Shown piece after piece: positions 1 to 64,000 of a stretch of DNA of 64,000 nucleotides. Position numbers and translations under genes: made by a program. This DNA is from a virus (Duplodnaviria > Caudoviricetes): IMG/VR virus record IMGVR_UViG_3300020470_000690, positions 1,494 to 65,493 of that record, one strand, 5' to 3'. Every line of letters begins with the position of its first letter. Within the stretch, counting starts at the first letter, position 1. The notes below the pieces were generated by a model that saw only the letters and a list, made by a program, of their open reading frames with translations, did not search any database and was not told where the DNA came from.

Positions 1-178
1 CACGAGTGTAATCATAATCTTTCTTGAGTTGTTCTGTAGGACCAGTTATGTTAGCAAGTTGTTCTTTCCTAGGGGCACAACCCCCTTCGGGTATAATAGA
101 AGTCTCTACATCGAGAGCTTTCTCTATACCATCAAACTTACTCGTCTTGTCCTGTTGTTGGGTTCCTTGACTTGCCAT
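1..178 (-). CDS. gp16: Terminase small subunit, 5' part (truncated by window edge; not in ORF track)
   Basis: Manual translation from ATG at 178: MASQGTQQQDKTSKFDGIEKALDVETSIIPEGGCAPRKEQLANITGPTEQLKKDYDYTR. The DY(D/E)YTR motif and the position right after gp15 match cyanophage gp16. Overlaps the end of gp15. Confidence 0.75.
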   Translation of the reverse strand, partial: MASQGTQQQDKTSKFDGIEKALDVETSIIPEGGCAPRKEQLANITGPTEQLKKDYDYTR

Positions 179-1175
179 CAGTAAATTCAGCGTATAGTTC
201 ATTAAATCCAAAGTCATCACCGACCTCAACCAGTGCATGATCATCAGCATCTATCTTAAGGATATTGCTATTAATAGCATGTCCAGCAATAGTGCTGTTG
301 TTCCATCCACGATTGACGTGCCATGTACTTCCTACTATTCTGGTGACATGCATCACCTCGGTACCAATTTGTATCTCATCTCCAACGACGGCAGCAGAAG
401 AATCAGTAATGGAGATAATACCATCATTGATATCCATTGCAGCAGAAAGAGTTGTGATAGCATTAGCATCTCTATCAATAAGTGATGCTGGTGTAGCAGT
501 ATACCTGACTTCTCTTGGAGCAGTAGCAACTGCCTCTGTAGAGTAATCGACGATTGCCTTCTTGATAACAGCGTCAGTAGACTGAACAGGACCATACAGA
601 TATGTCTTAGCAACAAACTGTAAGGTATAGACCAGAGTCCTACGTGTATCATAATCACCTTCATACTGATCATCGTAAGCAACGTTAGTCAGCGTGACAG
701 GATAATCTCTCTTCTCTCCCAGAGAAGGAATCAAGTTCATTGTTATATTAAAACTTGGTTGGAAGAATGGGAGAATTTGCTCAAGAATCTGGAGAGAATC
801 ATCCTGGTTCTTGGCAAGGATTGCCAACTCAAAAGATACATTATATGGTATTGGCATGAAACCCTTACTAGTTGTACTACCATCAGTCTTTCTTATGTAC
901 TGAGTGGGAGAAACCTTTCGGGTTGCATCATATGAGATACCAACTATCTCAAATGAAATTCTTGGTAGTGTGATCTGTACTTGATCTTTAGTAGATAGAT
1001 CTCCTACTTGACGTAACCTAGCAAGAAACTTTTGCTTAGGACCATAGGCAAGGGGTACTTTCATCACTTCAGTCTTAGCTCCTGAAGTACGACGAAGCTC
1101 AATATTATTAAACAGTGTACCGAAACCGACAACTGTCTTTTTGATTATCTCATGATAACTGTACGTACCTAACAT
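138..1175 (-). CDS. gp15: Tail sheath stabilizer / tail terminator (T4 gp15-like)
   Basis: Motifs FGTLFNNI, KVPLAYGPKQKFLARL, LPRISFE, LQILEQILPFFQP; synteny gp13-gp14-gp15-gp16. Confidence 0.93.
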   Translation of the reverse strand: MLGTYSYHEIIKKTVVGFGTLFNNIELRRTSGAKTEVMKVPLAYGPKQKFLARLRQVGDLSTKDQVQITLPRISFEIVGISYDATRKVSPTQYIRKTDGSTTSKGFMPIPYNVSFELAILAKNQDDSLQILEQILPFFQPSFNITMNLIPSLGEKRDYPVTLTNVAYDDQYEGDYDTRRTLVYTLQFVAKTYLYGPVQSTDAVIKKAIVDYSTEAVATAPREVRYTATPASLIDRDANAITTLSAAMDINDGIISITDSSAAVVGDEIQIGTEVMHVTRIVGSTWHVNRGWNNSTIAGHAINSNILKIDADDHALVEVGDDFGFNELYAEFTDGKSRNPTTGQDE

Positions 1176-2050
1176 TAGATGCTACTCCCCTTGTTTCCAA
1201 ACTCACCAAAGGGGTTACCTTGGGTGAAATCAATGATTCCATCTGCTTGCGTTTCGAACGTAGCATTGGCATCAAACTCACTATTAACATTATTTATGGT
1301 ATTGTATGTCGATGTAGTCCATGCAGCACCGCTAGACTGCCCTGTGAGCGTCTCAGGGACGGTAAAGATACCTGTACGGTTATAAACCTGTAATTGGTTA
1401 TTTCCAGCGTCAAAGGACTTAACTTCAGCAGATACATTAGATGTACCACCAGTGATAGTTTCTCCAACTGTGTATGTACCAGTACCACCTGCAACTAGGT
1501 TGACAGTGATAGCATTGGCAAAGTTGGCTTCTATCGCATCTACAGCAGCAACACCTGTATCTATATCCTCGTCGCTGTATTCGAACAACTCACAGCGTAG
1601 TCCCCATACATATTGCTCACCTAATGTATAGAAAGGAACTTCGTGCTCTACGAATTGTATCTCAAATGTTTTATTAGCTAGTGGTAAATGAATTAGATCA
1701 CCCTCATTAGGTCTACCTTCTACAATGAGTTGTGCATTATCATCTACTGCTGCTGTGAACCTGCGTTTTGATATAACGAAGGTAACTTGGTCCTGAATTC
1801 TGACTCCAAACTTAGAGAAAATATCGCCGTCACCCCTAAAACCACCAGCATCCTCAATATACACTTCCACCTCAAAGGCACCTGTGAATTTTGATAGGGT
1901 GTCTTCTCCAAAAACTCCATCCTCCTTTACTAATGTTCTAGGAATGTAATAAACATTCTTCCCAAACATCTTAATCTGTTCATCTACAAGATCTTGGGCA
2001 AGACCTTGTTCTCCAGCAGTACCTTGTGTGAAATAAGTATTAAGTGCCAT
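1175..2050 (-). CDS. gp14: Neck protein (T4 gp14-like)
   Basis: EQIKMFGKNVYYIPR, FSKFG, RPNEGDLIHLP, FEIQFVEHEVPFY, CELFEYS, C-terminal DFTQGNPFG; synteny. Confidence 0.93.
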   Translation of the reverse strand: MALNTYFTQGTAGEQGLAQDLVDEQIKMFGKNVYYIPRTLVKEDGVFGEDTLSKFTGAFEVEVYIEDAGGFRGDGDIFSKFGVRIQDQVTFVISKRRFTAAVDDNAQLIVEGRPNEGDLIHLPLANKTFEIQFVEHEVPFYTLGEQYVWGLRCELFEYSDEDIDTGVAAVDAIEANFANAITVNLVAGGTGTYTVGETITGGTSNVSAEVKSFDAGNNQLQVYNRTGIFTVPETLTGQSSGAAWTTSTYNTINNVNSEFDANATFETQADGIIDFTQGNPFGEFGNKGSSI

Positions 2051-2051
2051 A

Positions 2052-2852
2052 TCATCCTATCATGTCCAGTGGTGGTGTTTCCCAAGTCGTACGTAACTGT
2101 TCGTCAAGTGTCTTGAGTTCTTCGATAGCATCGTTATAAATCATCTCTCCATTGAGAGTAACTCCACCTGGCATCTGTACATTCTGGAACTTGGTCATGT
2201 TCTGACCCCACTGTTTCTTAATCCTTGCTGAGACATAATCTTTTAACCACATCTGATTATAGATCTCTGTCCATGTAGTAGGATCAAGTGCCCTCCAACA
2301 TTTGATAACGATGTACTGATCTTCTAGAGAATCCTCTGTCCAATCAAAATCTATATGAAGTCTGTTTTGTACTGCTTGATATCTTACAGGTTTCATACCC
2401 TCAAGTATCCAGTCAATACTCTGTAGGTGAGACTGAATCATGTAGTAGTGATAGAACTGTGTAGACGTAAAGTCATACAAGTCATTAAGTCTCATTTGAT
2501 AACGAATATCAAACATGTTTCTTGTACCTTTATCAGTAAAGGCAAAGAGACCTTCTATCGCTAGTACATGATCTGGTATGGAAAGGAAGTTTGTTTGCTC
2601 ACCCCATTGTGTTGTATTATCTACACCAACACTATTAGAGTATGCCTTACCAGCAGTAATCTCATCAGCAGTAAATTTATGCTTTAAATATACTCTCTCA
2701 GCACCATCATAATGATACTGTTGGAACTTCTGAATACCATAATCTATTGCGTCATCAACTTGATCGTCTGACACATTAATTTCTAATACTGGTTTACCGA
2801 GTCTACGGAGACAGTATTCTTTTAATTCAGATTTTGAGGTTGGGATTGCCAT
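2052..2852 (-). CDS. gp13: Neck protein (T4 gp13-like)
   Basis: ELKEYCLRRLGKPVLEINV, WLKDY...IKKQWGQNMTKF...PGGVTLNG; synteny. Confidence 0.94.
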   Translation of the reverse strand: MAIPTSKSELKEYCLRRLGKPVLEINVSDDQVDDAIDYGIQKFQQYHYDGAERVYLKHKFTADEITAGKAYSNSVGVDNTTQWGEQTNFLSIPDHVLAIEGLFAFTDKGTRNMFDIRYQMRLNDLYDFTSTQFYHYYMIQSHLQSIDWILEGMKPVRYQAVQNRLHIDFDWTEDSLEDQYIVIKCWRALDPTTWTEIYNQMWLKDYVSARIKKQWGQNMTKFQNVQMPGGVTLNGEMIYNDAIEELKTLDEQLRTTWETPPLDMIG

Positions 2853-2856
2853 TTAA

Positions 2857-5800
2857 TTAACGTGATAGAGCGGCGAGTGCAGCCTTAAGTTGTGCAACAG
2901 TTGTTACAGAAGCGTCATTACCAATAGCATTTAATTCGGTATAGAGATCATCAATATCACTATCATTGGTGGTTGCCTGTGTACCTTGTGCAGCAGTTGC
3001 ATATGCAGTAGAGGCAGTGGTAGCAGCAGATCCAAGTCCAAGAGTTGTCCTTGCAGCAGCAGCGTCTGCGTCATCTACGAGAGTTGCACCATATGCACTA
3101 ACAGCAGAAGATGCAAGTTTTGTTTCTACAGCAGTCTCAAGGTCTTGTAATGCACCCTTAGTAGTTTCATTGTCAGCAATAGTTGTGCCAGTGAAAGTGC
3201 CAAGGTTATCAGATGCAGCAGATACACCAGTCAATGTGATGAGGTGGTCTACATCTAAGTCTGCCTTAGAAGACTTGGTTATACTGAATACACCAGTACC
3301 TGAGTTGTATGAGAGATCTCCACCAGCAGATACAGCACCACGTGCTCTAGCATCTGTGTAGTATAGATTGCTTGATCCTTCAGATAGGTCATCGGTATCA
3401 GCAGCAGCAATTCTTGCGTCTGCCCTAGCATCTGTATAGTAAAGATTGTTTGATCCTTCAGAGACTGTATCAGTATCACCCTGAGTATATGTCAATACAC
3501 CAGTGGTGGAATTGTATGCTAGTTGTGTGCTGTTCTCAGAGATAGCAGCTCTTGCTCTAGCAGTTGTATGATAGAGGTTAGAAGATCCTTCTGATACACC
3601 ATCAGTGTCAGGTGTAGTGTATGAAATAACACCAGTGCCACTGTTGTATGCTAAAGATCCACCAACACTGATATGACCACGAGTACGAGCAGCAGTGGTA
3701 AAGAGGTTAGTGCTGCCTTCAGTAATAGTATCAGAATTAATATCGGCTTGAGTAACAGATAGTGTATAAGTGTTTGCAGCATCATCGTAAACCTTAGTAA
3801 CACCAGTACCAGCGATGATAAGAGCATTTAACCTATCATCTACACGCTCATCTGTATAGTATAGATTGCTTGATCCCTCTGCTACATCATCTGTATCATG
3901 GTTGGATAGAGATGCAATAGTAGTTGGAGTTGTGTATGAGTATACACCAGTGGAAGCATTATATGCTAGGTCTCCACCTACACCTAAGTGTCCACGAGTT
4001 CTTGCAGCAGTAGTGAATAGATTTGTTGATCCTTCTGTTACATTGTCGGTATTGATATCAGACTGAGTAACGGAAAGAGTACCACTGCTGTGAGTAATAC
4101 CAGTGCCATATGTAAAGTGTCCTCTAGTTCTTGCAGCAGTTGTGAATAGATTAGTGCTGCCTTCAGTAACATTGTCGGTATTGATATCTGCCTGAGTAGT
4201 ACTCAAGGTTAAGATGTTACCTGCGTCATCATAGGTAGCAGTAATACCTGTGCCACCAGTGATAAGAGCATCAACTCTATCATCTACACGCTCATTGGTG
4301 AAGTAAAGATTAGTTGATCCTTCTGATAGAGCATCAGTATCATGGTTAGCAATACTACCAACCTGTGACTGACCGTATGTGATGTTACCAGTAATAGTTA
4401 AGTTACCCTGAACCTCAAAGTCAGTAGTTGATCTGAAGTTACTAACTGTAAGTCTGTTAGTAGATGGGTTATAGGTAAGGTTAGTAGAGTCTGTACGTAC
4501 CTCAGTGTTACCTGTATTCGAAGAAACGAATGTAGGATAGTAAGTTAAGTTTGATGAGGTAGTATCTGTAACACCAACTAGGGTTGCAGTGTCAGCATTA
4601 CCAGTCAGAGCACCAGTTACATTACCAGTGATCTGTCCCGTTACACCGAGTGTGCCACCGATGGTGGTGTTAGTTGTTACGTCAAGACTATTAGTTGTGG
4701 TTAATCCAGCAGCAGTAATGTTACCTGAGGTGGATTGTAATTCCACCTTAGTAGTACCAGAACCATTCTGTAGCTTAAGTGTCTTAGTAGATCCCTTAAC
4801 AACAACATCATCCTTAAAGAGTGATGTACTATTCTGTGTGATAGTTCCACTGAAGGTGGAGTTACCATCTACATTAAGAGTGGTATCAAAGTCAACTGCA
4901 CCTGTTACGTTAAGGTCAGCAGTGACTGTTGTTGCTTCATTAACATCTAAAGTACCGTCAATAACTGTGTTACCAGTTGCACCAGCAACTGTGAACTTAG
5001 TAGAGTTAACGATAATAGAACCACCGACTGTTACACCAGCAGTTGTGGTTACACTGGAAGCATTGACTGTGGTTAGTGTGGAAGTACCTGTTACATCAAG
5101 GGTTCCTCCGAAATTGGCATTACCAGAAGCACCATTTAAGGTGATAGTAGTACCAGCGTTAGGTCCTAAGAATAGATCAGAACCAACGTATACATCTTCA
5201 TCAACAGTTACACCACCAGCAGTTACCATCAAAGCAGCATTGCCAGATAGTGATGTTGGGTTAGTGTTATTGGTGAGAGATGTGAGTCCAGTTACTCCTA
5301 ATGTATTAGTGACATTCGTTGCACCATTTACATCTAGAGTTCCCTGAATATCTGTATTACCATTGTCAGTATCAATGGTGAACTTATCTGCACCTGCAGC
5401 AGTCTGTACTTTAAATGATTTGTTGTCAGACTTAACGATCAGGTCATCCTGTATTGTTGCAGTACCATCTACATTCAGTGTAGTGTCTAGGTCTACTGCC
5501 TGTGTGACATTAAGAGTGTCATCAATAGTTGTTGCACCCTCTACATTCAGAGTGCCTTGTATATCTGTATTACCATTGTCAGTATCAACACTGAAGATAG
5601 TAGCACCAGCTCCAGTCTGTACTGTGAATAACTTATTATCTGCCTTAACGTTTAACGAATCAGTAATCGTTGTTAATGCATCAACGTCAAGAGTACCATT
5701 AACAGTAAGGTTATCATCAACGATAGTCTCACCAGTATTAGAATCTAAAGTAAGGTCACCAGCAGATGTACTAATCTCAGATGATCCATCTACAGCAATC

Positions 5801-8800
5801 TTAATGTTATCAGCAGTGATATCAGTAGATGTGACTGCCTGATTAAATGTTACTGTACCTGTGACGCTATGTGAGTCAGTAGAAGCAGATCCAATAGTAG
5901 CATTTCCATCTACTTGGAAGGTTCCATCTACCTCAGCATTGTCTGTGATATGTACCTTACCACCAGCAGAATCTAGGACAAGGTTCCCAGTAACTGTACT
6001 AATTTCGTTACTAGCATCCACGCCGATCCTAATATCATCAGCAGTAATATCTGTCGAGGTAACGGCTTGGTTAAAGGTAACTGTTCCAGTAACACTATGT
6101 GCGTCACCAGAAGCATTGCCGATAGTGGCATTACCATCAACTGTAAAAGTACCATCGACTTTAGCGTTTCCATCAACATTGAGATTGTTGTCTACGTCTA
6201 GGTCATCTGTTACATTTACTGTACCAGCATCAGAATCAAGAACTAAATTACCTGAACTTGTACTGATCTCATTAGCAGCATCAACACCAATCTTGATGTT
6301 ATCAGCTGTAATATCTGTGGATGTAATTGCTTGGTTAAAGGTTACTGTACCTGTAACGGTATGCTGATCTCCTGATCCGTTACCAATGGTAGCATTACCA
6401 TCTACCTGTACAGTTCCTTGGATGATTGTATTACCTGTACCAGCATCAACTGTAAACTTCGCTGTATTAATTGCGAAATCATCTGTTACATCAAGAGTTC
6501 CTGTTACATCTAAGTTTCCACCAATAGAAGCGTCGTCTGTGACTGTTAGATCATCACCAACAAATAGGTCAAGACCAATACCAGCACCACCACCAACTAT
6601 CAGAGTACCTGTAGCAGAGTTAGTAGCATTAGTAGTATCAAAGAGTTTTAAACTACCAGCATCAATACCTGATCTATCCCCTGCAAAGACTTCACTAGAG
6701 TTAGTTGCATCATTAAAGAGTGCAAAACGACTAGCAGAGTTGTCCCAACCGAACCAACCCAACTTAGCAGAACCACTATAGTATCTAAACTCAACACCAC
6801 GATCCTTACCATCATCAGAACCAGGAGCAGTATCTCCACCCAAGGTAATGATAGGATCATCTAATGTCACCACAGTGCTGTTCACTGTAGTTGTAGTTCC
6901 ATGTACTACAAGGTTACCATCTACAGTAGCGTTACCACCAACAGTAAGGTCAACTCCAGTAGCAAGAGAGACGTTAGCATTAAATGTTGGGGTTGCGTTG
7001 ACTGTTAGGGAGTCTCCAGAAGCATCACCAATAGTAGTATTACCATCAACTACTAAATCACGGTTTAATAAGGTGTCACCATGAACAGTTAGAAGACCAG
7101 CCGTTGCAGTACCCAGACCGTTCCTACCAATTTCAGTGTTACCATTATCAAAATCAACGGCAAACTGTGTTTGAGCTGCATTGTTCCGTATGTTAAAAAC
7201 TTTATTGTCGCTTTGGAAAATAACATCGTCGTAGATAGTGGTTGTACCATCTATCGTTACGGTGTCATTCATATCAACCGCACCATCTACATTAAGAGTG
7301 GTGTCAAAGTCTACTGTTCCATTAACAGTAATGTTATCTGTGAACGTAGTGACTGAGTTAACAGTAAAGACATCACTATTGGCATTACCAATTGTTGTCA
7401 GACTACCGTTAACAGTCAAGTTGTTAGCGAGTGTGGTAGCACTAGTTACGTTTAACGTACCTTCTATAACTGTGTTACCATTTGTGGAGGATACAGTGAA
7501 CTTATCTGCAGTTCCATTATTAATCTTAAATGTCTTACCAGTAACATCCATTAGGAAGTCATTATGGAAGACTACATCACCATCAACATCTAACTCAGCA
7601 TTAAGTGTGGTATTTCCATCTACATCTAAAGTACTGTTTAAGGTAGCACCACTATCGATGTCCATCGTGCCATCGGTGTGGAAGTTACCATTGTCAGTAT
7701 CAACCCAGAATAAGTTATCACCATTTGCATTCTGGACCATAAATCCTTTATTATCTGCCCTGACATAGAAGTCAGAGTAGAAGTATGCATCACCATCAGC
7801 ATTAGTTGTACCTTTGATAACTGTGTTACCGTTATCAGAATCAACTGTAAATTTATCTACACCAGCTTGGTTCTTAATTGCAAATTCTTTATTATCTGCT
7901 TCTAAGATAATATTATTAGTAACCTTAGTTTGACCTGCAATAGTTACAGTGTCACCAACATTTACTTTCTCAGATATACCTACACCACCTGTGACTACCA
8001 GAGTCCCCGTAGTGGTAGAGGTAGATCCTGTGTTGGTTGTGAGAGCGAGGTTACCAGCAATGAGAGCAGCATCAGTCCCAGTAAAGATTTCAGACGAGTT
8101 TGTGGCATTGTAGAGGAAGCGATAGCCGCCAGTGCCTGACCATATATTAGCGTTTGCATAACTTTCATCCCAACCGAAGAAACCCACACGTGCCTGTGAG
8201 TCATAATATCTAAATTCTACACCACGATCTTTGTTATCATCTGTAGTTGGAGCAGTATCTCCACCTAAAGTAATGATAGGATCATCTACCGTGATAGTAG
8301 TACTATTAACTGTAGTAGTAGTACCTTGTACTAAGAGGTCACCTAAGATCTCTACTGTACCTGTATTTTGTCCATTATCATCTGGATCGAGGACCAAGTT
8401 ATTGCCAGGATCGCAAGCCAGAATATTAGATTTCGCATGGAAATGCTCAAAACAAACTCTTGCATCAGGATGAGTTGCAGTTAGAACCATGCCCTGATCA
8501 GCAGTGATGTTAATCGCTGCTTCACCTGCACCAGAGTTGGTACACATAATGTTCAGAACTCTATCGCTAGAACTGTTCTGAGTTTGACGGATCTCAAAGT
8601 TACCGTCACCATTCTTTTCTAGTAACTGATCAGTTGCTCCATCTAAGAATATATCAGGATCACTAATTACAGTTCTTACATTAATATCAACTTCACCAGC
8701 ACCACCATCACCAGTATTATTAGCACTGAAGAGGAGGTTGCCCGAAGTATCGTTGATCTTGGCATAGTTTAAGTAATTAAAACCTCTATAACCAGTAGTT

Positions 8801-10011
8801 GCTGTTAACTCCTGATCTAAATCGAAGTCTTCTTTAGTGTTCCCATCAGCAAATGATATTCTACTGTTCTGTAACTGGTTATTATCTACACCAGCATCAG
8901 CAATCTTAACAAAACCACCTTCATCACTACCAGCAGACCAAGTAGTTACATCAAAATCTTCTTGATCAAATGCTGCTAGTCCTTTCTGAGCAGTTAGAGC
9001 AGATCCGAGATATCTCCAAGATCCTGTATCGGAGGTGTCCGTGTGATTCGGTTCACTGCCGCCAGAGTTAATAGCAAGGATAGCCTGATACAGCCTATCA
9101 TTTGAGTTTTTGACCTGATCATTTCGTGCATATGTTGTACCTGAGTTCCATGCTGGTGCCTCTGTACCTTGAGTAGCAGTAGCAATAGCAGATGTAGATG
9201 CAGCAGTTAAACGACCATATCTATCAACTGTAAAGTTGGTTGTGTTAACTGTTTCATCACCTGTAGTCACTGACACTAATGGTGTGTCTAAGTTACCAAC
9301 AGGGTTATAACTACCAACAACAACAGGAGTATCTGCTAGGTCAATAGTTGGGTTAGCACTTGTTCCAGTACCATCAGCAACTAAGATACGAGCAGCACTA
9401 CCAACGATCTGCCTATTAACTAAGGTGTCATCTGCAGAACGTGATATTAAACCAAATCCTGTCATATTTGACAGAGATGTCAACTCACCGTTTAACGGTT
9501 GAGCGTCAGCAATACCATAAGCACCCAAAGTTGTTGGAGTGCTACCTGTAACAACACGACCTCTAGAGTCAATTACTAACTGTGTATATGTACCAGTAGC
9601 AGATAAATCGTTGGGGTCGTAGTGAGGTAATCCAGGTTGATAGTTTAATTCTGCAGTAATATTAATGTTTGCTGATCCATCAAAGCTAGCAGAACCAGAC
9701 ATGTCACCTGTTAAGGTGAAACTACGTGCAGAAGCAAGACGAGTCGCAGTAGCAGCATTACCGATAAGTGAAGCAGTAATGGCACCTGCCTCGAAGTTAC
9801 CGTCAGCATCTCTCTTAACAAGTGTATTAGCAGTGTTCGATTCTGTTTCTAGTGGACGCTCATACTTTAGTGAGTTCCATGGGGTTACACCATCTCCTAT
9901 CTTCAGTCGAGAGGTATCTAATTCGATACCTAGCTCACCCTGAGCAAGGACTGGGTTGACGTTAGCCCACTGCTGTGCACCGTCACGTCTTAATTGTATT
10001 CTATTTGCCAT
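2857..10011 (-). CDS. Long fiber protein (2384 aa) in the wac/fibritin position, with Mtd_N-like N-terminus and multiple beta-repeat blocks
   Basis: N-terminus RIQLRRD...W...NPVLAQGELGIELDT...KIGDG...WNSLKY; T/G/V/D-rich repeats; lies immediately upstream of gp13. Confidence 0.8.
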   Translation of the reverse strand: MANRIQLRRDGAQQWANVNPVLAQGELGIELDTSRLKIGDGVTPWNSLKYERPLETESNTANTLVKRDADGNFEAGAITASLIGNAATATRLASARSFTLTGDMSGSASFDGSANINITAELNYQPGLPHYDPNDLSATGTYTQLVIDSRGRVVTGSTPTTLGAYGIADAQPLNGELTSLSNMTGFGLISRSADDTLVNRQIVGSAARILVADGTGTSANPTIDLADTPVVVGSYNPVGNLDTPLVSVTTGDETVNTTNFTVDRYGRLTAASTSAIATATQGTEAPAWNSGTTYARNDQVKNSNDRLYQAILAINSGGSEPNHTDTSDTGSWRYLGSALTAQKGLAAFDQEDFDVTTWSAGSDEGGFVKIADAGVDNNQLQNSRISFADGNTKEDFDLDQELTATTGYRGFNYLNYAKINDTSGNLLFSANNTGDGGAGEVDINVRTVISDPDIFLDGATDQLLEKNGDGNFEIRQTQNSSSDRVLNIMCTNSGAGEAAINITADQGMVLTATHPDARVCFEHFHAKSNILACDPGNNLVLDPDDNGQNTGTVEILGDLLVQGTTTTVNSTTITVDDPIITLGGDTAPTTDDNKDRGVEFRYYDSQARVGFFGWDESYANANIWSGTGGYRFLYNATNSSEIFTGTDAALIAGNLALTTNTGSTSTTTGTLVVTGGVGISEKVNVGDTVTIAGQTKVTNNIILEADNKEFAIKNQAGVDKFTVDSDNGNTVIKGTTNADGDAYFYSDFYVRADNKGFMVQNANGDNLFWVDTDNGNFHTDGTMDIDSGATLNSTLDVDGNTTLNAELDVDGDVVFHNDFLMDVTGKTFKINNGTADKFTVSSTNGNTVIEGTLNVTSATTLANNLTVNGSLTTIGNANSDVFTVNSVTTFTDNITVNGTVDFDTTLNVDGAVDMNDTVTIDGTTTIYDDVIFQSDNKVFNIRNNAAQTQFAVDFDNGNTEIGRNGLGTATAGLLTVHGDTLLNRDLVVDGNTTIGDASGDSLTVNATPTFNANVSLATGVDLTVGGNATVDGNLVVHGTTTTVNSTVVTLDDPIITLGGDTAPGSDDGKDRGVEFRYYSGSAKLGWFGWDNSASRFALFNDATNSSEVFAGDRSGIDAGSLKLFDTTNATNSATGTLIVGGGAGIGLDLFVGDDLTVTDDASIGGNLDVTGTLDVTDDFAINTAKFTVDAGTGNTIIQGTVQVDGNATIGNGSGDQHTVTGTVTFNQAITSTDITADNIKIGVDAANEISTSSGNLVLDSDAGTVNVTDDLDVDNNLNVDGNAKVDGTFTVDGNATIGNASGDAHSVTGTVTFNQAVTSTDITADDIRIGVDASNEISTVTGNLVLDSAGGKVHITDNAEVDGTFQVDGNATIGSASTDSHSVTGTVTFNQAVTSTDITADNIKIAVDGSSEISTSAGDLTLDSNTGETIVDDNLTVNGTLDVDALTTITDSLNVKADNKLFTVQTGAGATIFSVDTDNGNTDIQGTLNVEGATTIDDTLNVTQAVDLDTTLNVDGTATIQDDLIVKSDNKSFKVQTAAGADKFTIDTDNGNTDIQGTLDVNGATNVTNTLGVTGLTSLTNNTNPTSLSGNAALMVTAGGVTVDEDVYVGSDLFLGPNAGTTITLNGASGNANFGGTLDVTGTSTLTTVNASSVTTTAGVTVGGSIIVNSTKFTVAGATGNTVIDGTLDVNEATTVTADLNVTGAVDFDTTLNVDGNSTFSGTITQNSTSLFKDDVVVKGSTKTLKLQNGSGTTKVELQSTSGNITAAGLTTTNSLDVTTNTTIGGTLGVTGQITGNVTGALTGNADTATLVGVTDTTSSNLTYYPTFVSSNTGNTEVRTDSTNLTYNPSTNRLTVSNFRSTTDFEVQGNLTITGNITYGQSQVGSIANHDTDALSEGSTNLYFTNERVDDRVDALITGGTGITATYDDAGNILTLSTTQADINTDNVTEGSTNLFTTAARTRGHFTYGTGITHSSGTLSVTQSDINTDNVTEGSTNLFTTAARTRGHLGVGGDLAYNASTGVYSYTTPTTIASLSNHDTDDVAEGSSNLYYTDERVDDRLNALIIAGTGVTKVYDDAANTYTLSVTQADINSDTITEGSTNLFTTAARTRGHISVGGSLAYNSGTGVISYTTPDTDGVSEGSSNLYHTTARARAAISENSTQLAYNSTTGVLTYTQGDTDTVSEGSNNLYYTDARADARIAAADTDDLSEGSSNLYYTDARARGAVSAGGDLSYNSGTGVFSITKSSKADLDVDHLITLTGVSAASDNLGTFTGTTIADNETTKGALQDLETAVETKLASSAVSAYGATLVDDADAAAARTTLGLGSAATTASTAYATAAQGTQATTNDSDIDDLYTELNAIGNDASVTTVAQLKAALAALSR
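3270..4345 (-). repeat. Eight DTDxxxEGSxNL(Y/F)xTxxR repeats in the fiber C-terminal region
   Basis: Counted in the translation, e.g. DTDALSEGSTNLYFTNER, NTDNVTEGSTNLFTTAAR (x2), DTDDLSEGSSNLYYTDAR. Confidence 0.9.
5730..6410 (-). repeat. Three ~78-aa tandem repeats in the fiber
   Basis: VDGNATIG...H(T/S)VTGTVTFNQA(I/V)TSTDITAD(N/D)I(K/R)IxVD...EIST..G.L.LDS occurs three times. Confidence 0.9.
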
Positions 10012-10047
10012 TTGTAAGTAACGCTAGCTAGTCACTGGTCTCTTGTT

Positions 10048-10054
10048 TATTTAT
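10048..10054 (-). promoter_or_regulatory. T4-type late promoter (ATAAATA) upstream of the fiber gene
   Basis: + strand TATTTAT in the intergenic space 37 nt before the fiber ATG; matches the T4-like late promoter core (T)ATAAATA. Confidence 0.7.
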
Positions 10055-10057
10055 GCT

Positions 10058-10083
10058 ACAAAAAAGAGTCCCAGAGGGACTCT
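10058..10083 (-). terminator. Rho-independent terminator
   Basis: Minus strand AGAGTCCC-TCT-GGGACTCT followed by a T-run, directly after the stop of 10088..10315. Confidence 0.8.
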
Positions 10084-10087
10084 AGGT

Positions 10088-10315
10088 TTATTCAGTTGCT
10101 GTCTCTGCTGGAGTCTCAGTTTTTGGTTCCTCTGCAGGGGGATGTAGATATTCTAGAGTTTCTATTGCTCCCAAGAGTTTTAGAGCAGTAGATTCATTAT
10201 CCCGAATCTTTTGTTGTAATTTTTGTGTTTCACCTTGGAGTGTGTTATAACGATCCCTGAACTGTTGTAGTAGTTCTTCTGGGGATTGTTGCTCCGTCAC
10301 GTCAGCAGGCATCAT
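10088..10315 (-). CDS. Small coiled-coil hypothetical protein
   Basis: Heptad-like QQFRDRYNTLQGETQKLQQKI...LKLLGAIETLEYL; overlaps the upstream stop codon. Confidence 0.7.
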   Translation of the reverse strand: MMPADVTEQQSPEELLQQFRDRYNTLQGETQKLQQKIRDNESTALKLLGAIETLEYLHPPAEEPKTETPAETATE

Positions 10316-10563
10316 TGTTTCTCCTTTACTAATTGCAATAGTAGTCCTTTTATGTCAGACATATCTGATTTTAGATCATTCACTTCTTTTTGTAAAGAGG
10401 TGAAATTACGTTTAGATCGCTGCCTTTCATTATAAGACTGCATGTATTTAGAGTACTCGTCTGTATCGGTCATTACGATAGCATTGGACTCTGTATCCCT
10501 ACAGTATCCTTTGTTTTCATCACCCTCGACGGGTACAAATCGTTTTCCAGTAAAAGCAGTCAT
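10312..10563 (-). CDS. Conserved small phage protein downstream of the VrlC-like gene
   Basis: VEG...RD..SNAIV...EY..Y plus C-terminal coiled coil EVNDLKSDMSDIKGLL; its start shares base 10563 with the upstream stop. Confidence 0.75.
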   Translation of the reverse strand: MTAFTGKRFVPVEGDENKGYCRDTESNAIVMTDTDEYSKYMQSYNERQRSKRNFTSLQKEVNDLKSDMSDIKGLLLQLVKEKQ

Positions 10564-13500
10564 TATGAAGCAAACGCAATGGCACGGAAGTCTTTAATAA
10601 GAGGAACTTTTGCTTGACTGGTAGACTTCATAACAATCTTAACCTGGAATGCTTGGAATTCCTCACCCTCTACAGTGTACTCAAAATCTTCCCACTCTTC
10701 CTCACCAACATTAGTAGATCCAACATCAGGGATAGGTATAGCAACAAAACCAATGTCACGCATTGCCTTGTCGGAGCCTGGTTTCTGTACTCTATAATAT
10801 AGTGATATGTTAGAGTCACCAAATCTCTGCATAGCAATCATAATCTTGATTGAGCGAGAGATGTTAGCAAGCTTAGCAATCTTAGTCAAGTAAACTGCTT
10901 CGTTCTGATCACCAGATGGTAGTAAAGAAACATTAGCAGTGGTATCAATTTCAGACTGAAGTCCTAATACCTGAGCACCACCTGGCCAACTATTGACCCT
11001 ATTACTTGTAGTAATAGCAGACACACGGTCTAAGTCAATAACTGGAGTAAGGTTTGCCTTCTCAGTCTTCATATCAATTCTCATGATGAAGGATTTATTA
11101 CCTTCTAACTTATTATCTTCATTGATCTGTGAACAGATAATCCTTGGATTATCATACTGATTCTCTTCATTAATCTGAATGATATCATATGTACCATTAT
11201 TAATAAATGATGCTTGGTCAGCAATAGTACCACCACTACCGATAGATGTACCAGAAGTAGTATTGACAGATGCTTCTATAGAAGTCTCCTTAAAGTTCAT
11301 CACTTGGATGGTAGGAGTGATCATCTCAAATGGTACGTTCTGAGTGGCAGTAGTACCAGCACCACCTCCACGAATACCAACACTAGAGATAGAAGTAGTT
11401 GCTAATGTATAAGAGTCAAGTGTAGGATCATCTATAGCAGTATGAGTCTTATTGATCTCTGTTAAAGGAATACCATCAAGGTTGTAGCAGTATACTACAC
11501 TTCCACTTGGCCATTCTTTTGCTACTGTAGATGCTGAACCTCTGCCTGAGGTAGCAACAGTTATGGTAGTACCAGTATCATTGATTGCACTGTATGCAAT
11601 AATCTCATTATCTGGATCCCAGTTTCTCCATGCTTCAGTTGCTTCATCTTCTCCTGGAATAGCAGACATTACTGTTGCTTCAGAAGCAGCAACAATCTTG
11701 ATATATCCTTGGTTAGTATTACCAATATTTTGTCCATTAATGATCTTATGGAAACCACCTGCTTCCTGAACACTAATAGAAGTTGCTGTAGATGACAGTG
11801 TAGAAGTTAATACTGTTGATGGTACTTCAGACTCAACACCACTAATCGTTACATTATTAGAACGATTGTGCATACCATGGTTAGGGTGGAAGATCTGAAT
11901 CTTCTTATCACCAGTCCTAGGTGCAGGTGTTAGAGCGGGGTAGGCGGTATAGCTGTCACCACCGTAGGAAGCACTAGACAAAGTACCAGAAACTCCGCCA
12001 GGCTCTGATAAGGTGTCGTTTGATACATCAAACTGACTGTCAACATAATTCGCTGTAATAGTCTGTGTTCCACTTACATAGTTGGTTACGACGGCAGTTG
12101 CACCAGACGATGAACCTGTGATTACATCACCAACCTCAAATACACCGTTGTTAACAGTGGACATGACTATGGTTGCAGTACCCTGAGAGGACTTAAGACT
12201 CTGGAAGGGATCTCCATTACCATCAATAAAACCTTGAGCAAACGTTCCAACAATATCTGTTACTAATATTGTTTGTGGGTTTGCAGCAGCATCAAATTCT
12301 ACAACAGTTGCAGAAGCAGTTGATGGGGTCTGAATAATACGAGCACCAACTGTAAAGTTGTAGGATGTGCCTGTTGGTAATGTGATTAACTGTTTGGGTT
12401 TAATCGTTGTTACACTATTATTTACCAAACTTAATATTCCGTCATTTGCAAGACCCAATTTCGTATTATTAAATATCGCTCTACCTGTAACAGAAGTATC
12501 AAACTGAGCACGATATAATGAGAACTTAAGGTCTTCATACTGGTCAGCAGTCCATGTAGATGCGTTCTGTGATTTAAACAGAACACCAGCATATGGCTGC
12601 TCAGATATAGTTCTAGTACCAGTGATATCAATATCACCCATTCTAGATATCCATACCTTATACTCGTTAGAGTCAGAGAACAGTACGAAACAATGCTCCT
12701 CTGACATTGGAATATAAACAGGAGCAGGGAAGTTAAACCTCGTAGCAATAGATGCGTTCTCTGAAACCTCAACCTGTGATGGTTCTAAGGTAACGTCAGA
12801 GAAAGGTAGAATGTCCTTAGTAGGATAACCATTCTCCATAGGACGTATCTGCATAGAGATAGGAATGTTACTATCCTTGGTACCGAAGTAGATATCTACA
12901 CCAGTAACGAATGTACCACCCTCTTCCTCAAGTAAGAATGATTGTGCAAGTGGATCCCACCAACCAACCTGTCTAACATTAGTACGAACAGAACGAACTG
13001 TCCTTCTATCAGATACAGTGTCACGAACAATCTGTGCATTTCTAACAGCAAGTACGTTTTCCTGTACAGTATTAAGTGTACCTCTTGCTGTATATTCTGC
13101 CTCAGCAGCTGAGTCAACTGCACCAGGAAGTCTGCTGTCTGTGTCAGAAGACGATAGACGGAAGACCCTACTACCAGTTGCCCAACGTGGATTAGAACTG
13201 TTCTGTGGGTTGGGTATAAAGAATACACCATTCATATTACCAGTCAAGTCTGACATCAGACGGCGGTCTTTAACAACAGCACGTGCACCTGAGGTCTGAC
13301 CTACAAGGATCTCACCAATATTAATATTACCGTAGTAATCAGGAGAGACAGTCCTTGCCATCACCTGAGTATCAACGTTTAATATATCAGTTTGTGATGC
13401 ATATGAGTCAGGTAATGCAGCATTTGTTTGACTATATGGATTAGTGACTAATCCACTGTTAGGAGCAGCAACCCTAAATCTTGATCCAGATGTTACACCA

Positions 13501-16500
13501 ATAACTGTCTCACCAATAACGAAAGGTGTTTCGTTAGTTCTGGTGTCTTCTGTAGAGTTCTTAACGATCTCAATTAGTTTAGGTGTAATGTAATTAATTA
13601 CTTGGTCACCATCAAAGAATGCATACATTCTTGTCTTTGGCTTAATTCTTTGTACATCAAATGCAACGTTCCTAGAACGAATCCATGGGATAAATGTACT
13701 ATCAATGATGCTATCACCTAAGGATCTTCTATCAATCCTTGGTACAACACGAGTTCTAACACCACTCCTTACCTGACGACGGGTAGTAGTGATAGTCTCA
13801 CCACGTAACACACGACGAGGTACACCACGAGCGAATGTAGTCTCCCTCCATGTTCTAGTACCTGATCTACGAGTACCAGTCCATGCGGTTCTCCAACCTC
13901 TCCACTGTACAGGTGCAAAACCTTGCTGGTTTACACGCAATCTACGACGTGTTGCTTGGAAGTTACCTTCGATAGATGTTACTCTAACAGGAGCACGACG
14001 TGTATCAGTCCAGTCATCAGATGCTGGAGTTAGGTCAATACGACCAATAAATGTAAAGACGTTAAATGGGTTAACATTCTCCATACGTGAAGCGTATGGT
14101 TGGTTAATAATCATCTGCTCCACCCATGGAAGAGTCAGAATATTCGCAATAGGTTTATTGACATTGGTTGACAGAGCAGAACTCCACTCTAATGCAACGT
14201 TAGTTGTATAGTGTGAAGGACGTAGTATACCCTCAGTAAAGTCAAGAGAGCACTTATAGTCAATATTATCAGTATCTGAAGTACCATGATCGGTGAAGTC
14301 ATCCACCATGAAACCATTCTTCAGACGGTCAAAACCATCAGCATCAAATGCTTTTACGTTTCTTGCATCATTCTCTAATAAAGTAAGAGAAGTATAATAC
14401 TCAACAGACTGCAAACGTCTATCCATGTTACCGATATCTTCCATCGTGTAACGACGTTGTTGATGCAGTGAGATAAGAATATCTTCATTTACATCATAAA
14501 CATAAGGAGCATAACGGATCTTTGCTAACATCATAGCGTTATCAAGATCGTCTGCTTCTGGAGGATCTTCAGCAGGTACACCCATTGATAGTTTTAGATC
14601 ACCATCATGGGTCATGAATAATTTGTCTTGCCTTGGTAGATAGTATTCATAGTCACAACGGAACTGCTCTTCTACCTTAGGTATATTAAAGATAGTGGAA
14701 CCACCAGCACCACCAGTACTAGTGAATACTCTTGAGGCAAAGTCTAAACTTACACAATTAACATAATAAGGTTGTTCGACAGTACCCTGTCCAGATGCTA
14801 GTTCACCAACAGCAGGTCTAAAGTCTATATTATCTGTAAGAACTTTACTATTATTTTCACCTCTCCATCTAGGAATCTCAGTGAAGCCGATTCCAGAGTA
14901 AGATTGGTTAGAGAAATAGTCACCCGATGCTTCATGAACGAAATAGTCGAAGACAACAGCCAACTTTCTACGTGGTTCTGGTGTGCCACCCTTCCTAACA
15001 AGTTTCGAAACATTATAAAAATACGATGTATAATTAGAATCTAAATCAAAGTTTGCTGTGATATTCTTTGATCCTCTCTCTACTGAACCGTCAGCGTCAT
15101 CAATAACACCAACCAGAGCATTGAGAGCATCATCAAAACCATCAATAGTTTCACCTGAATTAAAGTTTCCGCTACTTAGTGGAACTATGTATAGTCTAAG
15201 ATTATTGGAATTAAAGGAAACAACTCTACCACGAGCACCAGATGTCCTACCAACAACAACAGAACCATTGTCAAAGAAGACGTTCTCTGTTAGTACAACA
15301 TAAGGAACCTGAGCATCCTCCTCATCTCCAGACTCAAAGACAGCATGAACCTTATAGACATCGTTCAGTGCGAATGAAATCTCTTCATCCTCAATACGTG
15401 TACCATAAAGGTTACCATAAGCTAGACCATAATTCTGAACATCATTATTGTCTCTAGTACGAACGACTTTCATCGTTCTCATCTTAGCAGCAGTCTTAAT
15501 CTTCTTGGAGACATTATTAACTGATACAGCAGCAGTTAGTGTTACTTCAGATATGTTCGCTGAACCACCACTACCATCGTTCATGCCTGTGATCTGCATG
15601 GATTGACGGTTAGCACCGAAAGATACACTAATTGTTGGTTGTGCTTTCTCAGATTCTGCTTCTATGTCTAATACTGAACCAACAGTCCATCCATATCCAG
15701 TGTTACTGTTAGCACCTTGTGTGACTGTAAGGATATAATTCTCACCATCTAATGTAGAGAACTGTTCATTCTCTGGAAGAGTAAATGTAACGTCACCAGA
15801 TGACAATTGCTTGTTAGCAAAAGTCTTCATTACCATAAATGATTCGTCAGAAATTGACTTGATAGCTTGCTTAGGCATATCAATGACAAGTTCACCATCC
15901 TGTACTGGTTTCTGAGTAAAGAAAGGACGTAAACGAACTACCTGACCTGCTTGATATTCAGCATCAGTTATAGTACCCTTAGTTAAACCTGTATCTAGTT
16001 TTGCATTTTGGGCAGCAAAATCAAATACTACAGCAGTACCAGGATCTCTTCTGTTAGCAGTAGTATATCCTATATCTGTATAGTCAATTCTCCTAATACG
16101 TAATGAGTTAGAACCTTTAAAGTCTGTAGCAGTTGGAGATATAACCTCACCTGCACGAATGTCTGCTGACAAACGAGTACCATATCCTTCGACATCACCA
16201 GCACCTGCCTGATCAATAGTGATAGTATTACCACTAAGTGAAGCAACATCATTAAGAGTTAGTGATGCAGTAAAGATTACAGTAGCACCATCCTTACCTA
16301 CTACCTGACGAATGTCAGATTGCTCATAAGAATAGATTGCATCTAGAGTGTCTAGAACTCTACCATCTCTTAGTAGAACTTCTCCAATCTGGAACTGTCC
16401 AGATATTTGATGAAGTAATGCATGCTCACCAGTACCACTGTGAACGAATCCTCTAGCACCAGATGTACGACCAACTAGAACTTCTCCAGCATTAACTGTC

Positions 16501-17927
16501 TGAGAGTTTGCAAAGTTAATTGCAGTGAACATCTGTATGTCAAACATGAATAGACGATACTTAGTACCATCAACCTCAAGTTGTAAACATCTTGCTAAAC
16601 CAATCTGTTGTCCTTGTACAGAGTTAGAAGGACCTGCACCTGACCAGTTATCACGTAATTCTAATATCTGATAACAGTTAGTTACACCTTCTCCAGAAAT
16701 CTCTGGCCAACCCCAAACATCATATACCTCACATGACTGTGATAGGTCAATAGGAATAATCTGGTTCTGACGACCTAAGAATGTACGAGGTTTAGGTGAG
16801 TCAACATAGTTAGTAGATAATAATTCTGTACGATATCCTTTAACATATGCTTTACCTGGACCAACCTCCATTGCACACCATTCTTCACTGGCAACTTGCC
16901 CATCATTGGATGTTTGACCTGCCTTATATACACCATTGTTAAAGAAATCATCTAGGTGCTCTCTAGCACGAACATCAAAAGTATTGACAACATAATCACC
17001 ATGTGTCTCATAAGTACGACGAGCAATAGACTTCTCAATCTCGTTATATGTTGTATGATCAACAAAGTTCTCTACAATAGAGTTGTTCAGACGCAACAAT
17101 TCGATGAAGTTCTTATCAGTATCATCAGCAATTGCTTTCTTAACAAGCTGTGTCTTAATTCTAAACCTGTGTGAACCTGGAGCAGAGTAGTTAGATGATC
17201 CAATTGCATTGTCCGTTAAGGAAGGATCGTCTTCTGGGGTAATGATTGATTCTGATACTTCGAATCCGACTCTGTAGGAAGGATTATTGGTATACTGATC
17301 AAGAATAATATAAGCAGAAATGATGTCAACAAAGTGACCACGGATGAAATAGACTCCTTCATTAATATATGCTGTAGAACCAATTCTTGCAGAATCAACT
17401 GGCAATAACTGTGCCCATGGAGATCCGATCTCAATCAAAGTATTACCAAAAGTTAATTCTTCTTCACAAATTAACTGTTCATTATTTTGGAATACCTTTG
17501 TAGAAGTATCTGAAGTTGTGTCACCAGACTCAATATACTTCAGATAGAATGTAATATAACCAGCAGTTGATTCAGTAGCAGGGATAGAGAAGAGAATCTT
17601 AGCCTTGATGCCAGTGGTTAGACCCTCAACAATCTTTCCGTGTAACTGAGTACGATAAGTCTCAACGTCAACTCCTAAAAATGCCTGCTGTATAAGCACA
17701 CAATGTACATTCAGGTCATAACCTATTTGACCTGGAATGACCATAGCACCTTCTTTAAACAGGTGCTGTCCCATTGCTTCGACCTGATTCTGCAGGATCG
17801 ATTGCATAGTGGTAAGTTCTCTTGCCTGGATTGGGAATCCTGGTCGGAAGAGAACTCTATAAAAGTTTTTATCTTTACTGAAATCGTCAAAATATGGAGC
17901 GATATTCAGATTAGTATTCTGTGGCAT
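10563..17927 (-). CDS. VrlC-like / DUF4815-type large virion structural protein (2454 aa)
   Basis: N-terminal NIAPYFDDF...FYRVLFRPGFPIQARELTTMQSILQNQ, YTMEDIG..D.RL..VEYYTSL, DPLAQSF, C-terminal KDFRAIA; follows gp8. Confidence 0.85.
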   Translation of the reverse strand: MPQNTNLNIAPYFDDFSKDKNFYRVLFRPGFPIQARELTTMQSILQNQVEAMGQHLFKEGAMVIPGQIGYDLNVHCVLIQQAFLGVDVETYRTQLHGKIVEGLTTGIKAKILFSIPATESTAGYITFYLKYIESGDTTSDTSTKVFQNNEQLICEEELTFGNTLIEIGSPWAQLLPVDSARIGSTAYINEGVYFIRGHFVDIISAYIILDQYTNNPSYRVGFEVSESIITPEDDPSLTDNAIGSSNYSAPGSHRFRIKTQLVKKAIADDTDKNFIELLRLNNSIVENFVDHTTYNEIEKSIARRTYETHGDYVVNTFDVRAREHLDDFFNNGVYKAGQTSNDGQVASEEWCAMEVGPGKAYVKGYRTELLSTNYVDSPKPRTFLGRQNQIIPIDLSQSCEVYDVWGWPEISGEGVTNCYQILELRDNWSGAGPSNSVQGQQIGLARCLQLEVDGTKYRLFMFDIQMFTAINFANSQTVNAGEVLVGRTSGARGFVHSGTGEHALLHQISGQFQIGEVLLRDGRVLDTLDAIYSYEQSDIRQVVGKDGATVIFTASLTLNDVASLSGNTITIDQAGAGDVEGYGTRLSADIRAGEVISPTATDFKGSNSLRIRRIDYTDIGYTTANRRDPGTAVVFDFAAQNAKLDTGLTKGTITDAEYQAGQVVRLRPFFTQKPVQDGELVIDMPKQAIKSISDESFMVMKTFANKQLSSGDVTFTLPENEQFSTLDGENYILTVTQGANSNTGYGWTVGSVLDIEAESEKAQPTISVSFGANRQSMQITGMNDGSGGSANISEVTLTAAVSVNNVSKKIKTAAKMRTMKVVRTRDNNDVQNYGLAYGNLYGTRIEDEEISFALNDVYKVHAVFESGDEEDAQVPYVVLTENVFFDNGSVVVGRTSGARGRVVSFNSNNLRLYIVPLSSGNFNSGETIDGFDDALNALVGVIDDADGSVERGSKNITANFDLDSNYTSYFYNVSKLVRKGGTPEPRRKLAVVFDYFVHEASGDYFSNQSYSGIGFTEIPRWRGENNSKVLTDNIDFRPAVGELASGQGTVEQPYYVNCVSLDFASRVFTSTGGAGGSTIFNIPKVEEQFRCDYEYYLPRQDKLFMTHDGDLKLSMGVPAEDPPEADDLDNAMMLAKIRYAPYVYDVNEDILISLHQQRRYTMEDIGNMDRRLQSVEYYTSLTLLENDARNVKAFDADGFDRLKNGFMVDDFTDHGTSDTDNIDYKCSLDFTEGILRPSHYTTNVALEWSSALSTNVNKPIANILTLPWVEQMIINQPYASRMENVNPFNVFTFIGRIDLTPASDDWTDTRRAPVRVTSIEGNFQATRRRLRVNQQGFAPVQWRGWRTAWTGTRRSGTRTWRETTFARGVPRRVLRGETITTTRRQVRSGVRTRVVPRIDRRSLGDSIIDSTFIPWIRSRNVAFDVQRIKPKTRMYAFFDGDQVINYITPKLIEIVKNSTEDTRTNETPFVIGETVIGVTSGSRFRVAAPNSGLVTNPYSQTNAALPDSYASQTDILNVDTQVMARTVSPDYYGNINIGEILVGQTSGARAVVKDRRLMSDLTGNMNGVFFIPNPQNSSNPRWATGSRVFRLSSSDTDSRLPGAVDSAAEAEYTARGTLNTVQENVLAVRNAQIVRDTVSDRRTVRSVRTNVRQVGWWDPLAQSFLLEEEGGTFVTGVDIYFGTKDSNIPISMQIRPMENGYPTKDILPFSDVTLEPSQVEVSENASIATRFNFPAPVYIPMSEEHCFVLFSDSNEYKVWISRMGDIDITGTRTISEQPYAGVLFKSQNASTWTADQYEDLKFSLYRAQFDTSVTGRAIFNNTKLGLANDGILSLVNNSVTTIKPKQLITLPTGTSYNFTVGARIIQTPSTASATVVEFDAAANPQTILVTDIVGTFAQGFIDGNGDPFQSLKSSQGTATIVMSTVNNGVFEVGDVITGSSSGATAVVTNYVSGTQTITANYVDSQFDVSNDTLSEPGGVSGTLSSASYGGDSYTAYPALTPAPRTGDKKIQIFHPNHGMHNRSNNVTISGVESEVPSTVLTSTLSSTATSISVQEAGGFHKIINGQNIGNTNQGYIKIVAASEATVMSAIPGEDEATEAWRNWDPDNEIIAYSAINDTGTTITVATSGRGSASTVAKEWPSGSVVYCYNLDGIPLTEINKTHTAIDDPTLDSYTLATTSISSVGIRGGGAGTTATQNVPFEMITPTIQVMNFKETSIEASVNTTSGTSIGSGGTIADQASFINNGTYDIIQINEENQYDNPRIICSQINEDNKLEGNKSFIMRIDMKTEKANLTPVIDLDRVSAITTSNRVNSWPGGAQVLGLQSEIDTTANVSLLPSGDQNEAVYLTKIAKLANISRSIKIMIAMQRFGDSNISLYYRVQKPGSDKAMRDIGFVAIPIPDVGSTNVGEEEWEDFEYTVEGEEFQAFQVKIVMKSTSQAKVPLIKDFRAIAFAS

Positions 17928-17931
17928 CTCT

Positions 17932-19467
17932 TTAGAATTCGATTACGATCTTGATATCTTCGATTTGGTCACCAGCACGAGAAATTGCTCCTCTGTTGTC
18001 TATGTAGATGATCTCACCAGAGTTAGGTTCGATCTCAGGTTTGGCATATCCGTTGGTGAATGACATACCAAGGTCATATTCAGTGTTATTAATAATACGT
18101 GTGGAGGCTCCAGATACAATTGGGAAGTTGATATCTGGGTCAGCAGATGTACCAGAAGTAGCACCTACGACAGGGTTACCACCCTCAAAGTCTGTCAAGT
18201 TACCAGTGATCTCAGGGAATACACCGTCAACTCTGTTCTGATAATATTTAAGAACTTTAGTTGTATCATTCCATGAAATAACCCGACCTCTAGCAGTCAC
18301 CTGTTGACCACCTACAGTTCGGGACTGGGTTACTATTTCGTCAGTTTGGAACTGACCTGTAAATGTTGGACTAAAGATAACTGCATTAGTTCCTGATAGG
18401 GTAATAGCAGATGTAAGTTCTGTAGTACCATATTGCTTAGGATTGATTACCAATCCAATACGACGATAGTCGTTATCTGTTGGGAAGTCACCTGATCCTT
18501 CATCATAGGTGAACTTCGTGTTAATCATAATTCTATATCCACCTAACTCAGAGTCTGGTTCAGCACCATGACCACTGTCAGGAGGAATAATAACATCAAT
18601 AGAAGCACCAGTACCTGTACCAGCACCAATACCGTTCACTTCATCAATAATAATCTTACCAAAGTTATATCCAGATCCACCAGATGTCACAGTAGCAGAT
18701 ACAACTCTACCACCATCAACCACTAGTGATACTCTTCCACCTACCCCATCACCCTTAATGGGTACGTTCTCATAAGTTCCGTTGTTATATCCAGTACCAG
18801 ATGCCTGAATAACAACACTATCAATCTCACCACCAACTGCATCACCAGTAACAGCAACGTCGCTGAGTACAGGCATGTAGTCGTTTGAGAAGAATTTTAA
18901 GACCTGACCAACAGGTATAGTATAAAGATACTTCCAACGATAGCCATCGGAGGTAGTGATAATACTTGTGGAAGTGCCTGTTGGCTCCACTGTCGAAGGT
19001 TTGCCATTTGGATCGGAAGGAGATGTGCCATTATATATGCACTTGTATACCTGATATTGACTATTAACTACATAAAAGTCAGCATCATATAGTTTGGTAG
19101 CACCAGATGATGCAGTCTTAGTAGAACTGTAGTCGTGACGGTACATGTCGTAAACATAACCTAGTCCACCAGTGGTTTGTTCTGGAGGTGTCCAATCGAT
19201 ACGACGTACTACCTGAACCGTGTCGTTAGCTAAAACACGTTTCATTGATATCATATCAGCAAACGTGTCTGAAAACTCTTGGAATGAGTCCACTGGAGTC
19301 GGTGGTGCGTTCTCGTTATCCCACTCTTGTGGTCTACCAATAAACACGTATAACCTGTCTCTAGAGGCTCCCGCCACGAGGTCGGACTGCGATGGGTCGG
19401 CACCCTCTAGAGACTTAATAAATCTCTCCGCAGTAAAAATTCTAAATTGATCTGTGAGAAGTGCCAT
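17932..19467 (-). CDS. gp8: Baseplate wedge subunit (T4 gp8-like)
   Basis: LYVFIGRPQEW, VYKCIYNG, DGYRWKYLY, DYRRIGLVINP, SGEIIYIDNR...EDIKIVIEF. Confidence 0.92.
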   Translation of the reverse strand: MALLTDQFRIFTAERFIKSLEGADPSQSDLVAGASRDRLYVFIGRPQEWDNENAPPTPVDSFQEFSDTFADMISMKRVLANDTVQVVRRIDWTPPEQTTGGLGYVYDMYRHDYSSTKTASSGATKLYDADFYVVNSQYQVYKCIYNGTSPSDPNGKPSTVEPTGTSTSIITTSDGYRWKYLYTIPVGQVLKFFSNDYMPVLSDVAVTGDAVGGEIDSVVIQASGTGYNNGTYENVPIKGDGVGGRVSLVVDGGRVVSATVTSGGSGYNFGKIIIDEVNGIGAGTGTGASIDVIIPPDSGHGAEPDSELGGYRIMINTKFTYDEGSGDFPTDNDYRRIGLVINPKQYGTTELTSAITLSGTNAVIFSPTFTGQFQTDEIVTQSRTVGGQQVTARGRVISWNDTTKVLKYYQNRVDGVFPEITGNLTDFEGGNPVVGATSGTSADPDINFPIVSGASTRIINNTEYDLGMSFTNGYAKPEIEPNSGEIIYIDNRGAISRAGDQIEDIKIVIEF

Positions 19468-19489
19468 GTTGCAGCTTTAACCTTCCTTA

Positions 19490-19496
19490 TATTTAG
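19490..19496 (-). promoter_or_regulatory. Late promoter variant (CTAAATA) upstream of gp8
   Basis: + strand TATTTAG in the 34-nt intergenic gap before the gp8 ATG. Confidence 0.55.
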
Positions 19497-19501
19497 TAAA
19501 C

Positions 19502-21352
19502 TTATTCTGGTTCGTTTCTAACTAGGTTAGTGAACTCCTGTTTCCAGAATACAGCAGTTGCACCAGATCCTCCACCAGTGAGTGTGTCAGAAGTGGTAAA
19601 CTTGTAGGTATTACCATTATTAGTTAATGTATCTACCTCTAATTTGACATAATCAGTCGAATATTCACTATCAAATGAGACAACTTTAGCAGTCACTCCA
19701 GTAGAGTTACCTGTAATTGTCTCACCAACAGTGAAATTAACACTATTCCAAGACCTAGCAATAATAATAGCAGTTCCTACATGTGCTATACCATCAGCGA
19801 GAGCACCAGCAGTAGAAACTGTAGAGACTAAAGGAACTAAGTTAGAGTCATATATCTGATCACCCTGTTGGAACAGAGTTGTGTTCTCACCACCTATAGT
19901 TTCCTCAATACCATATAGAGATGATGCAATACCACCATCTAAACTAATTTCATCCTCAAAGTCTGTATCAGTATTTACCAAGTCAATGATGCCATCACCA
20001 GCACCATCCAATTCATCATCATCTTCGAATACAAATCCAGTTAAGGTACCAATAGGATCTTCGAAGGTAACAATAACACCATTAACATCCTCAATTAGCA
20101 CGTGTGGAGATACACCAGTACCAGAAGAACTAGCAACACCAGCAATAAACTGAATCACAGCAGTCTTTTCATTAGAACGACCACCATCGATAAATGCTAA
20201 TTCATCAACTTCGAATGTTACGAATAATTCTCTAGTTGCAGGGTTCCAGTCATATACTATGGCAACCTTATTGGACTTATCCTCTTCTACTCTTCTGAGT
20301 CTGTCTGATACAGTAAAAGCATATCCAGATATACCATCATTGCCATTTGCTAGAGAGTCTAATACAACTCTTTGATCATAACGGAAGTTAATACCCCTAG
20401 TACATCCAGTAAAACTATTAGCAGTCTTACCAGTATATCTAACAATCTCTCCACCTATTTGGAACTTACCAGAACCTGAATATGCATTAGTTGTCTGTAC
20501 ATAGAAAGTCTGATCTGATGCAGTAGCATCACGAATAAGACCTGTAAGATTGTATACTGTACTTTCTAGAGAAGTTCTATTTCTCTGTGTTCTAATGAGG
20601 TTAGTATCTCTAGTAAAGATAACACTTGGTGGGTTAACATATCCACCACCAGGATTAAGTATGTCAATACTTGTAATAGCACCAAGGTTAATCTTAGCTT
20701 CTGCCTCAGCACCTGATCCACCACCACCAATTAACTGAATAATAGGAGGTGTCTCGAAAAATTCTCCAGCATCACTGATATTAATACCAGTAACACTACC
20801 AAATTGTTCTACTTCAGCAACACCAGTAGCACCATCTCCTCCACCTCCACCAGAGATAACAAGAGTAATATCTTCTGAACTATAGTTTCTTCCTTTTGCT
20901 TCTATAGCAAGACCAGTAACACCACCAGTTACGGGAACTAGTTCTGCACCTGATCCACCACCACCTTTAATCTCAGCAGTAGCACTAAAATATCCATCAC
21001 CAGGTTGATTTACTTGTAGGTGGGAAATTCCTCCACTACCATCATCCTTAAGAAATATATTTGCATCCCCTTTAGTCAACCCAGGGTCATCACTCTCAAT
21101 AATCAATCTTAATGGATCATATCCCTCACCAGGATCTATAACATCTACTGATAATAGATCACCATTAACACCAATATTTGCACGGAGTACAGCATCCCTT
21201 ATAGGCGTACCGCAATTTCCGATACTAAGTCTAGGAGGATCATTTGGATCATAATCCTGTCCAGGGTTAGTAACGATTACATCCTCAACACCATATACAC
21301 TGTTAAAGACTGGTTCGATTGTGGCTCCACTTCCAGGGACTGTTCTTGTCAT
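19502..21352 (-). CDS. Virion structural protein with G-rich beta repeats (616 aa)
   Basis: Repeated GGGGSGAxA...G.I..I.I...G.GY..PP units like those in gp7; located between baseplate genes. Confidence 0.7.
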   Translation of the reverse strand: MTRTVPGSGATIEPVFNSVYGVEDVIVTNPGQDYDPNDPPRLSIGNCGTPIRDAVLRANIGVNGDLLSVDVIDPGEGYDPLRLIIESDDPGLTKGDANIFLKDDGSGGISHLQVNQPGDGYFSATAEIKGGGGSGAELVPVTGGVTGLAIEAKGRNYSSEDITLVISGGGGGDGATGVAEVEQFGSVTGINISDAGEFFETPPIIQLIGGGGSGAEAEAKINLGAITSIDILNPGGGYVNPPSVIFTRDTNLIRTQRNRTSLESTVYNLTGLIRDATASDQTFYVQTTNAYSGSGKFQIGGEIVRYTGKTANSFTGCTRGINFRYDQRVVLDSLANGNDGISGYAFTVSDRLRRVEEDKSNKVAIVYDWNPATRELFVTFEVDELAFIDGGRSNEKTAVIQFIAGVASSSGTGVSPHVLIEDVNGVIVTFEDPIGTLTGFVFEDDDELDGAGDGIIDLVNTDTDFEDEISLDGGIASSLYGIEETIGGENTTLFQQGDQIYDSNLVPLVSTVSTAGALADGIAHVGTAIIIARSWNSVNFTVGETITGNSTGVTAKVVSFDSEYSTDYVKLEVDTLTNNGNTYKFTTSDTLTGGGSGATAVFWKQEFTNLVRNEPE

Positions 21353-21353
21353 C

Positions 21354-22853
21354 TTATGCTATTGTCAGAGTACCCATCATTGCTGAGTGAACTTCACACT
21401 GATAAACATATGACGTACCTGCAGATAAAGTATGTGGAACGACATATGTGGTTGTTCCATTTGCATCTGCAGTTACACCATCAGTTACTGCCATTCCACC
21501 AGATGAAACACGTAGCTTAAGTGGATGACTAGCACCAGTAGTATTGTAAAACTTGTAAGTAAATCCTCTATAAAGGATTAAACCAGGATTATCTGTAGAA
21601 GAATTAATCCCAGGACCATTAATGCGATATGCTCCGTCGCTTGGTGCATTAAAGGAATAATATAAAGTAGGAGAATCGCCAACTTCCCATTGACTGTTCT
21701 CTCCATCATAGTAAAGTGATTTACCTTCTATAGTATTCTGAGGCATTAACCTATCAGAAGTAATGCTCAATGTACTTCCTGCCATGGCAGTAGTGATTCC
21801 ATCTGAACCCTGAATGGTTACAGTAGAGTCTGATGCAGCAGCAGTATAAGATCCAGTATTACCAGCGATTGTTTGTACAACATTCTGTACAATATTTGGA
21901 GCATCGTTGGTAATAGTAATAGTATTGGTACTTAAGTTTGTACTGATACTAGCACCACCTGCAATGGTCAAAGTGTCTGTAGTTACAGTAGCAGAAGTGC
22001 TACCATTGTCTGCAGCGAAAGTTTCGAATAGATTTTGATCAGGATCACCAAGTGCTCCTGTCATGTTTATAGTAAGAGTATCGCCAGTAATACTGGTGGA
22101 GATATTAGTACCGCCAGCAACAATGAGAGTGTCGTTAGCAGCGGAAGCAGTTGTTGTGCCAGTGTCGGCGTTGACTGTTTCGAATAGATTCTGTGTAGTA
22201 CCTCCTCCACCTCCAGATCCTTGTTCGTCATTCGCTGGCTCCCATTTTGTAGTACTCGCATTCCACTTTAAAACTTGCCCACCTGAAGGACCACCATTCA
22301 CAGTGGTATCTACATCAGAAAGGATATTAATACTATCATTTACATCAACTAGTTGGATCCAATCAGGATCATGGGAAAAATGTAATTTTCCTGTGTCATG
22401 TGTATGGGCAACCATACCATGATGAGTAGCAGCATTTGGTAGAGCAGCAGCATTTGCATATGGTGCATGCCACTTAAGGTATCCATCATCACCATCAATA
22501 TAAGTTAGTGCCGATCCTGTACCACCAGCCCAAAACTTAATGTCTCCTGTACCAGTCTGCCTAATCGTTATATTATCAGTACCGTCACAAATTAATTGAT
22601 GACCATTCGTATCTAAATTAGCACTTAAAAGATTAAAATCTGCACCTCGGAATGCAGGAGTTGGTGTACTACTCCATTTAAGTACTTGTCCATCCGTTAT
22701 ACCAGCACCAATATCGATATGGATGTCTGTGTTATTACCTAATTTCTGATATAGTTCGTCAAAGTTGGCATTATACTTGATAGCACCGTCCCTCAGGGTG
22801 TCGCCTGTGCCATCATTTGCCGAAGAACCAATACCAACTAGCTGTTTTGCCAT
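21354..22853 (-). CDS. gp9/gp10-like baseplate-anchored fiber with C-terminal cupredoxin-like domain
   Basis: N-terminal MAKQLVGIGSSANDGTGDTLRDGAIKYNANFDELY (T4 gp9/gp10 N-terminal signature); C-terminal HPL...YQCEVHSAMMG. Confidence 0.75.
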   Translation of the reverse strand: MAKQLVGIGSSANDGTGDTLRDGAIKYNANFDELYQKLGNNTDIHIDIGAGITDGQVLKWSSTPTPAFRGADFNLLSANLDTNGHQLICDGTDNITIRQTGTGDIKFWAGGTGSALTYIDGDDGYLKWHAPYANAAALPNAATHHGMVAHTHDTGKLHFSHDPDWIQLVDVNDSINILSDVDTTVNGGPSGGQVLKWNASTTKWEPANDEQGSGGGGGTTQNLFETVNADTGTTTASAANDTLIVAGGTNISTSITGDTLTINMTGALGDPDQNLFETFAADNGSTSATVTTDTLTIAGGASISTNLSTNTITITNDAPNIVQNVVQTIAGNTGSYTAAASDSTVTIQGSDGITTAMAGSTLSITSDRLMPQNTIEGKSLYYDGENSQWEVGDSPTLYYSFNAPSDGAYRINGPGINSSTDNPGLILYRGFTYKFYNTTGASHPLKLRVSSGGMAVTDGVTADANGTTTYVVPHTLSAGTSYVYQCEVHSAMMGTLTIA

Positions 22854-22875
22854 TTTCTTACAGTTTGTACAGTGT

Positions 22876-22882
22876 TATTTAG
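22876..22882 (-). promoter_or_regulatory. Late promoter variant (CTAAATA) overlapping the YHYH gene stop
   Basis: + strand TATTTAG 23 nt before the ATG at 22853. Confidence 0.5.
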
Positions 22883-24477
22883 GTGGCATCGAAGGTGATA
22901 CCAGTAGTATCGAAGGTAGCATTAGTACCATCGAAGTTTTCTGCCTGCTGACCACCGCCACCACCAGTTACGGTGAGGGTAGCAACGTCAGTTGTTAGAG
23001 GAGAGTTTTGTGCAGCAGGTGCACCAATTGGTCCCTCAATTACACACCTGAATTTGTATCCAGACATGTATGCCAATGCAGTGAAGGTGAGACTATTAGC
23101 AGTAGATCCTGTTAGAACAGCGAATGAATATCCACCGTCTGTAGATCTGAACCATTGATAAGTCTTAGGACCATCCTCAGGACTAATAGATGCAGTAACA
23201 GTAAATGTAACTGAGGTATTAGCAGAAACAGTAGCATTAGAAGGTTGAGCACCTATCAGGATAGTAGCAGGTGCAGTTCCACCTCCGTCACCTCCACCAT
23301 CTCCAGCAGGAGCCTGAGCACCATCATTATCTGGTTTGTTGAGGGTTTCACGTGAAGTAGTTCCCATCATATAAGGGAACTGTGGATCTAATGCTCCTTC
23401 ATTACCTTCTTCAGTTGCCAAGAAGTATGCATATGTACCTGTAGGATATTCTGGTGTTACACAGAATCTTCCATTATGGAAATCAAGAATACCAGTACCT
23501 TCTGCATACTCCCAATCCTGCATCAATGATCCAGCAGGAGGGTTAGCAGTAGTATTGCCGTAAGTGGGTCTGCCTGGTGCCTCTTCAGATTTAATCCTAT
23601 ATGAACTACTTGCTAAAACTTTAGATGATGTATTGTCCCAGGGATTACTATAAAGATAAGGTCCATACACAGGGAATCCATCAAATGCAACACCAACTAT
23701 CTTAGAATGTCCGTCAGGATGACGCATATTGTCACCATTAAACTGACTAGAACCATAGTAATCATTATATCCTGCCATTACAGCATTGTTCTGCCAACAC
23801 TCTAGGAAGTGTGTGTCATGGTAGTGATACTGTCCTGTATTCTCTGGGTGTCCACCACATGAGTCATCTCCAAAATCTACAGGAGAATCTTCATAGTGTG
23901 CATTCCACTGAAATCCTGTCGGTGGGTTACCACCTGCTCCAGCACTAGGATTAAAGATTGCTACACCATTAGCAGTAACACCAACAATACCTAAAGGTAC
24001 ATTTGATCTAGCATTTCTTTGATCAAAATACTCTAAAGTACCAGTGTAATTACTTCTACTATAATCTACAATTAACTCAAGATTACTTGATGTCTCTCTC
24101 CAAAACTCACCAGGACTAACAGTCTGACTAGTTCCTTTATATACAAATACTTGCTTCTTTTCATTGGCAGTTTGCTTATCAAAAACAAACAAAACTCTAT
24201 CCCCTACTTGGATCTCACTACCCAATAAAGCATTATCTGCTACAGACAAAGGTACATCTATAAGATAACCATTCTGTGTGAATGAAGGAGTATCAAATGT
24301 ACGAGCAGTACCAAATGTTCCACCTCTGAAATAGAAAGTATGCTCAAAATCCTGCTCTGTTACGGCATTAGGATTATTGTTGTTAGGGAACGTACCATAC
24401 AACACTGGATTGGGGAGTCCATCCCCATCCACTGTGAGCATTTTTGTTCCTGCGTTGTATGATGACGTGGCAGCCAT
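22879..24477 (-). CDS. YHYH-domain protein with C-terminal Ig-like domain
   Basis: PLGIVGVTANGVAIFNP, DSCGGHP...GQYHYH, HSKIVGVAFDGFPVYGPY, LDFHNGRFCVTPEYP; Ig-like QPSNATV...TYQWFRS...FRCVI. Confidence 0.88.
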   Translation of the reverse strand: MAATSSYNAGTKMLTVDGDGLPNPVLYGTFPNNNNPNAVTEQDFEHTFYFRGGTFGTARTFDTPSFTQNGYLIDVPLSVADNALLGSEIQVGDRVLFVFDKQTANEKKQVFVYKGTSQTVSPGEFWRETSSNLELIVDYSRSNYTGTLEYFDQRNARSNVPLGIVGVTANGVAIFNPSAGAGGNPPTGFQWNAHYEDSPVDFGDDSCGGHPENTGQYHYHDTHFLECWQNNAVMAGYNDYYGSSQFNGDNMRHPDGHSKIVGVAFDGFPVYGPYLYSNPWDNTSSKVLASSSYRIKSEEAPGRPTYGNTTANPPAGSLMQDWEYAEGTGILDFHNGRFCVTPEYPTGTYAYFLATEEGNEGALDPQFPYMMGTTSRETLNKPDNDGAQAPAGDGGGDGGGTAPATILIGAQPSNATVSANTSVTFTVTASISPEDGPKTYQWFRSTDGGYSFAVLTGSTANSLTFTALAYMSGYKFRCVIEGPIGAPAAQNSPLTTDVATLTVTGGGGGQQAENFDGTNATFDTTGITFDAT

Positions 24478-24487
24478 AGTTTCTAAT

Positions 24488-24494
24488 TATTTAT
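24488..24494 (-). promoter_or_regulatory. Late promoter (ATAAATA) overlapping the gp7 stop, upstream of the YHYH gene
   Basis: + strand TATTTAT 11 nt before the ATG at 24477. Confidence 0.55.
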
Positions 24495-27400
24495 TGGAAT
24501 ATTTGAGTTGGTGAGAAGTTAGAAATAACTGTTGCACCAGTCTGTACCGAGAGGATTACAGAGTTAGAGTAAACAGGTGAAGCACCAGCAGCGGTTATTG
24601 CTACACGGAACTCATCACCATCATCTGCCTGTTCAGCAGAAGCAGTAGTGTAAACACTATTTGTAGCACCTGTTATGTTTGCCCATGTGGTCTCACCATA
24701 CTGCTTACGCTGCCACTGGTAGTTCAGAGGAGTAGTTCCTACAGAACCATCAGATGAAAGATTAAACGTAGCGAGTACGGTAAATGCAGCCATTTGACCT
24801 TGGTTAACGGTTACGTTGGATGGTTGGGCAGTGATAGTTATATAACCATCAACAATTACAATTGGGTTACCATCAGAGTCAGTACCCTCACCTGCGTAAG
24901 TATCATAACCACCGTTCATGGCAGGACCTTCAGGTGGAGTCCAATCATCCTCAACAGTGTTGTGGATGGTGACTTCTGGTTGTGCATAACCAACACCAGC
25001 AGTCTTAACATCAATCCTCAAGAGACCCATCAACGCACGTATGCGTCCATCAAATCCAGAAGATGATATGACATCAACGTTTGGACGTGAAGTATAACCA
25101 TCACCAGGAGAGGTGATAATTGCTGTTGTCATCTCACCAGAGGTTATCTCAGCAAGTGCTTCAGCACCACGACCCTTAACAGTTCCTGTGTACTCGAAGG
25201 TGATCAAAGAATTAGAAGACTCAATCAAAGCAACTTCACGATTCTCTCCTTCTCCATCGATTTGTAGGAGGTCACCTGCCTCAATCGGAGGTACGACTGT
25301 AGCAGCAATAACGTCTGCGTCAGAACCAATGTAGGAGAAAGCAACGAATGTTGATCCTGCACGAGGAACTTCAGCGAAGATAATACGTGAACCAACTAGT
25401 TCATAACCAACTCCAGGTTCCTGAATAACACCGTTTAGAGAAACAATAATGTTGTTCTCAGGAAGTATAGTACTAGAGCTAACACCTTCAGTTAGGGTTA
25501 GTGAGTAGAATCCACCTGCGTAACGTAAGTTAAAGGATGAACGTAAGGAATCAAACTCGAAGGATATATCATCCAACTGTCTAAGTTTACCAACGTAGTA
25601 TCCGATAAACTCAGAACCGATTGTTGGAGGTTCAGTGAACTGGATCTGATCAGAGAATGCTGTGTATGCTTGTGTACCACCTGGAGGTTGTAGAACACCA
25701 TTAGTGAATACCAATAGGTGTCCAGCAGGATCTGGGAAGTATGCTTCTCCGTTATTTGTAGTAAGTTTAAAGGATGTTTGTGAACCATCAAATCCTCTGA
25801 AGAACCTATCACAACGTCCAACAAGACCCTTAGATTGGGTGACACCAGCATACCAACCAGCATCAGACTTAATTGTAATATTGCTTGGGAAGTCTCCAAC
25901 AACATCTTCCAACCAAATTCTACCTGAATCACCAGTAACTGATTTACCAGAGACCTTACCATAAGAATTGTAGTTAGTGACTGTTACACTACTCATCTCA
26001 GCGAGGATAATTGGGAAGTTATTGAGGTTCTCAAACTTACCAATTGCAGTACCACCAGCGGCTAAATCCTGAGGATCAGGTGTAACTACCTCACCTTGAG
26101 AGTTAGTTCCATATGGTCTAAGGTTTGCAATCCAAATCTTATGTGGGATGTTAGGAGTAACACTATCATCAAATGCTTGATACTTAGTGACAACAGCAGT
26201 CCAACCTGGTTCCTTAATAGTAGTACCTGCGAGGAGGTAAACTACATCACCAGCAGTAAAGTTTCCTGCATACCCACCATCACGGATGATGTTATTTACA
26301 TCACATTCTATCTGTGATTCTGCATGTACATACTGGTTAAGAGTTAACTCTTCGAATCCAGTAGCAGTAATGTATGCTATATCAAGAATCTTATCAGTGA
26401 TAGAACCGTAGATAACGTCACCATCAACAAAGTCATCTGCGATGGTTTCGATATCAATCGTAATACGTCCACCACTATTACCTACAAGAGAACCAGCAGA
26501 GTTTTCGTACTTAACAATATCTGCCTCAGCACTATTTCCTTTGTTAAAGACCTTCTCATCTTGCTTAAATGCACCTCTAGAGGTGTTAATTAACATACGC
26601 TCAACACTAGTACCATTAACAGTATTAGTCTGACCACTATCTACACCCTCTAAAACATCATTGTCAGAGAATGATCCAGTCATATCCTCAACGTAGATCC
26701 AACCTTCGTCTCCACCATCACCAGTTAGAACAGAAGTCTGAACAATAGTACCATTGTTAGATGTAGAACCCTGTACTTGTACAGTTTCACCATTGGTAAA
26801 TCTACCAGATGCTGCGTCTACATTAAACTTCTTATAGAGTTTAACAATATTTGCTTCATTGTTCATTGTGCGAACAACTTCAGCAGAAGCATTAGAAGTA
26901 GATCCAACCAAATAATCAGCAGTGTTAAATCCAGCACTAATTGGTTGATTGTTATCTCTTACAGGAGCAACCATTGCTGGCATATTAATACCAGTACGTA
27001 CAACTGTCTGTAATCTTTGCTGACCTGTTAAATTTTTATCTAGTGCAAACTGTCTATATCTTGCATCATGACGCTTCTCACGAGTAATCTCAAAGAAGTC
27101 TGCCTCAGCATTAAGAACATAGTAGTATGTCTGATCCTGTAAATTAGGATCTAGATCCTGAGAAGCAGGAATATATGCAAGAACATCACCACGTGAGAAG
27201 AAGTTAGGCTTATGTATTGTTACAGTATTCTCTCTTCTCTCAAATCCAACCTCAATAGTTGGAGTTAATAGAATCAATTCTGGATCAGTGTTATAATCTT
27301 CACCTTCATCATATAGATTAGTCACATTAGTGATATCAGCACTATTGGTATAATCAATCTTATTAGTCGAAGGTGCTTGAGATCTATTCAGTGCATGATA

Positions 27401-30400
27401 TGCAAGGTTAATAGAACTATCAATTGTAAATTCTGTAGATTCTTTCTCATACTCAAATCTATTAGAAATAGCAGCAGTATTAGATGGTTCTAGATATAGA
27501 TCATATCCTGCCCACTGTGCATCATTGTTGTAGTCATATAAACCACGTTTAACATACTCACGTATACGTGTAACATAGAAGAGTAAGTGCTGTCTAACGA
27601 TATTCTCGAATGCTATGAAGTTACCTTCACCATCAAACCAAGAGTTAACCAACTTCAGCATACCTTGGTTACCACCTGTATTCAGGTCATACATCAAAGC
27701 AGTTACCATATTCTCAGCAAATGTTATATCTGCTGTAGTATCTGGATGGTTATTTTGAGTTCTCTCAAATGCCTTAGCAGTAATAGCATGATAATTAAAG
27801 AGTATATGACGTGCACAATGCTTATCGGATACTGAACCACCACCAATCGTAGTCAACAGTACATCAAAGAGTGTATCAACTGCTGATGTTACGTTATAGC
27901 ATGTATATAATTGATAATTATTGTTAAATCTCCATGGGAGTTCACGTTCTACAGCATCCAAGTGACTACCACCACCACCAGATGCTAGAGATATGGTTTG
28001 GATAACAATATCCATCAATCCTTCGATCTTATCTGCAACACCAACACAAGTAGTATTCCAATCACCATTCATAGCACCATTCTGATCGAAGGTGATACTA
28101 ACATCACGCATTACCATATCTGGAGCGTACTTAACTGGCCAAATATTTGGTAGAGTCTTACTAATAGTACCATCAGTTAGACTTGCAGGTGTAGCAATAG
28201 CATCAGTATACAGACCCATCAAAGATGTAATAGCAGATGCTACGTCAGCACACTTAGGATTATTAGTATCAGCAGTGATTACAAAATCACCAGAATTGTA
28301 AGGATAGAAGTCAAGATCAGCATAGAACTTCTGAGCGAAGGTATGACCACCTCTAGGATATGTCTTCTGAGCAGTATTACCATCCCTTGTACATGTGAAT
28401 GTAAAGGAGTTAGGTGCTAACTTACAAGTCGTTCCTGTTGACAATCCATGTGCACCAATTGTTAATGCTAGATATCCAGTTGCAGGATCGTAAGTAGCAT
28501 TAGTTGGAGTATATGTAACGATAGGTGAGTTACCAATATCGATAGTAATAGTACTACCAGACTTACCAACAATAGGAACAGGTCTATCGAATGCTGGATC
28601 CTTAGCACGAGGATATGTGTGGTTAGTAGAATAGTTATCCTGTTGACATGTGAATGTCAAAGAATTAGGTCTAACCATGACAGATTCACCTGCTTTATCA
28701 ACACAACCAGTAGCAATGCTAACCAGTGTATGAGTTGTTGTGTTGGTAGAAGGAACTGTATCTAATACCTGTACATCAAATGTATTTGCTGTGCAATTGG
28801 AAATTGTTAACCACTTACCAGATGCAGGGTCAGTAACTCTTGGATATGAATAGTTTCCACCACCCTGAGTACATGAGAATGTTAATCCACCATCAGCAAT
28901 CTTAACGTATTCGCCATTAGCAAATCCATGACCATTGATAGTAAGTGTAACGATACCTGTAGTGGGGTTGTAAGCGGCATCAGTAGGTGTTAAACCAAGT
29001 GTAGGACCTTGGAGACTATTAGACCCAATATCAAGTGCTAGGTTACCTGTACCAGCATCATAGGTAGCGTTGGTTACGTTAAAGTTAACCTCAGGAGTAG
29101 TTCCTATGTTAGCAGTAATCGTATCTGTTGTGTTAGAAATTATAGTTAACGTTGTTCCTGAAGCAGGATCAGTTGATCTTGGATATCCATGAGTAGTTGT
29201 ATTACCATCAAATTCACAAGAGAACTGTATTGCGTTGTTATCAAGTGTGAATGTATTGATATTAGCTTGCAATCCATGAGCAGAACCGAAGGTCAATGTT
29301 AGGTGACCAGTTAGAGGATCGTAGGTAGCATTTGTTGGTGTTAACTGAGATCCACCAGTTACATTAACTGAGTTAGATGCAGCAGATACAAATGTGTGTT
29401 CATAGTTACCACCAGTTACCAATGCACGGTCTGTAGCAGATACAAACTTATGAGCATAGTTACCACCAGTGATCAAGGCACCAGAAGCAGCACTTACAAA
29501 CGTATGAGCATATTGATCATTAGGACCAGAAGCACCGATATCAAGTGTAACTATACCTGCAGGATCCTGTCTCTTAATACCATTAGTGACAGCAGATACA
29601 AACTCATGAGTATAGTCACCACCTGTATGTACAGCACCTGTAGATGCAGATACAAATGAGTGAGCATAGTAACCACCACTTATCAGAGCACCAGAATCGG
29701 CAGACTTAAATCCATGCCATGAGGTGTTAGATGAAGTACCAACATTCATTGTAATCCATCCGTTCTGTTTCTGTATAACACCTCTGTGGATGCTATTAGC
29801 AAGAGCAGACTGGAATACGTGTGTAGTAGTATTAGTGGAAGGAATCTTCTGTAGTAACTGTACACTGAATGTGTTAGTAGTTACATCAGAAACTGGAATA
29901 TAGTTGTTATGTGCCCAGTCACGTTGTTGTGAAAGACCATTAGCGTCAGCAGATACAAAGTTGTGTGTATATGTACCACCAGATGTAACTGCATTAGCAG
30001 CAGCAGAAACGAATGTATGTGATGTAGTGTTAGCAGAAGTACCAACCCATACGCTGATTGTAGTATCTGTAACAGCAACAATCTTAGCAGCACCGTTATA
30101 TACTGGATCAGCACCACCAGCGGCATTTGCAGCTGCTCTTGGATATGTGTGGTTGGTAGCATTGCTGTCCTTATTACATGTGAAAGTAATAGAGTTTGCA
30201 GCAATTCTTACAGAGTCACCAGATGTCTGGATGCAGTTAGCAGCAGCACTTACAAAGGTATGAGGATTAGTATTAGTAGAAGGTGCAGTAGTTAGAACTT
30301 TAACATCGATGTAATCTGTTCCTGCTTCTCTAATCTCCATCCAACGACCACTGAAGGGGTCTCTAGTTTGGATACCATTAGATGTAGCAGATACGAATAC

Positions 30401-33400
30401 GTGAGTAGAAGTATTAGACTGAGGTATTGAGTTTAGAACTTGTACATCAAATCCACTAGCAGTAGCATTAGAGATCTGTACCCACTTACCGCTCATTGGG
30501 TCATCTGCCCTAGGATAAGAATGGTTAGTTTGATCTCCGTCTAGACCACAAGTAAATGTCAAGGAGTTGTCAGCAAACTTAACCCAATCTCCATTGGTTA
30601 GGTTATGTGCAGCAGTGGTATTGATATGTAAAATACCTGTCTGTGGATCATGTGTAGTACCAGTAGTTGCTGTGTGACTAATAGTAGAAGGTCTTGGATA
30701 TGTCTTCTGTGCACTACCACCATCTAATGTACATGTAAATGTCAGTGCATTATCAGCAATCTTAATATGCTCACCTTGTGTCAGAGTATGACCAGCAATG
30801 GTCAATCTCATGATACCTGTTGTTGGATTATAGTCAGCGTTGGTAGGTGTTAAAGTTTCACCTGCACGGAAACTATGAGCACCAATAGTCAAGTCCATAA
30901 CACCTGTTACTGGTGAGTAAGCAGCAGCAGTAGGAGTCCATTGCTTCTCTATTGACTGACCAACATGAACTTGGAATGTATTTGTTTGTGTATTAAATAC
31001 AGGGATCCACTTATCAGCAACAGGATCATCATGTCTTGGATAAGCATGAGTTGTATCATAATTATCCATCGAGCAAGTAAACTTGATCGACTCAGGTGCA
31101 AACTTAACCATTGCACCATCACCAAATCCATGGTTAGCAACAGTACATTCCATAATACCAGCAGCAGCATCATATGTTGCAGCAGTAATAGTAAATGTAT
31201 CAGTAATATTTCTTGGATATGCGTGGTCTGAACCCTGACTATCTTCACCACATCTAAAGGTTACAGCACCGTCTTCGATCCAAATGGTATCACCATTCTG
31301 CATACCGTGATCGTTAACGGTAAGAGTCATCTTACCAGTATTAGGATCGTAAGCAGCGTTAGTAGGTGTTAGATCAGTAGCAGCAGCAAAGGTGTGAGCA
31401 TAGTTATCGTTAGGACCAGATACTCCGACTTGGATATCAAATGTATCTGTACCTGCATTAAGTACAGGTAACCACTCATCATAAACTGGGTCAGATGTTC
31501 TAGGATATGAGTGCTTAGTAGCATTACCATCTTTAGTGCACTTAAAGTCAATAGCCTCAGTACATACCCTAACGTAATCACCAGCATGAGTCAGGCAGTT
31601 AGTTACTGCATTGACAAATGTATGCTCAGTCTGGTTGGAAGATACACCAACATTAACATCAAATGTATTCTGAGTTACATTAGTAACATGTAACCACTTA
31701 TCATATGCATAGTCTTCTCCACCAGGAGCAGAAGAGTTGTATGCTCTAGGATAAGCATGGTTGGTTGTATGACCATCCATACCACATGTGAATACTAATC
31801 CAAATTGATTAATCTTAACTCTGTCATCATTCTGGAATCCATGGTTAGCAAGACTAATAGTCATTACACCAGTAGCAGGTGCATATGCAGCAGCAGTTGG
31901 AGTATGAGTAGTCTGTGCTTTAAATCCATGACTAGGAATAGTCAATGTCATAACACCTGTTGTAGGTGTATATGCAGCATTGGTTATATCATAGGTGTCT
32001 AAACCAATCTTATCGATTGTTATAGCAGTATTATATCCTGCATCAGGACCACTAGGACCAGAAGCACGAGGATATGCATGGTCAGTCGCATGACTGTCCA
32101 TTGCACAAGTAAAGGTTAATGCATTAGTACCTAACTTAACAGTCTCTCCTGCTCTGAAGGTATGTGCACCGATGTTGATATCAAGAACACCAGTATTAGG
32201 AACAAACTTAGCATCATGTACATCAAAGTTTGTAATACCAGTAGTACCAACGTTAACAGTAACAGTAGTATCAGTTACACCTACAATCTCAATTGGCTCG
32301 TCATGTACTGGGTCTGTAATTCTTGGATAGGTGTGATTAGTAGCACCATTATCCATCGCACAAGTAAATGTGAGTGAATTAGGTTCGATTTTTAGGTTAG
32401 TTCCAACCTTGAGGTCGTGAACTCCCACAGTCATTATGAGGTTACCAGTGTTCGGCTCGTAACTAATTGCTGTGGGAGTAAATTTCTTGATCCTTGAGAC
32501 ACCAACATTGACTGTGAATGTGTCAGTTGTCTTAGAAATTATAGGCAACCACTGATTACTTGTCTGATCTGTAGTCCTAGGATAGGTGTGATTGCTGTAA
32601 TGATTGTCCATTGAGCAAGTAAATGTCAATGAATTATCAGCAATATTGATCTTATTTCCTATATCAAATCCATGTCCAGCAACTGTTAGAGTCAATAAAC
32701 CAGTACCAGCATCATAAGAAGCATCAGTAGCAGTGTGCTGAGTAGAGGCAACAGATACAATAGGTATAGCAGTGTCAAATGCAGGGTCTCTACCATAGTT
32801 AAGTGCAAGAGACTCATTCCTCATCACCTGGATGGCGAGATCTCTGGCATAATTAGTGATCCAAGTTGCTTCAGTGTTATGTGTTAGACCTTCATTGACA
32901 TAGTATTCAGCAGCATGGAAGACCTTGTTGTTACCACCATGACGGAGGTTCCAGCACATAGCATCCAAGAAGTCAGTTAAGTCATGGACACAATTGATGT
33001 TACCACCAGGAATGTTAAGTGAAGGATATTGTACTAAAGCAGCAGCAATAGACTCTTCAGCAATCAAACGAATGTTTCTTTCGATGATATCAGCAGCGTT
33101 AATGAATCTGTCCTTAACAGCATTACGCTCATAGGACTCAACATCAACCTTATCAAGAGACTCATCACCACCTGCAGGTGTAGTATCATCGTCAGCTGCA
33201 GGATCTGGGTCAAAGATATAGAGATTCTCACGACCAAATGCATTACGCATGGTCATTATTGCCATTTCAGTAGTAAGTTTAAGGACACTGATAGCAGCAG
33301 CATCTTCACCAGGTGCTACACCGACATTAACTGTGATATTACCAGTCTGTCTCTTCAGTCCATTGGTCGCAAATGACACAAATGTGTGAGCATTTGTATT

Positions 33401-36400
33401 TGTGGAAGGAGTTGTGGTTAATACTTGTATATCAAAGGTGTTTAACTGTACATTTGATATCGGTAACCATGCTTTGTATGCAGGGTCTTGTGGTCTTGGA
33501 TAAGTCTTAGTGACTGCACCAGATCCTGTATCACAACTCATTGATAATGCGTTCTCATCGAGCATTACATAGTCATTTGCCTTAGTAATACCACTAGCAG
33601 TAGCAGAAACAAAGGTATGAACAGCAACGTTAGTAGATGGAATCTCTTTTAGTACCTGAACATCAAAAGTATTATTAGTTACGTTAAGTACAGGCAACCA
33701 AGAGTTGTATGCAGGGTCAGTTGACCTTGGATATGTATGATTAGAAAGGTCACCATCTAAATTACAGGTGAATGTTAGTGAATTTCCAGCAATTTTAACA
33801 CTATCACCAGCAACGAAACCATGTCCAGCAACTGTTAGTGTCATAATACCTGTATTAGGATTATATGCAGCGTCAGTTGCGGTATGAGTTGACTCACCAG
33901 TGAATCCATGACCATTCTGGGTGATCGTTACGATACCAGTATTAGGATCATATGTTGCACCTGTTGGTGTAGAAGTAGTAACACCAACATCAGTAATTTT
34001 TACAGAGGTATTATAGACAGGATCACTCTGACGAGGGTAAGAATGCTCTGTAGCATAGTCATCTCTATCACAAGTAAAGGTTAAAGCACCATCTCTAAAC
34101 CTAATAGAAGTACCAGGTTGCAATGTGTGAGCACCAACGTTCATCACTAGGTCACCTGTTACTGAATTATAGTCAGCATTGGAGACATTGTAGTTAACTA
34201 TCGGTGAAGCACCAACATTAACAGTGATTGTGGAGATTGTACTCGAAGTAATAGCAATAGATTTACCATATGCAGGGTCACCTTTTCTTGGATACTTGTG
34301 CTTCGAAGCATGATCATCCATTGAGCAGGTGAATGTCAATGATTCTTCTGCAATAGTAATGGTATTTGCAGTAGTTAATCCATGATTAGGTATGGTAATA
34401 ACTAAATTACCATCTCCAGGAGTGTAAACTACGTTAGATGGAGTGTGATTACCACTACCATTGTCTGTTATAGCATTAGTAGCAGCAGTAACGAAGGTAT
34501 GACCGTAGTTACCACCAGTGTAAATAGCGTCAAGTTCTGATCTTACATACTGATGAGTATGCTGACGACCATTTAATTGGATAAGAGACTTATCTTCCTG
34601 GTTAAGATACAGATTAGCAGCATCCCAAGTCTTAGAGTTACCACCCTTCCTTAGGTCATGTGCGACTGCATTTAGAATATCTAATACATCATCAACACAA
34701 TTCTGAGCACCATCAGGAACACCGAAGTTAAGATACTTCGATAGGTCATTCATTGTATGAACTGCTTCCCAAGCAATGACATTAGCATTACGCTCAAGCA
34801 TATCAGCAGCATCTAACAACCTATCATTATCGGTTCTTTGGGCATTATAACCTTCAGAGTCGATAGTAATGGTAGCATCTCTGTATACAGTCAGTTCTGT
34901 ATACTCATTAACATAATAATCATCTTGATACTCGGATGATACACCAAGTTCAGCAGCAGTACTACCCTTAGTTACTAGAGTGTTGTTGACCGCATGCTTA
35001 CAAAGCTTAGCAACATGGTTATATACATCTATTACAGCACTTAACTCATTATCAATAGAGTAAAGTTCACTATTAGCATTCATGAACTTAGCTGTGACGT
35101 TCCTGATCGCAGAATTACCACCAGTAACTAGATCAGCAATGACAGCTGGAAGTATATAAGTCTTTATCTCATGAGTACACTTATTGGGGTTCGAATTGGG
35201 GTTTGTATAGAAATCATATACAGTACCATTAATATCCTTCGTATATGTTGCTTCTAACCAACCTACTGCTTCAGCAGCAATTACATCACGGTTCTTCCAA
35301 ATTAAATCACCAGCGTCTCTAAATCTCTGTCCAGTAGGTCCAATAATATCACCTACCTCATCAGCAAGAGCAGAAATTTCATCCTGAATGGCTTGAGATA
35401 TAGGTGAAGAGAAGTTATTAGGTATACGAAGTATGTCAGTAAACTTAGTAGGATTACCATCACTATCAACACCATAGTTCTCAAGATCTGTACTTGTAGT
35501 AGTCAGAACATAGTGACAAATAGGTGCTAGTTCTCTATATGTGTAAATTGACTGTAGTACTTCATTAGCAATATGCTCAAGACCCTCATAAGCAGTTAGA
35601 TAAGATCTCGCAGCAAGTGTACTATTGTAGTTACCACCATAACGTATATCATCAATAATACCTTTTAAGATATGTTCTTTTGTATCCCTTAAACAGAATG
35701 TAGTACCCTGTTGAGGACCAACACCATCAGCGGTGTCACCTGGCATCAACAGATCAGGATACTTAGCCTTCATCTTATTAACTGCTGTTTCAGCAATCCA
35801 TGCTCTATTAAGTTCGAGCATATCAGCAGCCTTACGATGCTCATCTCTAGAAAGCTGAACATCCTCAATAATTATTTCCTTAGTGGCATAATTAACCTTC
35901 TTAGCTGCAGCAGCAGAGTTTGTCGTTCCAGTAAAGGTTGCATAAACATCCTTATCACTCATGATGATAGGATGCTCATTACTCATAGAGAATGAGATAT
36001 TATCATTAGTGCTAAAGATAACTGGAGGAGTAAATGTTGCTGTGTAGTTAGATACACCCTTAGTGATAACAAAGTTATCAATATGACCTTGATAGAAGTT
36101 GGCACCTGCTTGGTCAGCACCAATGGTCATCTTCCTCTCAAAATAATTATTGGTGTCAGTGTAATCAGATCCTACCTGAACACCACCAACCCACAATTTA
36201 GTAATACCAGAAGTCTTAGATACTGCTACGTGAGTCCATGTACCAGCACTAATTCCATGAGAACCACTGATACGATCAGCGTTATCATAGGCAAGTTTGA
36301 TACTACCACCATCAAGATATAGACTTAAAGATCCAGTCTCACTAAGTCCACTTGTACGGAAGTCAAACAGATACTGTCCACCAGTTACTGCCTTGGCCTT

Positions 36401-39400
36401 GATCCACATCTCTATAGTAAAGTTATCAGTACCAAATGCATTTACATCAGATAGATCATGAGTAAGATATGCTTGTGATTCTAATAATAGAGAGTTAGTT
36501 CCACTACGCTTATCAAGTGAAGTTAATGTTGCTTTCGCTGGATATACAGTAAAGGAATTTGGTACTGCACTTACAAAGGTGTGAGCATAATCACCACCAG
36601 TAATAATAGCATCTTCACCACGTACAAAAGTGTGTAAAGTAGTGTTAGTAGAAGGTTGTGTACTTAAGACCTGAACAATAATAACACCACCATCTTGCTT
36701 CGTAATATTATTAGAAGTTGCACTTACAAAAGTGTGAACTGAGGTATCGGGAGAAACACCAATCTGAACACCAATAGTATTATTATCAACAACTGAAATA
36801 GGTAACCACTGATAACTTGCTGGATCAGTTGTTCTAGGATAAGTATGCTGAGTAGCATTATTATCATTAGCACATGTGAAGGTTAATGAATTATCAGCAA
36901 TCTTGATCATCTCACCATTCGAGAATCCATGATTAGCAATGGTAAGATTTAAAGTTCCCTTAGTAGGAAGATATGATGCACCAGTAATTGAGTAAGTACT
37001 TGATGTAATACTATCAATGTTTACTGAGGTATTATAGAATGGGTCAGAATTTCTTGGATAAGCATGCTCTGTTTGGTTACCATCTTGATCACAAGTGAAT
37101 ACTAATGACTGTGGCTTAAATCTAATCTTCTCACCAACATTAAGATTGTTAGGTCCAATGGTAATTGCCATTACACCTGTATCTGGTTGATAATCAACAC
37201 CAGTTGGTGTGTAATGCTTAAGTGGGGATGAACCAACGTTTACAGTAAATGTACTTGCTGTTGTCTTAATGATAGGTAATCTAACATTGTTAGCAACAGG
37301 GTCAGTAAGTCTTGGATAATCATGCTGAGTAGCATTAGCATCCATACCACAAGTAAATTTAATTGCATTTGCAGCAATAGAAACTTCATTACCTGTGGAG
37401 AATCCATGAGCAGCAACTGTTAAAGTAAGATGACCAGTAGCAGCATCATAGGTTGCGTTTGTTGGTGTAACGGTAACGTTAGAAGCACCAGAAACGTTTG
37501 TAATTCTTGAGTTAGTAATATACTCTCTATTCTGGAATGAACCAGTTAGAGTATTAGTATACAGCCAACGTAGTCCAGAGTTAGCACCCTTACATGAGAA
37601 ATTAGCACCAGACTTATGACCCTTAACTGTGTCACCAGGAGTGAAGAATCCAAGTCCACCTCTATCCTTATAAGCAAACTTATAAACCCTTATGTTCTCA
37701 CCTTCCTCGTAAGTACCATCGGTAACAGTAGCGAGTGAATTGATATATGCAAGACCACCACCCTCAGATACTGAATTAGCAGTAGCAGATACAAATGTGT
37801 GTGTATAGTTACCACCACTCTGAATACCGTTAGGTGTAGCAGATACGAAGGTGTGTGCATTGGTGTTAGTAACTGCACCCTGTCCACCGTTAACGTTAAC
37901 AGTAATAGTTGTCTCACTAGCAGCAGTAATTTCTACAGCAGTGTCATATGCATAATCTTCACCATCGCTAGTATTTGCTCCAGTTGCACGAGGATAAGAT
38001 CCATTTCCAACAGTACCACCCTGATCACAACTAAAGGTTAATGATCCAGTAGCAATCTTAATACTTTCTCCAACTGCTAAGGTGTGAGCACCAATGGTCA
38101 ATACTAAATCACCACCAACAGGATCGTAAGTTGCATTCGTTACTGTGTGGTTAACAATAGGTGATGCACCGACGTTAACAGTAATAGTTGTAGCACCTAC
38201 AGCATCAATTGCAATCTGCTGGTTGTAAGTTGGGTCACTAGAACGAGGATATGTCTTATTGGCAGTATTGCCATCCATCGCACAAGTGAATGTTAATGAA
38301 TTAGGTTCTATCCTAACAGTATCATTAGTTGTTAAAGTATGTGATCCAATGGTTAGAACTAAGTCACCAGTGGCAGCAGTATATGATGCAGCAGTTGGTG
38401 TAAACTGAGCACCTGTGAATGAAGTAGTTGCAATATTTGCTAATGTGTCAATAGCAGTTGCTACGTTTGCACAATTAGTTCCACCTTGGTTACTACCTGA
38501 AGAGTAATCAGGGTCATAGTAATGTGCAGTAGAAGAACTGTCTAAGTAAGGTGCAGAATATGTTGTAGGATCATTCAGGTTATAACCAGCAGTATTAAGT
38601 GTCTGGTCATACATGATATTTCTCATTGCATTCTTACAGAGATCCTTAGCAGCATTAAATGCTGTAATTGCTTCTTGTGTCTCTGGAAGACCTATGAATA
38701 CACCGTCAGTATTAAAGAACTTCTTAACAAACTCAACCATGTAGTAGTTGCCATCACCATCTAGGTCATCAGCAATAGCATCAATGAAGTAACCAGTGTC
38801 ACGAGTACACTTAGTTTCTAATGTAGTCTGTGCTGCAGGTTGTGAAAGATCAATTAGATCAGATAGAGATGCAGTTGTTATTACCTCTGAAACATTAGTC
38901 CAAAGAGTGTTCAGTGCTGCTGTAACATCAGCACAATTATTAGCACCATAATTGGTGGAGTTAGAACCAGAAGTACCGTAATTATCTCCTGGAGATGGGT
39001 CAGCAGTAATTCCTGATCCACCAGAACCGCCTGTAGATTGCTCATTATACTTCGTATATGAAACAGAATCGATTGTCTCAGAACCACTTAATGTGTTAGT
39101 AAGTGCTTCGACCATATGATCATATGCCTTACCATAACCATAATTAATCTCATTAGCTTGAGAATTAACATACTGGAAAGTAGTACCATCTGGGAAGAAC
39201 ATCTGACACAATTTACGTGTATAGACTGTTCCACCCCATCCAGTATCTCTGGATAGAGCATCGATGAAATATCCAAGGTCTCTCTTACACTTAGCAGCAC
39301 TAGGAATAGTAGTACCAGGATATTGAGTAATCATCTCATCATAAGACTTAGCGATGATCCACTCTCTATTCTTCTGGATCAAACGATAAGCATCCTTAAA

Positions 39401-42400
39401 TCTACCCATCTGGGCAACTTGGTTGTCACCAGTGTGATAGAAACCAGGATAGTCAATTGCTATCTGAGAAACAGCAAAATCTATAATTTCTTGTCTATTA
39501 TTTCTTATACTTCTAGCAGCATCCTTATATCTGTTCAGTGCGTCAGTTACAGGGTTACCATAAGTTACGTTGATAGAACGGATAACATCATTAACAGCAA
39601 GTGTACCACCACTTAAATTGTTATATTCGATTTCTGTAGAACGAACTTCTTCATAATCCAAGAAATCAGCGTTAATACGGTTTGCTGAATTGTTTAACTC
39701 AACAGGACTAATTGTAGTCTCTGAAATGTTATCTAGGATAACATTCTGGTTAGTAAGTGAAATAAGACGCTCAAAGACTAATCCAAAGAATGAAGAACCT
39801 TTGTTGATGATTAAAGTGTCTACAACGTCTCCGACTTTAGGATCACCAGATATAACTCCATTAACAGCATTTTGGTTAGTTACTGTTTCTCCATCTATGA
39901 AATCGGGGGTATTTTTCTTAACATAGTAAAGAACAGGTGGATTAGCACTTGCATCGAGTCTAACAACTTGTGCTTGAGCACCTGAGACTCCACCAGTGAT
40001 TATTTGGTCTTCTTCGAATGCAACTGCTGCTGCCATGTTAATGGAGGTAACTGGATCTCTATAAGGTGAAATTCCAGTTATTTTAGCTGCGATCTTCGAA
40101 GATGCAGAATATATGAGATCATTAAGTAAAATATTGTAAGCACCAGTTTCGAACTCTGCAGTACCAGAAGTCTTAGAAAGTACAAGACTAGAATCGAGAT
40201 TACCGTCTAAATCGAGGTTTGTCTCTTCTACAATTGCTGTATCGCCACCTAGATCAACTTTAGTGACTGTTTCGCCAAATTCGAATATAGTTGACTGATT
40301 AACATCATCAATGCTTCCAATGAATGCACTGAACCCAGTTCTGCTTACATCGACTCTAGCGTTGTTTACAAACGTTGTACCGATGATTTCGATGATATCA
40401 ATACTACTTGTACTAGTATCAATGACTTTAGCACTTGAGTTAACGTTATTAAACTTAGCTGTAATGATATCACCGATTTGTGGGAAAATACCGCCGATCT
40501 GAGTTAAATTAAGTCTCTTAATCGGTAAAACGGTAATATCAACATTTCTGTAGATAACTTTAGAATCAGGACGTGGTGCTTCAGCAAATACGATCTGATT
40601 ACCAACAATTTGATATGCTTCACCAGGAGATTGGATAACACCGTTTAAGGTGACCAACATCTGATTTTCTTTAATAATAATCTGTTCACCTTCTACAGTA
40701 AGGTTAAATGCCTTTGTAGCACCATCAAACTGATCAGAAATGTTATCAATCTTCTTAACGATAGAAGTTAGAATTTCCTCGGAGTTTGTTAGTCTTTTCT
40801 TCCTGAATAGAACTTCAGAGTTGTTAAATGTCGAATATATGGGTTGAGCAGCACCAAATGATGTAATTTGGTTAACATTAGTATATTCGTCAATATTAAC
40901 CTGTTTGGTGAACTCAGTACCAATTCTTCGGCCAGAGATGTCCTTACCACCCGTTAATTCCAACTGACCAAACATATTAAAGCCAGCTGGGTGGTTATTC
41001 TCTAATATCTGCTTCTTCCAACGGTTGATCGGAATTTGAGACTTAATAACGTATGAGAAGTTCTGATAGAAGTAAGAATCCTGAATCTTCTGTACAATCT
41101 CAGAAGGCTTACCAACGTCATCAATAAACCTACCAGAGGTCTTAGTGATAGCGTCAATGTTCAGAATACCCTTAGCAATCTGTACATTATCGATAATACC
41201 AGATGCTCTAGAAATTACACCCTGAACCTTGCCACCCTCGACAAAAACACCCTTAGGATTAACAACCTTAAGGATCTTAGGTCCAATCTGCCAACCATCG
41301 TTAGTTGATACAGTACCGAAGGCATTTGCCAAATCATATGACTCACCTTGGAATACTTCTTCAGATTCTAAGAATCTAGAGGTTTCTACGACTGCTTCTG
41401 CTTTACCACCAAATACCTCGGTTAATAGCACCTGTCTACCATTACCTTGTGTTAAGAAGGTGATATAGTTACCTGATTCAGCATCAGCAGGTGTTAAAGC
41501 AAATCTCAACTGGTCACTTTCTAAACCAGCAACATTACCAGCAATAGCATAGTAGGTGGTTGTAGATGACAATGAAGTCAAACCAACACTACTTGGTTTT
41601 GGTAATTCACCAACATCACTACCAATATCTTCTGCACGGAACTGAATAGCAGCACCAGTGGTTATACCATGAGGGAAGTTAAACTGTAGATAATTAAGGT
41701 CTAAGTTAACAACATATGTAAATTCTGACTTAAGTGTAACTGATGGTTGTGAGCTATATCCTGCACCTGGGTCTTTAACGATAATCTCAGATAATCTGTT
41801 GTTTTTAACAACTGCTTCTGCATCAGCACCTGTTCCACCACCACCAGCGATGACTACAACTGGTGCAGAGGTATATCCAGCACCTGGGTCAGTTATCTTG
41901 ATCTCAGAGAGTATTGAGGTGTTAAAGAGTTGTAAGTTGACTGGGAATGCAATCTCAGGACGTAAAGTATAGTCATGAGAGTAACCATAACCAAATTCAT
42001 TGTTTTTAAGAGTTTTGATCTTACCAATCTCTGTACCAGTCAAGAATACAGAAGCACCACTACCTTCATCAGGTATAACGACCTCTAAATCACCACCAGA
42101 ACCAGATAAGGTAGATCCTAGAATTCCTGTAATACCATCAACGTCAATCGATCCAAATGTGTATCCTTTACCTGGATCAGTTAATGTAACATCAGTTATA
42201 GTACCAGAACTAGTTTCTGCATCAATTTCGACGGTAATGATGCAAAGACCACCCTCACCATCACCTATAATAGGAACTTGAGTGTATACGCCAGGTGCAT
42301 ACTCAGTACCACCATTATTGATCTTAATCTTCTCAATCTTACGATCTGAAGCAATATCAGAGATAATTGGTAGCTTCTTATAGAATCCACCTGGAGAGAT

Positions 42401-45400
42401 CAACTTAATAGTGTTAATCGGACCAATTGCCTTAGTTGATGTAGTTGAGTAGTAAGAATTTGGATTATCTTGATCATCTACTCCGATTTCAGCATTATTA
42501 AATTCTGGTTCGATTTCTAGTGGGAATCTGAATTCAGTCTCACTTATAATCTCACCGATCTTAAATGTTCCGTCATATGGTGTCTTAATAACGTCAATGA
42601 AGGAGTTCTCACCAACTGGGGAGTTGGAGGATAATGTTCGGCTTGGATCAAAATAGTACGTGATATTTGTAACTTCACCACCGATTGTAAAGTTGACTAT
42701 AGGGGTCTCAGTGTTAGAAGACAATCCAGGAGTTCCAGACCTCTCAATAACGTTAAATGAGTATTCTAGTTTAAACTGGTTGTCTTGAGAGAAGGATAAG
42801 AAGTATCCAAGGTTAGAAGCATCACTCATGTCAAAGACATAAGAATGGTTTCTTACCAACATAAGAGTTGGGTGCTTAGATGATATCTTAACGTTAAATA
42901 TCGCATTATTATAGAATGCTGGTTCACTGTCAGCAGCAGCTCTCATTCTATAAGTAAAGTCTCTAGAAGAGAAGACTTCTTCCACAAAGAATGAACCATT
43001 AAACTGAGCAGTAGTAAATCCTTCTACAAAGAGGATATCTGCTGCTTTAAATTTATGAGCAGATAATGCCTGACAGTAAATAAGGTCAGTACGAGCATTA
43101 GCACTCCTAATAATATCCTTGTCTAGATTTACAACATATTCTATCTTCTTAACAGTACTTACACCATTAATCTGAGCAATCTTAGGATCACCTTCTTTAG
43201 GACCAGTAGTTACAGATCCACCAAGTGAAATAACGTCACCAACAATAAAGTCAGATCCAGTATAAACCTCTACAATCTTAACCCTATAATCCTCAGCATC
43301 ATATGGACGGAATCTAGCATAAGAAGATATAGCATCAGACTGAGACTGCCATGTCCAAACTACAGTACCATCAGTAGCAGTACCACTAGTATGAGTAGGA
43401 GCAACAGATCCTGTTACACCAGCAGTTGTACACTTATAATTCTGTCTACCAAAGTAAACTAAGTCATTAAGAGCATAAGATTTAGTTGCTTGCCATAGTG
43501 GTTCAGTAGGAGTTGGCCATGGATGATCTCTTAGGTCAACTTCTATAGGACCAGCAGCACTAATGTATTGCCATATAACTGAACCGTCAGTTACGTTACC
43601 AATCTCATGGGTAGGAGCAGTAGCACCAGAAGTAGCAGTATTAGTTGCTTTATAGATCTTACCATCACTCCAAACCTGATCATCTACTGTATATGCTGTA
43701 GCAGTTAACCATTCGGCCTGTGCCCGTTCTGGGTGGAAAATTACGTCTTCGATTATATTTTCTTCACCTAGATCATTCTTAAAGAGATCGGTATCATTAA
43801 AGTTACCAAACATCTTACCGATCTTATACTTACTACCCAATCCTGGGTAATCTAAAGTACCAGTTGGAACCTCAACGATAGTACCATATGCCTGTACAAT
43901 ACCCTGAGAGTTATACTGTTGTAGTATAGATCCCTTAGTAAACTTGATATCTTGGTTAAATGTAAATTCTAATACGTTATCAATCTTCTGGAATCCAGCA
44001 TCTCTAACATAGTACTTCGGTATAACAACAGCACTAACCTTGAGCTTAACTCCAAGTGGTGAAGGTACTGTAGATGTCTTAGAAGCAAATTGATGAGTAT
44101 TATTAGTAAATGTGTAAGTTCCTGGTGTTAGAGTTGATATGGTATCTGACATATCAAGAATCTGTAAACCAGAAGAACCTTCTGCCCAAACTGTAATTAC
44201 AGGATTAGTAAGATTATTAATATTGATTCCACTAGTCTCTGTAAATGTTAATGCCTTAGTATAGACTGTTGATGGGAATGCACTGTAAGCACCTCTCTTA
44301 TCATGCAATCTATCAAATTTGATTAGATTGATTTGAGAATCATCAGACGTAATAGCAAATTGAGTTGTTGGTAGTGTAAATGAAGCACCAGTAAAGACTG
44401 CATTAGGTTCGATAACTAAATCATCGATACTACCCAAGAAGCAGTTACCAGTAGCAGGTGTAGTTTTATTAGCACCAATATAAACGTCATTAAGACCAAT
44501 TTCAGTTGCAACAGTTGCTGTACATACCTGAATACCATCAAAATAAACAGAATAGGTGTAAGAACCAAGAGAAGGTGTCTCTTTAACTACTGCCCAATGA
44601 TGGAATGCACTATCTTGTAAAGTTGTCCAATAAGTAGATCCAACAGAAGAAACAGTTGATCCACCACCACCCTGAGGTGCGATGGTCATTTCGATCTTAC
44701 CTAAGTTGCCACTAGCAGCATTACCATCTACTGTTACTACTATACTGTTTCCTAAAGCATCATCAATAGTAATCATCTCAACTTTAGGGTTGTTAGAAGC
44801 ATGAGATGCTTCCATCAAACTCCATACAGATGTAGTCCAATTAGTTGTTATGCCTGCACCAGCATGCTTCATATAAGCTGGACCACCAGAGAACTTAAGT
44901 GACCCACCACCAAACTTATAGTCTGCATTATTGTGCAAGACTTTAGTCGCATCTGAGAAGGTAGTAGTTACATTTGCTTGCTTACTACTATCTTCTATAA
45001 GACCACTAAAATCTACTGCAGAGAGAATAGCACCTGTGGCAGTTCCACTACCACCGAAGTTGGTATCTAAGGTTACTGTAGTTCCAGTTGCTGTTAAAAC
45101 TTTTATACCAGCGGCAAGAGTCACAGTTCCACCACCGCTGGTTATTGAGACAATATCACCAGTAGCAAGACTAGTAGCATTACTTACATTAGTAATAGTT
45201 GCAGCACCAGCAGCAATATCACCAGCAAAGGAGATAGGTGAAGCATCAAAACGATTTACTACTGTCTGGATTGGTTTCTGCTTATTAGCAGCGATGATAA
45301 CGTCACCAGAGTTATCTACAACATGATTCCTTGTCTTAAATCCAATATCATCAGTATCTTTAATATTAGTACTCTGAAGAAGGGTTCCATCGTACTTAAA

Positions 45401-48400
45401 CGACATAGCAACCGCTTGTAAGTCATTATCACTGTACTTAACATCAGTAACTACACTAACGTTACCAAACACATCAACATTAATTCCTGCATGATTAATC
45501 GACTCATAAGTTCCTGTAGGTTGGATAGTCTTAGAGAAATAGTACTCAGGAGTTGTTGGGTTTGTAGAAAGTTGATTTAAAGCAATCTTAAGGAAGGAAC
45601 AACCATAGAACTTGGTTCCATTCCACATATCGCAGATGAAGAAGAGATCATTGTACTCATCAATCTGGAAACGAGGACGTTTTACGTCACCACCACTTAT
45701 AGCAAGTCTCTTAACATAATTGAGTTCGATGTTAGCACCATCGTACTGCATTTCACCAAATATAAGGTCATTATTGTCCTGATCAACACCACACCAGAGC
45801 ATCTTATTGTCTCCGATGTAATGGAGTTGCTCCATTCTCTCACCTTCGCTGTTAGAAGCGAATTTCCTCTTCTCAACAACATCACCAGTGTTATTGAGCT
45901 GCATAACCCAAATATCATAGGGATCTACAGCATTAGTGTCTGTCCAACCACAAATATAGATTCTTTGCTCATCATCCATGTAGATGTCACCAGCATAGTC
46001 TCTACGTGCTACACCAGAAACACCAGCAATCTCTTTCTGCCATCTAACAATACCTTCTGGATTATTTGCATTATCAAATCCAGATTCATACTTAGCAATC
46101 AAAATATCGGGATTATATGATGCAGTACCTTGAGATTCGGTTTCACCGATCATATAAAGAAGATTATTCTCTTCAGATGTCTCATCAAGGTAAATAGACT
46201 TCCAACGTGCTACCTTATCAGATGCAGTAGGTAAGAGAGTTCTATCCCAGACCATTACACCCAAATCAGTGAACTTAGCAAGGAATGCAGCACTATCACC
46301 ATTAGTTTGAGTTAATTCACCACAAACATACATGTAACGGTCAGTTGCCATTACAATATCGAATACTTCTATCTTAGCAGCAGCTTCATAGTACTCAGAC
46401 AACCAATAATATGTTTTCTTGTATTGCTGAGGATGTGAAACCCTAATTTGGGGTGGATTGTCTTCATCGTACCCATAACCAGAGTTAACGATGTTAACTT
46501 CACCAACTTTACCTGTAGTCTCATCTAAGACGATATTAAAGTTAATATCTTGTCCCTGAGAGGTAATAATCTCATATGTTGGTGGAAGTTGGGTATTATA
46601 ACCAATACCAACCTGAGTAACAGTAATATCTTCGATACCTGTTACAACGGACATATAAAAACGCTTATTCGTGTTATCTGTGATAACTTTCGAATTTACG
46701 ATAATTTCATCCTGTGCAATCAGTTCATGCTCAGTTGCAGTCGTAATTTTACCATATGGGATGTCATTAATGATTTCTTTCTGATATCCATTAATAGTAC
46801 GTCCCTGAACAGACTCAATTATGGCAGAAGCACCAAAACCGTCAGTTCCTGTATTATCAAAGTATAAAGTGTCATTTACCTGATAAGATTGACCAGCATT
46901 CTCTACAACGAATCCATCAATCCTAGCATTCTCAAATTTAGTCGTTGTATCAACTTCTATATCAACTCTTGACTCAGTAGAGACACTTGGGAAGTAATCA
47001 TAGATTTGTAGAGCAGCTTCTTCAGTTATAGCTTGCTCATTAGCAATTTCAGCAGGTGAGATAATAGCATCACCGTCTATATCCTCAATTTCGAAGATAA
47101 GTAGGTCACCCTCTTTCTCTGTTACAAATGAATCAGATTCTTCGTTAGGTTGACGATCAATATCGATATCAACGTTAACATATGGATCTCTGAAACGTGC
47201 AACGTCTGCAGGAATGTTTTCCTGTACAGCCTCAAGTGAAAGGTTCCATGTATCAACAACAGAGTTGTACTCAGGACCAATAACATAAGGGAATACTGGA
47301 AGACCAGCATCTGACTCATCAATCGTTACAAAGTATGCATATGTACCAGCAGGATAGTCTGGAGTCTTACAAAAACGTCCATTGTAAGGGTCTAGATCAC
47401 CTTGTTGGAATGTGTACTTATAATCGTTGACAAAATTACCAGCAGGATATGTGGCAAGATCTGGACCGTCAATTCTAGCTGGAGTGGGGTTGGTGTCGAT
47501 ATCATATACAACTTCTGGTTTTAAAGTGTAAGAAGAACGCATTCTTCTGATACCACTGTTTTGATCTGTAGGATCAATGTAACCATAAGGACCATAAATT
47601 GGGTTACCATCAAATGCCCATCCAATGATAGGAGAGTGTTCGATATTTGATGGAACTTCTTGGAAATTCTGTGTTGCAGGATTTAGGAATACATTATCAC
47701 CAACAACATAACGTAATTCCTTAGGATCGGAGACATGAGCGTATTCACCACCAAACTGGTTATTAAATCCAGCAAATACGTACCCACGAGCAACGTCATA
47801 CTTAGATGCTAGATCATACTCAACATTCTTTCTCCATTGATAAACATCAGCAGTAAATGTTGCTAATTGACCAATTGCTTCCATTCTAACAGTGGTCATA
47901 CCTTGTGTATAACCTACACCCTTGTTAGTAATGGATATGGAGATTACCTTACCCTTATCTTCACCAATTGTTCCAATAATAGCAGTTGCTTGAGCACCAA
48001 ATCCATCACCATTGATATAAACCTTAGGTGCTGAAGTATAAGCATCTCCAGAGTTAATAATAGCGATAGATACGATTCTACCATTGATAACGATGGGTTG
48101 TGCTAATGCACCTTCACCAGAGTTCAGTTTAATGGTCGGTTTAGACGTATATCCCGATCCAGTACTAGATAGGGTCACTGCACTGATTGGACCTCTTACA
48201 GAGGCAACAGCAAGGGCACCAGAACCGTTTCCACCAGTGATTGATATAGTAGGTTGGGCAGTATATCCAGTTCCTGGGTTTTCTACAAGAATTCTTGTTA
48301 CTCTACCGTTAGTAACAACAGCTTGAGCAGTTGCACCGCTACCACCACCACCAACAATCGAAATTAGAGGTTGTTCTGTGTATCCAGTACCTTCAGCAGT

Positions 48401-51400
48401 AACTGCAACAGAATCTAGCGATCCATTAACAGTAACAGTCGCTGCAGCACCTGTACCGCCACCACCAGAGATTTCTAGTGCAGGTTTTGATCCAGCATCA
48501 TAATCTTGACCACCACTTTCGATATTAATTCCAGTTAAAGGACCATAAGTGACAAATTCAGCAGATTTGTAAGACCAAGCAGAAACACCATTAACCCATG
48601 CACCAATTGGGGTATTTGGAGCAACTGATGTCCTTGTGGAGATAGTTTCTACTGTTCTAGGAAGACGAAGCAGTTTACGCTGGTTTCCTGGAATCATAGC
48701 AGACCCACTGAAAGGACCAACCTTATAATTGGGCAATCCAGAGGCAGCAACGTAAACGTAATCGTTATTAAAGAAAGAGTTCTGTACGTTAGAGGTGAAT
48801 AATGAAATTACCTCATCAATAGTCTCTACAGATGACTTACCACGGTTTAGGTCAACAGAAAGTAGTATATTACCCTGTGGGACAATAGTCATTGGGGTAG
48901 GTATACTATAAGAGAAGGAATAGTCGTCTAAACGAGCAGTAACCTCAAATGTACCGTTATAAACAGCAGGGTTTGCACCATAAATGGTAACTTTGTCTTC
49001 TACAAGCAAACCATGGGCATTGCTTGTGACAACAGTCGCAGTTTGGTTGTTAAGACCACCAGGAGTGATGCTAGTAACGCTAATTAACTTCTTAACGTTG
49101 TACAACCATGACTGTAGACGCTCATCATCAGCAGTAGAACCTAAAGCAGCAACATTTAACTTATCTCCAGGCAAATAGTAGGAACCACTGTCTTCTAGGA
49201 CGGTTGTACCCGCTTCTGCGATACCTAAGACACGTAATTTGACTTCTTCTTCAGTTCCTTTGTTTGCATAGACGAAAATGTCCGAATAAATGACTGTACC
49301 AGGATCCCAATCCTCTACAACAGCATTTTTAGACCTAGTACACTCAATAAACTGGTTTAGTGACTTTTCTTTGTACTGAACGGTCTCTTGATCATTAATA
49401 ATGATGGTTCCGTTCTTTTCTGGCCATCCAATAGTCGAGTCAACGGTAATTATGTTCTCTGTAGTCGTTAATGGCTCTACAAGACCCGTTTTATAAGGAA
49501 TCTTAAAAGTACCGCTCAGAGTTTCTTCAGATATTGCTAATTCGTAGATAACATCAATTCCTTCGATGATAGAAATGACATTTTCGATCAAAACCGATGC
49601 ATCTTTGACATTTTGGTCAACAGGATCCGCTACCTGCACTAATTGTGCGTTTGTGAGGTTAGCAGGATCACCAGAAATCAGTTGAGCACGTAAAATAGTG
49701 TCAACAACCCATGAAGCATCAGATGGTTTGATAAGTTCGTCTCTAGGATAGAAAATATCAACTTCTTCACCAAATAAAATCTTAAATAAGTACTGTGCAG
49801 CAGTTTTCGTACCTTTAGCAAGGTAGAAATCCTTAATTGTCTTAATAACCTGAATCGGATTGACTTGAGTGTAGTCAATATTGATTGTAGGCATGTATTG
49901 ACGACGGAACTTGTCAAATACCTTACTAATAATTTGAGAATCAAGATTATTGACTACTGCACCAGCTAAATGGTTGGTCTGTGAGAGTTGTGATTCCTTT
50001 GCATAAACCTGATTGTTATACTTATCAAAAGTGACAACATCAGATACTCCTCTAGAGCATCCATTAAGGGATGACGGTTCATATTCTTTACCAGAAGACA
50101 AAATACTGAATCCAGTGACTTCACCGAATCCAACATCACAAGATGCCTGTGCTGATAATGGTTCTGCGATGTAAACCTTTGGAGGTTCAGTATCTGAGTA
50201 ACCAGTACCAAAACTTATGATGTTAATATCAGTAATTTCACCGTTAAAGATAGTTGCTGCTGCTTCAGCACCAGTACCACCAATCGGTTCACCCAATGAA
50301 CCCTTACGATCATCTACAATGTAGACAGAAGGTGCATCAGTATATCCTTTACCACCAGTTAGGAGGTTAATATTGGTAACACTACCATTTGCAACAGTAA
50401 CATCTAGAACTTGAGCACCAATTGGTTGTACAACCCTTGCTCTAGGTGGAGTAAGATATCCACGACCTCTATTTGTGATAGTAACAGCTACAACTTCACC
50501 ATCTGGAGATACTGTGCAATCAGCTTCTGCATCAATACCACCCTCAGGTGCTTTATCGATATAAATTGTTGGTGGATTGCTATATCCTATACCACCATCA
50601 GTGATTGTAATGGATGCACCGTTTAAACGACCCTCACCATCTATGGTTGGATCAGTAATAATGGCACCACTAGGGTTAACGAAACTAATAGCAGGAATAA
50701 AATCATAACCAGAACCAGAATTTGCGATCTTAATGGAATCAACCTGTCCTGTGACATCATCTACGGTAATTGTCGCAGTAGCACCAGACCCATTAACCAT
50801 ATCTGTTGGTTGTGTGATCTTTACCTTAGGTGGGTTATATGAAGTATAACCTTGACCTCCATTAATTAGTTTTATATCCTTAATTCCAGCGACTAACGTC
50901 CTCGCTGCTGCCCCAGTACCTTTTTCGGTACTAGATGTAATTGCAACTTTAGGAGCAAAGTTTAGTTTGTAACCTTTACCACCATTTTTGACGTTAATTG
51001 CCTCAATCTCACCATTTACACCAACACTAGTGACTGCATATGCACCAGTACCGAAGGCAGCAGACACATATTCGATAGAACGGATATGGAAAGCATCCTG
51101 ATTAGTGATATTGACGAAAAACTTGATCTTACTGTTGTTATCAGTCAACACATAGTCAATATATGGTTTCTGAAGGACACCATTACGGTTAACAATCAAA
51201 CCAATTTCAGAAATTGGAGAATATGGAAGATTCTCATAGCTTAATGCCATAGAATCATCACCAGCAATATCAAATACGTTAGGATAAGTTAATTGTTTTA
51301 CAACAGAGTCAGCAAAACCGATATAATAAACGATTTGACATGATCCAACGGAGTCAGTACCAATTCTAGCTCTAGGTGGATTAGCAAATGTAATCTCACT

Positions 51401-51949
51401 ACCACCAATTGAGTAATCAACATCAGGAACCATGCTGACGTTGTAAACAGTAACAGCAAGGTGATCAGCAGAAACTGGTGATACAGGAGTTCCTAAGAAA
51501 TTGAGAGGGAATGTAGTTCTAACTCCATCAAATTCTTGGATTGGGTTTTCTAGCTCTTGTCTTTTCTTATTAAATTCTTCTAATGATAGTCCTGGAGTGA
51601 GGATAGCGTCAGGACCACGAACTGTATTCTCATAGTATATTACTTCATTATCAATCATCACAGATCCATCACGATCCATGAATCCATCAATAGACTCAAC
51701 TTCGATTAATGTATTTGTTGGGTCAACATCCTTAATTAGAACTGTAGTTGATGCTAAGACCTTTTGATCATAGTCATCTAAGTCCAAATAATTGAGAAGA
51801 TTATTTAGAATATTGTATGGACGACCTGTCTTCTCTTGAGACTTGTAGTACTCAAATAAGAAGTTGACAAATTGTTCATCCTCTTGTCTGATAAAGGCGG
51901 GAAGTTGATTCTCGACTCTATCGGAAATATTTACTGTTTTTGCAAACAT
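24491..51949 (-). CDS. gp7: Giant baseplate wedge initiator (gp7-like, 9152 aa), multidomain: split YHYH, beta-propeller, two LamG-like, two CBM-like, seven helical phycobiliprotein-like, 23 nested beta domains, C-terminal Ig-like
   Basis: Uninterrupted ORF after gp6. N-terminal VENQLPAFI...FVNFLFEYYKSQE, IKDFYLAKGT...YLFKILFGE, and KIQDSYFYQNFSYVIKS...W...HPAGF..FG, typical of cyanophage gp7. Confidence 0.85.
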   Translation of the reverse strand: MFAKTVNISDRVENQLPAFIRQEDEQFVNFLFEYYKSQEKTGRPYNILNNLLNYLDLDDYDQKVLASTTVLIKDVDPTNTLIEVESIDGFMDRDGSVMIDNEVIYYENTVRGPDAILTPGLSLEEFNKKRQELENPIQEFDGVRTTFPLNFLGTPVSPVSADHLAVTVYNVSMVPDVDYSIGGSEITFANPPRARIGTDSVGSCQIVYYIGFADSVVKQLTYPNVFDIAGDDSMALSYENLPYSPISEIGLIVNRNGVLQKPYIDYVLTDNNSKIKFFVNITNQDAFHIRSIEYVSAAFGTGAYAVTSVGVNGEIEAINVKNGGKGYKLNFAPKVAITSSTEKGTGAAARTLVAGIKDIKLINGGQGYTSYNPPKVKITQPTDMVNGSGATATITVDDVTGQVDSIKIANSGSGYDFIPAISFVNPSGAIITDPTIDGEGRLNGASITITDGGIGYSNPPTIYIDKAPEGGIDAEADCTVSPDGEVVAVTITNRGRGYLTPPRARVVQPIGAQVLDVTVANGSVTNINLLTGGKGYTDAPSVYIVDDRKGSLGEPIGGTGAEAAATIFNGEITDINIISFGTGYSDTEPPKVYIAEPLSAQASCDVGFGEVTGFSILSSGKEYEPSSLNGCSRGVSDVVTFDKYNNQVYAKESQLSQTNHLAGAVVNNLDSQIISKVFDKFRRQYMPTINIDYTQVNPIQVIKTIKDFYLAKGTKTAAQYLFKILFGEEVDIFYPRDELIKPSDASWVVDTILRAQLISGDPANLTNAQLVQVADPVDQNVKDASVLIENVISIIEGIDVIYELAISEETLSGTFKIPYKTGLVEPLTTTENIITVDSTIGWPEKNGTIIINDQETVQYKEKSLNQFIECTRSKNAVVEDWDPGTVIYSDIFVYANKGTEEEVKLRVLGIAEAGTTVLEDSGSYYLPGDKLNVAALGSTADDERLQSWLYNVKKLISVTSITPGGLNNQTATVVTSNAHGLLVEDKVTIYGANPAVYNGTFEVTARLDDYSFSYSIPTPMTIVPQGNILLSVDLNRGKSSVETIDEVISLFTSNVQNSFFNNDYVYVAASGLPNYKVGPFSGSAMIPGNQRKLLRLPRTVETISTRTSVAPNTPIGAWVNGVSAWSYKSAEFVTYGPLTGINIESGGQDYDAGSKPALEISGGGGTGAAATVTVNGSLDSVAVTAEGTGYTEQPLISIVGGGGSGATAQAVVTNGRVTRILVENPGTGYTAQPTISITGGNGSGALAVASVRGPISAVTLSSTGSGYTSKPTIKLNSGEGALAQPIVINGRIVSIAIINSGDAYTSAPKVYINGDGFGAQATAIIGTIGEDKGKVISISITNKGVGYTQGMTTVRMEAIGQLATFTADVYQWRKNVEYDLASKYDVARGYVFAGFNNQFGGEYAHVSDPKELRYVVGDNVFLNPATQNFQEVPSNIEHSPIIGWAFDGNPIYGPYGYIDPTDQNSGIRRMRSSYTLKPEVVYDIDTNPTPARIDGPDLATYPAGNFVNDYKYTFQQGDLDPYNGRFCKTPDYPAGTYAYFVTIDESDAGLPVFPYVIGPEYNSVVDTWNLSLEAVQENIPADVARFRDPYVNVDIDIDRQPNEESDSFVTEKEGDLLIFEIEDIDGDAIISPAEIANEQAITEEAALQIYDYFPSVSTESRVDIEVDTTTKFENARIDGFVVENAGQSYQVNDTLYFDNTGTDGFGASAIIESVQGRTINGYQKEIINDIPYGKITTATEHELIAQDEIIVNSKVITDNTNKRFYMSVVTGIEDITVTQVGIGYNTQLPPTYEIITSQGQDINFNIVLDETTGKVGEVNIVNSGYGYDEDNPPQIRVSHPQQYKKTYYWLSEYYEAAAKIEVFDIVMATDRYMYVCGELTQTNGDSAAFLAKFTDLGVMVWDRTLLPTASDKVARWKSIYLDETSEENNLLYMIGETESQGTASYNPDILIAKYESGFDNANNPEGIVRWQKEIAGVSGVARRDYAGDIYMDDEQRIYICGWTDTNAVDPYDIWVMQLNNTGDVVEKRKFASNSEGERMEQLHYIGDNKMLWCGVDQDNNDLIFGEMQYDGANIELNYVKRLAISGGDVKRPRFQIDEYNDLFFICDMWNGTKFYGCSFLKIALNQLSTNPTTPEYYFSKTIQPTGTYESINHAGINVDVFGNVSVVTDVKYSDNDLQAVAMSFKYDGTLLQSTNIKDTDDIGFKTRNHVVDNSGDVIIAANKQKPIQTVVNRFDASPISFAGDIAAGAATITNVSNATSLATGDIVSITSGGGTVTLAAGIKVLTATGTTVTLDTNFGGSGTATGAILSAVDFSGLIEDSSKQANVTTTFSDATKVLHNNADYKFGGGSLKFSGGPAYMKHAGAGITTNWTTSVWSLMEASHASNNPKVEMITIDDALGNSIVVTVDGNAASGNLGKIEMTIAPQGGGGSTVSSVGSTYWTTLQDSAFHHWAVVKETPSLGSYTYSVYFDGIQVCTATVATEIGLNDVYIGANKTTPATGNCFLGSIDDLVIEPNAVFTGASFTLPTTQFAITSDDSQINLIKFDRLHDKRGAYSAFPSTVYTKALTFTETSGININNLTNPVITVWAEGSSGLQILDMSDTISTLTPGTYTFTNNTHQFASKTSTVPSPLGVKLKVSAVVIPKYYVRDAGFQKIDNVLEFTFNQDIKFTKGSILQQYNSQGIVQAYGTIVEVPTGTLDYPGLGSKYKIGKMFGNFNDTDLFKNDLGEENIIEDVIFHPERAQAEWLTATAYTVDDQVWSDGKIYKATNTATSGATAPTHEIGNVTDGSVIWQYISAAGPIEVDLRDHPWPTPTEPLWQATKSYALNDLVYFGRQNYKCTTAGVTGSVAPTHTSGTATDGTVVWTWQSQSDAISSYARFRPYDAEDYRVKIVEVYTGSDFIVGDVISLGGSVTTGPKEGDPKIAQINGVSTVKKIEYVVNLDKDIIRSANARTDLIYCQALSAHKFKAADILFVEGFTTAQFNGSFFVEEVFSSRDFTYRMRAAADSEPAFYNNAIFNVKISSKHPTLMLVRNHSYVFDMSDASNLGYFLSFSQDNQFKLEYSFNVIERSGTPGLSSNTETPIVNFTIGGEVTNITYYFDPSRTLSSNSPVGENSFIDVIKTPYDGTFKIGEIISETEFRFPLEIEPEFNNAEIGVDDQDNPNSYYSTTSTKAIGPINTIKLISPGGFYKKLPIISDIASDRKIEKIKINNGGTEYAPGVYTQVPIIGDGEGGLCIITVEIDAETSSGTITDVTLTDPGKGYTFGSIDVDGITGILGSTLSGSGGDLEVVIPDEGSGASVFLTGTEIGKIKTLKNNEFGYGYSHDYTLRPEIAFPVNLQLFNTSILSEIKITDPGAGYTSAPVVVIAGGGGTGADAEAVVKNNRLSEIIVKDPGAGYSSQPSVTLKSEFTYVVNLDLNYLQFNFPHGITTGAAIQFRAEDIGSDVGELPKPSSVGLTSLSSTTTYYAIAGNVAGLESDQLRFALTPADAESGNYITFLTQGNGRQVLLTEVFGGKAEAVVETSRFLESEEVFQGESYDLANAFGTVSTNDGWQIGPKILKVVNPKGVFVEGGKVQGVISRASGIIDNVQIAKGILNIDAITKTSGRFIDDVGKPSEIVQKIQDSYFYQNFSYVIKSQIPINRWKKQILENNHPAGFNMFGQLELTGGKDISGRRIGTEFTKQVNIDEYTNVNQITSFGAAQPIYSTFNNSEVLFRKKRLTNSEEILTSIVKKIDNISDQFDGATKAFNLTVEGEQIIIKENQMLVTLNGVIQSPGEAYQIVGNQIVFAEAPRPDSKVIYRNVDITVLPIKRLNLTQIGGIFPQIGDIITAKFNNVNSSAKVIDTSTSSIDIIEIIGTTFVNNARVDVSRTGFSAFIGSIDDVNQSTIFEFGETVTKVDLGGDTAIVEETNLDLDGNLDSSLVLSKTSGTAEFETGAYNILLNDLIYSASSKIAAKITGISPYRDPVTSINMAAAVAFEEDQIITGGVSGAQAQVVRLDASANPPVLYYVKKNTPDFIDGETVTNQNAVNGVISGDPKVGDVVDTLIINKGSSFFGLVFERLISLTNQNVILDNISETTISPVELNNSANRINADFLDYEEVRSTEIEYNNLSGGTLAVNDVIRSINVTYGNPVTDALNRYKDAARSIRNNRQEIIDFAVSQIAIDYPGFYHTGDNQVAQMGRFKDAYRLIQKNREWIIAKSYDEMITQYPGTTIPSAAKCKRDLGYFIDALSRDTGWGGTVYTRKLCQMFFPDGTTFQYVNSQANEINYGYGKAYDHMVEALTNTLSGSETIDSVSYTKYNEQSTGGSGGSGITADPSPGDNYGTSGSNSTNYGANNCADVTAALNTLWTNVSEVITTASLSDLIDLSQPAAQTTLETKCTRDTGYFIDAIADDLDGDGNYYMVEFVKKFFNTDGVFIGLPETQEAITAFNAAKDLCKNAMRNIMYDQTLNTAGYNLNDPTTYSAPYLDSSSTAHYYDPDYSSGSNQGGTNCANVATAIDTLANIATTSFTGAQFTPTAASYTAATGDLVLTIGSHTLTTNDTVRIEPNSLTFTCAMDGNTANKTYPRSSDPTYNQQIAIDAVGATTITVNVGASPIVNHTVTNATYDPVGGDLVLTIGAHTLAVGESIKIATGSLTFSCDQGGTVGNGSYPRATGANTSDGEDYAYDTAVEITAASETTITVNVNGGQGAVTNTNAHTFVSATPNGIQSGGNYTHTFVSATANSVSEGGGLAYINSLATVTDGTYEEGENIRVYKFAYKDRGGLGFFTPGDTVKGHKSGANFSCKGANSGLRWLYTNTLTGSFQNREYITNSRITNVSGASNVTVTPTNATYDAATGHLTLTVAAHGFSTGNEVSIAANAIKFTCGMDANATQHDYPRLTDPVANNVRLPIIKTTASTFTVNVGSSPLKHYTPTGVDYQPDTGVMAITIGPNNLNVGEKIRFKPQSLVFTCDQDGNQTEHAYPRNSDPFYNTSVNIDSITSSTYSITGASYLPTKGTLNLTIANHGFSNGEMIKIADNSLTFTCANDNNATQHTYPRTTDPASYQWLPISVVDNNTIGVQIGVSPDTSVHTFVSATSNNITKQDGGVIIVQVLSTQPSTNTTLHTFVRGEDAIITGGDYAHTFVSAVPNSFTVYPAKATLTSLDKRSGTNSLLLESQAYLTHDLSDVNAFGTDNFTIEMWIKAKAVTGGQYLFDFRTSGLSETGSLSLYLDGGSIKLAYDNADRISGSHGISAGTWTHVAVSKTSGITKLWVGGVQVGSDYTDTNNYFERKMTIGADQAGANFYQGHIDNFVITKGVSNYTATFTPPVIFSTNDNISFSMSNEHPIIMSDKDVYATFTGTTNSAAAAKKVNYATKEIIIEDVQLSRDEHRKAADMLELNRAWIAETAVNKMKAKYPDLLMPGDTADGVGPQQGTTFCLRDTKEHILKGIIDDIRYGGNYNSTLAARSYLTAYEGLEHIANEVLQSIYTYRELAPICHYVLTTTSTDLENYGVDSDGNPTKFTDILRIPNNFSSPISQAIQDEISALADEVGDIIGPTGQRFRDAGDLIWKNRDVIAAEAVGWLEATYTKDINGTVYDFYTNPNSNPNKCTHEIKTYILPAVIADLVTGGNSAIRNVTAKFMNANSELYSIDNELSAVIDVYNHVAKLCKHAVNNTLVTKGSTAAELGVSSEYQDDYYVNEYTELTVYRDATITIDSEGYNAQRTDNDRLLDAADMLERNANVIAWEAVHTMNDLSKYLNFGVPDGAQNCVDDVLDILNAVAHDLRKGGNSKTWDAANLYLNQEDKSLIQLNGRQHTHQYVRSELDAIYTGGNYGHTFVTAATNAITDNGSGNHTPSNVVYTPGDGNLVITIPNHGLTTANTITIAEESLTFTCSMDDHASKHKYPRKGDPAYGKSIAITSSTISTITVNVGASPIVNYNVSNADYNSVTGDLVMNVGAHTLQPGTSIRFRDGALTFTCDRDDYATEHSYPRQSDPVYNTSVKITDVGVTTSTPTGATYDPNTGIVTITQNGHGFTGESTHTATDAAYNPNTGIMTLTVAGHGFVAGDSVKIAGNSLTFTCNLDGDLSNHTYPRSTDPAYNSWLPVLNVTNNTFDVQVLKEIPSTNVAVHTFVSATASGITKANDYVMLDENALSMSCDTGSGAVTKTYPRPQDPAYKAWLPISNVQLNTFDIQVLTTTPSTNTNAHTFVSFATNGLKRQTGNITVNVGVAPGEDAAAISVLKLTTEMAIMTMRNAFGRENLYIFDPDPAADDDTTPAGGDESLDKVDVESYERNAVKDRFINAADIIERNIRLIAEESIAAALVQYPSLNIPGGNINCVHDLTDFLDAMCWNLRHGGNNKVFHAAEYYVNEGLTHNTEATWITNYARDLAIQVMRNESLALNYGRDPAFDTAIPIVSVASTQHTATDASYDAGTGLLTLTVAGHGFDIGNKINIADNSLTFTCSMDNHYSNHTYPRTTDQTSNQWLPIISKTTDTFTVNVGVSRIKKFTPTAISYEPNTGNLIMTVGVHDLKVGTNLKIEPNSLTFTCAMDNGATNHTYPRITDPVHDEPIEIVGVTDTTVTVNVGTTGITNFDVHDAKFVPNTGVLDINIGAHTFRAGETVKLGTNALTFTCAMDSHATDHAYPRASGPSGPDAGYNTAITIDKIGLDTYDITNAAYTPTTGVMTLTIPSHGFKAQTTHTPTAAAYAPATGVMTISLANHGFQNDDRVKINQFGLVFTCGMDGHTTNHAYPRAYNSSAPGGEDYAYDKWLHVTNVTQNTFDVNVGVSSNQTEHTFVNAVTNCLTHAGDYVRVCTEAIDFKCTKDGNATKHSYPRTSDPVYDEWLPVLNAGTDTFDIQVGVSGPNDNYAHTFAAATDLTPTNAAYDPNTGKMTLTVNDHGMQNGDTIWIEDGAVTFRCGEDSQGSDHAYPRNITDTFTITAATYDAAAGIMECTVANHGFGDGAMVKFAPESIKFTCSMDNYDTTHAYPRHDDPVADKWIPVFNTQTNTFQVHVGQSIEKQWTPTAAAYSPVTGVMDLTIGAHSFRAGETLTPTNADYNPTTGIMRLTIAGHTLTQGEHIKIADNALTFTCTLDGGSAQKTYPRPSTISHTATTGTTHDPQTGILHINTTAAHNLTNGDWVKFADNSLTFTCGLDGDQTNHSYPRADDPMSGKWVQISNATASGFDVQVLNSIPQSNTSTHVFVSATSNGIQTRDPFSGRWMEIREAGTDYIDVKVLTTAPSTNTNPHTFVSAAANCIQTSGDSVRIAANSITFTCNKDSNATNHTYPRAAANAAGGADPVYNGAAKIVAVTDTTISVWVGTSANTTSHTFVSAAANAVTSGGTYTHNFVSADANGLSQQRDWAHNNYIPVSDVTTNTFSVQLLQKIPSTNTTTHVFQSALANSIHRGVIQKQNGWITMNVGTSSNTSWHGFKSADSGALISGGYYAHSFVSASTGAVHTGGDYTHEFVSAVTNGIKRQDPAGIVTLDIGASGPNDQYAHTFVSAASGALITGGNYAHKFVSATDRALVTGGNYEHTFVSAASNSVNVTGGSQLTPTNATYDPLTGHLTLTFGSAHGLQANINTFTLDNNAIQFSCEFDGNTTTHGYPRSTDPASGTTLTIISNTTDTITANIGTTPEVNFNVTNATYDAGTGNLALDIGSNSLQGPTLGLTPTDAAYNPTTGIVTLTINGHGFANGEYVKIADGGLTFSCTQGGGNYSYPRVTDPASGKWLTISNCTANTFDVQVLDTVPSTNTTTHTLVSIATGCVDKAGESVMVRPNSLTFTCQQDNYSTNHTYPRAKDPAFDRPVPIVGKSGSTITIDIGNSPIVTYTPTNATYDPATGYLALTIGAHGLSTGTTCKLAPNSFTFTCTRDGNTAQKTYPRGGHTFAQKFYADLDFYPYNSGDFVITADTNNPKCADVASAITSLMGLYTDAIATPASLTDGTISKTLPNIWPVKYAPDMVMRDVSITFDQNGAMNGDWNTTCVGVADKIEGLMDIVIQTISLASGGGGSHLDAVERELPWRFNNNYQLYTCYNVTSAVDTLFDVLLTTIGGGSVSDKHCARHILFNYHAITAKAFERTQNNHPDTTADITFAENMVTALMYDLNTGGNQGMLKLVNSWFDGEGNFIAFENIVRQHLLFYVTRIREYVKRGLYDYNNDAQWAGYDLYLEPSNTAAISNRFEYEKESTEFTIDSSINLAYHALNRSQAPSTNKIDYTNSADITNVTNLYDEGEDYNTDPELILLTPTIEVGFERRENTVTIHKPNFFSRGDVLAYIPASQDLDPNLQDQTYYYVLNAEADFFEITREKRHDARYRQFALDKNLTGQQRLQTVVRTGINMPAMVAPVRDNNQPISAGFNTADYLVGSTSNASAEVVRTMNNEANIVKLYKKFNVDAASGRFTNGETVQVQGSTSNNGTIVQTSVLTGDGGDEGWIYVEDMTGSFSDNDVLEGVDSGQTNTVNGTSVERMLINTSRGAFKQDEKVFNKGNSAEADIVKYENSAGSLVGNSGGRITIDIETIADDFVDGDVIYGSITDKILDIAYITATGFEELTLNQYVHAESQIECDVNNIIRDGGYAGNFTAGDVVYLLAGTTIKEPGWTAVVTKYQAFDDSVTPNIPHKIWIANLRPYGTNSQGEVVTPDPQDLAAGGTAIGKFENLNNFPIILAEMSSVTVTNYNSYGKVSGKSVTGDSGRIWLEDVVGDFPSNITIKSDAGWYAGVTQSKGLVGRCDRFFRGFDGSQTSFKLTTNNGEAYFPDPAGHLLVFTNGVLQPPGGTQAYTAFSDQIQFTEPPTIGSEFIGYYVGKLRQLDDISFEFDSLRSSFNLRYAGGFYSLTLTEGVSSSTILPENNIIVSLNGVIQEPGVGYELVGSRIIFAEVPRAGSTFVAFSYIGSDADVIAATVVPPIEAGDLLQIDGEGENREVALIESSNSLITFEYTGTVKGRGAEALAEITSGEMTTAIITSPGDGYTSRPNVDVISSSGFDGRIRALMGLLRIDVKTAGVGYAQPEVTIHNTVEDDWTPPEGPAMNGGYDTYAGEGTDSDGNPIVIVDGYITITAQPSNVTVNQGQMAAFTVLATFNLSSDGSVGTTPLNYQWQRKQYGETTWANITGATNSVYTTASAEQADDGDEFRVAITAAGASPVYSNSVILSVQTGATVISNFSPTQIFQ
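28352..32791 (-). repeat. Block of 14 recursively nested ~105-aa beta domains
   Basis: 14 TPTxAxY openers, 14 FxC...YPR cores and 14 HxFVSA-type closing strands counted in the translation; they parse as balanced nesting. Confidence 0.85.
33308..34561 (-). repeat. Block of 4 nested, partly circularly permuted beta domains
   Basis: Starts with two closing strands (HQYVRS, GGNYGHTFVT); 4 openers, 4 YPR cores, 4 closers. Confidence 0.8.
36025..36510 (-). other. LamG/concanavalin-like domain within gp7
   Basis: FGTDNFTIEMWI...WTHVAVSK...LWVGG...FYQGHIDNFVITKG..YTATFTPP. Confidence 0.8.
36545..37470 (-). repeat. Block of 3 nested beta domains (depth 3)
   Basis: Three openers and cores followed by closers HTFVSATS, HTFVRGE, GGDYAHTFVSAV. 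Confidence 0.85.
37765..38405 (-). repeat. Block of 2 nested beta domains
   Basis: Two cores followed by HTFVSATPNGIQS-GGNYTHTFVSATANSV. Confidence 0.85.
43345..43715 (-). other. Two CBM5/12-like (carbohydrate-binding-type) modules within gp7
   Basis: WLTATAYTVDDQV..DGKIYKA...APTH..G..TDG.V.W and WQATKSYALNDLV...NYKC...APTH..G..TDG.V.W. Confidence 0.6.
44370..44920 (-). other. Second LamG-like domain within gp7
   Basis: KFGGGSLKF...NWTTSVW...FHHWAVVK...VYFDG...FLGSIDDLVI...FTGASFTLPT. Confidence 0.7.
45280..46400 (-). other. Beta-propeller-like region within gp7
   Basis: Repeated blades such as D..MYVCGE...AFLAKF...G..VW and D..RIYICGWT...DIWVMQL...G. Confidence 0.6.
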
Positions 51950-51953
51950 CTAT

Positions 51954-54044
51954 CTAGAAGCAGCTCGTGATTTCTGGATACGTAAATGCATCCACTGGAT
52001 ATTCGATAATATTTATTGGGGTTCCACCATAGCTCCAACCACTAAAGTTATTAGGATCGAAGTTACTGACAGTAGTTGGGTTAGTAACAAAATCAATGGG
52101 ATATACTTCTGGATTAAAGATCGTAGGATCAACGCCAGGAGGTATAATGATAGAATCAGTAATAGGATGAACTACTACAGGGATTCTGTTCGTTCCATCA
52201 CCAGTATCTGCTACATTAAGAGGTCCTACACAAACGATACCTTTACTGTAGTCAACAGTACCAATGCTTGAGTTCAGCACAACCTCTTTCTCATTACGAG
52301 TAGCAACTAACAGTAAGTTGCCTTTACCATCGTCTCTGATATTTACAGGAACTAGAACCTCAGTTGTCCTTGTACCAGAAGCGTAAATTACCTCATCTGC
52401 TGGTGTTGCAGTTTCATATGCAGTTTCACCAGAAGCCACTAGATCAGCAAGATTCTCTGTATATCCAGTAGCATAAAACTTACCAGACTTCATAGAAGAG
52501 AACTTAGGTGGACAGGTAGAATCTCCTGCATCGTTACCACCAGTATCACTTGGGTTAGTAATAGGATTACCAAAATCAAGACATTGCGTAAAGATATTAC
52601 CAAAAGTGAATTGATCAAGGTTTTGACCCATAGTAAACTGTGTAGTGCTTCCACTGATAGCATCATCAGAAGCATCAACCATAGAATTAAACTTAGATGC
52701 TTCTATGCGATCACCAAATCTACCATCTCTGTTTTGGGTGTTATATTTGTCAATTGATTTTAAGATTTCCGTTGCCAACTCATTTGCTGATCTAGAAGTC
52801 TCGTTACCGTTAAAGAACGGATAGACTTTAGGTACAACATAGAAGATACGTGGGTCAACGATGACTGGCTCAATTGATGCCATCGAATATTTCAGTAGTT
52901 GGTTCTTAATACGAGTCTTAGTTGTGGTGTTTAAATTTACACCTGACTTAGAACGAACTGCTATGTAAACTTTACCGTAAATAGGTGGATTTAGTTTCTC
53001 ACCACCATAAGCAGTAACCGCAGCTGCCTGTGGATATAAAGAAGATACGATATAAGCATAATCGTCTTCTGTGACTGCTCTGTTCTGCGTTGAGAATGAC
53101 CTAGGAGCACGGAATTTAACAGATAATGCACTTTCTCTCTCAGCACCATCTTCCGAACTGTCTATAGTCCCCAGGGACATGCTGGCAGGGGATATAGGAC
53201 GGTCTGCAGAGTCAACTGCTGACCCAATAAAGGAGAATTTAGTACATCCGTTAGCTGCATCTCCAGCAGTTACAACATACTTGAGTATAATGAACTCATT
53301 ATCAATTAATTTACGTCCTAAAACACCATCTCCGAAGACTACCTTGTATCTGAGGTCTTCAGTTTCCTCTAAAAAGTAGTTTCTAGAGGTGGATGTCAAT
53401 TCTACGACATTTGTGGATAAAGAATACTCGTCAACTTCGACTGATTGCTCTGTTGGTTTAACAGAAACGGTCAAAACCTCAGTATCAACGTTTTCTGCGG
53501 GTATAACAAAGTCCTGTTTCTGTGTATCATCAACAGTATAGTGATATGTAAGCAAATTTCCCTGATATATGATCATTTTAGAGAAAGTTGCCACTCCAGT
53601 ATTCTGATCAACCGATGCTTGAGTGTCTTTTAACAAGCAAAATGGAAATGTGTCTGTATTATTTCTAGAAATGAAGACATCACCCTTCTTAATCGTTACT
53701 GTATCTGGGTATGTTTGTCCTCCAGCAAGTGTTGCACACTGTACAACCATCTGTACACATGCTCTTGCCGCTTTAATTGACTTTGGTGTATAATTTAACT
53801 GCTTTGCAATCCGTACAATGTTATCTCTTACCGTTGCAGATTCCAAAAACGCCTCATTCATCGCCATGTTAGCGTTAAATGCGGTGTAATAAGTGTTATA
53901 TGCTAAAGTATCGATCAGATATGACGCAGAAGATCCCTCAAAATCATAATCTGTAAACTCAGTACGTGTACGCAAGTAAGATTTGATCGATTCCTTGATC
54001 TCATAGAAATCTAGCGAGGTTAATTCTGATGGAATCGCAGGCAT
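51954..54044 (-). CDS. gp6: Baseplate wedge subunit (T4 gp6-like)
   Basis: LDFYEIKESIKSYL...FTDYDFEGS...LAYNTYY...NEAFLESA..R, FGDGVLG, QNRAVTEDDY. Confidence 0.95.
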   Translation of the reverse strand: MPAIPSELTSLDFYEIKESIKSYLRTRTEFTDYDFEGSSASYLIDTLAYNTYYTAFNANMAMNEAFLESATVRDNIVRIAKQLNYTPKSIKAARACVQMVVQCATLAGGQTYPDTVTIKKGDVFISRNNTDTFPFCLLKDTQASVDQNTGVATFSKMIIYQGNLLTYHYTVDDTQKQDFVIPAENVDTEVLTVSVKPTEQSVEVDEYSLSTNVVELTSTSRNYFLEETEDLRYKVVFGDGVLGRKLIDNEFIILKYVVTAGDAANGCTKFSFIGSAVDSADRPISPASMSLGTIDSSEDGAERESALSVKFRAPRSFSTQNRAVTEDDYAYIVSSLYPQAAAVTAYGGEKLNPPIYGKVYIAVRSKSGVNLNTTTKTRIKNQLLKYSMASIEPVIVDPRIFYVVPKVYPFFNGNETSRSANELATEILKSIDKYNTQNRDGRFGDRIEASKFNSMVDASDDAISGSTTQFTMGQNLDQFTFGNIFTQCLDFGNPITNPSDTGGNDAGDSTCPPKFSSMKSGKFYATGYTENLADLVASGETAYETATPADEVIYASGTRTTEVLVPVNIRDDGKGNLLLVATRNEKEVVLNSSIGTVDYSKGIVCVGPLNVADTGDGTNRIPVVVHPITDSIIIPPGVDPTIFNPEVYPIDFVTNPTTVSNFDPNNFSGWSYGGTPINIIEYPVDAFTYPEITSCF

Positions 54045-54045
54045 T

Positions 54046-54468
54046 TTAGGTTCTTTCTAATAGGAACTCGATATTTTGGACTTGTGCTTGACCAACTATC
54101 TTATATTCGACAGAAACATCAATATCATTTGTGATAGATGAACTCTCTGGCGACCTTATTTCTACAGAAACAGTCTCAACACGAGGTTCGAGTCTTTCTA
54201 TAGTATTCTTTATCTCATCCCGAAGATCCTCAGCAAGGAACACATCAAATGGTTCGAATAACATTTGTGTTACTCTAGATCCAATTTCATATTGGAAGGG
54301 TCTTTCACCAAAATTTGTAAGCACTAGGTTTCGAACGGACTGTTTTATGGCATTGTCATTACTGACAGAGCTAAAATCCTTAGTGTTTGGGTTCGCTTTA
54401 AATGAAATAGCGAAATCCTTAAACGCTCTTGAGAAAAATTTCTCTGATCTAAACCTATAGGCAGGCAT
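54046..54468 (-). CDS. gp25: Baseplate wedge subunit (T4 gp25-like)
   Basis: AIKQSVRNLVLTNFGERPF...GS...LFEP...IERLEPRV. Confidence 0.93.
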   Translation of the reverse strand: MPAYRFRSEKFFSRAFKDFAISFKANPNTKDFSSVSNDNAIKQSVRNLVLTNFGERPFQYEIGSRVTQMLFEPFDVFLAEDLRDEIKNTIERLEPRVETVSVEIRSPESSSITNDIDVSVEYKIVGQAQVQNIEFLLERT

Positions 54469-54497
54469 TATTCGTGGTTATTACTCACTTTATCTTT

Positions 54498-54504
54498 TAT
54501 TTAT
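54498..54504 (-). promoter_or_regulatory. Late promoter (ATAAATA) upstream of gp25-gp6-gp7
   Basis: + strand TATTTAT in the gap 30 nt before the gp25 ATG. Confidence 0.7.
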
Positions 54505-54797
54505 CACACTTTGTAGAAAGTATACTTTAAAGTCAGTTCTTCACCCTTCTTAATTGGTCTAATCGTCATCATATGATAGATTTTACCCCACTCTTCTTGC
54601 TTAAACCCCTTAACACAATTAGGATTATCACTATGATTCACAAATCCACCTAAAGGGGTTCTCATTATTTCATCATCCACTACTACATGAGATATGCCAA
54701 GATAGATGTTATCTGGTATATCTGATTTAGCAAAGATACCTTGTCCCGCAATGGGACTATCTTTGATGTGTAAACCGTCTGGTAGTGCCTGGTACAT
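54504..54797 (-). CDS. Minimal SET-domain protein (putative lysine methyltransferase)
   Basis: SPIAGQGIFAK, GFVNHSDNPNC, IRPIKKGEELTLKY (GxG, NHS and EL-x-x-x-Y SET motifs). Confidence 0.88.
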   Translation of the reverse strand: MYQALPDGLHIKDSPIAGQGIFAKSDIPDNIYLGISHVVVDDEIMRTPLGGFVNHSDNPNCVKGFKQEEWGKIYHMMTIRPIKKGEELTLKYTFYKV

Positions 54798-54946
54798 TAT
54801 CTACCTTGTCCTCGGTACTTCTTTTTGGCACCATTTCTAGAAGTAGCAGAATACTTTGTGTTCTTACTAGTACCTTGACGAGTCATCTTTGGTGTGGATG
54901 GTACATAATTACCAGTTCCCCATGCACCCATGCTTGCTTTTGCCAT
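54797..54946 (-). CDS. Small basic protein, 49 aa (not in ORF track)
   Basis: MAKASMGAWGTGNYVPSTPKMTRQGTSKNTKYSATSRNGAKKKYRGQGR; fills the PAAR-SET gap, and its stop overlaps the SET start (TAATG). Confidence 0.75.
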   Translation of the reverse strand: MAKASMGAWGTGNYVPSTPKMTRQGTSKNTKYSATSRNGAKKKYRGQGR

Positions 54947-54961
54947 AATAATCTCTAACTT

Positions 54962-55492
54962 TTAAGATGATAACACATTTGGACTTCCATACGCAACTAC
55001 GGATGAACAAGGATAACTAAATCCTGGGAATCCGATGCCCAATGGATCCAAAATTCTACCTATTGGTAGCTTAGTACAGTATGTAGCGAAGGTAGTTGCC
55101 CATAAGAACCTCATATGACCTATACCCATGTCCTCAATCGTCAATGCCGAGCATGGAATGGGTGTTGGAATAGGGCACATTGCCTTTCCACAAGGACACA
55201 TGTATATAATTATGTTAGTACACGGTGATGGATGGTTGATAAACGTATCACCAAAGGTCAAAGTCGGTAAAAAGTTCGTCAATACCGTTGCTTTGAGTGG
55301 ACTCATTGTCCCAGTGAGTATCATTGGGAACGGTGGCCACCAACAAGTGAACTCTTTTATCCTAATTGTGTAAGGAATTGGTGGAGTTCCACATGCTTGG
55401 ACACTATGTACAGTAGATGGGATGCAGATACCATGCCCTGAACACGGTAAGCCCGTGTAAGGTGCGACTGGTAGTAACATTCCATAAGCCAT
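54962..55492 (-). CDS. PAAR-like spike tip protein (T4 gp5.4-like), Cys/Pro-rich expanded form
   Basis: CSGHG near the N-terminus, GDTFINH, GH, and C-terminal GRILDP...CSSVVAYGSPNVL. Confidence 0.7.
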   Translation of the reverse strand: MAYGMLLPVAPYTGLPCSGHGICIPSTVHSVQACGTPPIPYTIRIKEFTCWWPPFPMILTGTMSPLKATVLTNFLPTLTFGDTFINHPSPCTNIIIYMCPCGKAMCPIPTPIPCSALTIEDMGIGHMRFLWATTFATYCTKLPIGRILDPLGIGFPGFSYPCSSVVAYGSPNVLSS

Positions 55493-58400
55493 TATTCACT
55501 ATGCTCCAAATTAGTTTCGGGAATTACGAAGGTAGGATCGTATTCTTCCCTATCTGGATCTGTAGGATCCCATGATACCGTCGCAATTCTCTCTTTCTGC
55601 TGTAATGATTTAGGAGGATTAACAATAGAAGTCATTTGACCGAAGACTAGATCACATTCAGTGAAGTAAGGATTACCTACATTACGTACTGTATCACCAA
55701 ATACTATGGTTGCACCAGTATTATAATTCTTAACATCCATAGTACCATTAGTAGGTCCTAGAATAATCTCAAATTCACTACAAAGTTTAGGGTTAACTGC
55801 TATTGCAGCATCAGAAACAAACTCCAATGCTAGGTCTCCACACCCAGGAGGGTTAGCTATGTAATTAACGTCCCAGTACCCTCCTGTAGGCGTTCTATCG
55901 GTGCCTGGAGGAGGATTGGATGGATTGTACCCACAATATGCATTTAATGGTCCATTCGTGTTAGAAGTGGTTCTGAGGTAGGTGTCCCAACATTCATTAG
56001 GTGGCATGCCATTTACAAGACTTGTATTAACTGAAATATCAGTATAAGTCTGAGTATACGACTGACCATCGGAACTATCAACCCAAGTATATGTTGTATT
56101 GGCACTATAACCACTTAGATTATCACCCAACCATGTCTGGAACTGCTCTAATTCACTAAATCCTTGTCTATTATAGTCATAAGTGTTCTCATCACTACCT
56201 ACTGGAACGAAAATAATGTCATTTGCGTTGGTAGAATCCCTATAACAACGTCCTTCGATGGCACCTCTCTTGCATGGCCAGCATGGAGAGTTGTTTGGAG
56301 CACTCTTTCTAGTCTCTGTGAGTTTAGGTTCAGGCAATCCCTTAAGGAAAGTCATGAATTCTTGCCCCTGAGCACCTGTTGTATGCCCCTCACAGACCAT
56401 TGATACCCTGAAACTGGCATTATCTGACTTGGAAGCACAATATTTGTGAACCATATACCCAAATGCTCGGTTCTCACCGTTCTCATTAGTCTTAATATAC
56501 GGACAAGGTATGTCGTAGAACCGTTGTGCAGAGTAAAATTTAGGTTGTCCTATCTTAACACAAGGATTTCCACCATTAAATCCATACAAACCACCCAATG
56601 CATCTGCTTTTCCGTCTGCATCCCTAGTAGAAGCTAGTAATGTGGGATACTGATTGTCCATAAACTCGGAAAATTCATCACTTCCATTAACCATTCCTTG
56701 CACATCTTCCACTTTAAAGAGTGCATCCTCAATAGTTCTAGGGAATTCTATGTTAATACACCCTGCAGGGAGGTTATTACACAGGCTAGTTTCCTCTTCT
56801 TTGTCTACATCGTTCATTCTCAGGTACCCAACAGGGTACTGAGCGGTAAATCCATTCATTAAAGTGTTAAGTCCACCGATAACACCGATGTCCATAACGT
56901 CCATTTCCGAGTCATTAGCAGATGTACCCTTCTTAAGTTCCTGCTTAAGACCCTTTGGATGCCTAATTGCGTCTTTATACTTCTCTACATGCCCTTGTGT
57001 ATTGGGACCTCTGATCTTATAGGTCTCTGTTTCTACATCAACGATGTAAACTTGAGGTTTATTGTCAGGATCGAAGTCATATCCTGACCCTCTGTCAGTA
57101 ATTAGTATCTCTTCTATGGTTCCATTGTCATCTAATTTGGTGATTTGTAGCTTTGCCTTCCTAAATTCAGTCTTTCCTTTACCTTCACCAGTCTGACGAC
57201 GTAGTTTTTTGCTCTCTACACTGATTGATTGACTAGTACCTGCGATCTGAACATCACTATTTTCCGAATAAGGCATCAATCTTTCTCTTTCTTGATACGT
57301 TTCTTCGTTCTTTTCGTTGTGAATAGCGGATTGCTTCTCCTTAATGTCCTTCATCATGAAGTTATTCTTGTCACCACGTGGGTTATACACGGGATCTTCA
57401 GGTGCTTCTAGTGTTTGACCACTCCAACCACCCATACCATGTAGTGTTTTACGTGATAAATCGTTAGCACCTAGTTCAGTTAGTACTGCAGGCTGCTCAA
57501 TATCGATCTTAGGTTTAACATATCCGAAGCCACCATTGATAATATCGATGGATGCTACCTGTCCTTTGTTGTCTATGTTCGCAACTATCTCTGCTCTGTC
57601 CAAAGTACGGGTAGCAATCAGTTGTTCTGGGTCAATTTCTACCTGATAGTACTGAATTTTCTTCGGAAATTCGTATACACCAGCAAAGCCCGCCTTATCT
57701 GCTATACCAAAGCCCGCAAGAACTACGATTGCACCACCATCTGTGGAAGTAAATGCCTGATTATAGTTAAAAGCACTACCTTCACCACTCAATTCCATGT
57801 ATCCTACCTTAAGTTCATCACCAAAATAGCGTAATTGAGTGATATCCCACCCATTAATCTGTTCACCAATGTAAAAAGCACCTGATGTGGTGGTATATCT
57901 GAAGAGAATTCTACGGGATTCGGTATCAAAGACGTTATAAGACTCATTAATGTTCTGTGATGCCATGTCTGACAGCACTAATTTGGTCTTCATGGTCTCC
58001 CAAGAGTCCTCTCGGATCTCATAGAACCTACTGTAGTACTCTATATTGGGATCACATATGTCATTACCGTTATTATTCTGATTATTAGGACAACAAGCAG
58101 CATCACTTAACGCAAAATTGATACCAAAAATTGGTCCGTTCCATGGATATGAGGTATCATACAGATAATAGATGAATTGAGAGTCATAAGATGTCTCAAA
58201 AGAGAGGTATCTAGGCAGTGCTGCCTTAACTGCACCATTAAGCCCGTAGAACCATTCGAATAATGCGTCAGTAGTATTGACACCATTGACGTTTGCAGGG
58301 TTACCCCAACCTTGTGTTGCGGGTACACCGTTCTGTTCTCGTAAATATTTCTCTAAAGTCCACTCATTGTTCCACTGAAACCAGTCACTACGGTTAACAT

Positions 58401-59586
58401 TGCACTCTCCAGTAGGACCAATGGCAGCAATATCTCGCATGAGTTTCTTTGCTGCTGTAGATCTATCCTGTTGGAAGACATATCCTACTATTCCAACGTA
58501 AGTATAGTTCTGATCTCGTGGGTCTTTACAGTCTGGGACTCCAGCAACTCCCGTTTGTAGGTTCACTTCCTCTTGTGGGGCTATCGTGTAGAAATGATCC
58601 CGACGTGTAGTATTCGTATTCCACAGGTATTCGTATAAAGGGACGGGTGTCTCTCCAGATACTGCATATGCTTGTGCATTTGCCAATGATGTCCATATGT
58701 GTCCTATAGTGCTTACTAGTTCATAATCCCCTGGATAACCAATGGATAGTGTTGCATTACAATCATTACCATGACCATCCTTAAAGCATATAGTCTGATC
58801 ACCATTTATCAGATCAAATCCAGCAGCATTACCATTAGTAATGGTGCAGTTGTATGTCTGACCCGCTGTTACAGTAGCTGTCTGGCTTGGTAATGATCCA
58901 GTTTGTACACCTGATGTCTGTGTGAAGGATATTCCAAGAGAAGGAATCGCATAAGTTCCAAGTGCAACACCAGCAGTATTAGGATTATCATTCCAACTGA
59001 ATCTAAATTCTATAGTTCCAGTCCCTGTACCACCAACAACTAAGTTACCAGATAAATCAAAGGTTGGAGTAACAGTAGTAGGTGAAGTACTCAACAACGT
59101 ATCATTGATGTCATTATTGTAGTAAGCAACCAATGGTGTAGTCTTTCCTGGTATATCTGTTTTAGACAACCAAAAGACAGCACGTCCATCACGAGGTTCT
59201 CTGTTATATCCTCTACCTACTTTCTCTCTTTTACTCCTAGGTTCACCTGGGAAGTCATAAGAGTAATCAAAGTACTTTGTATCTGTATACTTATGGTCTG
59301 TATATTTGCCTCTGTACCACCTGTATATTGCCCTCCTATACCCATCACAGTTTGCTCCTACACAAGTTTCCTCTTCGTCACCAATATAATAGACAATATC
59401 CTTCCCCATGATCATGGTGCCAGGACCAAAATCATTAAATGTTATATTATAATTTGTTCCAGGACCTGAGTGATAATCGTGGCTACGATAATCGCCATTA
59501 CTAGGACGTTTATACGTATTCGTATACGTCTGCTGAGTAACGGCATTTGGATATCCACGACCTGTCTCAAGTATGTAAGAAGGCAT
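55492..59586 (-). CDS. Large putative virion structural protein (1364 aa)
   Basis: Coupled to the PAAR gene; contains VPLYEY...DHFYT...E...Y.YVGIVGYVF modules and G.V..I.I..GG.GY repeats; Cys-rich C-terminal half. Confidence 0.6.
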   Translation of the reverse strand: MPSYILETGRGYPNAVTQQTYTNTYKRPSNGDYRSHDYHSGPGTNYNITFNDFGPGTMIMGKDIVYYIGDEEETCVGANCDGYRRAIYRWYRGKYTDHKYTDTKYFDYSYDFPGEPRSKREKVGRGYNREPRDGRAVFWLSKTDIPGKTTPLVAYYNNDINDTLLSTSPTTVTPTFDLSGNLVVGGTGTGTIEFRFSWNDNPNTAGVALGTYAIPSLGISFTQTSGVQTGSLPSQTATVTAGQTYNCTITNGNAAGFDLINGDQTICFKDGHGNDCNATLSIGYPGDYELVSTIGHIWTSLANAQAYAVSGETPVPLYEYLWNTNTTRRDHFYTIAPQEEVNLQTGVAGVPDCKDPRDQNYTYVGIVGYVFQQDRSTAAKKLMRDIAAIGPTGECNVNRSDWFQWNNEWTLEKYLREQNGVPATQGWGNPANVNGVNTTDALFEWFYGLNGAVKAALPRYLSFETSYDSQFIYYLYDTSYPWNGPIFGINFALSDAACCPNNQNNNGNDICDPNIEYYSRFYEIREDSWETMKTKLVLSDMASQNINESYNVFDTESRRILFRYTTTSGAFYIGEQINGWDITQLRYFGDELKVGYMELSGEGSAFNYNQAFTSTDGGAIVVLAGFGIADKAGFAGVYEFPKKIQYYQVEIDPEQLIATRTLDRAEIVANIDNKGQVASIDIINGGFGYVKPKIDIEQPAVLTELGANDLSRKTLHGMGGWSGQTLEAPEDPVYNPRGDKNNFMMKDIKEKQSAIHNEKNEETYQERERLMPYSENSDVQIAGTSQSISVESKKLRRQTGEGKGKTEFRKAKLQITKLDDNGTIEEILITDRGSGYDFDPDNKPQVYIVDVETETYKIRGPNTQGHVEKYKDAIRHPKGLKQELKKGTSANDSEMDVMDIGVIGGLNTLMNGFTAQYPVGYLRMNDVDKEEETSLCNNLPAGCINIEFPRTIEDALFKVEDVQGMVNGSDEFSEFMDNQYPTLLASTRDADGKADALGGLYGFNGGNPCVKIGQPKFYSAQRFYDIPCPYIKTNENGENRAFGYMVHKYCASKSDNASFRVSMVCEGHTTGAQGQEFMTFLKGLPEPKLTETRKSAPNNSPCWPCKRGAIEGRCYRDSTNANDIIFVPVGSDENTYDYNRQGFSELEQFQTWLGDNLSGYSANTTYTWVDSSDGQSYTQTYTDISVNTSLVNGMPPNECWDTYLRTTSNTNGPLNAYCGYNPSNPPPGTDRTPTGGYWDVNYIANPPGCGDLALEFVSDAAIAVNPKLCSEFEIILGPTNGTMDVKNYNTGATIVFGDTVRNVGNPYFTECDLVFGQMTSIVNPPKSLQQKERIATVSWDPTDPDREEYDPTFVIPETNLEHSE

Positions 59587-59834
59587 TACTTCTCTAATTC
59601 TTTAATACGACCCTCCAACATATTTAGTCTAGTATACAGATCGTCAAATATTTGCGTGAGATTAAGATAGTCCTCATAGTCAGGTGGTTTGTACTTAATC
59701 ATATCAGCACCAGGTTTAGGTATATGCCCAAACGCTTCTTCTATACCCTCCTGACGCTTTGCTAGGTTCTCTATTGCCTTGCTGATCATCTCCATGTGTT
59801 CAGCATAGATCTCCTCAAATGATTTTTCACTCAT
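59586..59834 (-). CDS. Hypothetical coiled-coil protein (likely start MSEKSF at 59834 rather than 59906)
   Basis: ATG at 59834 overlaps the upstream stop region; IKYKPP...LTQIFDDLYTRLNMLE. Confidence 0.65.
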   Translation of the reverse strand: MSEKSFEEIYAEHMEMISKAIENLAKRQEGIEEAFGHIPKPGADMIKYKPPDYEDYLNLTQIFDDLYTRLNMLEGRIKELEK

Positions 59835-60012
59835 AACCTTTCTGCCTCTTCCAATCAGCATACATGCCACCGAATAGCATGCCCTCATGAGACTTGATCT
59901 CAGCACCTTTAAGGAGTTCCTTCTGTCTATCAGTGAGGTTCTTATTCATGGTGAGATATTCAGTTTCCCATTCGGGAATCTCTTTTAGCATTTGCTCGTT
60001 CATAATAAACAA
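59827..60012 (-). CDS. Small hypothetical phage protein
   Basis: MLKEIPEWETEYL...ELLKGAEIKSHEGMLFGGMYADWK; start may be at 60003. Confidence 0.65.
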   Translation of the reverse strand: MFIMNEQMLKEIPEWETEYLTMNKNLTDRQKELLKGAEIKSHEGMLFGGMYADWKRQKGYE

Positions 60013-60710
60013 CTTAAATTCATTGAGTCTTCGGGGTGGTTGTCTGCCATGTACTCCATTGCTTCATTAGTATAGATATCCCATGCTATAGCATATCTAT
60101 TCTCATTACATTCAGGTACATAGTGTTCGACCCATGAAGGGAACCATACCATATTACCACATTTTGCTTCAGGTTTAAAGTTCCCACAGTACGTACTATA
60201 GTGTGGGATTATGTATTCCGTCTGTATATTACTATTATGGAGCAGGAGGTTACCAGATAAGAATGTATTCTCATGCATCGAATGTGAGTGAATAGGTAGT
60301 TTCTCTCCTATCCTTGTACAATGCATCCATCCTCTAATCCACAGTTGATCAGAAAAGACGATTTTTAATTCATCTCCAAACTCATATAAGGATTCCTTTA
60401 TACGTTCTTTTAACTGAAGTGCTATAGGATCATCAGTTAAGAAAAAGTTATAGGTAGTCCAATGACCAATCTTTTCTTCTACCTTAGTTAAGCCCGCAAG
60501 TATAGTATTACATAACTGATTGTCTACCGTATCCAGATACATGGGACAATCCCACGTAGGGGCAAAGGGGGTTTTTGGTTGCCAACTTGACCACCTATAC
60601 AATTTCTCGTTGTTGGTGGGTTGACGACCTGGGCATGTCTCTATGACATTCTCCCCTTGCATATCGAATCTCGCTGCCATAGCAGCACACTGAATACAGA
60701 TCAAGTCCAC
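60000..60710 (-). CDS. Putative 2OG-Fe(II) oxygenase (TIGR02466-like)
   Basis: WMH...HSH...FLSG, GNMVWFPSWVEHYV, RYAIAWD; start uncertain. Confidence 0.78.
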   Translation of the reverse strand: MDLICIQCAAMAARFDMQGENVIETCPGRQPTNNEKLYRWSSWQPKTPFAPTWDCPMYLDTVDNQLCNTILAGLTKVEEKIGHWTTYNFFLTDDPIALQLKERIKESLYEFGDELKIVFSDQLWIRGWMHCTRIGEKLPIHSHSMHENTFLSGNLLLHNSNIQTEYIIPHYSTYCGNFKPEAKCGNMVWFPSWVEHYVPECNENRYAIAWDIYTNEAMEYMADNHPEDSMNLSCLL

Positions 60711-60734
60711 GGTGGTTTTTTCGGGGGAATTTTT

Positions 60735-60920
60735 TTAGAGGTCCTTATCGACAACTTCATCGTCTGACTTCTTAATAATCAAACTGCCATCGATCTCATC
60801 CTCATATTCTAGCACATCACCATACTTCCAACCTAAATCATCCATCAGATCGTCTGGAAATGTAATAAAGAGTTCCCCATGCTCGTCAGAATCTATCTGT
60901 AAAGTATAGCGATTTGACAT
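60735..60920 (-). CDS. AbrB/MazE-like DNA-binding protein
   Basis: GELFITFPDDLMDDLGWKYGDVLEY...DGSLIIKK. Confidence 0.75.
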   Translation of the reverse strand: MSNRYTLQIDSDEHGELFITFPDDLMDDLGWKYGDVLEYEDEIDGSLIIKKSDDEVVDKDL

Positions 60921-60954
60921 AGGAATTATTTCTCAATAACACTTTATATAGTGT

Positions 60955-61443
60955 TTACACTTTTCTCAACACCAACTCTGTGTTAGTAAGATACCATGAG
61001 CAGTTGTCGTCATGTAGATCGACAATATCAGATTCGCACTGGTAGGGATGGTGTAACATCCATCCTTCCCCTAGGTAGATACCGATATGGTTGCACAGAC
61101 GCTTACCATCCACTCTGTAACCGCCCCCTAGCGGGTCGATAAACAAGTGCATGATCATTACATCCCCAAACTCCATTATATTCATATCGAAGGACTCATC
61201 GTTCCTACCAGTGTAGACAACAGTGCTCCCTCCCTGACGCTGTGATTCTGCTTCGATGTACTCAGGTTTAAACAGATACTTCTTCTCTGATGGGTAGTCA
61301 AACAACTCCATCCCGAACTGTTCCTTATAGAACTTCAGGATGATGTCATAACACCCTCCGATTGCTTTCTTCTCTTTCCACCACGGAATGCCTATGTAAT
61401 CCTTCCATACCTCGTAAACTTCGTCGTATCTTTTTCTTGCCAT
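60955..61443 (-). CDS. NlpC/P60-family peptidase
   Basis: YIGIPW...GGCYDII..FY (catalytic Cys), GDVMIM, NHIGIYLGEGWMLHH (catalytic His). Confidence 0.8.
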   Translation of the reverse strand: MARKRYDEVYEVWKDYIGIPWWKEKKAIGGCYDIILKFYKEQFGMELFDYPSEKKYLFKPEYIEAESQRQGGSTVVYTGRNDESFDMNIMEFGDVMIMHLFIDPLGGGYRVDGKRLCNHIGIYLGEGWMLHHPYQCESDIVDLHDDNCSWYLTNTELVLRKV

Positions 61444-61496
61444 GATGTAGTAGTATTTTTAGGAGTTCATACGAAGTTATCGCAATATATGAGAGT

Positions 61497-61655
61497 TCAT
61501 GTTTTATCATTCTCAGATTTGCGTTTCTTCGTGCGGCGTTTAATTAGTTTAGCATACCTCACATCCTCTTTGGTGTAATAACCTGGATGCTCTTTTGCAA
61601 CTTTGATAATTTTCTTAGCAGCTTTCCTATCTGATTTTCTTTTTTGTTCGTCCAA
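61497..61655 (-). CDS. Small basic hypothetical protein, 52 aa, TTG start (not in ORF track)
   Basis: (M)DEQKRKSDRKAAKKIIKVAKEHPGYYTKEDVRYAKLIKRRTKKRKSENDKT. Confidence 0.6.
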   Translation of the reverse strand: MDEQKRKSDRKAAKKIIKVAKEHPGYYTKEDVRYAKLIKRRTKKRKSENDKT

Positions 61656-61818
61656 CCTCTGTGACCTTTTTTTATATACGAAAAATTTTTAAAATGCTTT
61701 TAAATATAACAACCGCTCTGGGATACGTTTATAGCTTAGCGTTAGGTACTTTTTTAATAACGCCCTATGTAACAAGCAACGCCAAGGATTAACCAACTGT
61801 CGATATCACTTAGCACTG

Positions 61819-62019
61819 TTAATCGTCAGGGACATAGTAACACAAACCCTCTGCAACAAAGTAATCACATAGTTGCTGATATTTACCATGTAAAATGTTA
61901 TCGAGACCACAGTCAATTAGTCCCTGTGCTAATACAATCTGTTCATCAGGTGGGAGAGAACCAAGGTCGTACAATTCCATTAGAAATTGTAAAGAACGTG
62001 GGATAGATTGTACTGTCAT
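61819..62019 (-). CDS. Small hypothetical protein
   Basis: ORF track; overlaps the upstream stop (ATGA coupling). Confidence 0.6.
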   Translation of the reverse strand: MTVQSIPRSLQFLMELYDLGSLPPDEQIVLAQGLIDCGLDNILHGKYQQLCDYFVAEGLCYYVPDD

Positions 62020-62201
62020 TTGTTACTATAACTCTCAGCATCTTTTAGACATTGTTGATAAGAACTGAAAGGACCATTCTTATTACATTGTGGGTAATCA
62101 TATGCCCAAAAGTGTTTAGAACCCTTTGCCCACAGTTTAACATTAACTGGGGGTGAAGTTTCGAGTGTAATTGTTTTAGTCATGAGGGGCAAATAAGGCA
62201 A
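62016..62201 (-). CDS. Small hypothetical protein
   Basis: ORF track; likely start at MTKTI. Confidence 0.55.
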   Translation of the reverse strand: MPYLPLMTKTITLETSPPVNVKLWAKGSKHFWAYDYPQCNKNGPFSSYQQCLKDAESYSNK

Positions 62202-62251
62202 GAGAAAGTGTTAATAATTGACCTGTATATTATGTCTCCTTTCTTATCACT

Positions 62252-62440
62252 TTATCCAGAGTAATTGTCATCACTATGTGAATTAAACTGTCTGGTGGGT
62301 TTGTTATACTTTTCCCCATAGTCTGTGGAAAAAGTATCATTGTACCGTGAACGATTGCGACTCGATTGTTGTCTCTTTTCCCGAATAGATTTCGGTCTAT
62401 TTGACTTATACGTGTCGTTACGTTTGTATGTCCTACCCAT
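62252..62440 (-). CDS. Small basic hypothetical protein
   Basis: MGRTYKRND...KSIREKRQ; lies directly downstream of a near-consensus sigma70 promoter. Confidence 0.65.
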   Translation of the reverse strand: MGRTYKRNDTYKSNRPKSIREKRQQSSRNRSRYNDTFSTDYGEKYNKPTRQFNSHSDDNYSG

Positions 62441-62481
62441 GGGTAATTAGATTACGTAGTTGTAACTTTGTAACTGTATCT

Positions 62482-62510
62482 ATTGTATATAGTATTCTCT
62501 GAAAAGTCAA
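62482..62510 (-). promoter_or_regulatory. Sigma70-type early promoter TTGACT-N17-TACAAT
   Basis: -35 at 62505-62510, -10 at 62482-62487, exact 17-nt spacer. Confidence 0.75.
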
Positions 62511-62546
62511 CCCCTATATGACATTTTGTGTTGTGTCCCTTAAATG

Positions 62547-62575
62547 TTGACAACTCCTACATAATAGAGTACACT
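62547..62575 (+). promoter_or_regulatory. Divergent sigma70-type promoter TTGACA-N17-TACACT
   Basis: Perfect -35 at 62547-62552, -10 at 62570-62575; no + strand ORF of 60 aa or more downstream. Confidence 0.5.
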
Positions 62576-62719
62576 CTTAGACAACAACAGTCAGCAAGAT
62601 TAACTCATCTATTTAACACTTAACCATATTAAATTAAACATTTAAAATAATACCGTATTTCTACACATACCTGTGGAAAAGTGTTAATAACCTGTGGAAA
62701 AGTATACATGGTATTGTTG

Positions 62720-62938
62720 TTAATTAGTGTACAGACTTGCATCAGTTGTTAGATATCTAATATGCTCATCTGCAAGAAATAAGATATCATCGTAAATTGC
62801 GGAATAGTCATAATTGTTTGCTACTTGTTTAGAAAGTTCAGCAATTGCGTTATCATCTAGATCAGGATATTCATCTGCTAATGTGTTATTAATTGATGCA
62901 GTGATTGTGTACTCAATTGGTGTAATCGTGAGTGCCAT
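62720..62938 (-). CDS. Small acidic hypothetical protein
   Basis: ORF track; same orientation as neighbours. Confidence 0.6.
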   Translation of the reverse strand: MALTITPIEYTITASINNTLADEYPDLDDNAIAELSKQVANNYDYSAIYDDILFLADEHIRYLTTDASLYTN

Positions 62939-63133
62939 GATTGTGATGATAAAGTGTTAGTAAGTGTTTAGTCGTTAAGTATACTTAATTTCCTGGATTT
63001 AGGGGGATTGTATACACTTTGCACGTTTTGTGGTTTGGTATACTTAGGGGTGATGATTAGTGGTTGAGTTGTTGATACTTTAGAGGGCATAGTTTGTGTT
63101 GATTTAATGATATTTAGTAAGGGGAGATTAGGT

Positions 63134-63457
63134 CTAGGTTAATATCATTCCATTGTCAAATGTTGTAGTCTCATTGTTATAACTAACGAACCATTCCCAG
63201 TTCTTTTGGAATACTCTAGCACCATACTTTACTTCATCTAAAATAGCATTTAGTCTTGATTTTGTTGTATTAGTTTCATATCCACATGAGTCTAATTGTA
63301 TTGAGTTAGTGTTATGATCGTAGCATGCAATTTCATGACCATGTAGATAAACAGATGAACGATTCTCTTCTTGATTGTATACAACTTGAGTGTTAGATTG
63401 TGACCAGTTGTTCTTACTAACTAGAGCACGATTCATGTTCTGTTCGATTTTACGCAT
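63134..63457 (-). CDS. Conserved phage early hypothetical protein
   Basis: MRKIE..M..A.....NW...NT.V, VYLHGHEIA, CGYETNTTKSRLNAIL, VFQKNWEWFV; -10 TATAAT at 63489-63494. Confidence 0.75.
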   Translation of the reverse strand: MRKIEQNMNRALVSKNNWSQSNTQVVYNQEENRSSVYLHGHEIACYDHNTNSIQLDSCGYETNTTKSRLNAILDEVKYGARVFQKNWEWFVSYNNETTTFDNGMILT

Positions 63458-63524
63458 GGGTGAAAGTTCTGTGTTTGTTGTTATTAATATTATAGGGGAT
63501 ATTGAGCGATTTTGGCATTAAATG

Positions 63525-63544
63525 GGACAGTTTGTATACTGTCC
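63525..63544. promoter_or_regulatory. Palindromic operator-like motif GGACAGT-N6-ACTGTCC
   Basis: Perfect 7-bp inverted repeat about 30 nt upstream of a TATAAT; related GACA-N10-TGTC at 62520-62537. Confidence 0.5.
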
Positions 63545-63645
63545 TTATTGTGTTGTTTAATCCGTGGTTCTATGGTATTAATGTATAAATTAGTACCTGA
63601 AAGTATCACGAGGATTGTTAACATGATGTTCTTGTACATTTGGGT

Positions 63646-63840
63646 CTAATAGTAATAGATTTTGTCTTGTAATTCTATCTCTATTGTATCAAACAAGCGA
63701 TCTAATGTGTTAGCAAATTTGTTATAACTTGTTGCTACTAATACCTGACCTGAAACTACACTTATGGTGGCAATTCCCCAAAATAGGTAATAAAAACGTG
63801 ACTTAACTTGTGCACGTAGTTTCTCTTTATCTTTCCCCAT
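63646..63840 (-). CDS. Small membrane-anchored hypothetical protein
   Basis: Basic N-terminus followed by hydrophobic FYYLFWGIATISVVSGQVLVA. Confidence 0.65.
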   Translation of the reverse strand: MGKDKEKLRAQVKSRFYYLFWGIATISVVSGQVLVATSYNKFANTLDRLFDTIEIELQDKIYYY

Positions 63841-64000
63841 TTATGATCTCCAAAGTAATAGGTTCTTGTAAGTATTGTAGCACATATTCTTTACAATCAG
63901 CAACTGTATCTGCATGATAGATCTTTTCATACACAAAGCATTCTTGATTAGTTGTTGTTAACTTAAGTCGCTGCATTACGTGGTACTCGTTACCAACGGA
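63827..64000 (-). CDS. Hypothetical protein, 3' part (truncated by window edge)
   Basis: Open frame SVGNEYHVMQRLKL...LEIINGER* overlapping the start of 63646..63840. Confidence 0.45.
   Translation of the reverse strand, partial: SVGNEYHVMQRLKLTTTNQECFVYEKIYHADTVADCKEYVLQYLQEPITLEIINGER

What the first reader, a model, noticed from the sequence alone, without database searches (positions are those of the whole stretch)
28352..32791. Matryoshka protein: 14 copies of one domain recursively inserted into each other, 10 levels deep
Seen in sequence: the unit is a = TPTxAxYxPxTGxxxLTIxxHG, b = V/IKIAxNSLTFTCxxD...HxYPR, c = DP...WLPI...TFxVxVG, d = HTFVSA..N.I. The copies are not tandem. A new copy starts inside the previous one, and the unfinished halves resume later in reverse order, like brackets. 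Parse: R[D1[D2[D3[D4[D5][D6[D7[D8[D9[D10]]]]]]]]] with R also containing P1[P2][P3]. Counts balance exactly (14 a, 14 YPR, 14 d). At least five insertion points are used: after H(G/S)Fxx, after YPR, in the middle of c, between c and d, and inside d. The pile-up of closers is visible as ...HGFKSA..GGYYAHSFVSA..GGDYTHEFVSA...HTFVSA..GGNYAHKFVSA..GGNYEHTFVSA (about 29360-29720). Inference: the chain folds as a branched tree or out-and-back stalk projecting from the baseplate, with the innermost domain (D10, about 30360-30680) at the tip. Outer domains could only complete folding after everything inside them is translated. I know of no described protein with self-nesting this deep.
Basis: partly seen in the sequence, partly recalled or inferred. 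Interest (0 to 1): 0.95.

Follow-up and report, generated by a model that had tools for sequence, protein, structure and literature searches.

The report
Self-nested barrels in cyanophage baseplate protein
A giant tail-baseplate protein of a marine cyanobacterial virus holds 14 copies of one small barrel-shaped domain plugged into each other's loops up to nine deep, a rare way to build a protein and deeper than any published case I could find.

Summary
Window 28352-32791 (- strand) encodes aa 6387-7866 of a 9152-aa gp7-position baseplate protein of a T4-like cyanophage. A profile of the ~108-aa domain splits this stretch into fragments whose profile coordinates are complementary and close last-in-first-out: 15 of 15 continuation fragments fit. 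All 17 split copies of the protein, rejoined in a script, give one end-to-end profile match. Relatives about 65% identical (62% over the whole nest) lack exactly one 530-aa five-level sub-tree.

AlphaFold2 folds one two-level unit at pLDDT 94.5. The whole 1067-aa nest reaches only 71.8. The distant opening and closing pieces, folded as two chains, gave weak support (0.55 against 0.00).

- D4 closes before D6 opens, so the depth is 9 with the circularly permuted root, or 8 without it, not 10.
- I see four insertion points, not five.

Recursive self-insertion is already described for the Si3 region of cyanobacterial RNA polymerase, at six levels. This case uses another fold and goes deeper.

This scan has noted the same architecture before on other cyanophage DNA.

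The parts
24491..51949 (-). Giant ORF of 9152 aa in the gp7 position of the baseplate module
   Evidence: PHROG 701 and 2885. Pfam Baseplate_wedge 27.4 bits against a cut-off of 27. Baseplate genes on both sides.
32744..32791 (-). R c1: first half of segment c of the circularly permuted root copy (aa 6387-6402)
Evidence: R rejoined as ab+c1+c2d gives 95.7 bits over profile positions 2-104.
32483..32743 (-). D1 a-b-c (aa 6403-6489)
   Evidence: profile 2-82
32222..32482 (-). D2 a-b-c (aa 6490-6576)
   Evidence: profile 3-89
31997..32221 (-). D3 a-b-c1 (aa 6577-6651)
   Evidence: profile 5-77
31913..31996 (-). D4 a (aa 6652-6679)
   Evidence: profile 2-29
31580..31912 (-). D5, intact copy (aa 6680-6790)
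   Evidence: profile 1-109. Forms the inner barrel of the AlphaFold2 model.
31373..31579 (-). D4 b-c-d (aa 6791-6859); closes D4 before D6 opens
   Evidence: profile 28-98. Rejoined D4 gives 122.1 bits over profile 3-98.
31202..31372 (-). D6 a-b (aa 6860-6916)
   Evidence: profile 3-57
30941..31201 (-). D7 a-b-c (aa 6917-7003)
   Evidence: profile 2-85
30857..30940 (-). D8 a (aa 7004-7031)
   Evidence: profile 3-31
30683..30856 (-). D9 a-b (aa 7032-7089)
   Evidence: profile 2-57
30362..30682 (-). D10, intact innermost copy (aa 7090-7196)
   Evidence: profile 2-108; 142.2 bits
30218..30361 (-). D9 c-d (aa 7197-7244)
   Evidence: profile 57-109. Rejoined D9 gives 141.4 bits.
29975..30217 (-). 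D8 b-c-d (aa 7245-7325)
   Evidence: profile 28-108. Rejoined D8 gives 118.1 bits.
29927..29974 (-). D7 d (aa 7326-7341)
   Evidence: Rejoined D7 gives 123.6 bits. The pLDDT block holding this strand is 81.
29765..29926 (-). D6 c-d (aa 7342-7395)
   Evidence: profile 57-103. Rejoined D6 gives 129.8 bits.
29675..29764 (-). D3 c2-d (aa 7396-7425)
   Evidence: profile 76-102. Rejoined D3 gives 86.2 bits. Poorly modelled, pLDDT about 38.
29621..29674 (-). D2 d (aa 7426-7443)
   Evidence: Rejoined D2 gives 109.2 bits.
29552..29620 (-). D1 d (aa 7444-7466), 955 residues after the end of D1 c
   Evidence: profile 90-107. Rejoined D1 gives 139.1 bits. The pLDDT block holding this strand is 83.
29462..29551 (-). 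R c2-d (aa 7467-7496)
   Evidence: profile 87-108. Assigning it to R is an inference.
29408..29461 (-). Y d, placed before Y a (aa 7497-7514)
   Evidence: Rejoined Y gives 83.8 bits over profile 5-104. The assignment is an inference.
29081..29407 (-). Z: d followed directly by a-b-c, an uninterrupted circular permutant (aa 7515-7623)
   Evidence: Reordered Z gives 100.2 bits.
28997..29080 (-). Y a (aa 7624-7651)
   Evidence: Found only with the second profile.
28682..28996 (-). P2, intact copy inside Y (aa 7652-7756)
   Evidence: profile 2-110; 139.3 bits
28520..28681 (-). Y b-c (aa 7757-7810)
   Evidence: profile 29-82
28352..28519 (-). R a-b; the block ends at YPR (aa 7811-7866)
   Evidence: profile 2-61
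37748..38410 (-). Cluster 1 of the same domain: 2 copies, abc[intact]d (aa 4514-4734)
36539..37477 (-). Cluster 2: 3 copies, abc[abc1[intact]c2d]d (aa 4825-5137)
33284..34564 (-). Cluster 3: 4 copies, with two d strands placed first (aa 5796-6222)

Best explanation
The stretch is a block of 14 copies of one small, roughly 108-residue beta-barrel domain. The domain has no Pfam family. The protein is the giant gp7-position baseplate protein of a T4-like cyanophage.

The copies are not strung in a row. Each new copy sits in a loop of its host copy. The chain lays down the first strands of D1, D2, D3, D6, D7, D8 and D9, makes the complete D10, and then returns, adding the missing strands in the reverse order.

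D3 carries two children, D4[D5] and D6[...D10]. The root R and the copies Y and Z are circular permutants.

Inferred, not shown:
- Every sub-tree starts and ends at one point, and two chain segments cross every joint. This should give a stiff, branched projection with both ends anchored at its base.
- Whole sub-trees can be gained or lost in frame, as in the 530-residue difference from relatives.
- Outer barrels can be completed only after everything inside them has been made.
- The invariant Cys (segment b) and His (segment d), and the nearly invariant His (segment a), may form a site that clamps the late strand.
- The biological role is probably to set the reach or surface contacts of the baseplate.
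For: Sequence grammar:
- 15 of 15 continuation fragments fit last-in-first-out, against 6 fitting and 10 not fitting under first-in-first-out.
- The seven closers after D10 stand in the one mirror order of 420 possible orders (my arithmetic).
- 17 of 17 split copies give a single end-to-end profile hit when rejoined: 83.8-141.4 bits, against 114.2-164.3 bits for the 6 intact copies. The profile had been built only from intact copies.

Comparison with relatives:
- 3 loci about 65% identical (62% over the whole nest), L021, L022 and L032, lack exactly D6-D10. This is 530 residues, between the end of D4 and D3 c2.
- Near-identical sequence is present in 8 of the 15 metagenome and IMG/VR contigs that match the sub-tree at 92-100%.

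Structure prediction:
- AlphaFold2 on D4[D5] with 60 natural two-level units gave pLDDT 94.5 and pTM 0.82. The outer a hairpin scores 95-96.
- An independently predicted BFVD chunk of a 56%-identical protein superposes over 207 columns, TM 0.85.
- The whole nest has mean pLDDT 71.8, with 656 of 1067 residues at 70 or more. The pLDDT blocks holding the d strands of D7, D2 and D1 are 81, 72 and 83.

Openers D1-D3 (aa 6400-6655) against closers (aa 7396-7466), folded as two chains:
- The verdict was weak support. The score was 0.55; the best of 3 controls was 0.00.
- The mark was reached by 58 of 80 solved complexes and by 2 of 110 mismatched pairs. At 0.60 or under it was reached by only 7 of those 80 solved complexes and by both mismatches that passed.
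- The runs agree in at least 95% of their contacts, and the partner's pLDDT is at least 74.
- No solved relative is known by sequence.
- The openers' own pLDDT is 81 with the closers and 62 or 48 with unrelated partners.

Covariation learned from 264 intact copies:
- In 39 non-redundant a|bcd units the outer halves score like intact copies (-0.26 against 0.14).
- They score above halves paired across units (-2.89, p 0.00035).
Against:
- The whole-nest model has pTM 0.33. D3 c2-d scores about 38 and D6 c-d about 59.
- The two-chain test gave only weak support.
- The covariation test shows no signal for the abc|d type, which is the type of D1, D2 and D7: 12 units, p 0.28-0.66. For a|bcd units, outer against inner is not significant (p 0.12).
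- A similarity-profile matching of halves was inconclusive.
- Any d strand fits any a-b-c in the profile test, so assigning the three early closers to R, Y and Z rests on parsimony.
- A global stack parse instead closes cluster 3 with two of them, which would give depth 10.
- The oligomeric state is unknown.
- The tip D10 is the most conserved copy among near relatives (92.5-98.1%), not the most variable. This does not fit a simple receptor-binding tip.
Confidence: 0.8

Rival explanations
1. The a-b-c units are complete domains. The stacked 18-residue GGxYxHxFVSA units form a separate repeat structure of their own, and the balance of counts comes from how the units were duplicated.
For: - The closers form arrays with an 18-residue period: aa 7412/7430/7448 and 7482/7500/7518.
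- The covariation test gives no signal for abc|d units.
- D3 c2-d and neighbouring closers have low to middling pLDDT in the whole-nest model.
Against: - It cannot explain splits after a, after b or in mid-c. There the returning piece carries b-c-d, c-d or c2-d, with exactly complementary profile coordinates.
- All 107 intact copies aligned carry the invariant His of d directly after c.
- Rejoined D1, D2 and D7 score 12-22 bits above their a-b-c parts alone.
- Openers and closers raise each other's pLDDT in the two-chain fold (weak support).
Confidence: 0.07
2. The halves complement each other between chains. In a trimeric or otherwise oligomeric fibre, the returning strands of one chain complete barrels started by another chain (domain swapping).
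For: - Many phage fibres are intertwined trimers (established knowledge, recalled).
- All predictions here were of single chains, so swapping was not tested.
- In Si3 some recursively inserted domains exchange elements (PMC11515920, passage read).
Against: - A strict last-in-first-out order is what a single chain needs. Swapping between chains would not require it.
- The two-level unit folds as a monomer at pLDDT 94.5 and pTM 0.82.
- T4 gp7 is present as one chain per wedge (recalled, not tested here).
Confidence: 0.08
3. It is an assembly or annotation artefact: a chimeric repeat collapse, not a real protein.
For: Repeats can mislead assemblers.
Against: - The frame is open for 27.5 kb.
- The same nest stands at 92-100% identity in 3 IMG/VR contigs and 5 metagenome contigs.
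- The copies are only about 40-50% identical to each other. That is too diverged for a repeat collapse.
Confidence: 0.01

Closest known systems
Si3 insertion of cyanobacterial RNA polymerase beta' (RpoC2): recursively inserted SBHM/HABAS domains
   Same: - Copies of one small beta fold are inserted into loops of other copies of the same fold.
- Some copies are built from distant parts of the chain.
- The result is an elongated, flexible multi-domain body.
- It is described as eight domains in a six-level recursive architecture (PMC13114784) and as HABAS domains inserted into other HABAS domains (PMC11515920). A crystal structure exists (PMC10895346). I read passages of all three.
   Different: - The fold is different or unrelated. 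The Si3 chain 8emb_F appears only at Foldseek rank 42, E 0.13, probability 0.03, and no RNA polymerase chain is among the 50 best VIA rows.
- This case has 14 copies in one block, 23 in the protein, and 8-9 levels.
- It also shows four insertion loops, circular permutants and a virion protein as host.
Beta-barrel domain of phage endosialidases (PF12195) and the FCCH domain of ubiquitin-activating enzyme E1 (PF16190)
   Same: - These give the best structural matches to the inner barrel of the model. Phi92 endosialidase 4hiz_A: Z 7.6, rmsd 2.2 A, 81 residues aligned. E1 4p22_B: Z 7.2, rmsd 2.6 A, 77 residues aligned.
- Sub-threshold Pfam hits point the same way: End_beta_barrel in 9 of 107 copies and E1_FCCH in 6 of 107.
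- Both are themselves inserted domains with neighbouring ends (recalled).
   Different: - No copy reaches a curated Pfam cut-off; E1_FCCH scores 18.8 and 13 bits against 29.5.
- A Z under 8 may mean only a common arrangement.
- Those domains occur singly and are not nested in themselves.
- The conserved Cys/His/YPR motifs of this family are its own.
T4 gp7, the baseplate wedge initiator
   Same: - The gene lies between a phrog_219 wedge gene and further wedge genes.
- Pfam Baseplate_wedge matches at aa 698-739.
- Homologues in BFVD are named 'Baseplate wedge initiator'.
   Different: - It is about nine times longer (T4 gp7 length recalled).
- No solved structure matches aa 1-1300 by sequence.
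- The nested barrels, the helical domains, and the LamG and YHYH domains are additions.
Periplasmic adaptor proteins of efflux pumps (AcrA/MexA type), an out-and-back nested chain (recalled, not tested)
   Same: The chain runs out through several domains and returns through them, so each domain is built from an outgoing and a returning part.
   Different: Those proteins have four different folds and about three levels, not one fold recursively. No comparison was run here.

Membership tests
Recursive self-insertion architecture (the kind described for RNA polymerase Si3) | A copy of a domain is interrupted by a complete copy of the same domain (A1-B-A2), and this is repeated over several levels | tested here: met
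   15 of 15 continuation fragments fit last-in-first-out. 17 of 17 rejoined copies align end to end. A natural 530-residue sub-tree difference lies at bracket boundaries.
Recursive self-insertion architecture (the kind described for RNA polymerase Si3) | The separated halves form one folded domain in three dimensions | tested here: inconclusive
   The two-level unit has pLDDT 94.5 and pTM 0.82. The two-chain test gave weak support: 0.55 against a best control of 0.00. No coordinates or contacts could be read.
SBHM/HABAS fold of Si3 | Structural or sequence similarity to the hybrid-motif domains | tested here: inconclusive
   8emb_F appears only at Foldseek rank 42, E 0.13, probability 0.03. 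It is not among the 50 VIA rows shown. There is no PDB sequence hit.
T4 gp7-type baseplate wedge protein | Pfam Baseplate_wedge (PF23786) at or above the gathering score | tested here: met
   27.4 bits against a cut-off of 27, at aa 698-739, so only just met. PHROG 2885 'baseplate wedge subunit' scores 1069.6 bits.
T4 gp7-type baseplate wedge protein | Position in the baseplate gene module | tested here: met
   A PAAR gene (phrog_281), a wedge gene (phrog_219), this gene, then phrog_25852, phrog_677 (wedge to tail-fibre connector), phrog_22827/708 and phrog_438. Mapping these to T4 gene numbers is recalled.
T4 gp7-type baseplate wedge protein | Sequence match to solved T4 gp7 | tested here: inconclusive
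   0 PDB sequences at E 0.01 or better for aa 1-1300. A profile or a fold comparison was not run.
Endosialidase beta-barrel (PF12195) / E1 FCCH (PF16190) | Pfam score at or above the curated cut-off | tested here: not met
   E1_FCCH scores 18.8 bits and 13 bits against 29.5. End_beta_barrel matches 9 of 107 copies only at E up to 1, best 0.006.
Endosialidase beta-barrel (PF12195) / E1 FCCH (PF16190) | Same fold | tested here: inconclusive
   Z 7.6 (rmsd 2.2, 81 aligned) and Z 7.2 (rmsd 2.6, 77 aligned) over model residues 28-140. No chain of 48161 reaches Z 8.

The most novel reading that the evidence does not exclude
This would be the deepest recursive self-insertion described for any protein: nine levels of one fold, against six in the published extreme. 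The domain belongs to an unnamed beta-barrel family that tolerates insertion in four loops and also circular permutation. Whole sub-trees are gained and lost as units, so cyanophages can grow stiff, branched baseplate appendages from a single chain. If the global parse is right, the barrel trees also sit inside helical domains and inside cluster 3, which would give depth 10 or more.
Probability: 0.55. Interest if true: 0.8.

Novelty: new variant of a known kind. Interest (0 to 1): 0.7.

Why it matters
Domain insertion is common, but deep recursion of one fold into itself is very rare. A 2026 survey of 2.7 million domains shows six levels as its most complex case (PMC13114784, passages read).

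This family would extend that limit and offers many natural variants: 771 representative proteins, with units differing by whole sub-trees. These could be used to study:
- how a chain folds when a barrel must wait about 950 residues for its last strand;
- how such unfinished barrels stay soluble;
- whether nesting gives stiffer rods than tandem repeats.

For phage biology, it points to a modular way of changing the size and shape of the baseplate periphery in the most abundant marine myoviruses.

Tried and rejected
1. Matching halves by their similarity profiles against 382 intact copies. The diagonal did not dominate; D4 and D8 ranked 5th to 9th. Inconclusive, and dominated by subfamily structure.

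2. Alignments of the whole nest or of D6-D10 enriched with paralogues. MAFFT placed the parts of natural two-level units on the wrong copies, so I dropped them. I used A3 instead (57 rows, checked row by row). In A3 the c2-d pieces of 7 rows are still misplaced.

3. Covariation transfer for abc|d units: no signal.

4. Tip hypervariability: not seen. D10 is 92.5-98.1% identical to near relatives and D4 is 68.0-81.4%.

5. Automatic parsing of all 108 loci plus the window is noisy: 640 fragments fit and 417 do not under last-in-first-out, against 335 and 742 under first-in-first-out. Short diverged closers are missed, and one miss cascades. I therefore give no reliable depths for distant relatives. 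The parser's stack depth is 8 for L060, L076 and L084, with 1-3 mismatches.

6. Searches of solved structures found nothing clear.
   - PDB by sequence: 0 hits for the two-level profile and 0 for aa 1-1300.
   - Foldseek against PDB: 0 hits at E 0.001 or better.

7. Literature. Searches listed no paper on nested domains in cyanophage virion proteins. I read only the listings of those four searches. Those of PMC13114784 and PMC10895346 may hold the depth distribution and the Si3 topology.

8. Model coordinates are not given by the tools, so I could not check contact maps or overall shape.

Full report
**What is there.** The finding lies inside one open reading frame, 24491..51949 on the - strand, 9152 aa. 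PHROG families 701 ('virion structural protein') and 2885 ('baseplate wedge subunit') match it strongly. Pfam gives only YHYH, Baseplate_wedge (27.4 bits, cut-off 27) and Laminin_G_3 above threshold, and nothing for the repeated domain. The neighbours are baseplate genes: a PAAR protein, a phrog_219 wedge subunit upstream, and further wedge and connector genes downstream. The nearest named records are T4-like cyanophages of Prochlorococcus and Synechococcus. The protein therefore sits in the gp7 position of a cyanomyovirus baseplate module. The finding's coordinates correspond to aa 6387-7866.

**Check of the observation.**
- YPR occurs 24 times in the protein, 14 of them at aa 6456-7864.
- I built a profile from five uninterrupted copies and mapped it back. 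It gave 35 hits in four clusters: aa 4514-4734, 4825-5124, 5804-6206 and 6403-7871.
- Many hits are partial, and the partial hits pair up with complementary profile coordinates. Examples: 6652-6679 (profile 2-29) with 6789-6858 (28-98); 7032-7087 (2-57) with 7195-7247 (57-109); 7004-7032 (3-31) with 7243-7327 (28-108); 6860-6914 (3-57) with 7342-7388 (57-103); 6577-6654 (5-77) with 7399-7422 (76-102).
- A second profile, built from 331 intact copies of the window and 93 related loci, gave 43 fragments. 15 of 15 continuation fragments fit a last-in-first-out stack. A first-in-first-out rule fits 6 and fails 10.
- After the innermost copy the closers come as cd, bcd, d, cd, c2d, d, d. This is the single mirror image of the opener order among 7!/(2!·3!) = 420 possible orders (my arithmetic).

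**Corrected parse.**
- R c1 [ D1 abc [ D2 abc [ D3 abc1 [ D4 a [D5] bcd ] [ D6 ab [ D7 abc [ D8 a [ D9 ab [D10] cd ] bcd ] d ] cd ] c2d ] d ] d ] R c2d, Y d, Z (d+abc), Y a [P2] Y bc, R ab.
- D4 is closed at aa 6859, before D6 opens at aa 6860.
- I see four split points (a|b, b|c, mid-c, c|d) and none inside d.
- The three 'surplus' closers (H of the HxF motif at aa 7482, 7500, 7518) precede three copies that lack a d after their c. The simplest reading is that R, Y and Z are circular permutants. Cluster 3 shows the same pattern, with two d strands first. This reading leaves no orphan piece in any of the 23 copies.
- That assignment rests on parsimony. A global stack parse instead lets two of these closers finish the two open copies of cluster 3, which would give depth 10.

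**In-silico excision.** All 17 split copies of the protein were rejoined inside a script: 8 in the main nest, R, Y and Z, and 6 in clusters 1-3. Each gives one end-to-end hit to the profile of intact copies (profile positions 1-6 to 98-106 of 108). Scores are 83.8-141.4 bits, against 114.2-164.3 bits for the 6 intact copies of this protein. The first parts alone score 11.0-117.1 bits. It does not tell which d belongs to which a-b-c.

**Relatives.**
- Scans of IMG/VR and metagenome contigs gave 108 loci. The D6-D10 sub-tree is found at 92-100% identity in 3 of 15 IMG/VR matches and in 5 of 15 metagenome matches, so it is not an assembly artefact.
- Three loci with about 65% identical flanks (62% over the whole nest; L021, L022, L032) lack exactly this sub-tree. 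With L021 as reference, the window's protein shows one insertion of 530 residues between the end of D4 and D3 c2. This is a natural excision at bracket boundaries.
- Two-level units of all four split types recur in the loci and the window: 134 a|bcd, 49 abc|d, 21 ab|cd and 19 abc1|c2d.
- The same grammar is visible in distant relatives, but my automatic parse there is noisy: 640 fragments fit and 417 do not, against 335 and 742 for first-in-first-out.
- The family is small: 771 of 1.84 billion representative proteins at E 0.001 or better, 261 at 1e-30 or better.

**Structure prediction.**
- AlphaFold2 on D4[D5] (aa 6651-6858), with 60 non-redundant natural a|intact|bcd units, gave mean pLDDT 94.5 and pTM 0.82. 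The outer a hairpin scores 95-96. The outer b-c-d repeats the secondary-structure pattern of the inner copy.
- The inner copy (model residues 28-140) is a small beta-barrel. The best matches are the barrel domain of phi92 endosialidase (Z 7.6, rmsd 2.2 A, 81 aligned) and the FCCH domain of E1 (Z 7.2, rmsd 2.6 A, 77 aligned). No chain of 48161 reaches Z 8, and Foldseek finds nothing in PDB at E 0.001 or better.
- Sub-threshold Pfam hits point the same way: End_beta_barrel in 9 of 107 copies and E1_FCCH in 6 of 107.
- In BFVD, an independently predicted chunk of a 56%-identical cyanophage protein superposes over 207 columns (TM 0.85, rmsd 2.8). Other hits are named 'Baseplate wedge initiator'.
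- The whole nest (aa 6400-7466, 57 rows, alignment checked) gave mean pLDDT 71.8 and pTM 0.33, with 656 of 1067 residues at 70 or more. The pLDDT blocks holding the d strands of D7, D2 and D1 are 81, 72 and 83, and these strands are predicted as strands. D3 c2-d is poor, about 38, and the alignment was also faulty there.
- The tools give no coordinates, so I could not verify which strands pair or what shape the model has.

**Two-chain test.** Openers D1-D3 (aa 6400-6655) and closers (aa 7396-7466) were folded as two chains with alignments of orthologues.
- The verdict was weak support: score 0.55, best of 3 controls 0.00.
- The mark was reached by 58 of 80 solved complexes and 2 of 110 mismatched pairs. 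At 0.60 or under it was reached by only 7 of those 80 and by both mismatches that passed.
- The runs agree in at least 95% of contacts, and the partner's pLDDT is at least 74.
- The openers' own pLDDT was 81 with the closers and 62 or 48 with unrelated partners. The closers' pLDDT was 75-76 with the openers and 33 with an unrelated chain.
- No solved relative exists by sequence, so a pass from memory is unlikely.

**Covariation.** Pair scores were learned from 264 intact copies that are not inside any two-level unit, and applied to the units.
- In 39 non-redundant a|bcd units, outer a with outer bcd scores -0.26 and the inner copy 0.14. Outer a with inner bcd scores -1.67, inner a with outer bcd -3.36, and halves paired across units -2.89. 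The tests give p 0.00035 against shuffled units, 0.031 against inner a with outer bcd, and 0.12 against outer a with inner bcd.
- ab|cd (5 units) and abc1|c2d (7 units) go the same way, with p 0.016-0.055.
- abc|d (12 units) shows nothing.
- This is modest support, and none for the type that D1, D2 and D7 belong to.

**How it probably works (inference).**
- An insertable barrel has its two ends side by side, so each child hangs from a loop of its parent. The chain goes out through the first strands of each level and comes back through the last strands.
- Two chain segments cross every joint, and the whole block enters and leaves at one point (the b|c junction of R).
- That should give a stiff, branched body with four tips (D5, D10, Z, P2) on the baseplate periphery.
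- Sub-trees can be added or lost in frame without disturbing the host copies. The 530-residue difference shows that this happens.
- Outer barrels cannot be finished until the inner ones are made. D1 waits 955 residues for its d strand.
- In 107 intact copies, Cys in b and His in d are invariant and His in a is present in at least 90%. These three residues lie on three different segments and could form a clamp, perhaps with a metal. This is not tested.
- A role in reach or surface contact is likely from the position in the baseplate and from the LamG, YHYH and weak CBM5/12 domains elsewhere in the protein. However, the tip D10 is the most conserved copy among near relatives, so I do not claim a receptor-binding tip.

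**Comparison with what is known.**
- Recursive insertion of one fold into itself is in print for the Si3 region of cyanobacterial RNA polymerase beta'. It has eight to nine SBHM/HABAS domains, some built from distant chain segments. A survey of 2.7 million domains calls it a six-level recursive architecture and uses it as its example of greatest complexity (PMC13114784, PMC10895346, PMC11515920; passages read; supplements closed).
- The present family is not detectably related to that fold.
- My four searches for a description of nested domains in cyanophage virion proteins listed nothing relevant.
- I therefore class this as a new variant of a known kind: another fold, deeper, with four insertion loops and circular permutation, in a virion protein.

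**Earlier notes of this scan.**
- Notes on this window pointed me to the c1 piece of R at 32791. They also proposed the permutation and the Cys/His site, which I had partly reached on my own and then tested as far as described above.
- Look-ups made after my analysis show that the scan has reported the same architecture on other cyanophage DNA several times, with the same closest known case. These are unchecked AI notes and do not count as independent evidence.

Noticed in passing
window 35663-35836 (- strand, aa 5372-5429); also aa 4186-4229: Pfam Phycobilisome (PF00502) matches helical stretches between the barrel clusters: 26.5 bits against a cut-off of 22.2, and 19.1 bits. Earlier notes of this scan treat these as phycobiliprotein-like domains. 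Similar helical segments separate all four barrel clusters.
   Followed up: no
window 28325-28351 (- strand, aa 7867-7875): Directly after the last YPR of the block comes a further d-like motif (GGH.F...). No copy needs it in my parse. It may be a vestige or the start of the next helical domain.
   Followed up: no
window 47318-47758 (aa 1398-1544) and 36062-36454 (aa 5166-5296): The same protein carries a YHYH domain (99.1 bits) and a Laminin_G_3/LamG domain (55.6 bits). A weak CBM_5_12 hit lies at aa 2746-2776.
   Followed up: no
L021, L022, L032 against window 29765-31372: Relatives with about 65% identical flanks lack the whole five-level sub-tree D6-D10 (530 residues). The junctions fall in the similar tails after d strands, which suggests loss or gain by recombination between closer-coding repeats.
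   Followed up: partly
window 31373-31996 (D4) against 30362-30682 (D10): Among near relatives, D4 is the most diverged copy (68.0-81.4% identity). The innermost D10 is the most conserved (92.5-98.1%).
   Followed up: partly
window 2857-10011 and 10563-17927 (- strand): Two further very large structural genes lie downstream: 2384 aa (phrog_697) and 2454 aa (phrog_358, function unknown).
   Followed up: no
L060, L076, L084 (IMG/VR loci): Other cyanophage lineages show stack depths of 8 with the same parser, with 1-3 mismatches. Deep nesting is therefore a family trait, not peculiar to this phage.
   Followed up: partly

Follow-up and report, generated by a model that had tools for sequence, protein, structure and literature searches.

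The locus studied here raises the question of why a block of nested β-barrels should begin with the kind of strand with which such barrels close, whether this order reflects a circular permutation of the whole nested block, and, if so, how it arose. We addressed it in a 64,000-nucleotide stretch of viral DNA (the window; positions 1,494 to 65,493 of IMG/VR record IMGVR_UViG_3300020470_000690), for which an initial annotation had proposed that circularly permuted copies re-root a tree of nested domains.

Results

Four blocks of nested barrels lie in one giant virion protein

A single ORF of 9152 amino acids (24491–51949; this and all features below are on the minus strand) encodes a giant virion structural/baseplate (gp7-like) protein of a cyanomyovirus. 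The profile of phrog_701 (cyanophage virion structural protein) matched residues 5–3000 and the piece of the giant protein at 34562–42949 with an E value of 0 and its C-terminal piece with an E value of 3e-285, and a tblastn search returned 301 cyanophage records, the best of which was P-RSM6 (71.5%). The P-RSM6 ortholog (YP_007675165.1, CPXG_00128) is 71.5% identical across 418/418 residues of the block under study (block III) and has the same block III order; its sole annotation is “virion structural protein.” Literature searches, with bioRxiv supplements outside their coverage, found no printed account of such a protein architecture from cyanophages. In ocean cyanophages, the largest genes probably encode host-contact parts of the baseplate.

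The giant protein contains 23 “YPR” anchors, which fall into four blocks of 2, 3, 4, and 14 (blocks I–IV), all inside the one ORF. Each barrel is made up of three hairpins, a, b (which ends in YPR), and c, and of one closing strand, d, with the motif H-x-F. HMMs for the four segments were combined with a stack parser that reduces blocks under a nesting grammar; the parser left 37 of 128 units unresolved and did not reduce block IV automatically. Block I (37769–38401; residues 4517–4727), a two-level nest, and block II (36548–37468; residues 4828–5134), which reads E1(abc) E2(ab c′) E3(abcd) E2(c″ d) E1(d) and is the unpermuted counterpart of block III, both parsed to nothing, as plain nests of the form a b c ... 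d. In such ordinary blocks the chain would run outward through the a-b-c segments of successive barrels and back through their d strands, and the nested barrels may thereby form a rod-like out-and-back structure. By hand parse, self-nesting in the protein reaches nine levels.

Block III enters with two closing strands

Block III (33308–34561; residues 5797–6214) starts with HTHQYVRSE at residue 5797 (nucleotide 34561) and ends with ITVNVGVAPG at residue 6214 (nucleotide 33308), and its order is d2 d1 / turn / D1(abc) D2(ab c′) D3(a [D4 abcd] bcd) D2(c″). Leading strand d2 (34520–34561; residues 5797–5810, HTHQYVRSELDAIY) is followed by leading strand d1 (34463–34519; residues 5811–5829, TGGNYGHTFVTAATNAIT; 20.2 bits with the d-HMM), which is predicted to close barrel D1, and by the turn NGSGNH (34445–34462; residues 5830–5835), which joins d1 to a1 and so bridges the original C and N ends. 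Then come segments a, b, and c of D1 (34190–34444; residues 5836–5920), segments a, b, and c′ of D2 (33971–34189; residues 5921–5993), and segment a of D3 (33884–33970; residues 5994–6022). A complete, contiguous D4 (a b c d; 33581–33883; residues 6023–6123) separates the latter from segments b, c, and d of D3 (33350–33580; residues 6124–6200), which is the A1-B-A2 arrangement of a nested domain insertion, and the block exits through segment c″ of D2 (33308–33349; residues 6201–6214, QTGNITVNVGVAPG). The two closing strands, the NGSGNH turn, the a-b-c parts, and the exit were thus found as the initial annotation had read them.

With both leading strands counted, block III holds four each of a, b, c, and d. 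The parser left the remainder “d a b c a b c” in the window, where the d-HMM misses d2 (score −2.1), and “d d a b c a b c” in the orthologs L005–L007, where the same HMM calls d2 as “d.” The block interrupts a helical host module, the N-terminal part of which (34562–34852; residues 5700–5796) is 36% identical over 81 amino acids (E = 1e-8) to the module at residues 5365–5480 and which continues C-terminally at 33215–33307 (residues 6215–6245; lower end read from the repeat pattern). PF00502 (phycobilisome protein) passes on the paralogous module (residues 5372–5429; 36.6 versus 22.2 bits), and a profile search with the N-terminal host part alone gave no PF00502 match.

The leading strands match the closing strands of an unpermuted block

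When the first 33 residues of block III were compared with the whole protein, self masked, the best match was to the last two strands of block II (residues 5106–5134; 59% identity, 32 columns, E = 2.5e-11). The body of block III (residues 5836–6016) aligns colinearly with the first part of block II (residues 4828–5009; 546 nucleotides, 58%), and D2 and E2 are reciprocal best matches (57%). The start of block III hence corresponds to the end of block II, with the body colinear with the front of block II, which is the sequence pattern by which a circular permutation is recognized. The a-b-c segments of D1 have barrels G1 and F1, not E1, as their nearest relatives in the window, so blocks II and III are not simple domain-for-domain rotations of each other. 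As a 14-mer, d2 scored 33 and 32 against true d strands, compared with a null mean of −9.0 (S.D. 6.3, maximum 26, n = 1467). A signature that might link d2 to D2 (H-x-[FY]-[VIK]-[RK]) occurred in 1 of 2 distinct D2-like units (the parser reduced only 3 such units, 2 of them distinct) and in 9 of 190 other distinct units, numbers too few to count as evidence.

These comparisons suggest a threading in which the chain of block III would run outward through d2 and d1, turn at NGSGNH, and come back through a1b1c1 and a2b2c2, such that the far barrel D1 would be permuted yet contiguous (d-a-b-c), and the strand with which the block begins would close the near barrel D2.

Structure models place d1 within barrel D1

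An AlphaFold2 model of the whole of block III (model 1; 11-sequence alignment) had a pLDDT of 73.9 and a pTM of 0.60, with pLDDT 61 for residues m31–40 and under 50 for the C-terminal host part (m438–456). In this model, d2 forms a strand (m20–25) in a block of pLDDT 79, and D2 c″ forms a strand (m419–429) of pLDDT 86–90. A model of D1 as the d-turn-abc unit (AlphaFold2, 15-sequence alignment) reached a pLDDT of 83.9 and a pTM of 0.77, and d1 is a strand (residues 12–17) of pLDDT 89 in it. Strand packing was judged from confidence values and from the first and last aligned residues only.

The contiguous D4 resembles the E1 FCCH barrel 4p22_B (Z 8.7, rmsd 2.2, 76 aligned), followed by 2v31 (Z 7.1) and FAD-binding barrels (Z about 6); in block III, model range 212–425 aligns to one FAD-type barrel, 6tek_B (Z 5.8). 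PDB barrels that match D4 over their full length match D1 over a-b-c only, one strand short: 4p22_B aligns through 216–295 with D4 (Z 8.7, 76 amino acids) and 215–282 with D1 (Z 4.8, 64 amino acids), 4hiz_A through 256–340 and 255–325, and 9jlf_E through 16–97 and 16–83, respectively. Barrels of other strand order span the leading strand of D1 (the PilZ protein 4rt0_A over model residues 6–115, 91 amino acids, and 6tba_3A over 14–111). Independent BFVD models of cyanophage homologs superpose on the D1 unit over all 104–115 columns (TMq 0.85–0.90, rmsd 1.2–3.0), compared with only 79–82 columns for other barrel copies. Foldseek searches against the PDB gave a TMq of at most 0.12 for whole block III and nothing usable for D1 (E above 0.2). 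No Pfam family was found for the barrels: D4 and D1 alone matched 0 families at E values up to 1, and PF16190 (E1_FCCH) stayed below its cut-off (20 versus 29.5 bits) in a 3152-amino acid piece. A PDB sequence search returned only LptA (E = 0.064), and the nearest Pfam-bearing Atlas cluster was viral E1_FCCH (0.92).

The models thus support the position of d1 inside barrel D1. That the leading strands complete the following a-b-c segments is supported by structure prediction for d1, which sits in a confidently predicted barrel, and for d2 we infer that it would close D2. Against this stands the reading that nothing was permuted, that the leading strands are part of the host module or a vestige, and that D1 and D2 are open a-b-c barrels in need of no d strand. 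It draws on the failure of the d-HMM to detect d2, on the indirect case for the packing of d2 on D2, and on blocks in relatives that consist of “a b c” only (17 complete ones). The confidence of d1 within a single-domain model and the superposition of BFVD homologs across the entire D1 unit speak against it, as does the leading 33-residue segment, which shares homology with genuine closing strands and exceeds the block III average in conservation; moreover, 9 of the 17 “abc-only” blocks have a d-like H-x-F strand within 40 amino acids upstream. We consider this reading very improbable.

A further alternative is a 3D domain swap, in which the leading strands would close barrels of a neighboring copy in the six-fold baseplate instead of those of their own chain. 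The baseplate is oligomeric, but the d1–a1 linker has only 6 residues and the single-chain models close D1 with d1, and we give a swap very little chance. We conclude that block III is very probably a true circular permutant of a two-level nested β-barrel cassette plugged into a loop of the helical (phycobiliprotein-like) module.

The permuted order is conserved among relatives

The block III order is kept in 10/10 orthologous metagenomic loci (65–99% identity), and the leading LIQLNGRQHTHQ.VR is invariant in 11/11 sequences (H-T-H-Q-x-V-R). A colinear alignment was obtained for 15 d-turn-abc units taken from the window and from 13 loci (43–86% identity); a His of the leading strand is invariant in it, and the link from d to a is 6–15 residues long in 15/15 of these permuted units. 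With so short a link, the barrel's native N and C termini must be near each other, in agreement with the earlier proposal that they are adjacent.

The 150 representative proteins contained 138 complete blocks, of which 35 reduce fully and 8 leave the remainder “d a b c.” By hand count, the best stretch starts at profile position ≤10 in 68 of the best 150 representatives, which is an upper bound because matches also arise wherever an ordinary d precedes the next a. In a tree of 126 a-b-c units (80 columns), the permuted units fall into two clusters, with two or more state changes required by the starred branches. Of the 123 inner branches, 55 are open, and the tree neither shows a single origin nor counts origins. 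Blocks lie within one long open frame at 53/53 loci. Fission and fusion, one of two standard models of permutation according to PMC3320104, would have the d-strand part and the a-b-c part exist as separate polypeptides or gene pieces before being fused in the other order; no split form occurs among the 53 loci, and this route is extremely unlikely.

Cassettes were opened at different loops

Block IV (28352–32791; residues 6387–7866) holds 14 each of a, b, c, and d by hand parse. It starts with RDPAFDTAIP at nucleotide 32791 and ends with KTYPR at nucleotide 28352. Its root barrel R enters with segment c1 (32744–32791; residues 6387–6402), resumes with c2 and d (29474–29575; residues 7459–7492), and exits with a and b (28352–28510; residues 7814–7866). 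Segments c1 and c2, ∼1070 residues apart, correspond to the first and second half, respectively, of a c hairpin that is otherwise contiguous, which places the opening of this root in the b/c loop and supports the proposal that the 14-domain block was opened elsewhere than block III. Inside block IV lies a second permuted cassette, K (28526–29473; residues 7493–7808), with the order d d / turn TGGSQL / K1(abc) K2(a [K3 abcd] b c), in which TGGSQL occupies residues 7531–7536. K is colinear with block III across the d-turn-a junction (residues 7512–7638 versus 5811–5935, 58.6% nucleotide identity). The parser remainder of the block IV homolog L023 was “d d d a b c a b c a b.” Alternative permutation points, which the initial annotation had suggested seeking in relatives, do exist: relative L041 is opened at c1/c2. 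The b/c and c1/c2 loops, opened in the root of block IV and in L041, are also loops that accept insertions.

The permutation is probably old

The initial annotation had attributed the permuted copies to DNA segments that circularized, or were tandemly duplicated and trimmed, before in-frame reintegration. Excision of a nested cassette as DNA, circularization, opening elsewhere, and in-frame reinsertion would yield the observed rotation, and differing opening points do exist (c/d in block III, b/c in block IV, and c1/c2 in L041). Several observations, however, speak against a circle: there are no recent copies, as the best DNA identity between barrel copies is 58–70%; the junction is conserved in all 10 orthologs; the permuted units form conserved, colinear groups across distant relatives; and no mobile-element or repeat features were seen at the junctions, where the copies are too diverged for a footprint to be expected. 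A circle is also unneeded because, according to PMC3320104, duplication and trimming give the same product. We therefore regard a DNA circle as a very unlikely source, and the duplication half of the original proposal as the viable one. A recent event at the DNA level is likewise not supported, given the same copy identities and a junction kept down to 65% protein identity; the permutation would predate the divergence of P-RSM6-like phages.

By the conventional route, a nested cassette would have been duplicated in tandem and its superfluous ends then lost; unequal recombination between repeats within the gene would be equivalent. We regard duplication and end loss, or the equivalent recombination, as the most likely route, at about an even bet; no duplication intermediate was found among the relatives compared.

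Discussion

Circular permutation and domain insertion are usually described for single domains. Here, unpermuted and permuted nested cassettes of several barrels, opened at different loops, occur in one polypeptide and belong to a barrel family that has neither a Pfam entry nor a solved structure. We tentatively suggest, as a possibility that falls short of probable, that this family is a building kit that can be threaded either way (outward through a-b-c with return through d, or the reverse) and rooted at any permissive loop (c/d, b/c, or c1/c2), the sub-trees of which were re-rooted several times and plugged into foreign loops, among them that of the phycobiliprotein-like module, and that, with its nine-deep nesting, it is the most elaborate natural case of this kind and illustrates a general growth route of giant phage fiber and baseplate proteins. 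The giant protein offers an internal natural control set for the tolerance of β-barrels to re-threading and a test bed for permutation-aware structure search, and the barrel grammar provides a means of deciphering how the largest ocean-cyanophage genes are built. It is also a warning for annotators, as linear domain callers will misparse such nested, permuted proteins.

By fold, the contiguous D4 is like the FCCH of the E1 ubiquitin-activating enzyme and the six-stranded barrels of the reductase/elongation factor type. The E1 FCCH is itself an inserted domain; unlike it, D4 falls outside PF16190 by sequence and has no enzymatic context. The likeness to swaposins is one of arrangement, a circularly permuted module inserted within another domain, with permutation by duplication as the explanation. 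A swaposin is, however, one helical domain, whereas in the phage protein two nested β-barrels that carry two more are permuted together, and, unlike in swaposins, the permuted and unpermuted forms are held in the same polypeptide.

In Foldseek comparisons, D1 matched the Escherichia coli β′ insert (2auk_B and 4iqz_A) with E values of 0.48–0.68 and probabilities of 0.03–0.04, and no HABAS/SBHM chain was among the 50 structure matches listed for the block III and D1 models. The Si3 insertion of the cyanobacterial RNA polymerase β′ subunit is, with swaposin, among the closest parallels: its HABAS barrels are reported to be recursively self-inserted and built from distant parts of the chain, and circular permutation relates the three topologies of the HABAS family, with insertion and permutation said to co-occur (PMC11515920, PMC10895346, PMC13114784). 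The HABAS/sandwich-barrel hybrid motifs of Si3 and the phage barrels are thus both one small β-barrel family inserted recursively into itself. They differ in setting (a polymerase versus a virion protein), apparently in family and fold match, and in depth (six levels reported for HABAS versus nine in our hand parse); and whereas permutation in HABAS concerns single domains, in the phage family it is entire multi-barrel cassettes that are rotated, with new roots at three different loops.

Barrel blocks of the giant protein

All four blocks of barrel domains lie within a single ORF (window 24491-51949, minus strand) of 9152 residues, where residue i corresponds to nt 51949-3(i-1). The protein matches phrog_701 "virion structural protein" over its full length, and the flanking genes encode baseplate wedge, tail-fibre connector and sheath-stabiliser proteins. 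The same protein carries a YHYH domain (PF14240; window 47317-47757, minus strand; residues 1398-1544; E 4.9e-28), a LamG-like domain (PF13385; 36061-36453, minus strand; residues 5166-5296; E 5.3e-15) and a C-terminal end matching the Hoc-like/head-decoration families phrog_613 and phrog_4069. We also note two further very large structural genes (2857-10011, minus strand, 2384 aa, phrog_697; 10563-17927, minus strand, 2454 aa, phrog_358, of unknown function), a PAAR-like protein adjoining the baseplate genes (phrog_281; 54962-55492, minus strand) and a 2OG-Fe(II) oxygenase (phrog_81; 60000-60710, minus strand).

The barrels are marked by 23 "YPR" anchors spread over block I (residues 4517-4727; 2 domains), block II (4828-5134; 3 domains), block III (5797-6214; window 33308-34561; 4 domains) and block IV (6387-7866; window 28352-32791, minus strand; 14 domains). 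From these anchors we made four small HMMs, one for each segment of the barrel: a, a hairpin (T-P-T-x-A-x-Y-D-P-x-T-G ... H-G-F); b (G-D-x-V-K-I ... L-T-F-T-C ... H-x-Y-P-R); c (D-P-x-Y ... W-L-P-I ... T-F-x-V-x-V-G), divisible into c1 and c2; and d, the closing strand (P-S-T-N-T-x-x-H-T-F-V-S-A or G-G-x-Y-x-H-T-F-V-S-A). A stack parser, in which each finished "a b c d" is deleted in turn, left nothing of blocks I and II, which are therefore plain nests; the residue of block III was "d a b c a b c". Parsed by hand, block III reads d2, d1, turn NGSGNH, D1(abc), D2(a b c'), D3(a [D4 abcd] b c d), D2(c''), where D1-D4 are its barrels, and it holds four each of a, b, c and d if the leading strands d2 and d1 are included.

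Block III opens with two closing strands

The initial annotation had described block III as entering with two closing strands, followed by a turn and then the a-b-c parts, and its strings and coordinates for blocks III and IV were all correct on rechecking. Strand d1 scored 20.2 bits against the d HMM. Strand d2 was undetected by this HMM in the window and was detected as d in three orthologs; compared as a 14-mer with genuine d strands, it gave scores of 33 and 32 (null mean -9.0, S.D. 6.3, maximum 26, n = 1467). In a search of the whole protein with self masked, the best match of the leading 33 residues of block III was the pair of strands that ends block II (residues 5106-5134; 59% over 32 columns, E 2.5e-11). 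Further, residues 5836-6016, which form the body of block III, run colinearly with the block II front (4828-5009; 546 nt, 58%), and D2 and the block II barrel E2 are reciprocal best matches (57%). Thus, the front of block III resembles the back of block II and its back resembles the front, which is circular permutation as defined by sequence. The closest relatives of D1 are G1 (in block IV) and F1, not E1 (in block II), which counts against a simple rotation of block II. The permuted, nested arrangement of block III is confirmed and, judged by sequence, d2 and d1 are closing strands.

No solved relative was found by sequence. Two models bear on the structure of block III. Model 1 (AlphaFold2; residues 5780-6235, 11-sequence alignment) reached pLDDT 73.9 and pTM 0.60, with both leading strands formed as beta strands (block pLDDT 79, 61 and 80). 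Model 2 comprised D1 alone as d-turn-a-b-c and was built on an alignment of 15 permuted units from the window (34190-34534 and 29084-29431) and 13 loci, which are colinear, share 43-86% identity and all have a His at one position of the leading strand; it reached pLDDT 83.9 and pTM 0.77, with 89 for the leading strand. Three residues never vary among the 15 units of this alignment: the closing-strand His, the H-G-F His of segment a and the F-T-C Cys of segment b. Together they may bind a metal or act as a clamp that fastens every closing strand to the barrel it belongs to.

We compared the barrels with solved chains by VIA-align, where the ranges give the first and last aligned residue only and Z values of 5-8 are common among small barrels. 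The contiguous barrel D4 matched the E1 FCCH barrel 4p22_B (chain 216-295, Z 8.7, rmsd 2.2, 76 aa), the phi92 endosialidase 4hiz_A (256-340, Z 8.1) and the FCWL1 protein 9jlf_E (16-97, Z 7.7) in full; the permuted barrel D1 matched the same chains one strand short (215-282, Z 4.8, 64 aa; 255-325, Z 5.0; and 16-83, Z 5.5, respectively), being aligned only from about model residue 26. This pattern is expected from a sequential aligner if the domain now begins with what was its last strand. The leading strand of D1 was spanned by barrels with another strand order, namely PilZ 4rt0_A (model 6-115, 91 aa), 6tba_3A (14-111) and the Pam3 neck protein 8hdr_A (14-110). Independent BFVD models of cyanophage homologs superposed on the whole D1 unit (104-115 columns, TMq 0.85-0.90, rmsd 1.2-3.0), and other barrel copies aligned over 79-82 columns only. 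Of the structural reading in the initial annotation, the models thus support the part in which d1 completes barrel D1; that d2 closes D2 is probable.

Block IV and probably some relatives are opened at other points

The hand parse of block IV is R.c1, [G1 ... G10], R.c2, R.d, d, d, turn TGGSQL, K1(abc), K2(a [K3] b c), R.a, R.b, where R is the root barrel, with nine levels of nesting (R > G1 > G2 > G3 > G6 > G7 > G8 > G9 > G10). R.c1 (residues 6387-6402) and R.c2 (7459-7476) lie ~1070 residues apart and map to the first and second half of the contiguous c hairpin of K2 (summed score 75 versus a null mean of 27.9, S.D. 5.4, maximum 45, n = 489). The root is thus opened between b and c, in agreement with the earlier claim that the 14-domain block is permuted at a different place. 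Block IV also contains the K cassette, another unit of the form "d d turn abc abc", which is colinear with block III across the d-turn-a junction (379 nt, 58.6%). In a smaller homolog of block IV (L023), the parser residue was "d d d a b c a b c a b". Directly after the last KTYPR of block IV lies GGHTFAQKFYADL (window ~28310-28351, minus strand; residues 7867-7880), kept in L023 as SGHKFKQSFYNDL; this fifteenth d-like strand, which lacks its own a, b and c, could be left over from a duplication intermediate or could form an edge strand of the root barrel.

Read by eye, the block of locus L041 (ORF residues 817-1540; also in L042 and L050) seemingly starts with a c2-like strand and d and closes with a and b followed by a c1-like piece leading directly into a helical module; c1|c2 would then be a third point of opening. 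Locus L037 (ORF residues 2006-2118) encodes a lone permuted barrel of d, a 15-residue Gly-rich linker, a, b and c, with non-repeat sequence on both sides.

Conservation and site of insertion

In IMG/VR, 53 loci encode relatives. The order of block III was the same in 10/10 loci with 65-99% identity over the block, and its leading LIQLNGRQHTHQ-x-VR is invariant in 11/11 sequences. By tblastn, 301 phage records, every one a marine cyanophage, matched the 418-residue block, the best being Cyanophage P-RSM6 gene CPXG_00128 (71.5% identity, whole block covered). The 53 loci contain 35 distinct complete blocks, and HMM tokens show an a start together with a d end in only 8 of them. Among 1.84 billion, 667 representative proteins matched a profile made from the permuted unit (E up to 0.001); the 150 best held 138 complete blocks, of which 35 reduced fully, 22 left "a b c" and 8 left "d a b c". 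In 17 blocks of a b c only, a d-like H-x-F strand lay within 40 residues upstream in 9 and downstream in 8. All these counts depend on imperfect HMM tokens; in one parse, 37/128 units were left unresolved.

Repeated helical modules related to phycobilisome proteins were recognized by PF00502 matches and paralogy at window 35510-35857, 34562-34852 and 32780-33142 (minus strand). Block III interrupts one of them, whose preceding part shares 36% identity (E 1e-8) with an uninterrupted paralog that itself matches PF00502 (residues 5372-5429; 36.6 bits versus a cut-off of 22.2); the module before block IV matches at E 0.007. The insertion site of block III is a loop of one helical module.

Origin of the permutation

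In a DNA self-comparison of window 28300-38500, no pair exceeded ~70% identity. The best pairs reached only 58-70%, so that the events are old and microhomology-type footprints are not to be expected. When 126 a-b-c units were placed in a tree (80 columns; 55/123 inner branches open), the permuted distal barrels fell into two clusters, one of D1 orthologs (support 98) and one of K1 type (5 rows, support 93), which adjoins the unpermuted hosts E1 and G1. As to the number of origins, the starred branches force at least two changes of state, and the tree neither establishes nor excludes a single origin. We found nothing in support of the suggestion that circularised DNA segments were reintegrated, the copies being 58-70% identical at best. 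Permutation by duplication, described as the standard model (PMC3320104), would give the same product as DNA circles; no duplication intermediate was found.

Comparison with known systems

A literature search returned no paper on permuted nested-barrel architecture in cyanophages. The case combines recursive insertion and circular permutation, both of known kinds, and precedent exists. The nearest published one is Si3 of cyanobacterial RNA polymerase, whose HABAS (sandwich-barrel hybrid) domains are described as inserted into each other, with strands sometimes exchanged and three topologies related by circular permutation (PMC11515920, PMC10895346). A 2026 survey of 2.7 million domains presents six-level nesting in Prochlorococcus rpoC2 as the extreme and reports that insertion and permutation can co-occur (PMC13114784), and swaposin is given as a permuted domain inserted in another protein (PMC3320104). 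Unlike Si3, the barrels studied here belong to a virion protein and to another fold family (FCCH/reductase-type by structure, without a Pfam family by sequence), and they are nested to nine levels by hand parse as against six. A further difference is that permutation here affects a nested cassette of several barrels, which stands beside its own unpermuted form in one chain. The observation is of real interest for specialists in protein evolution and phage structure.
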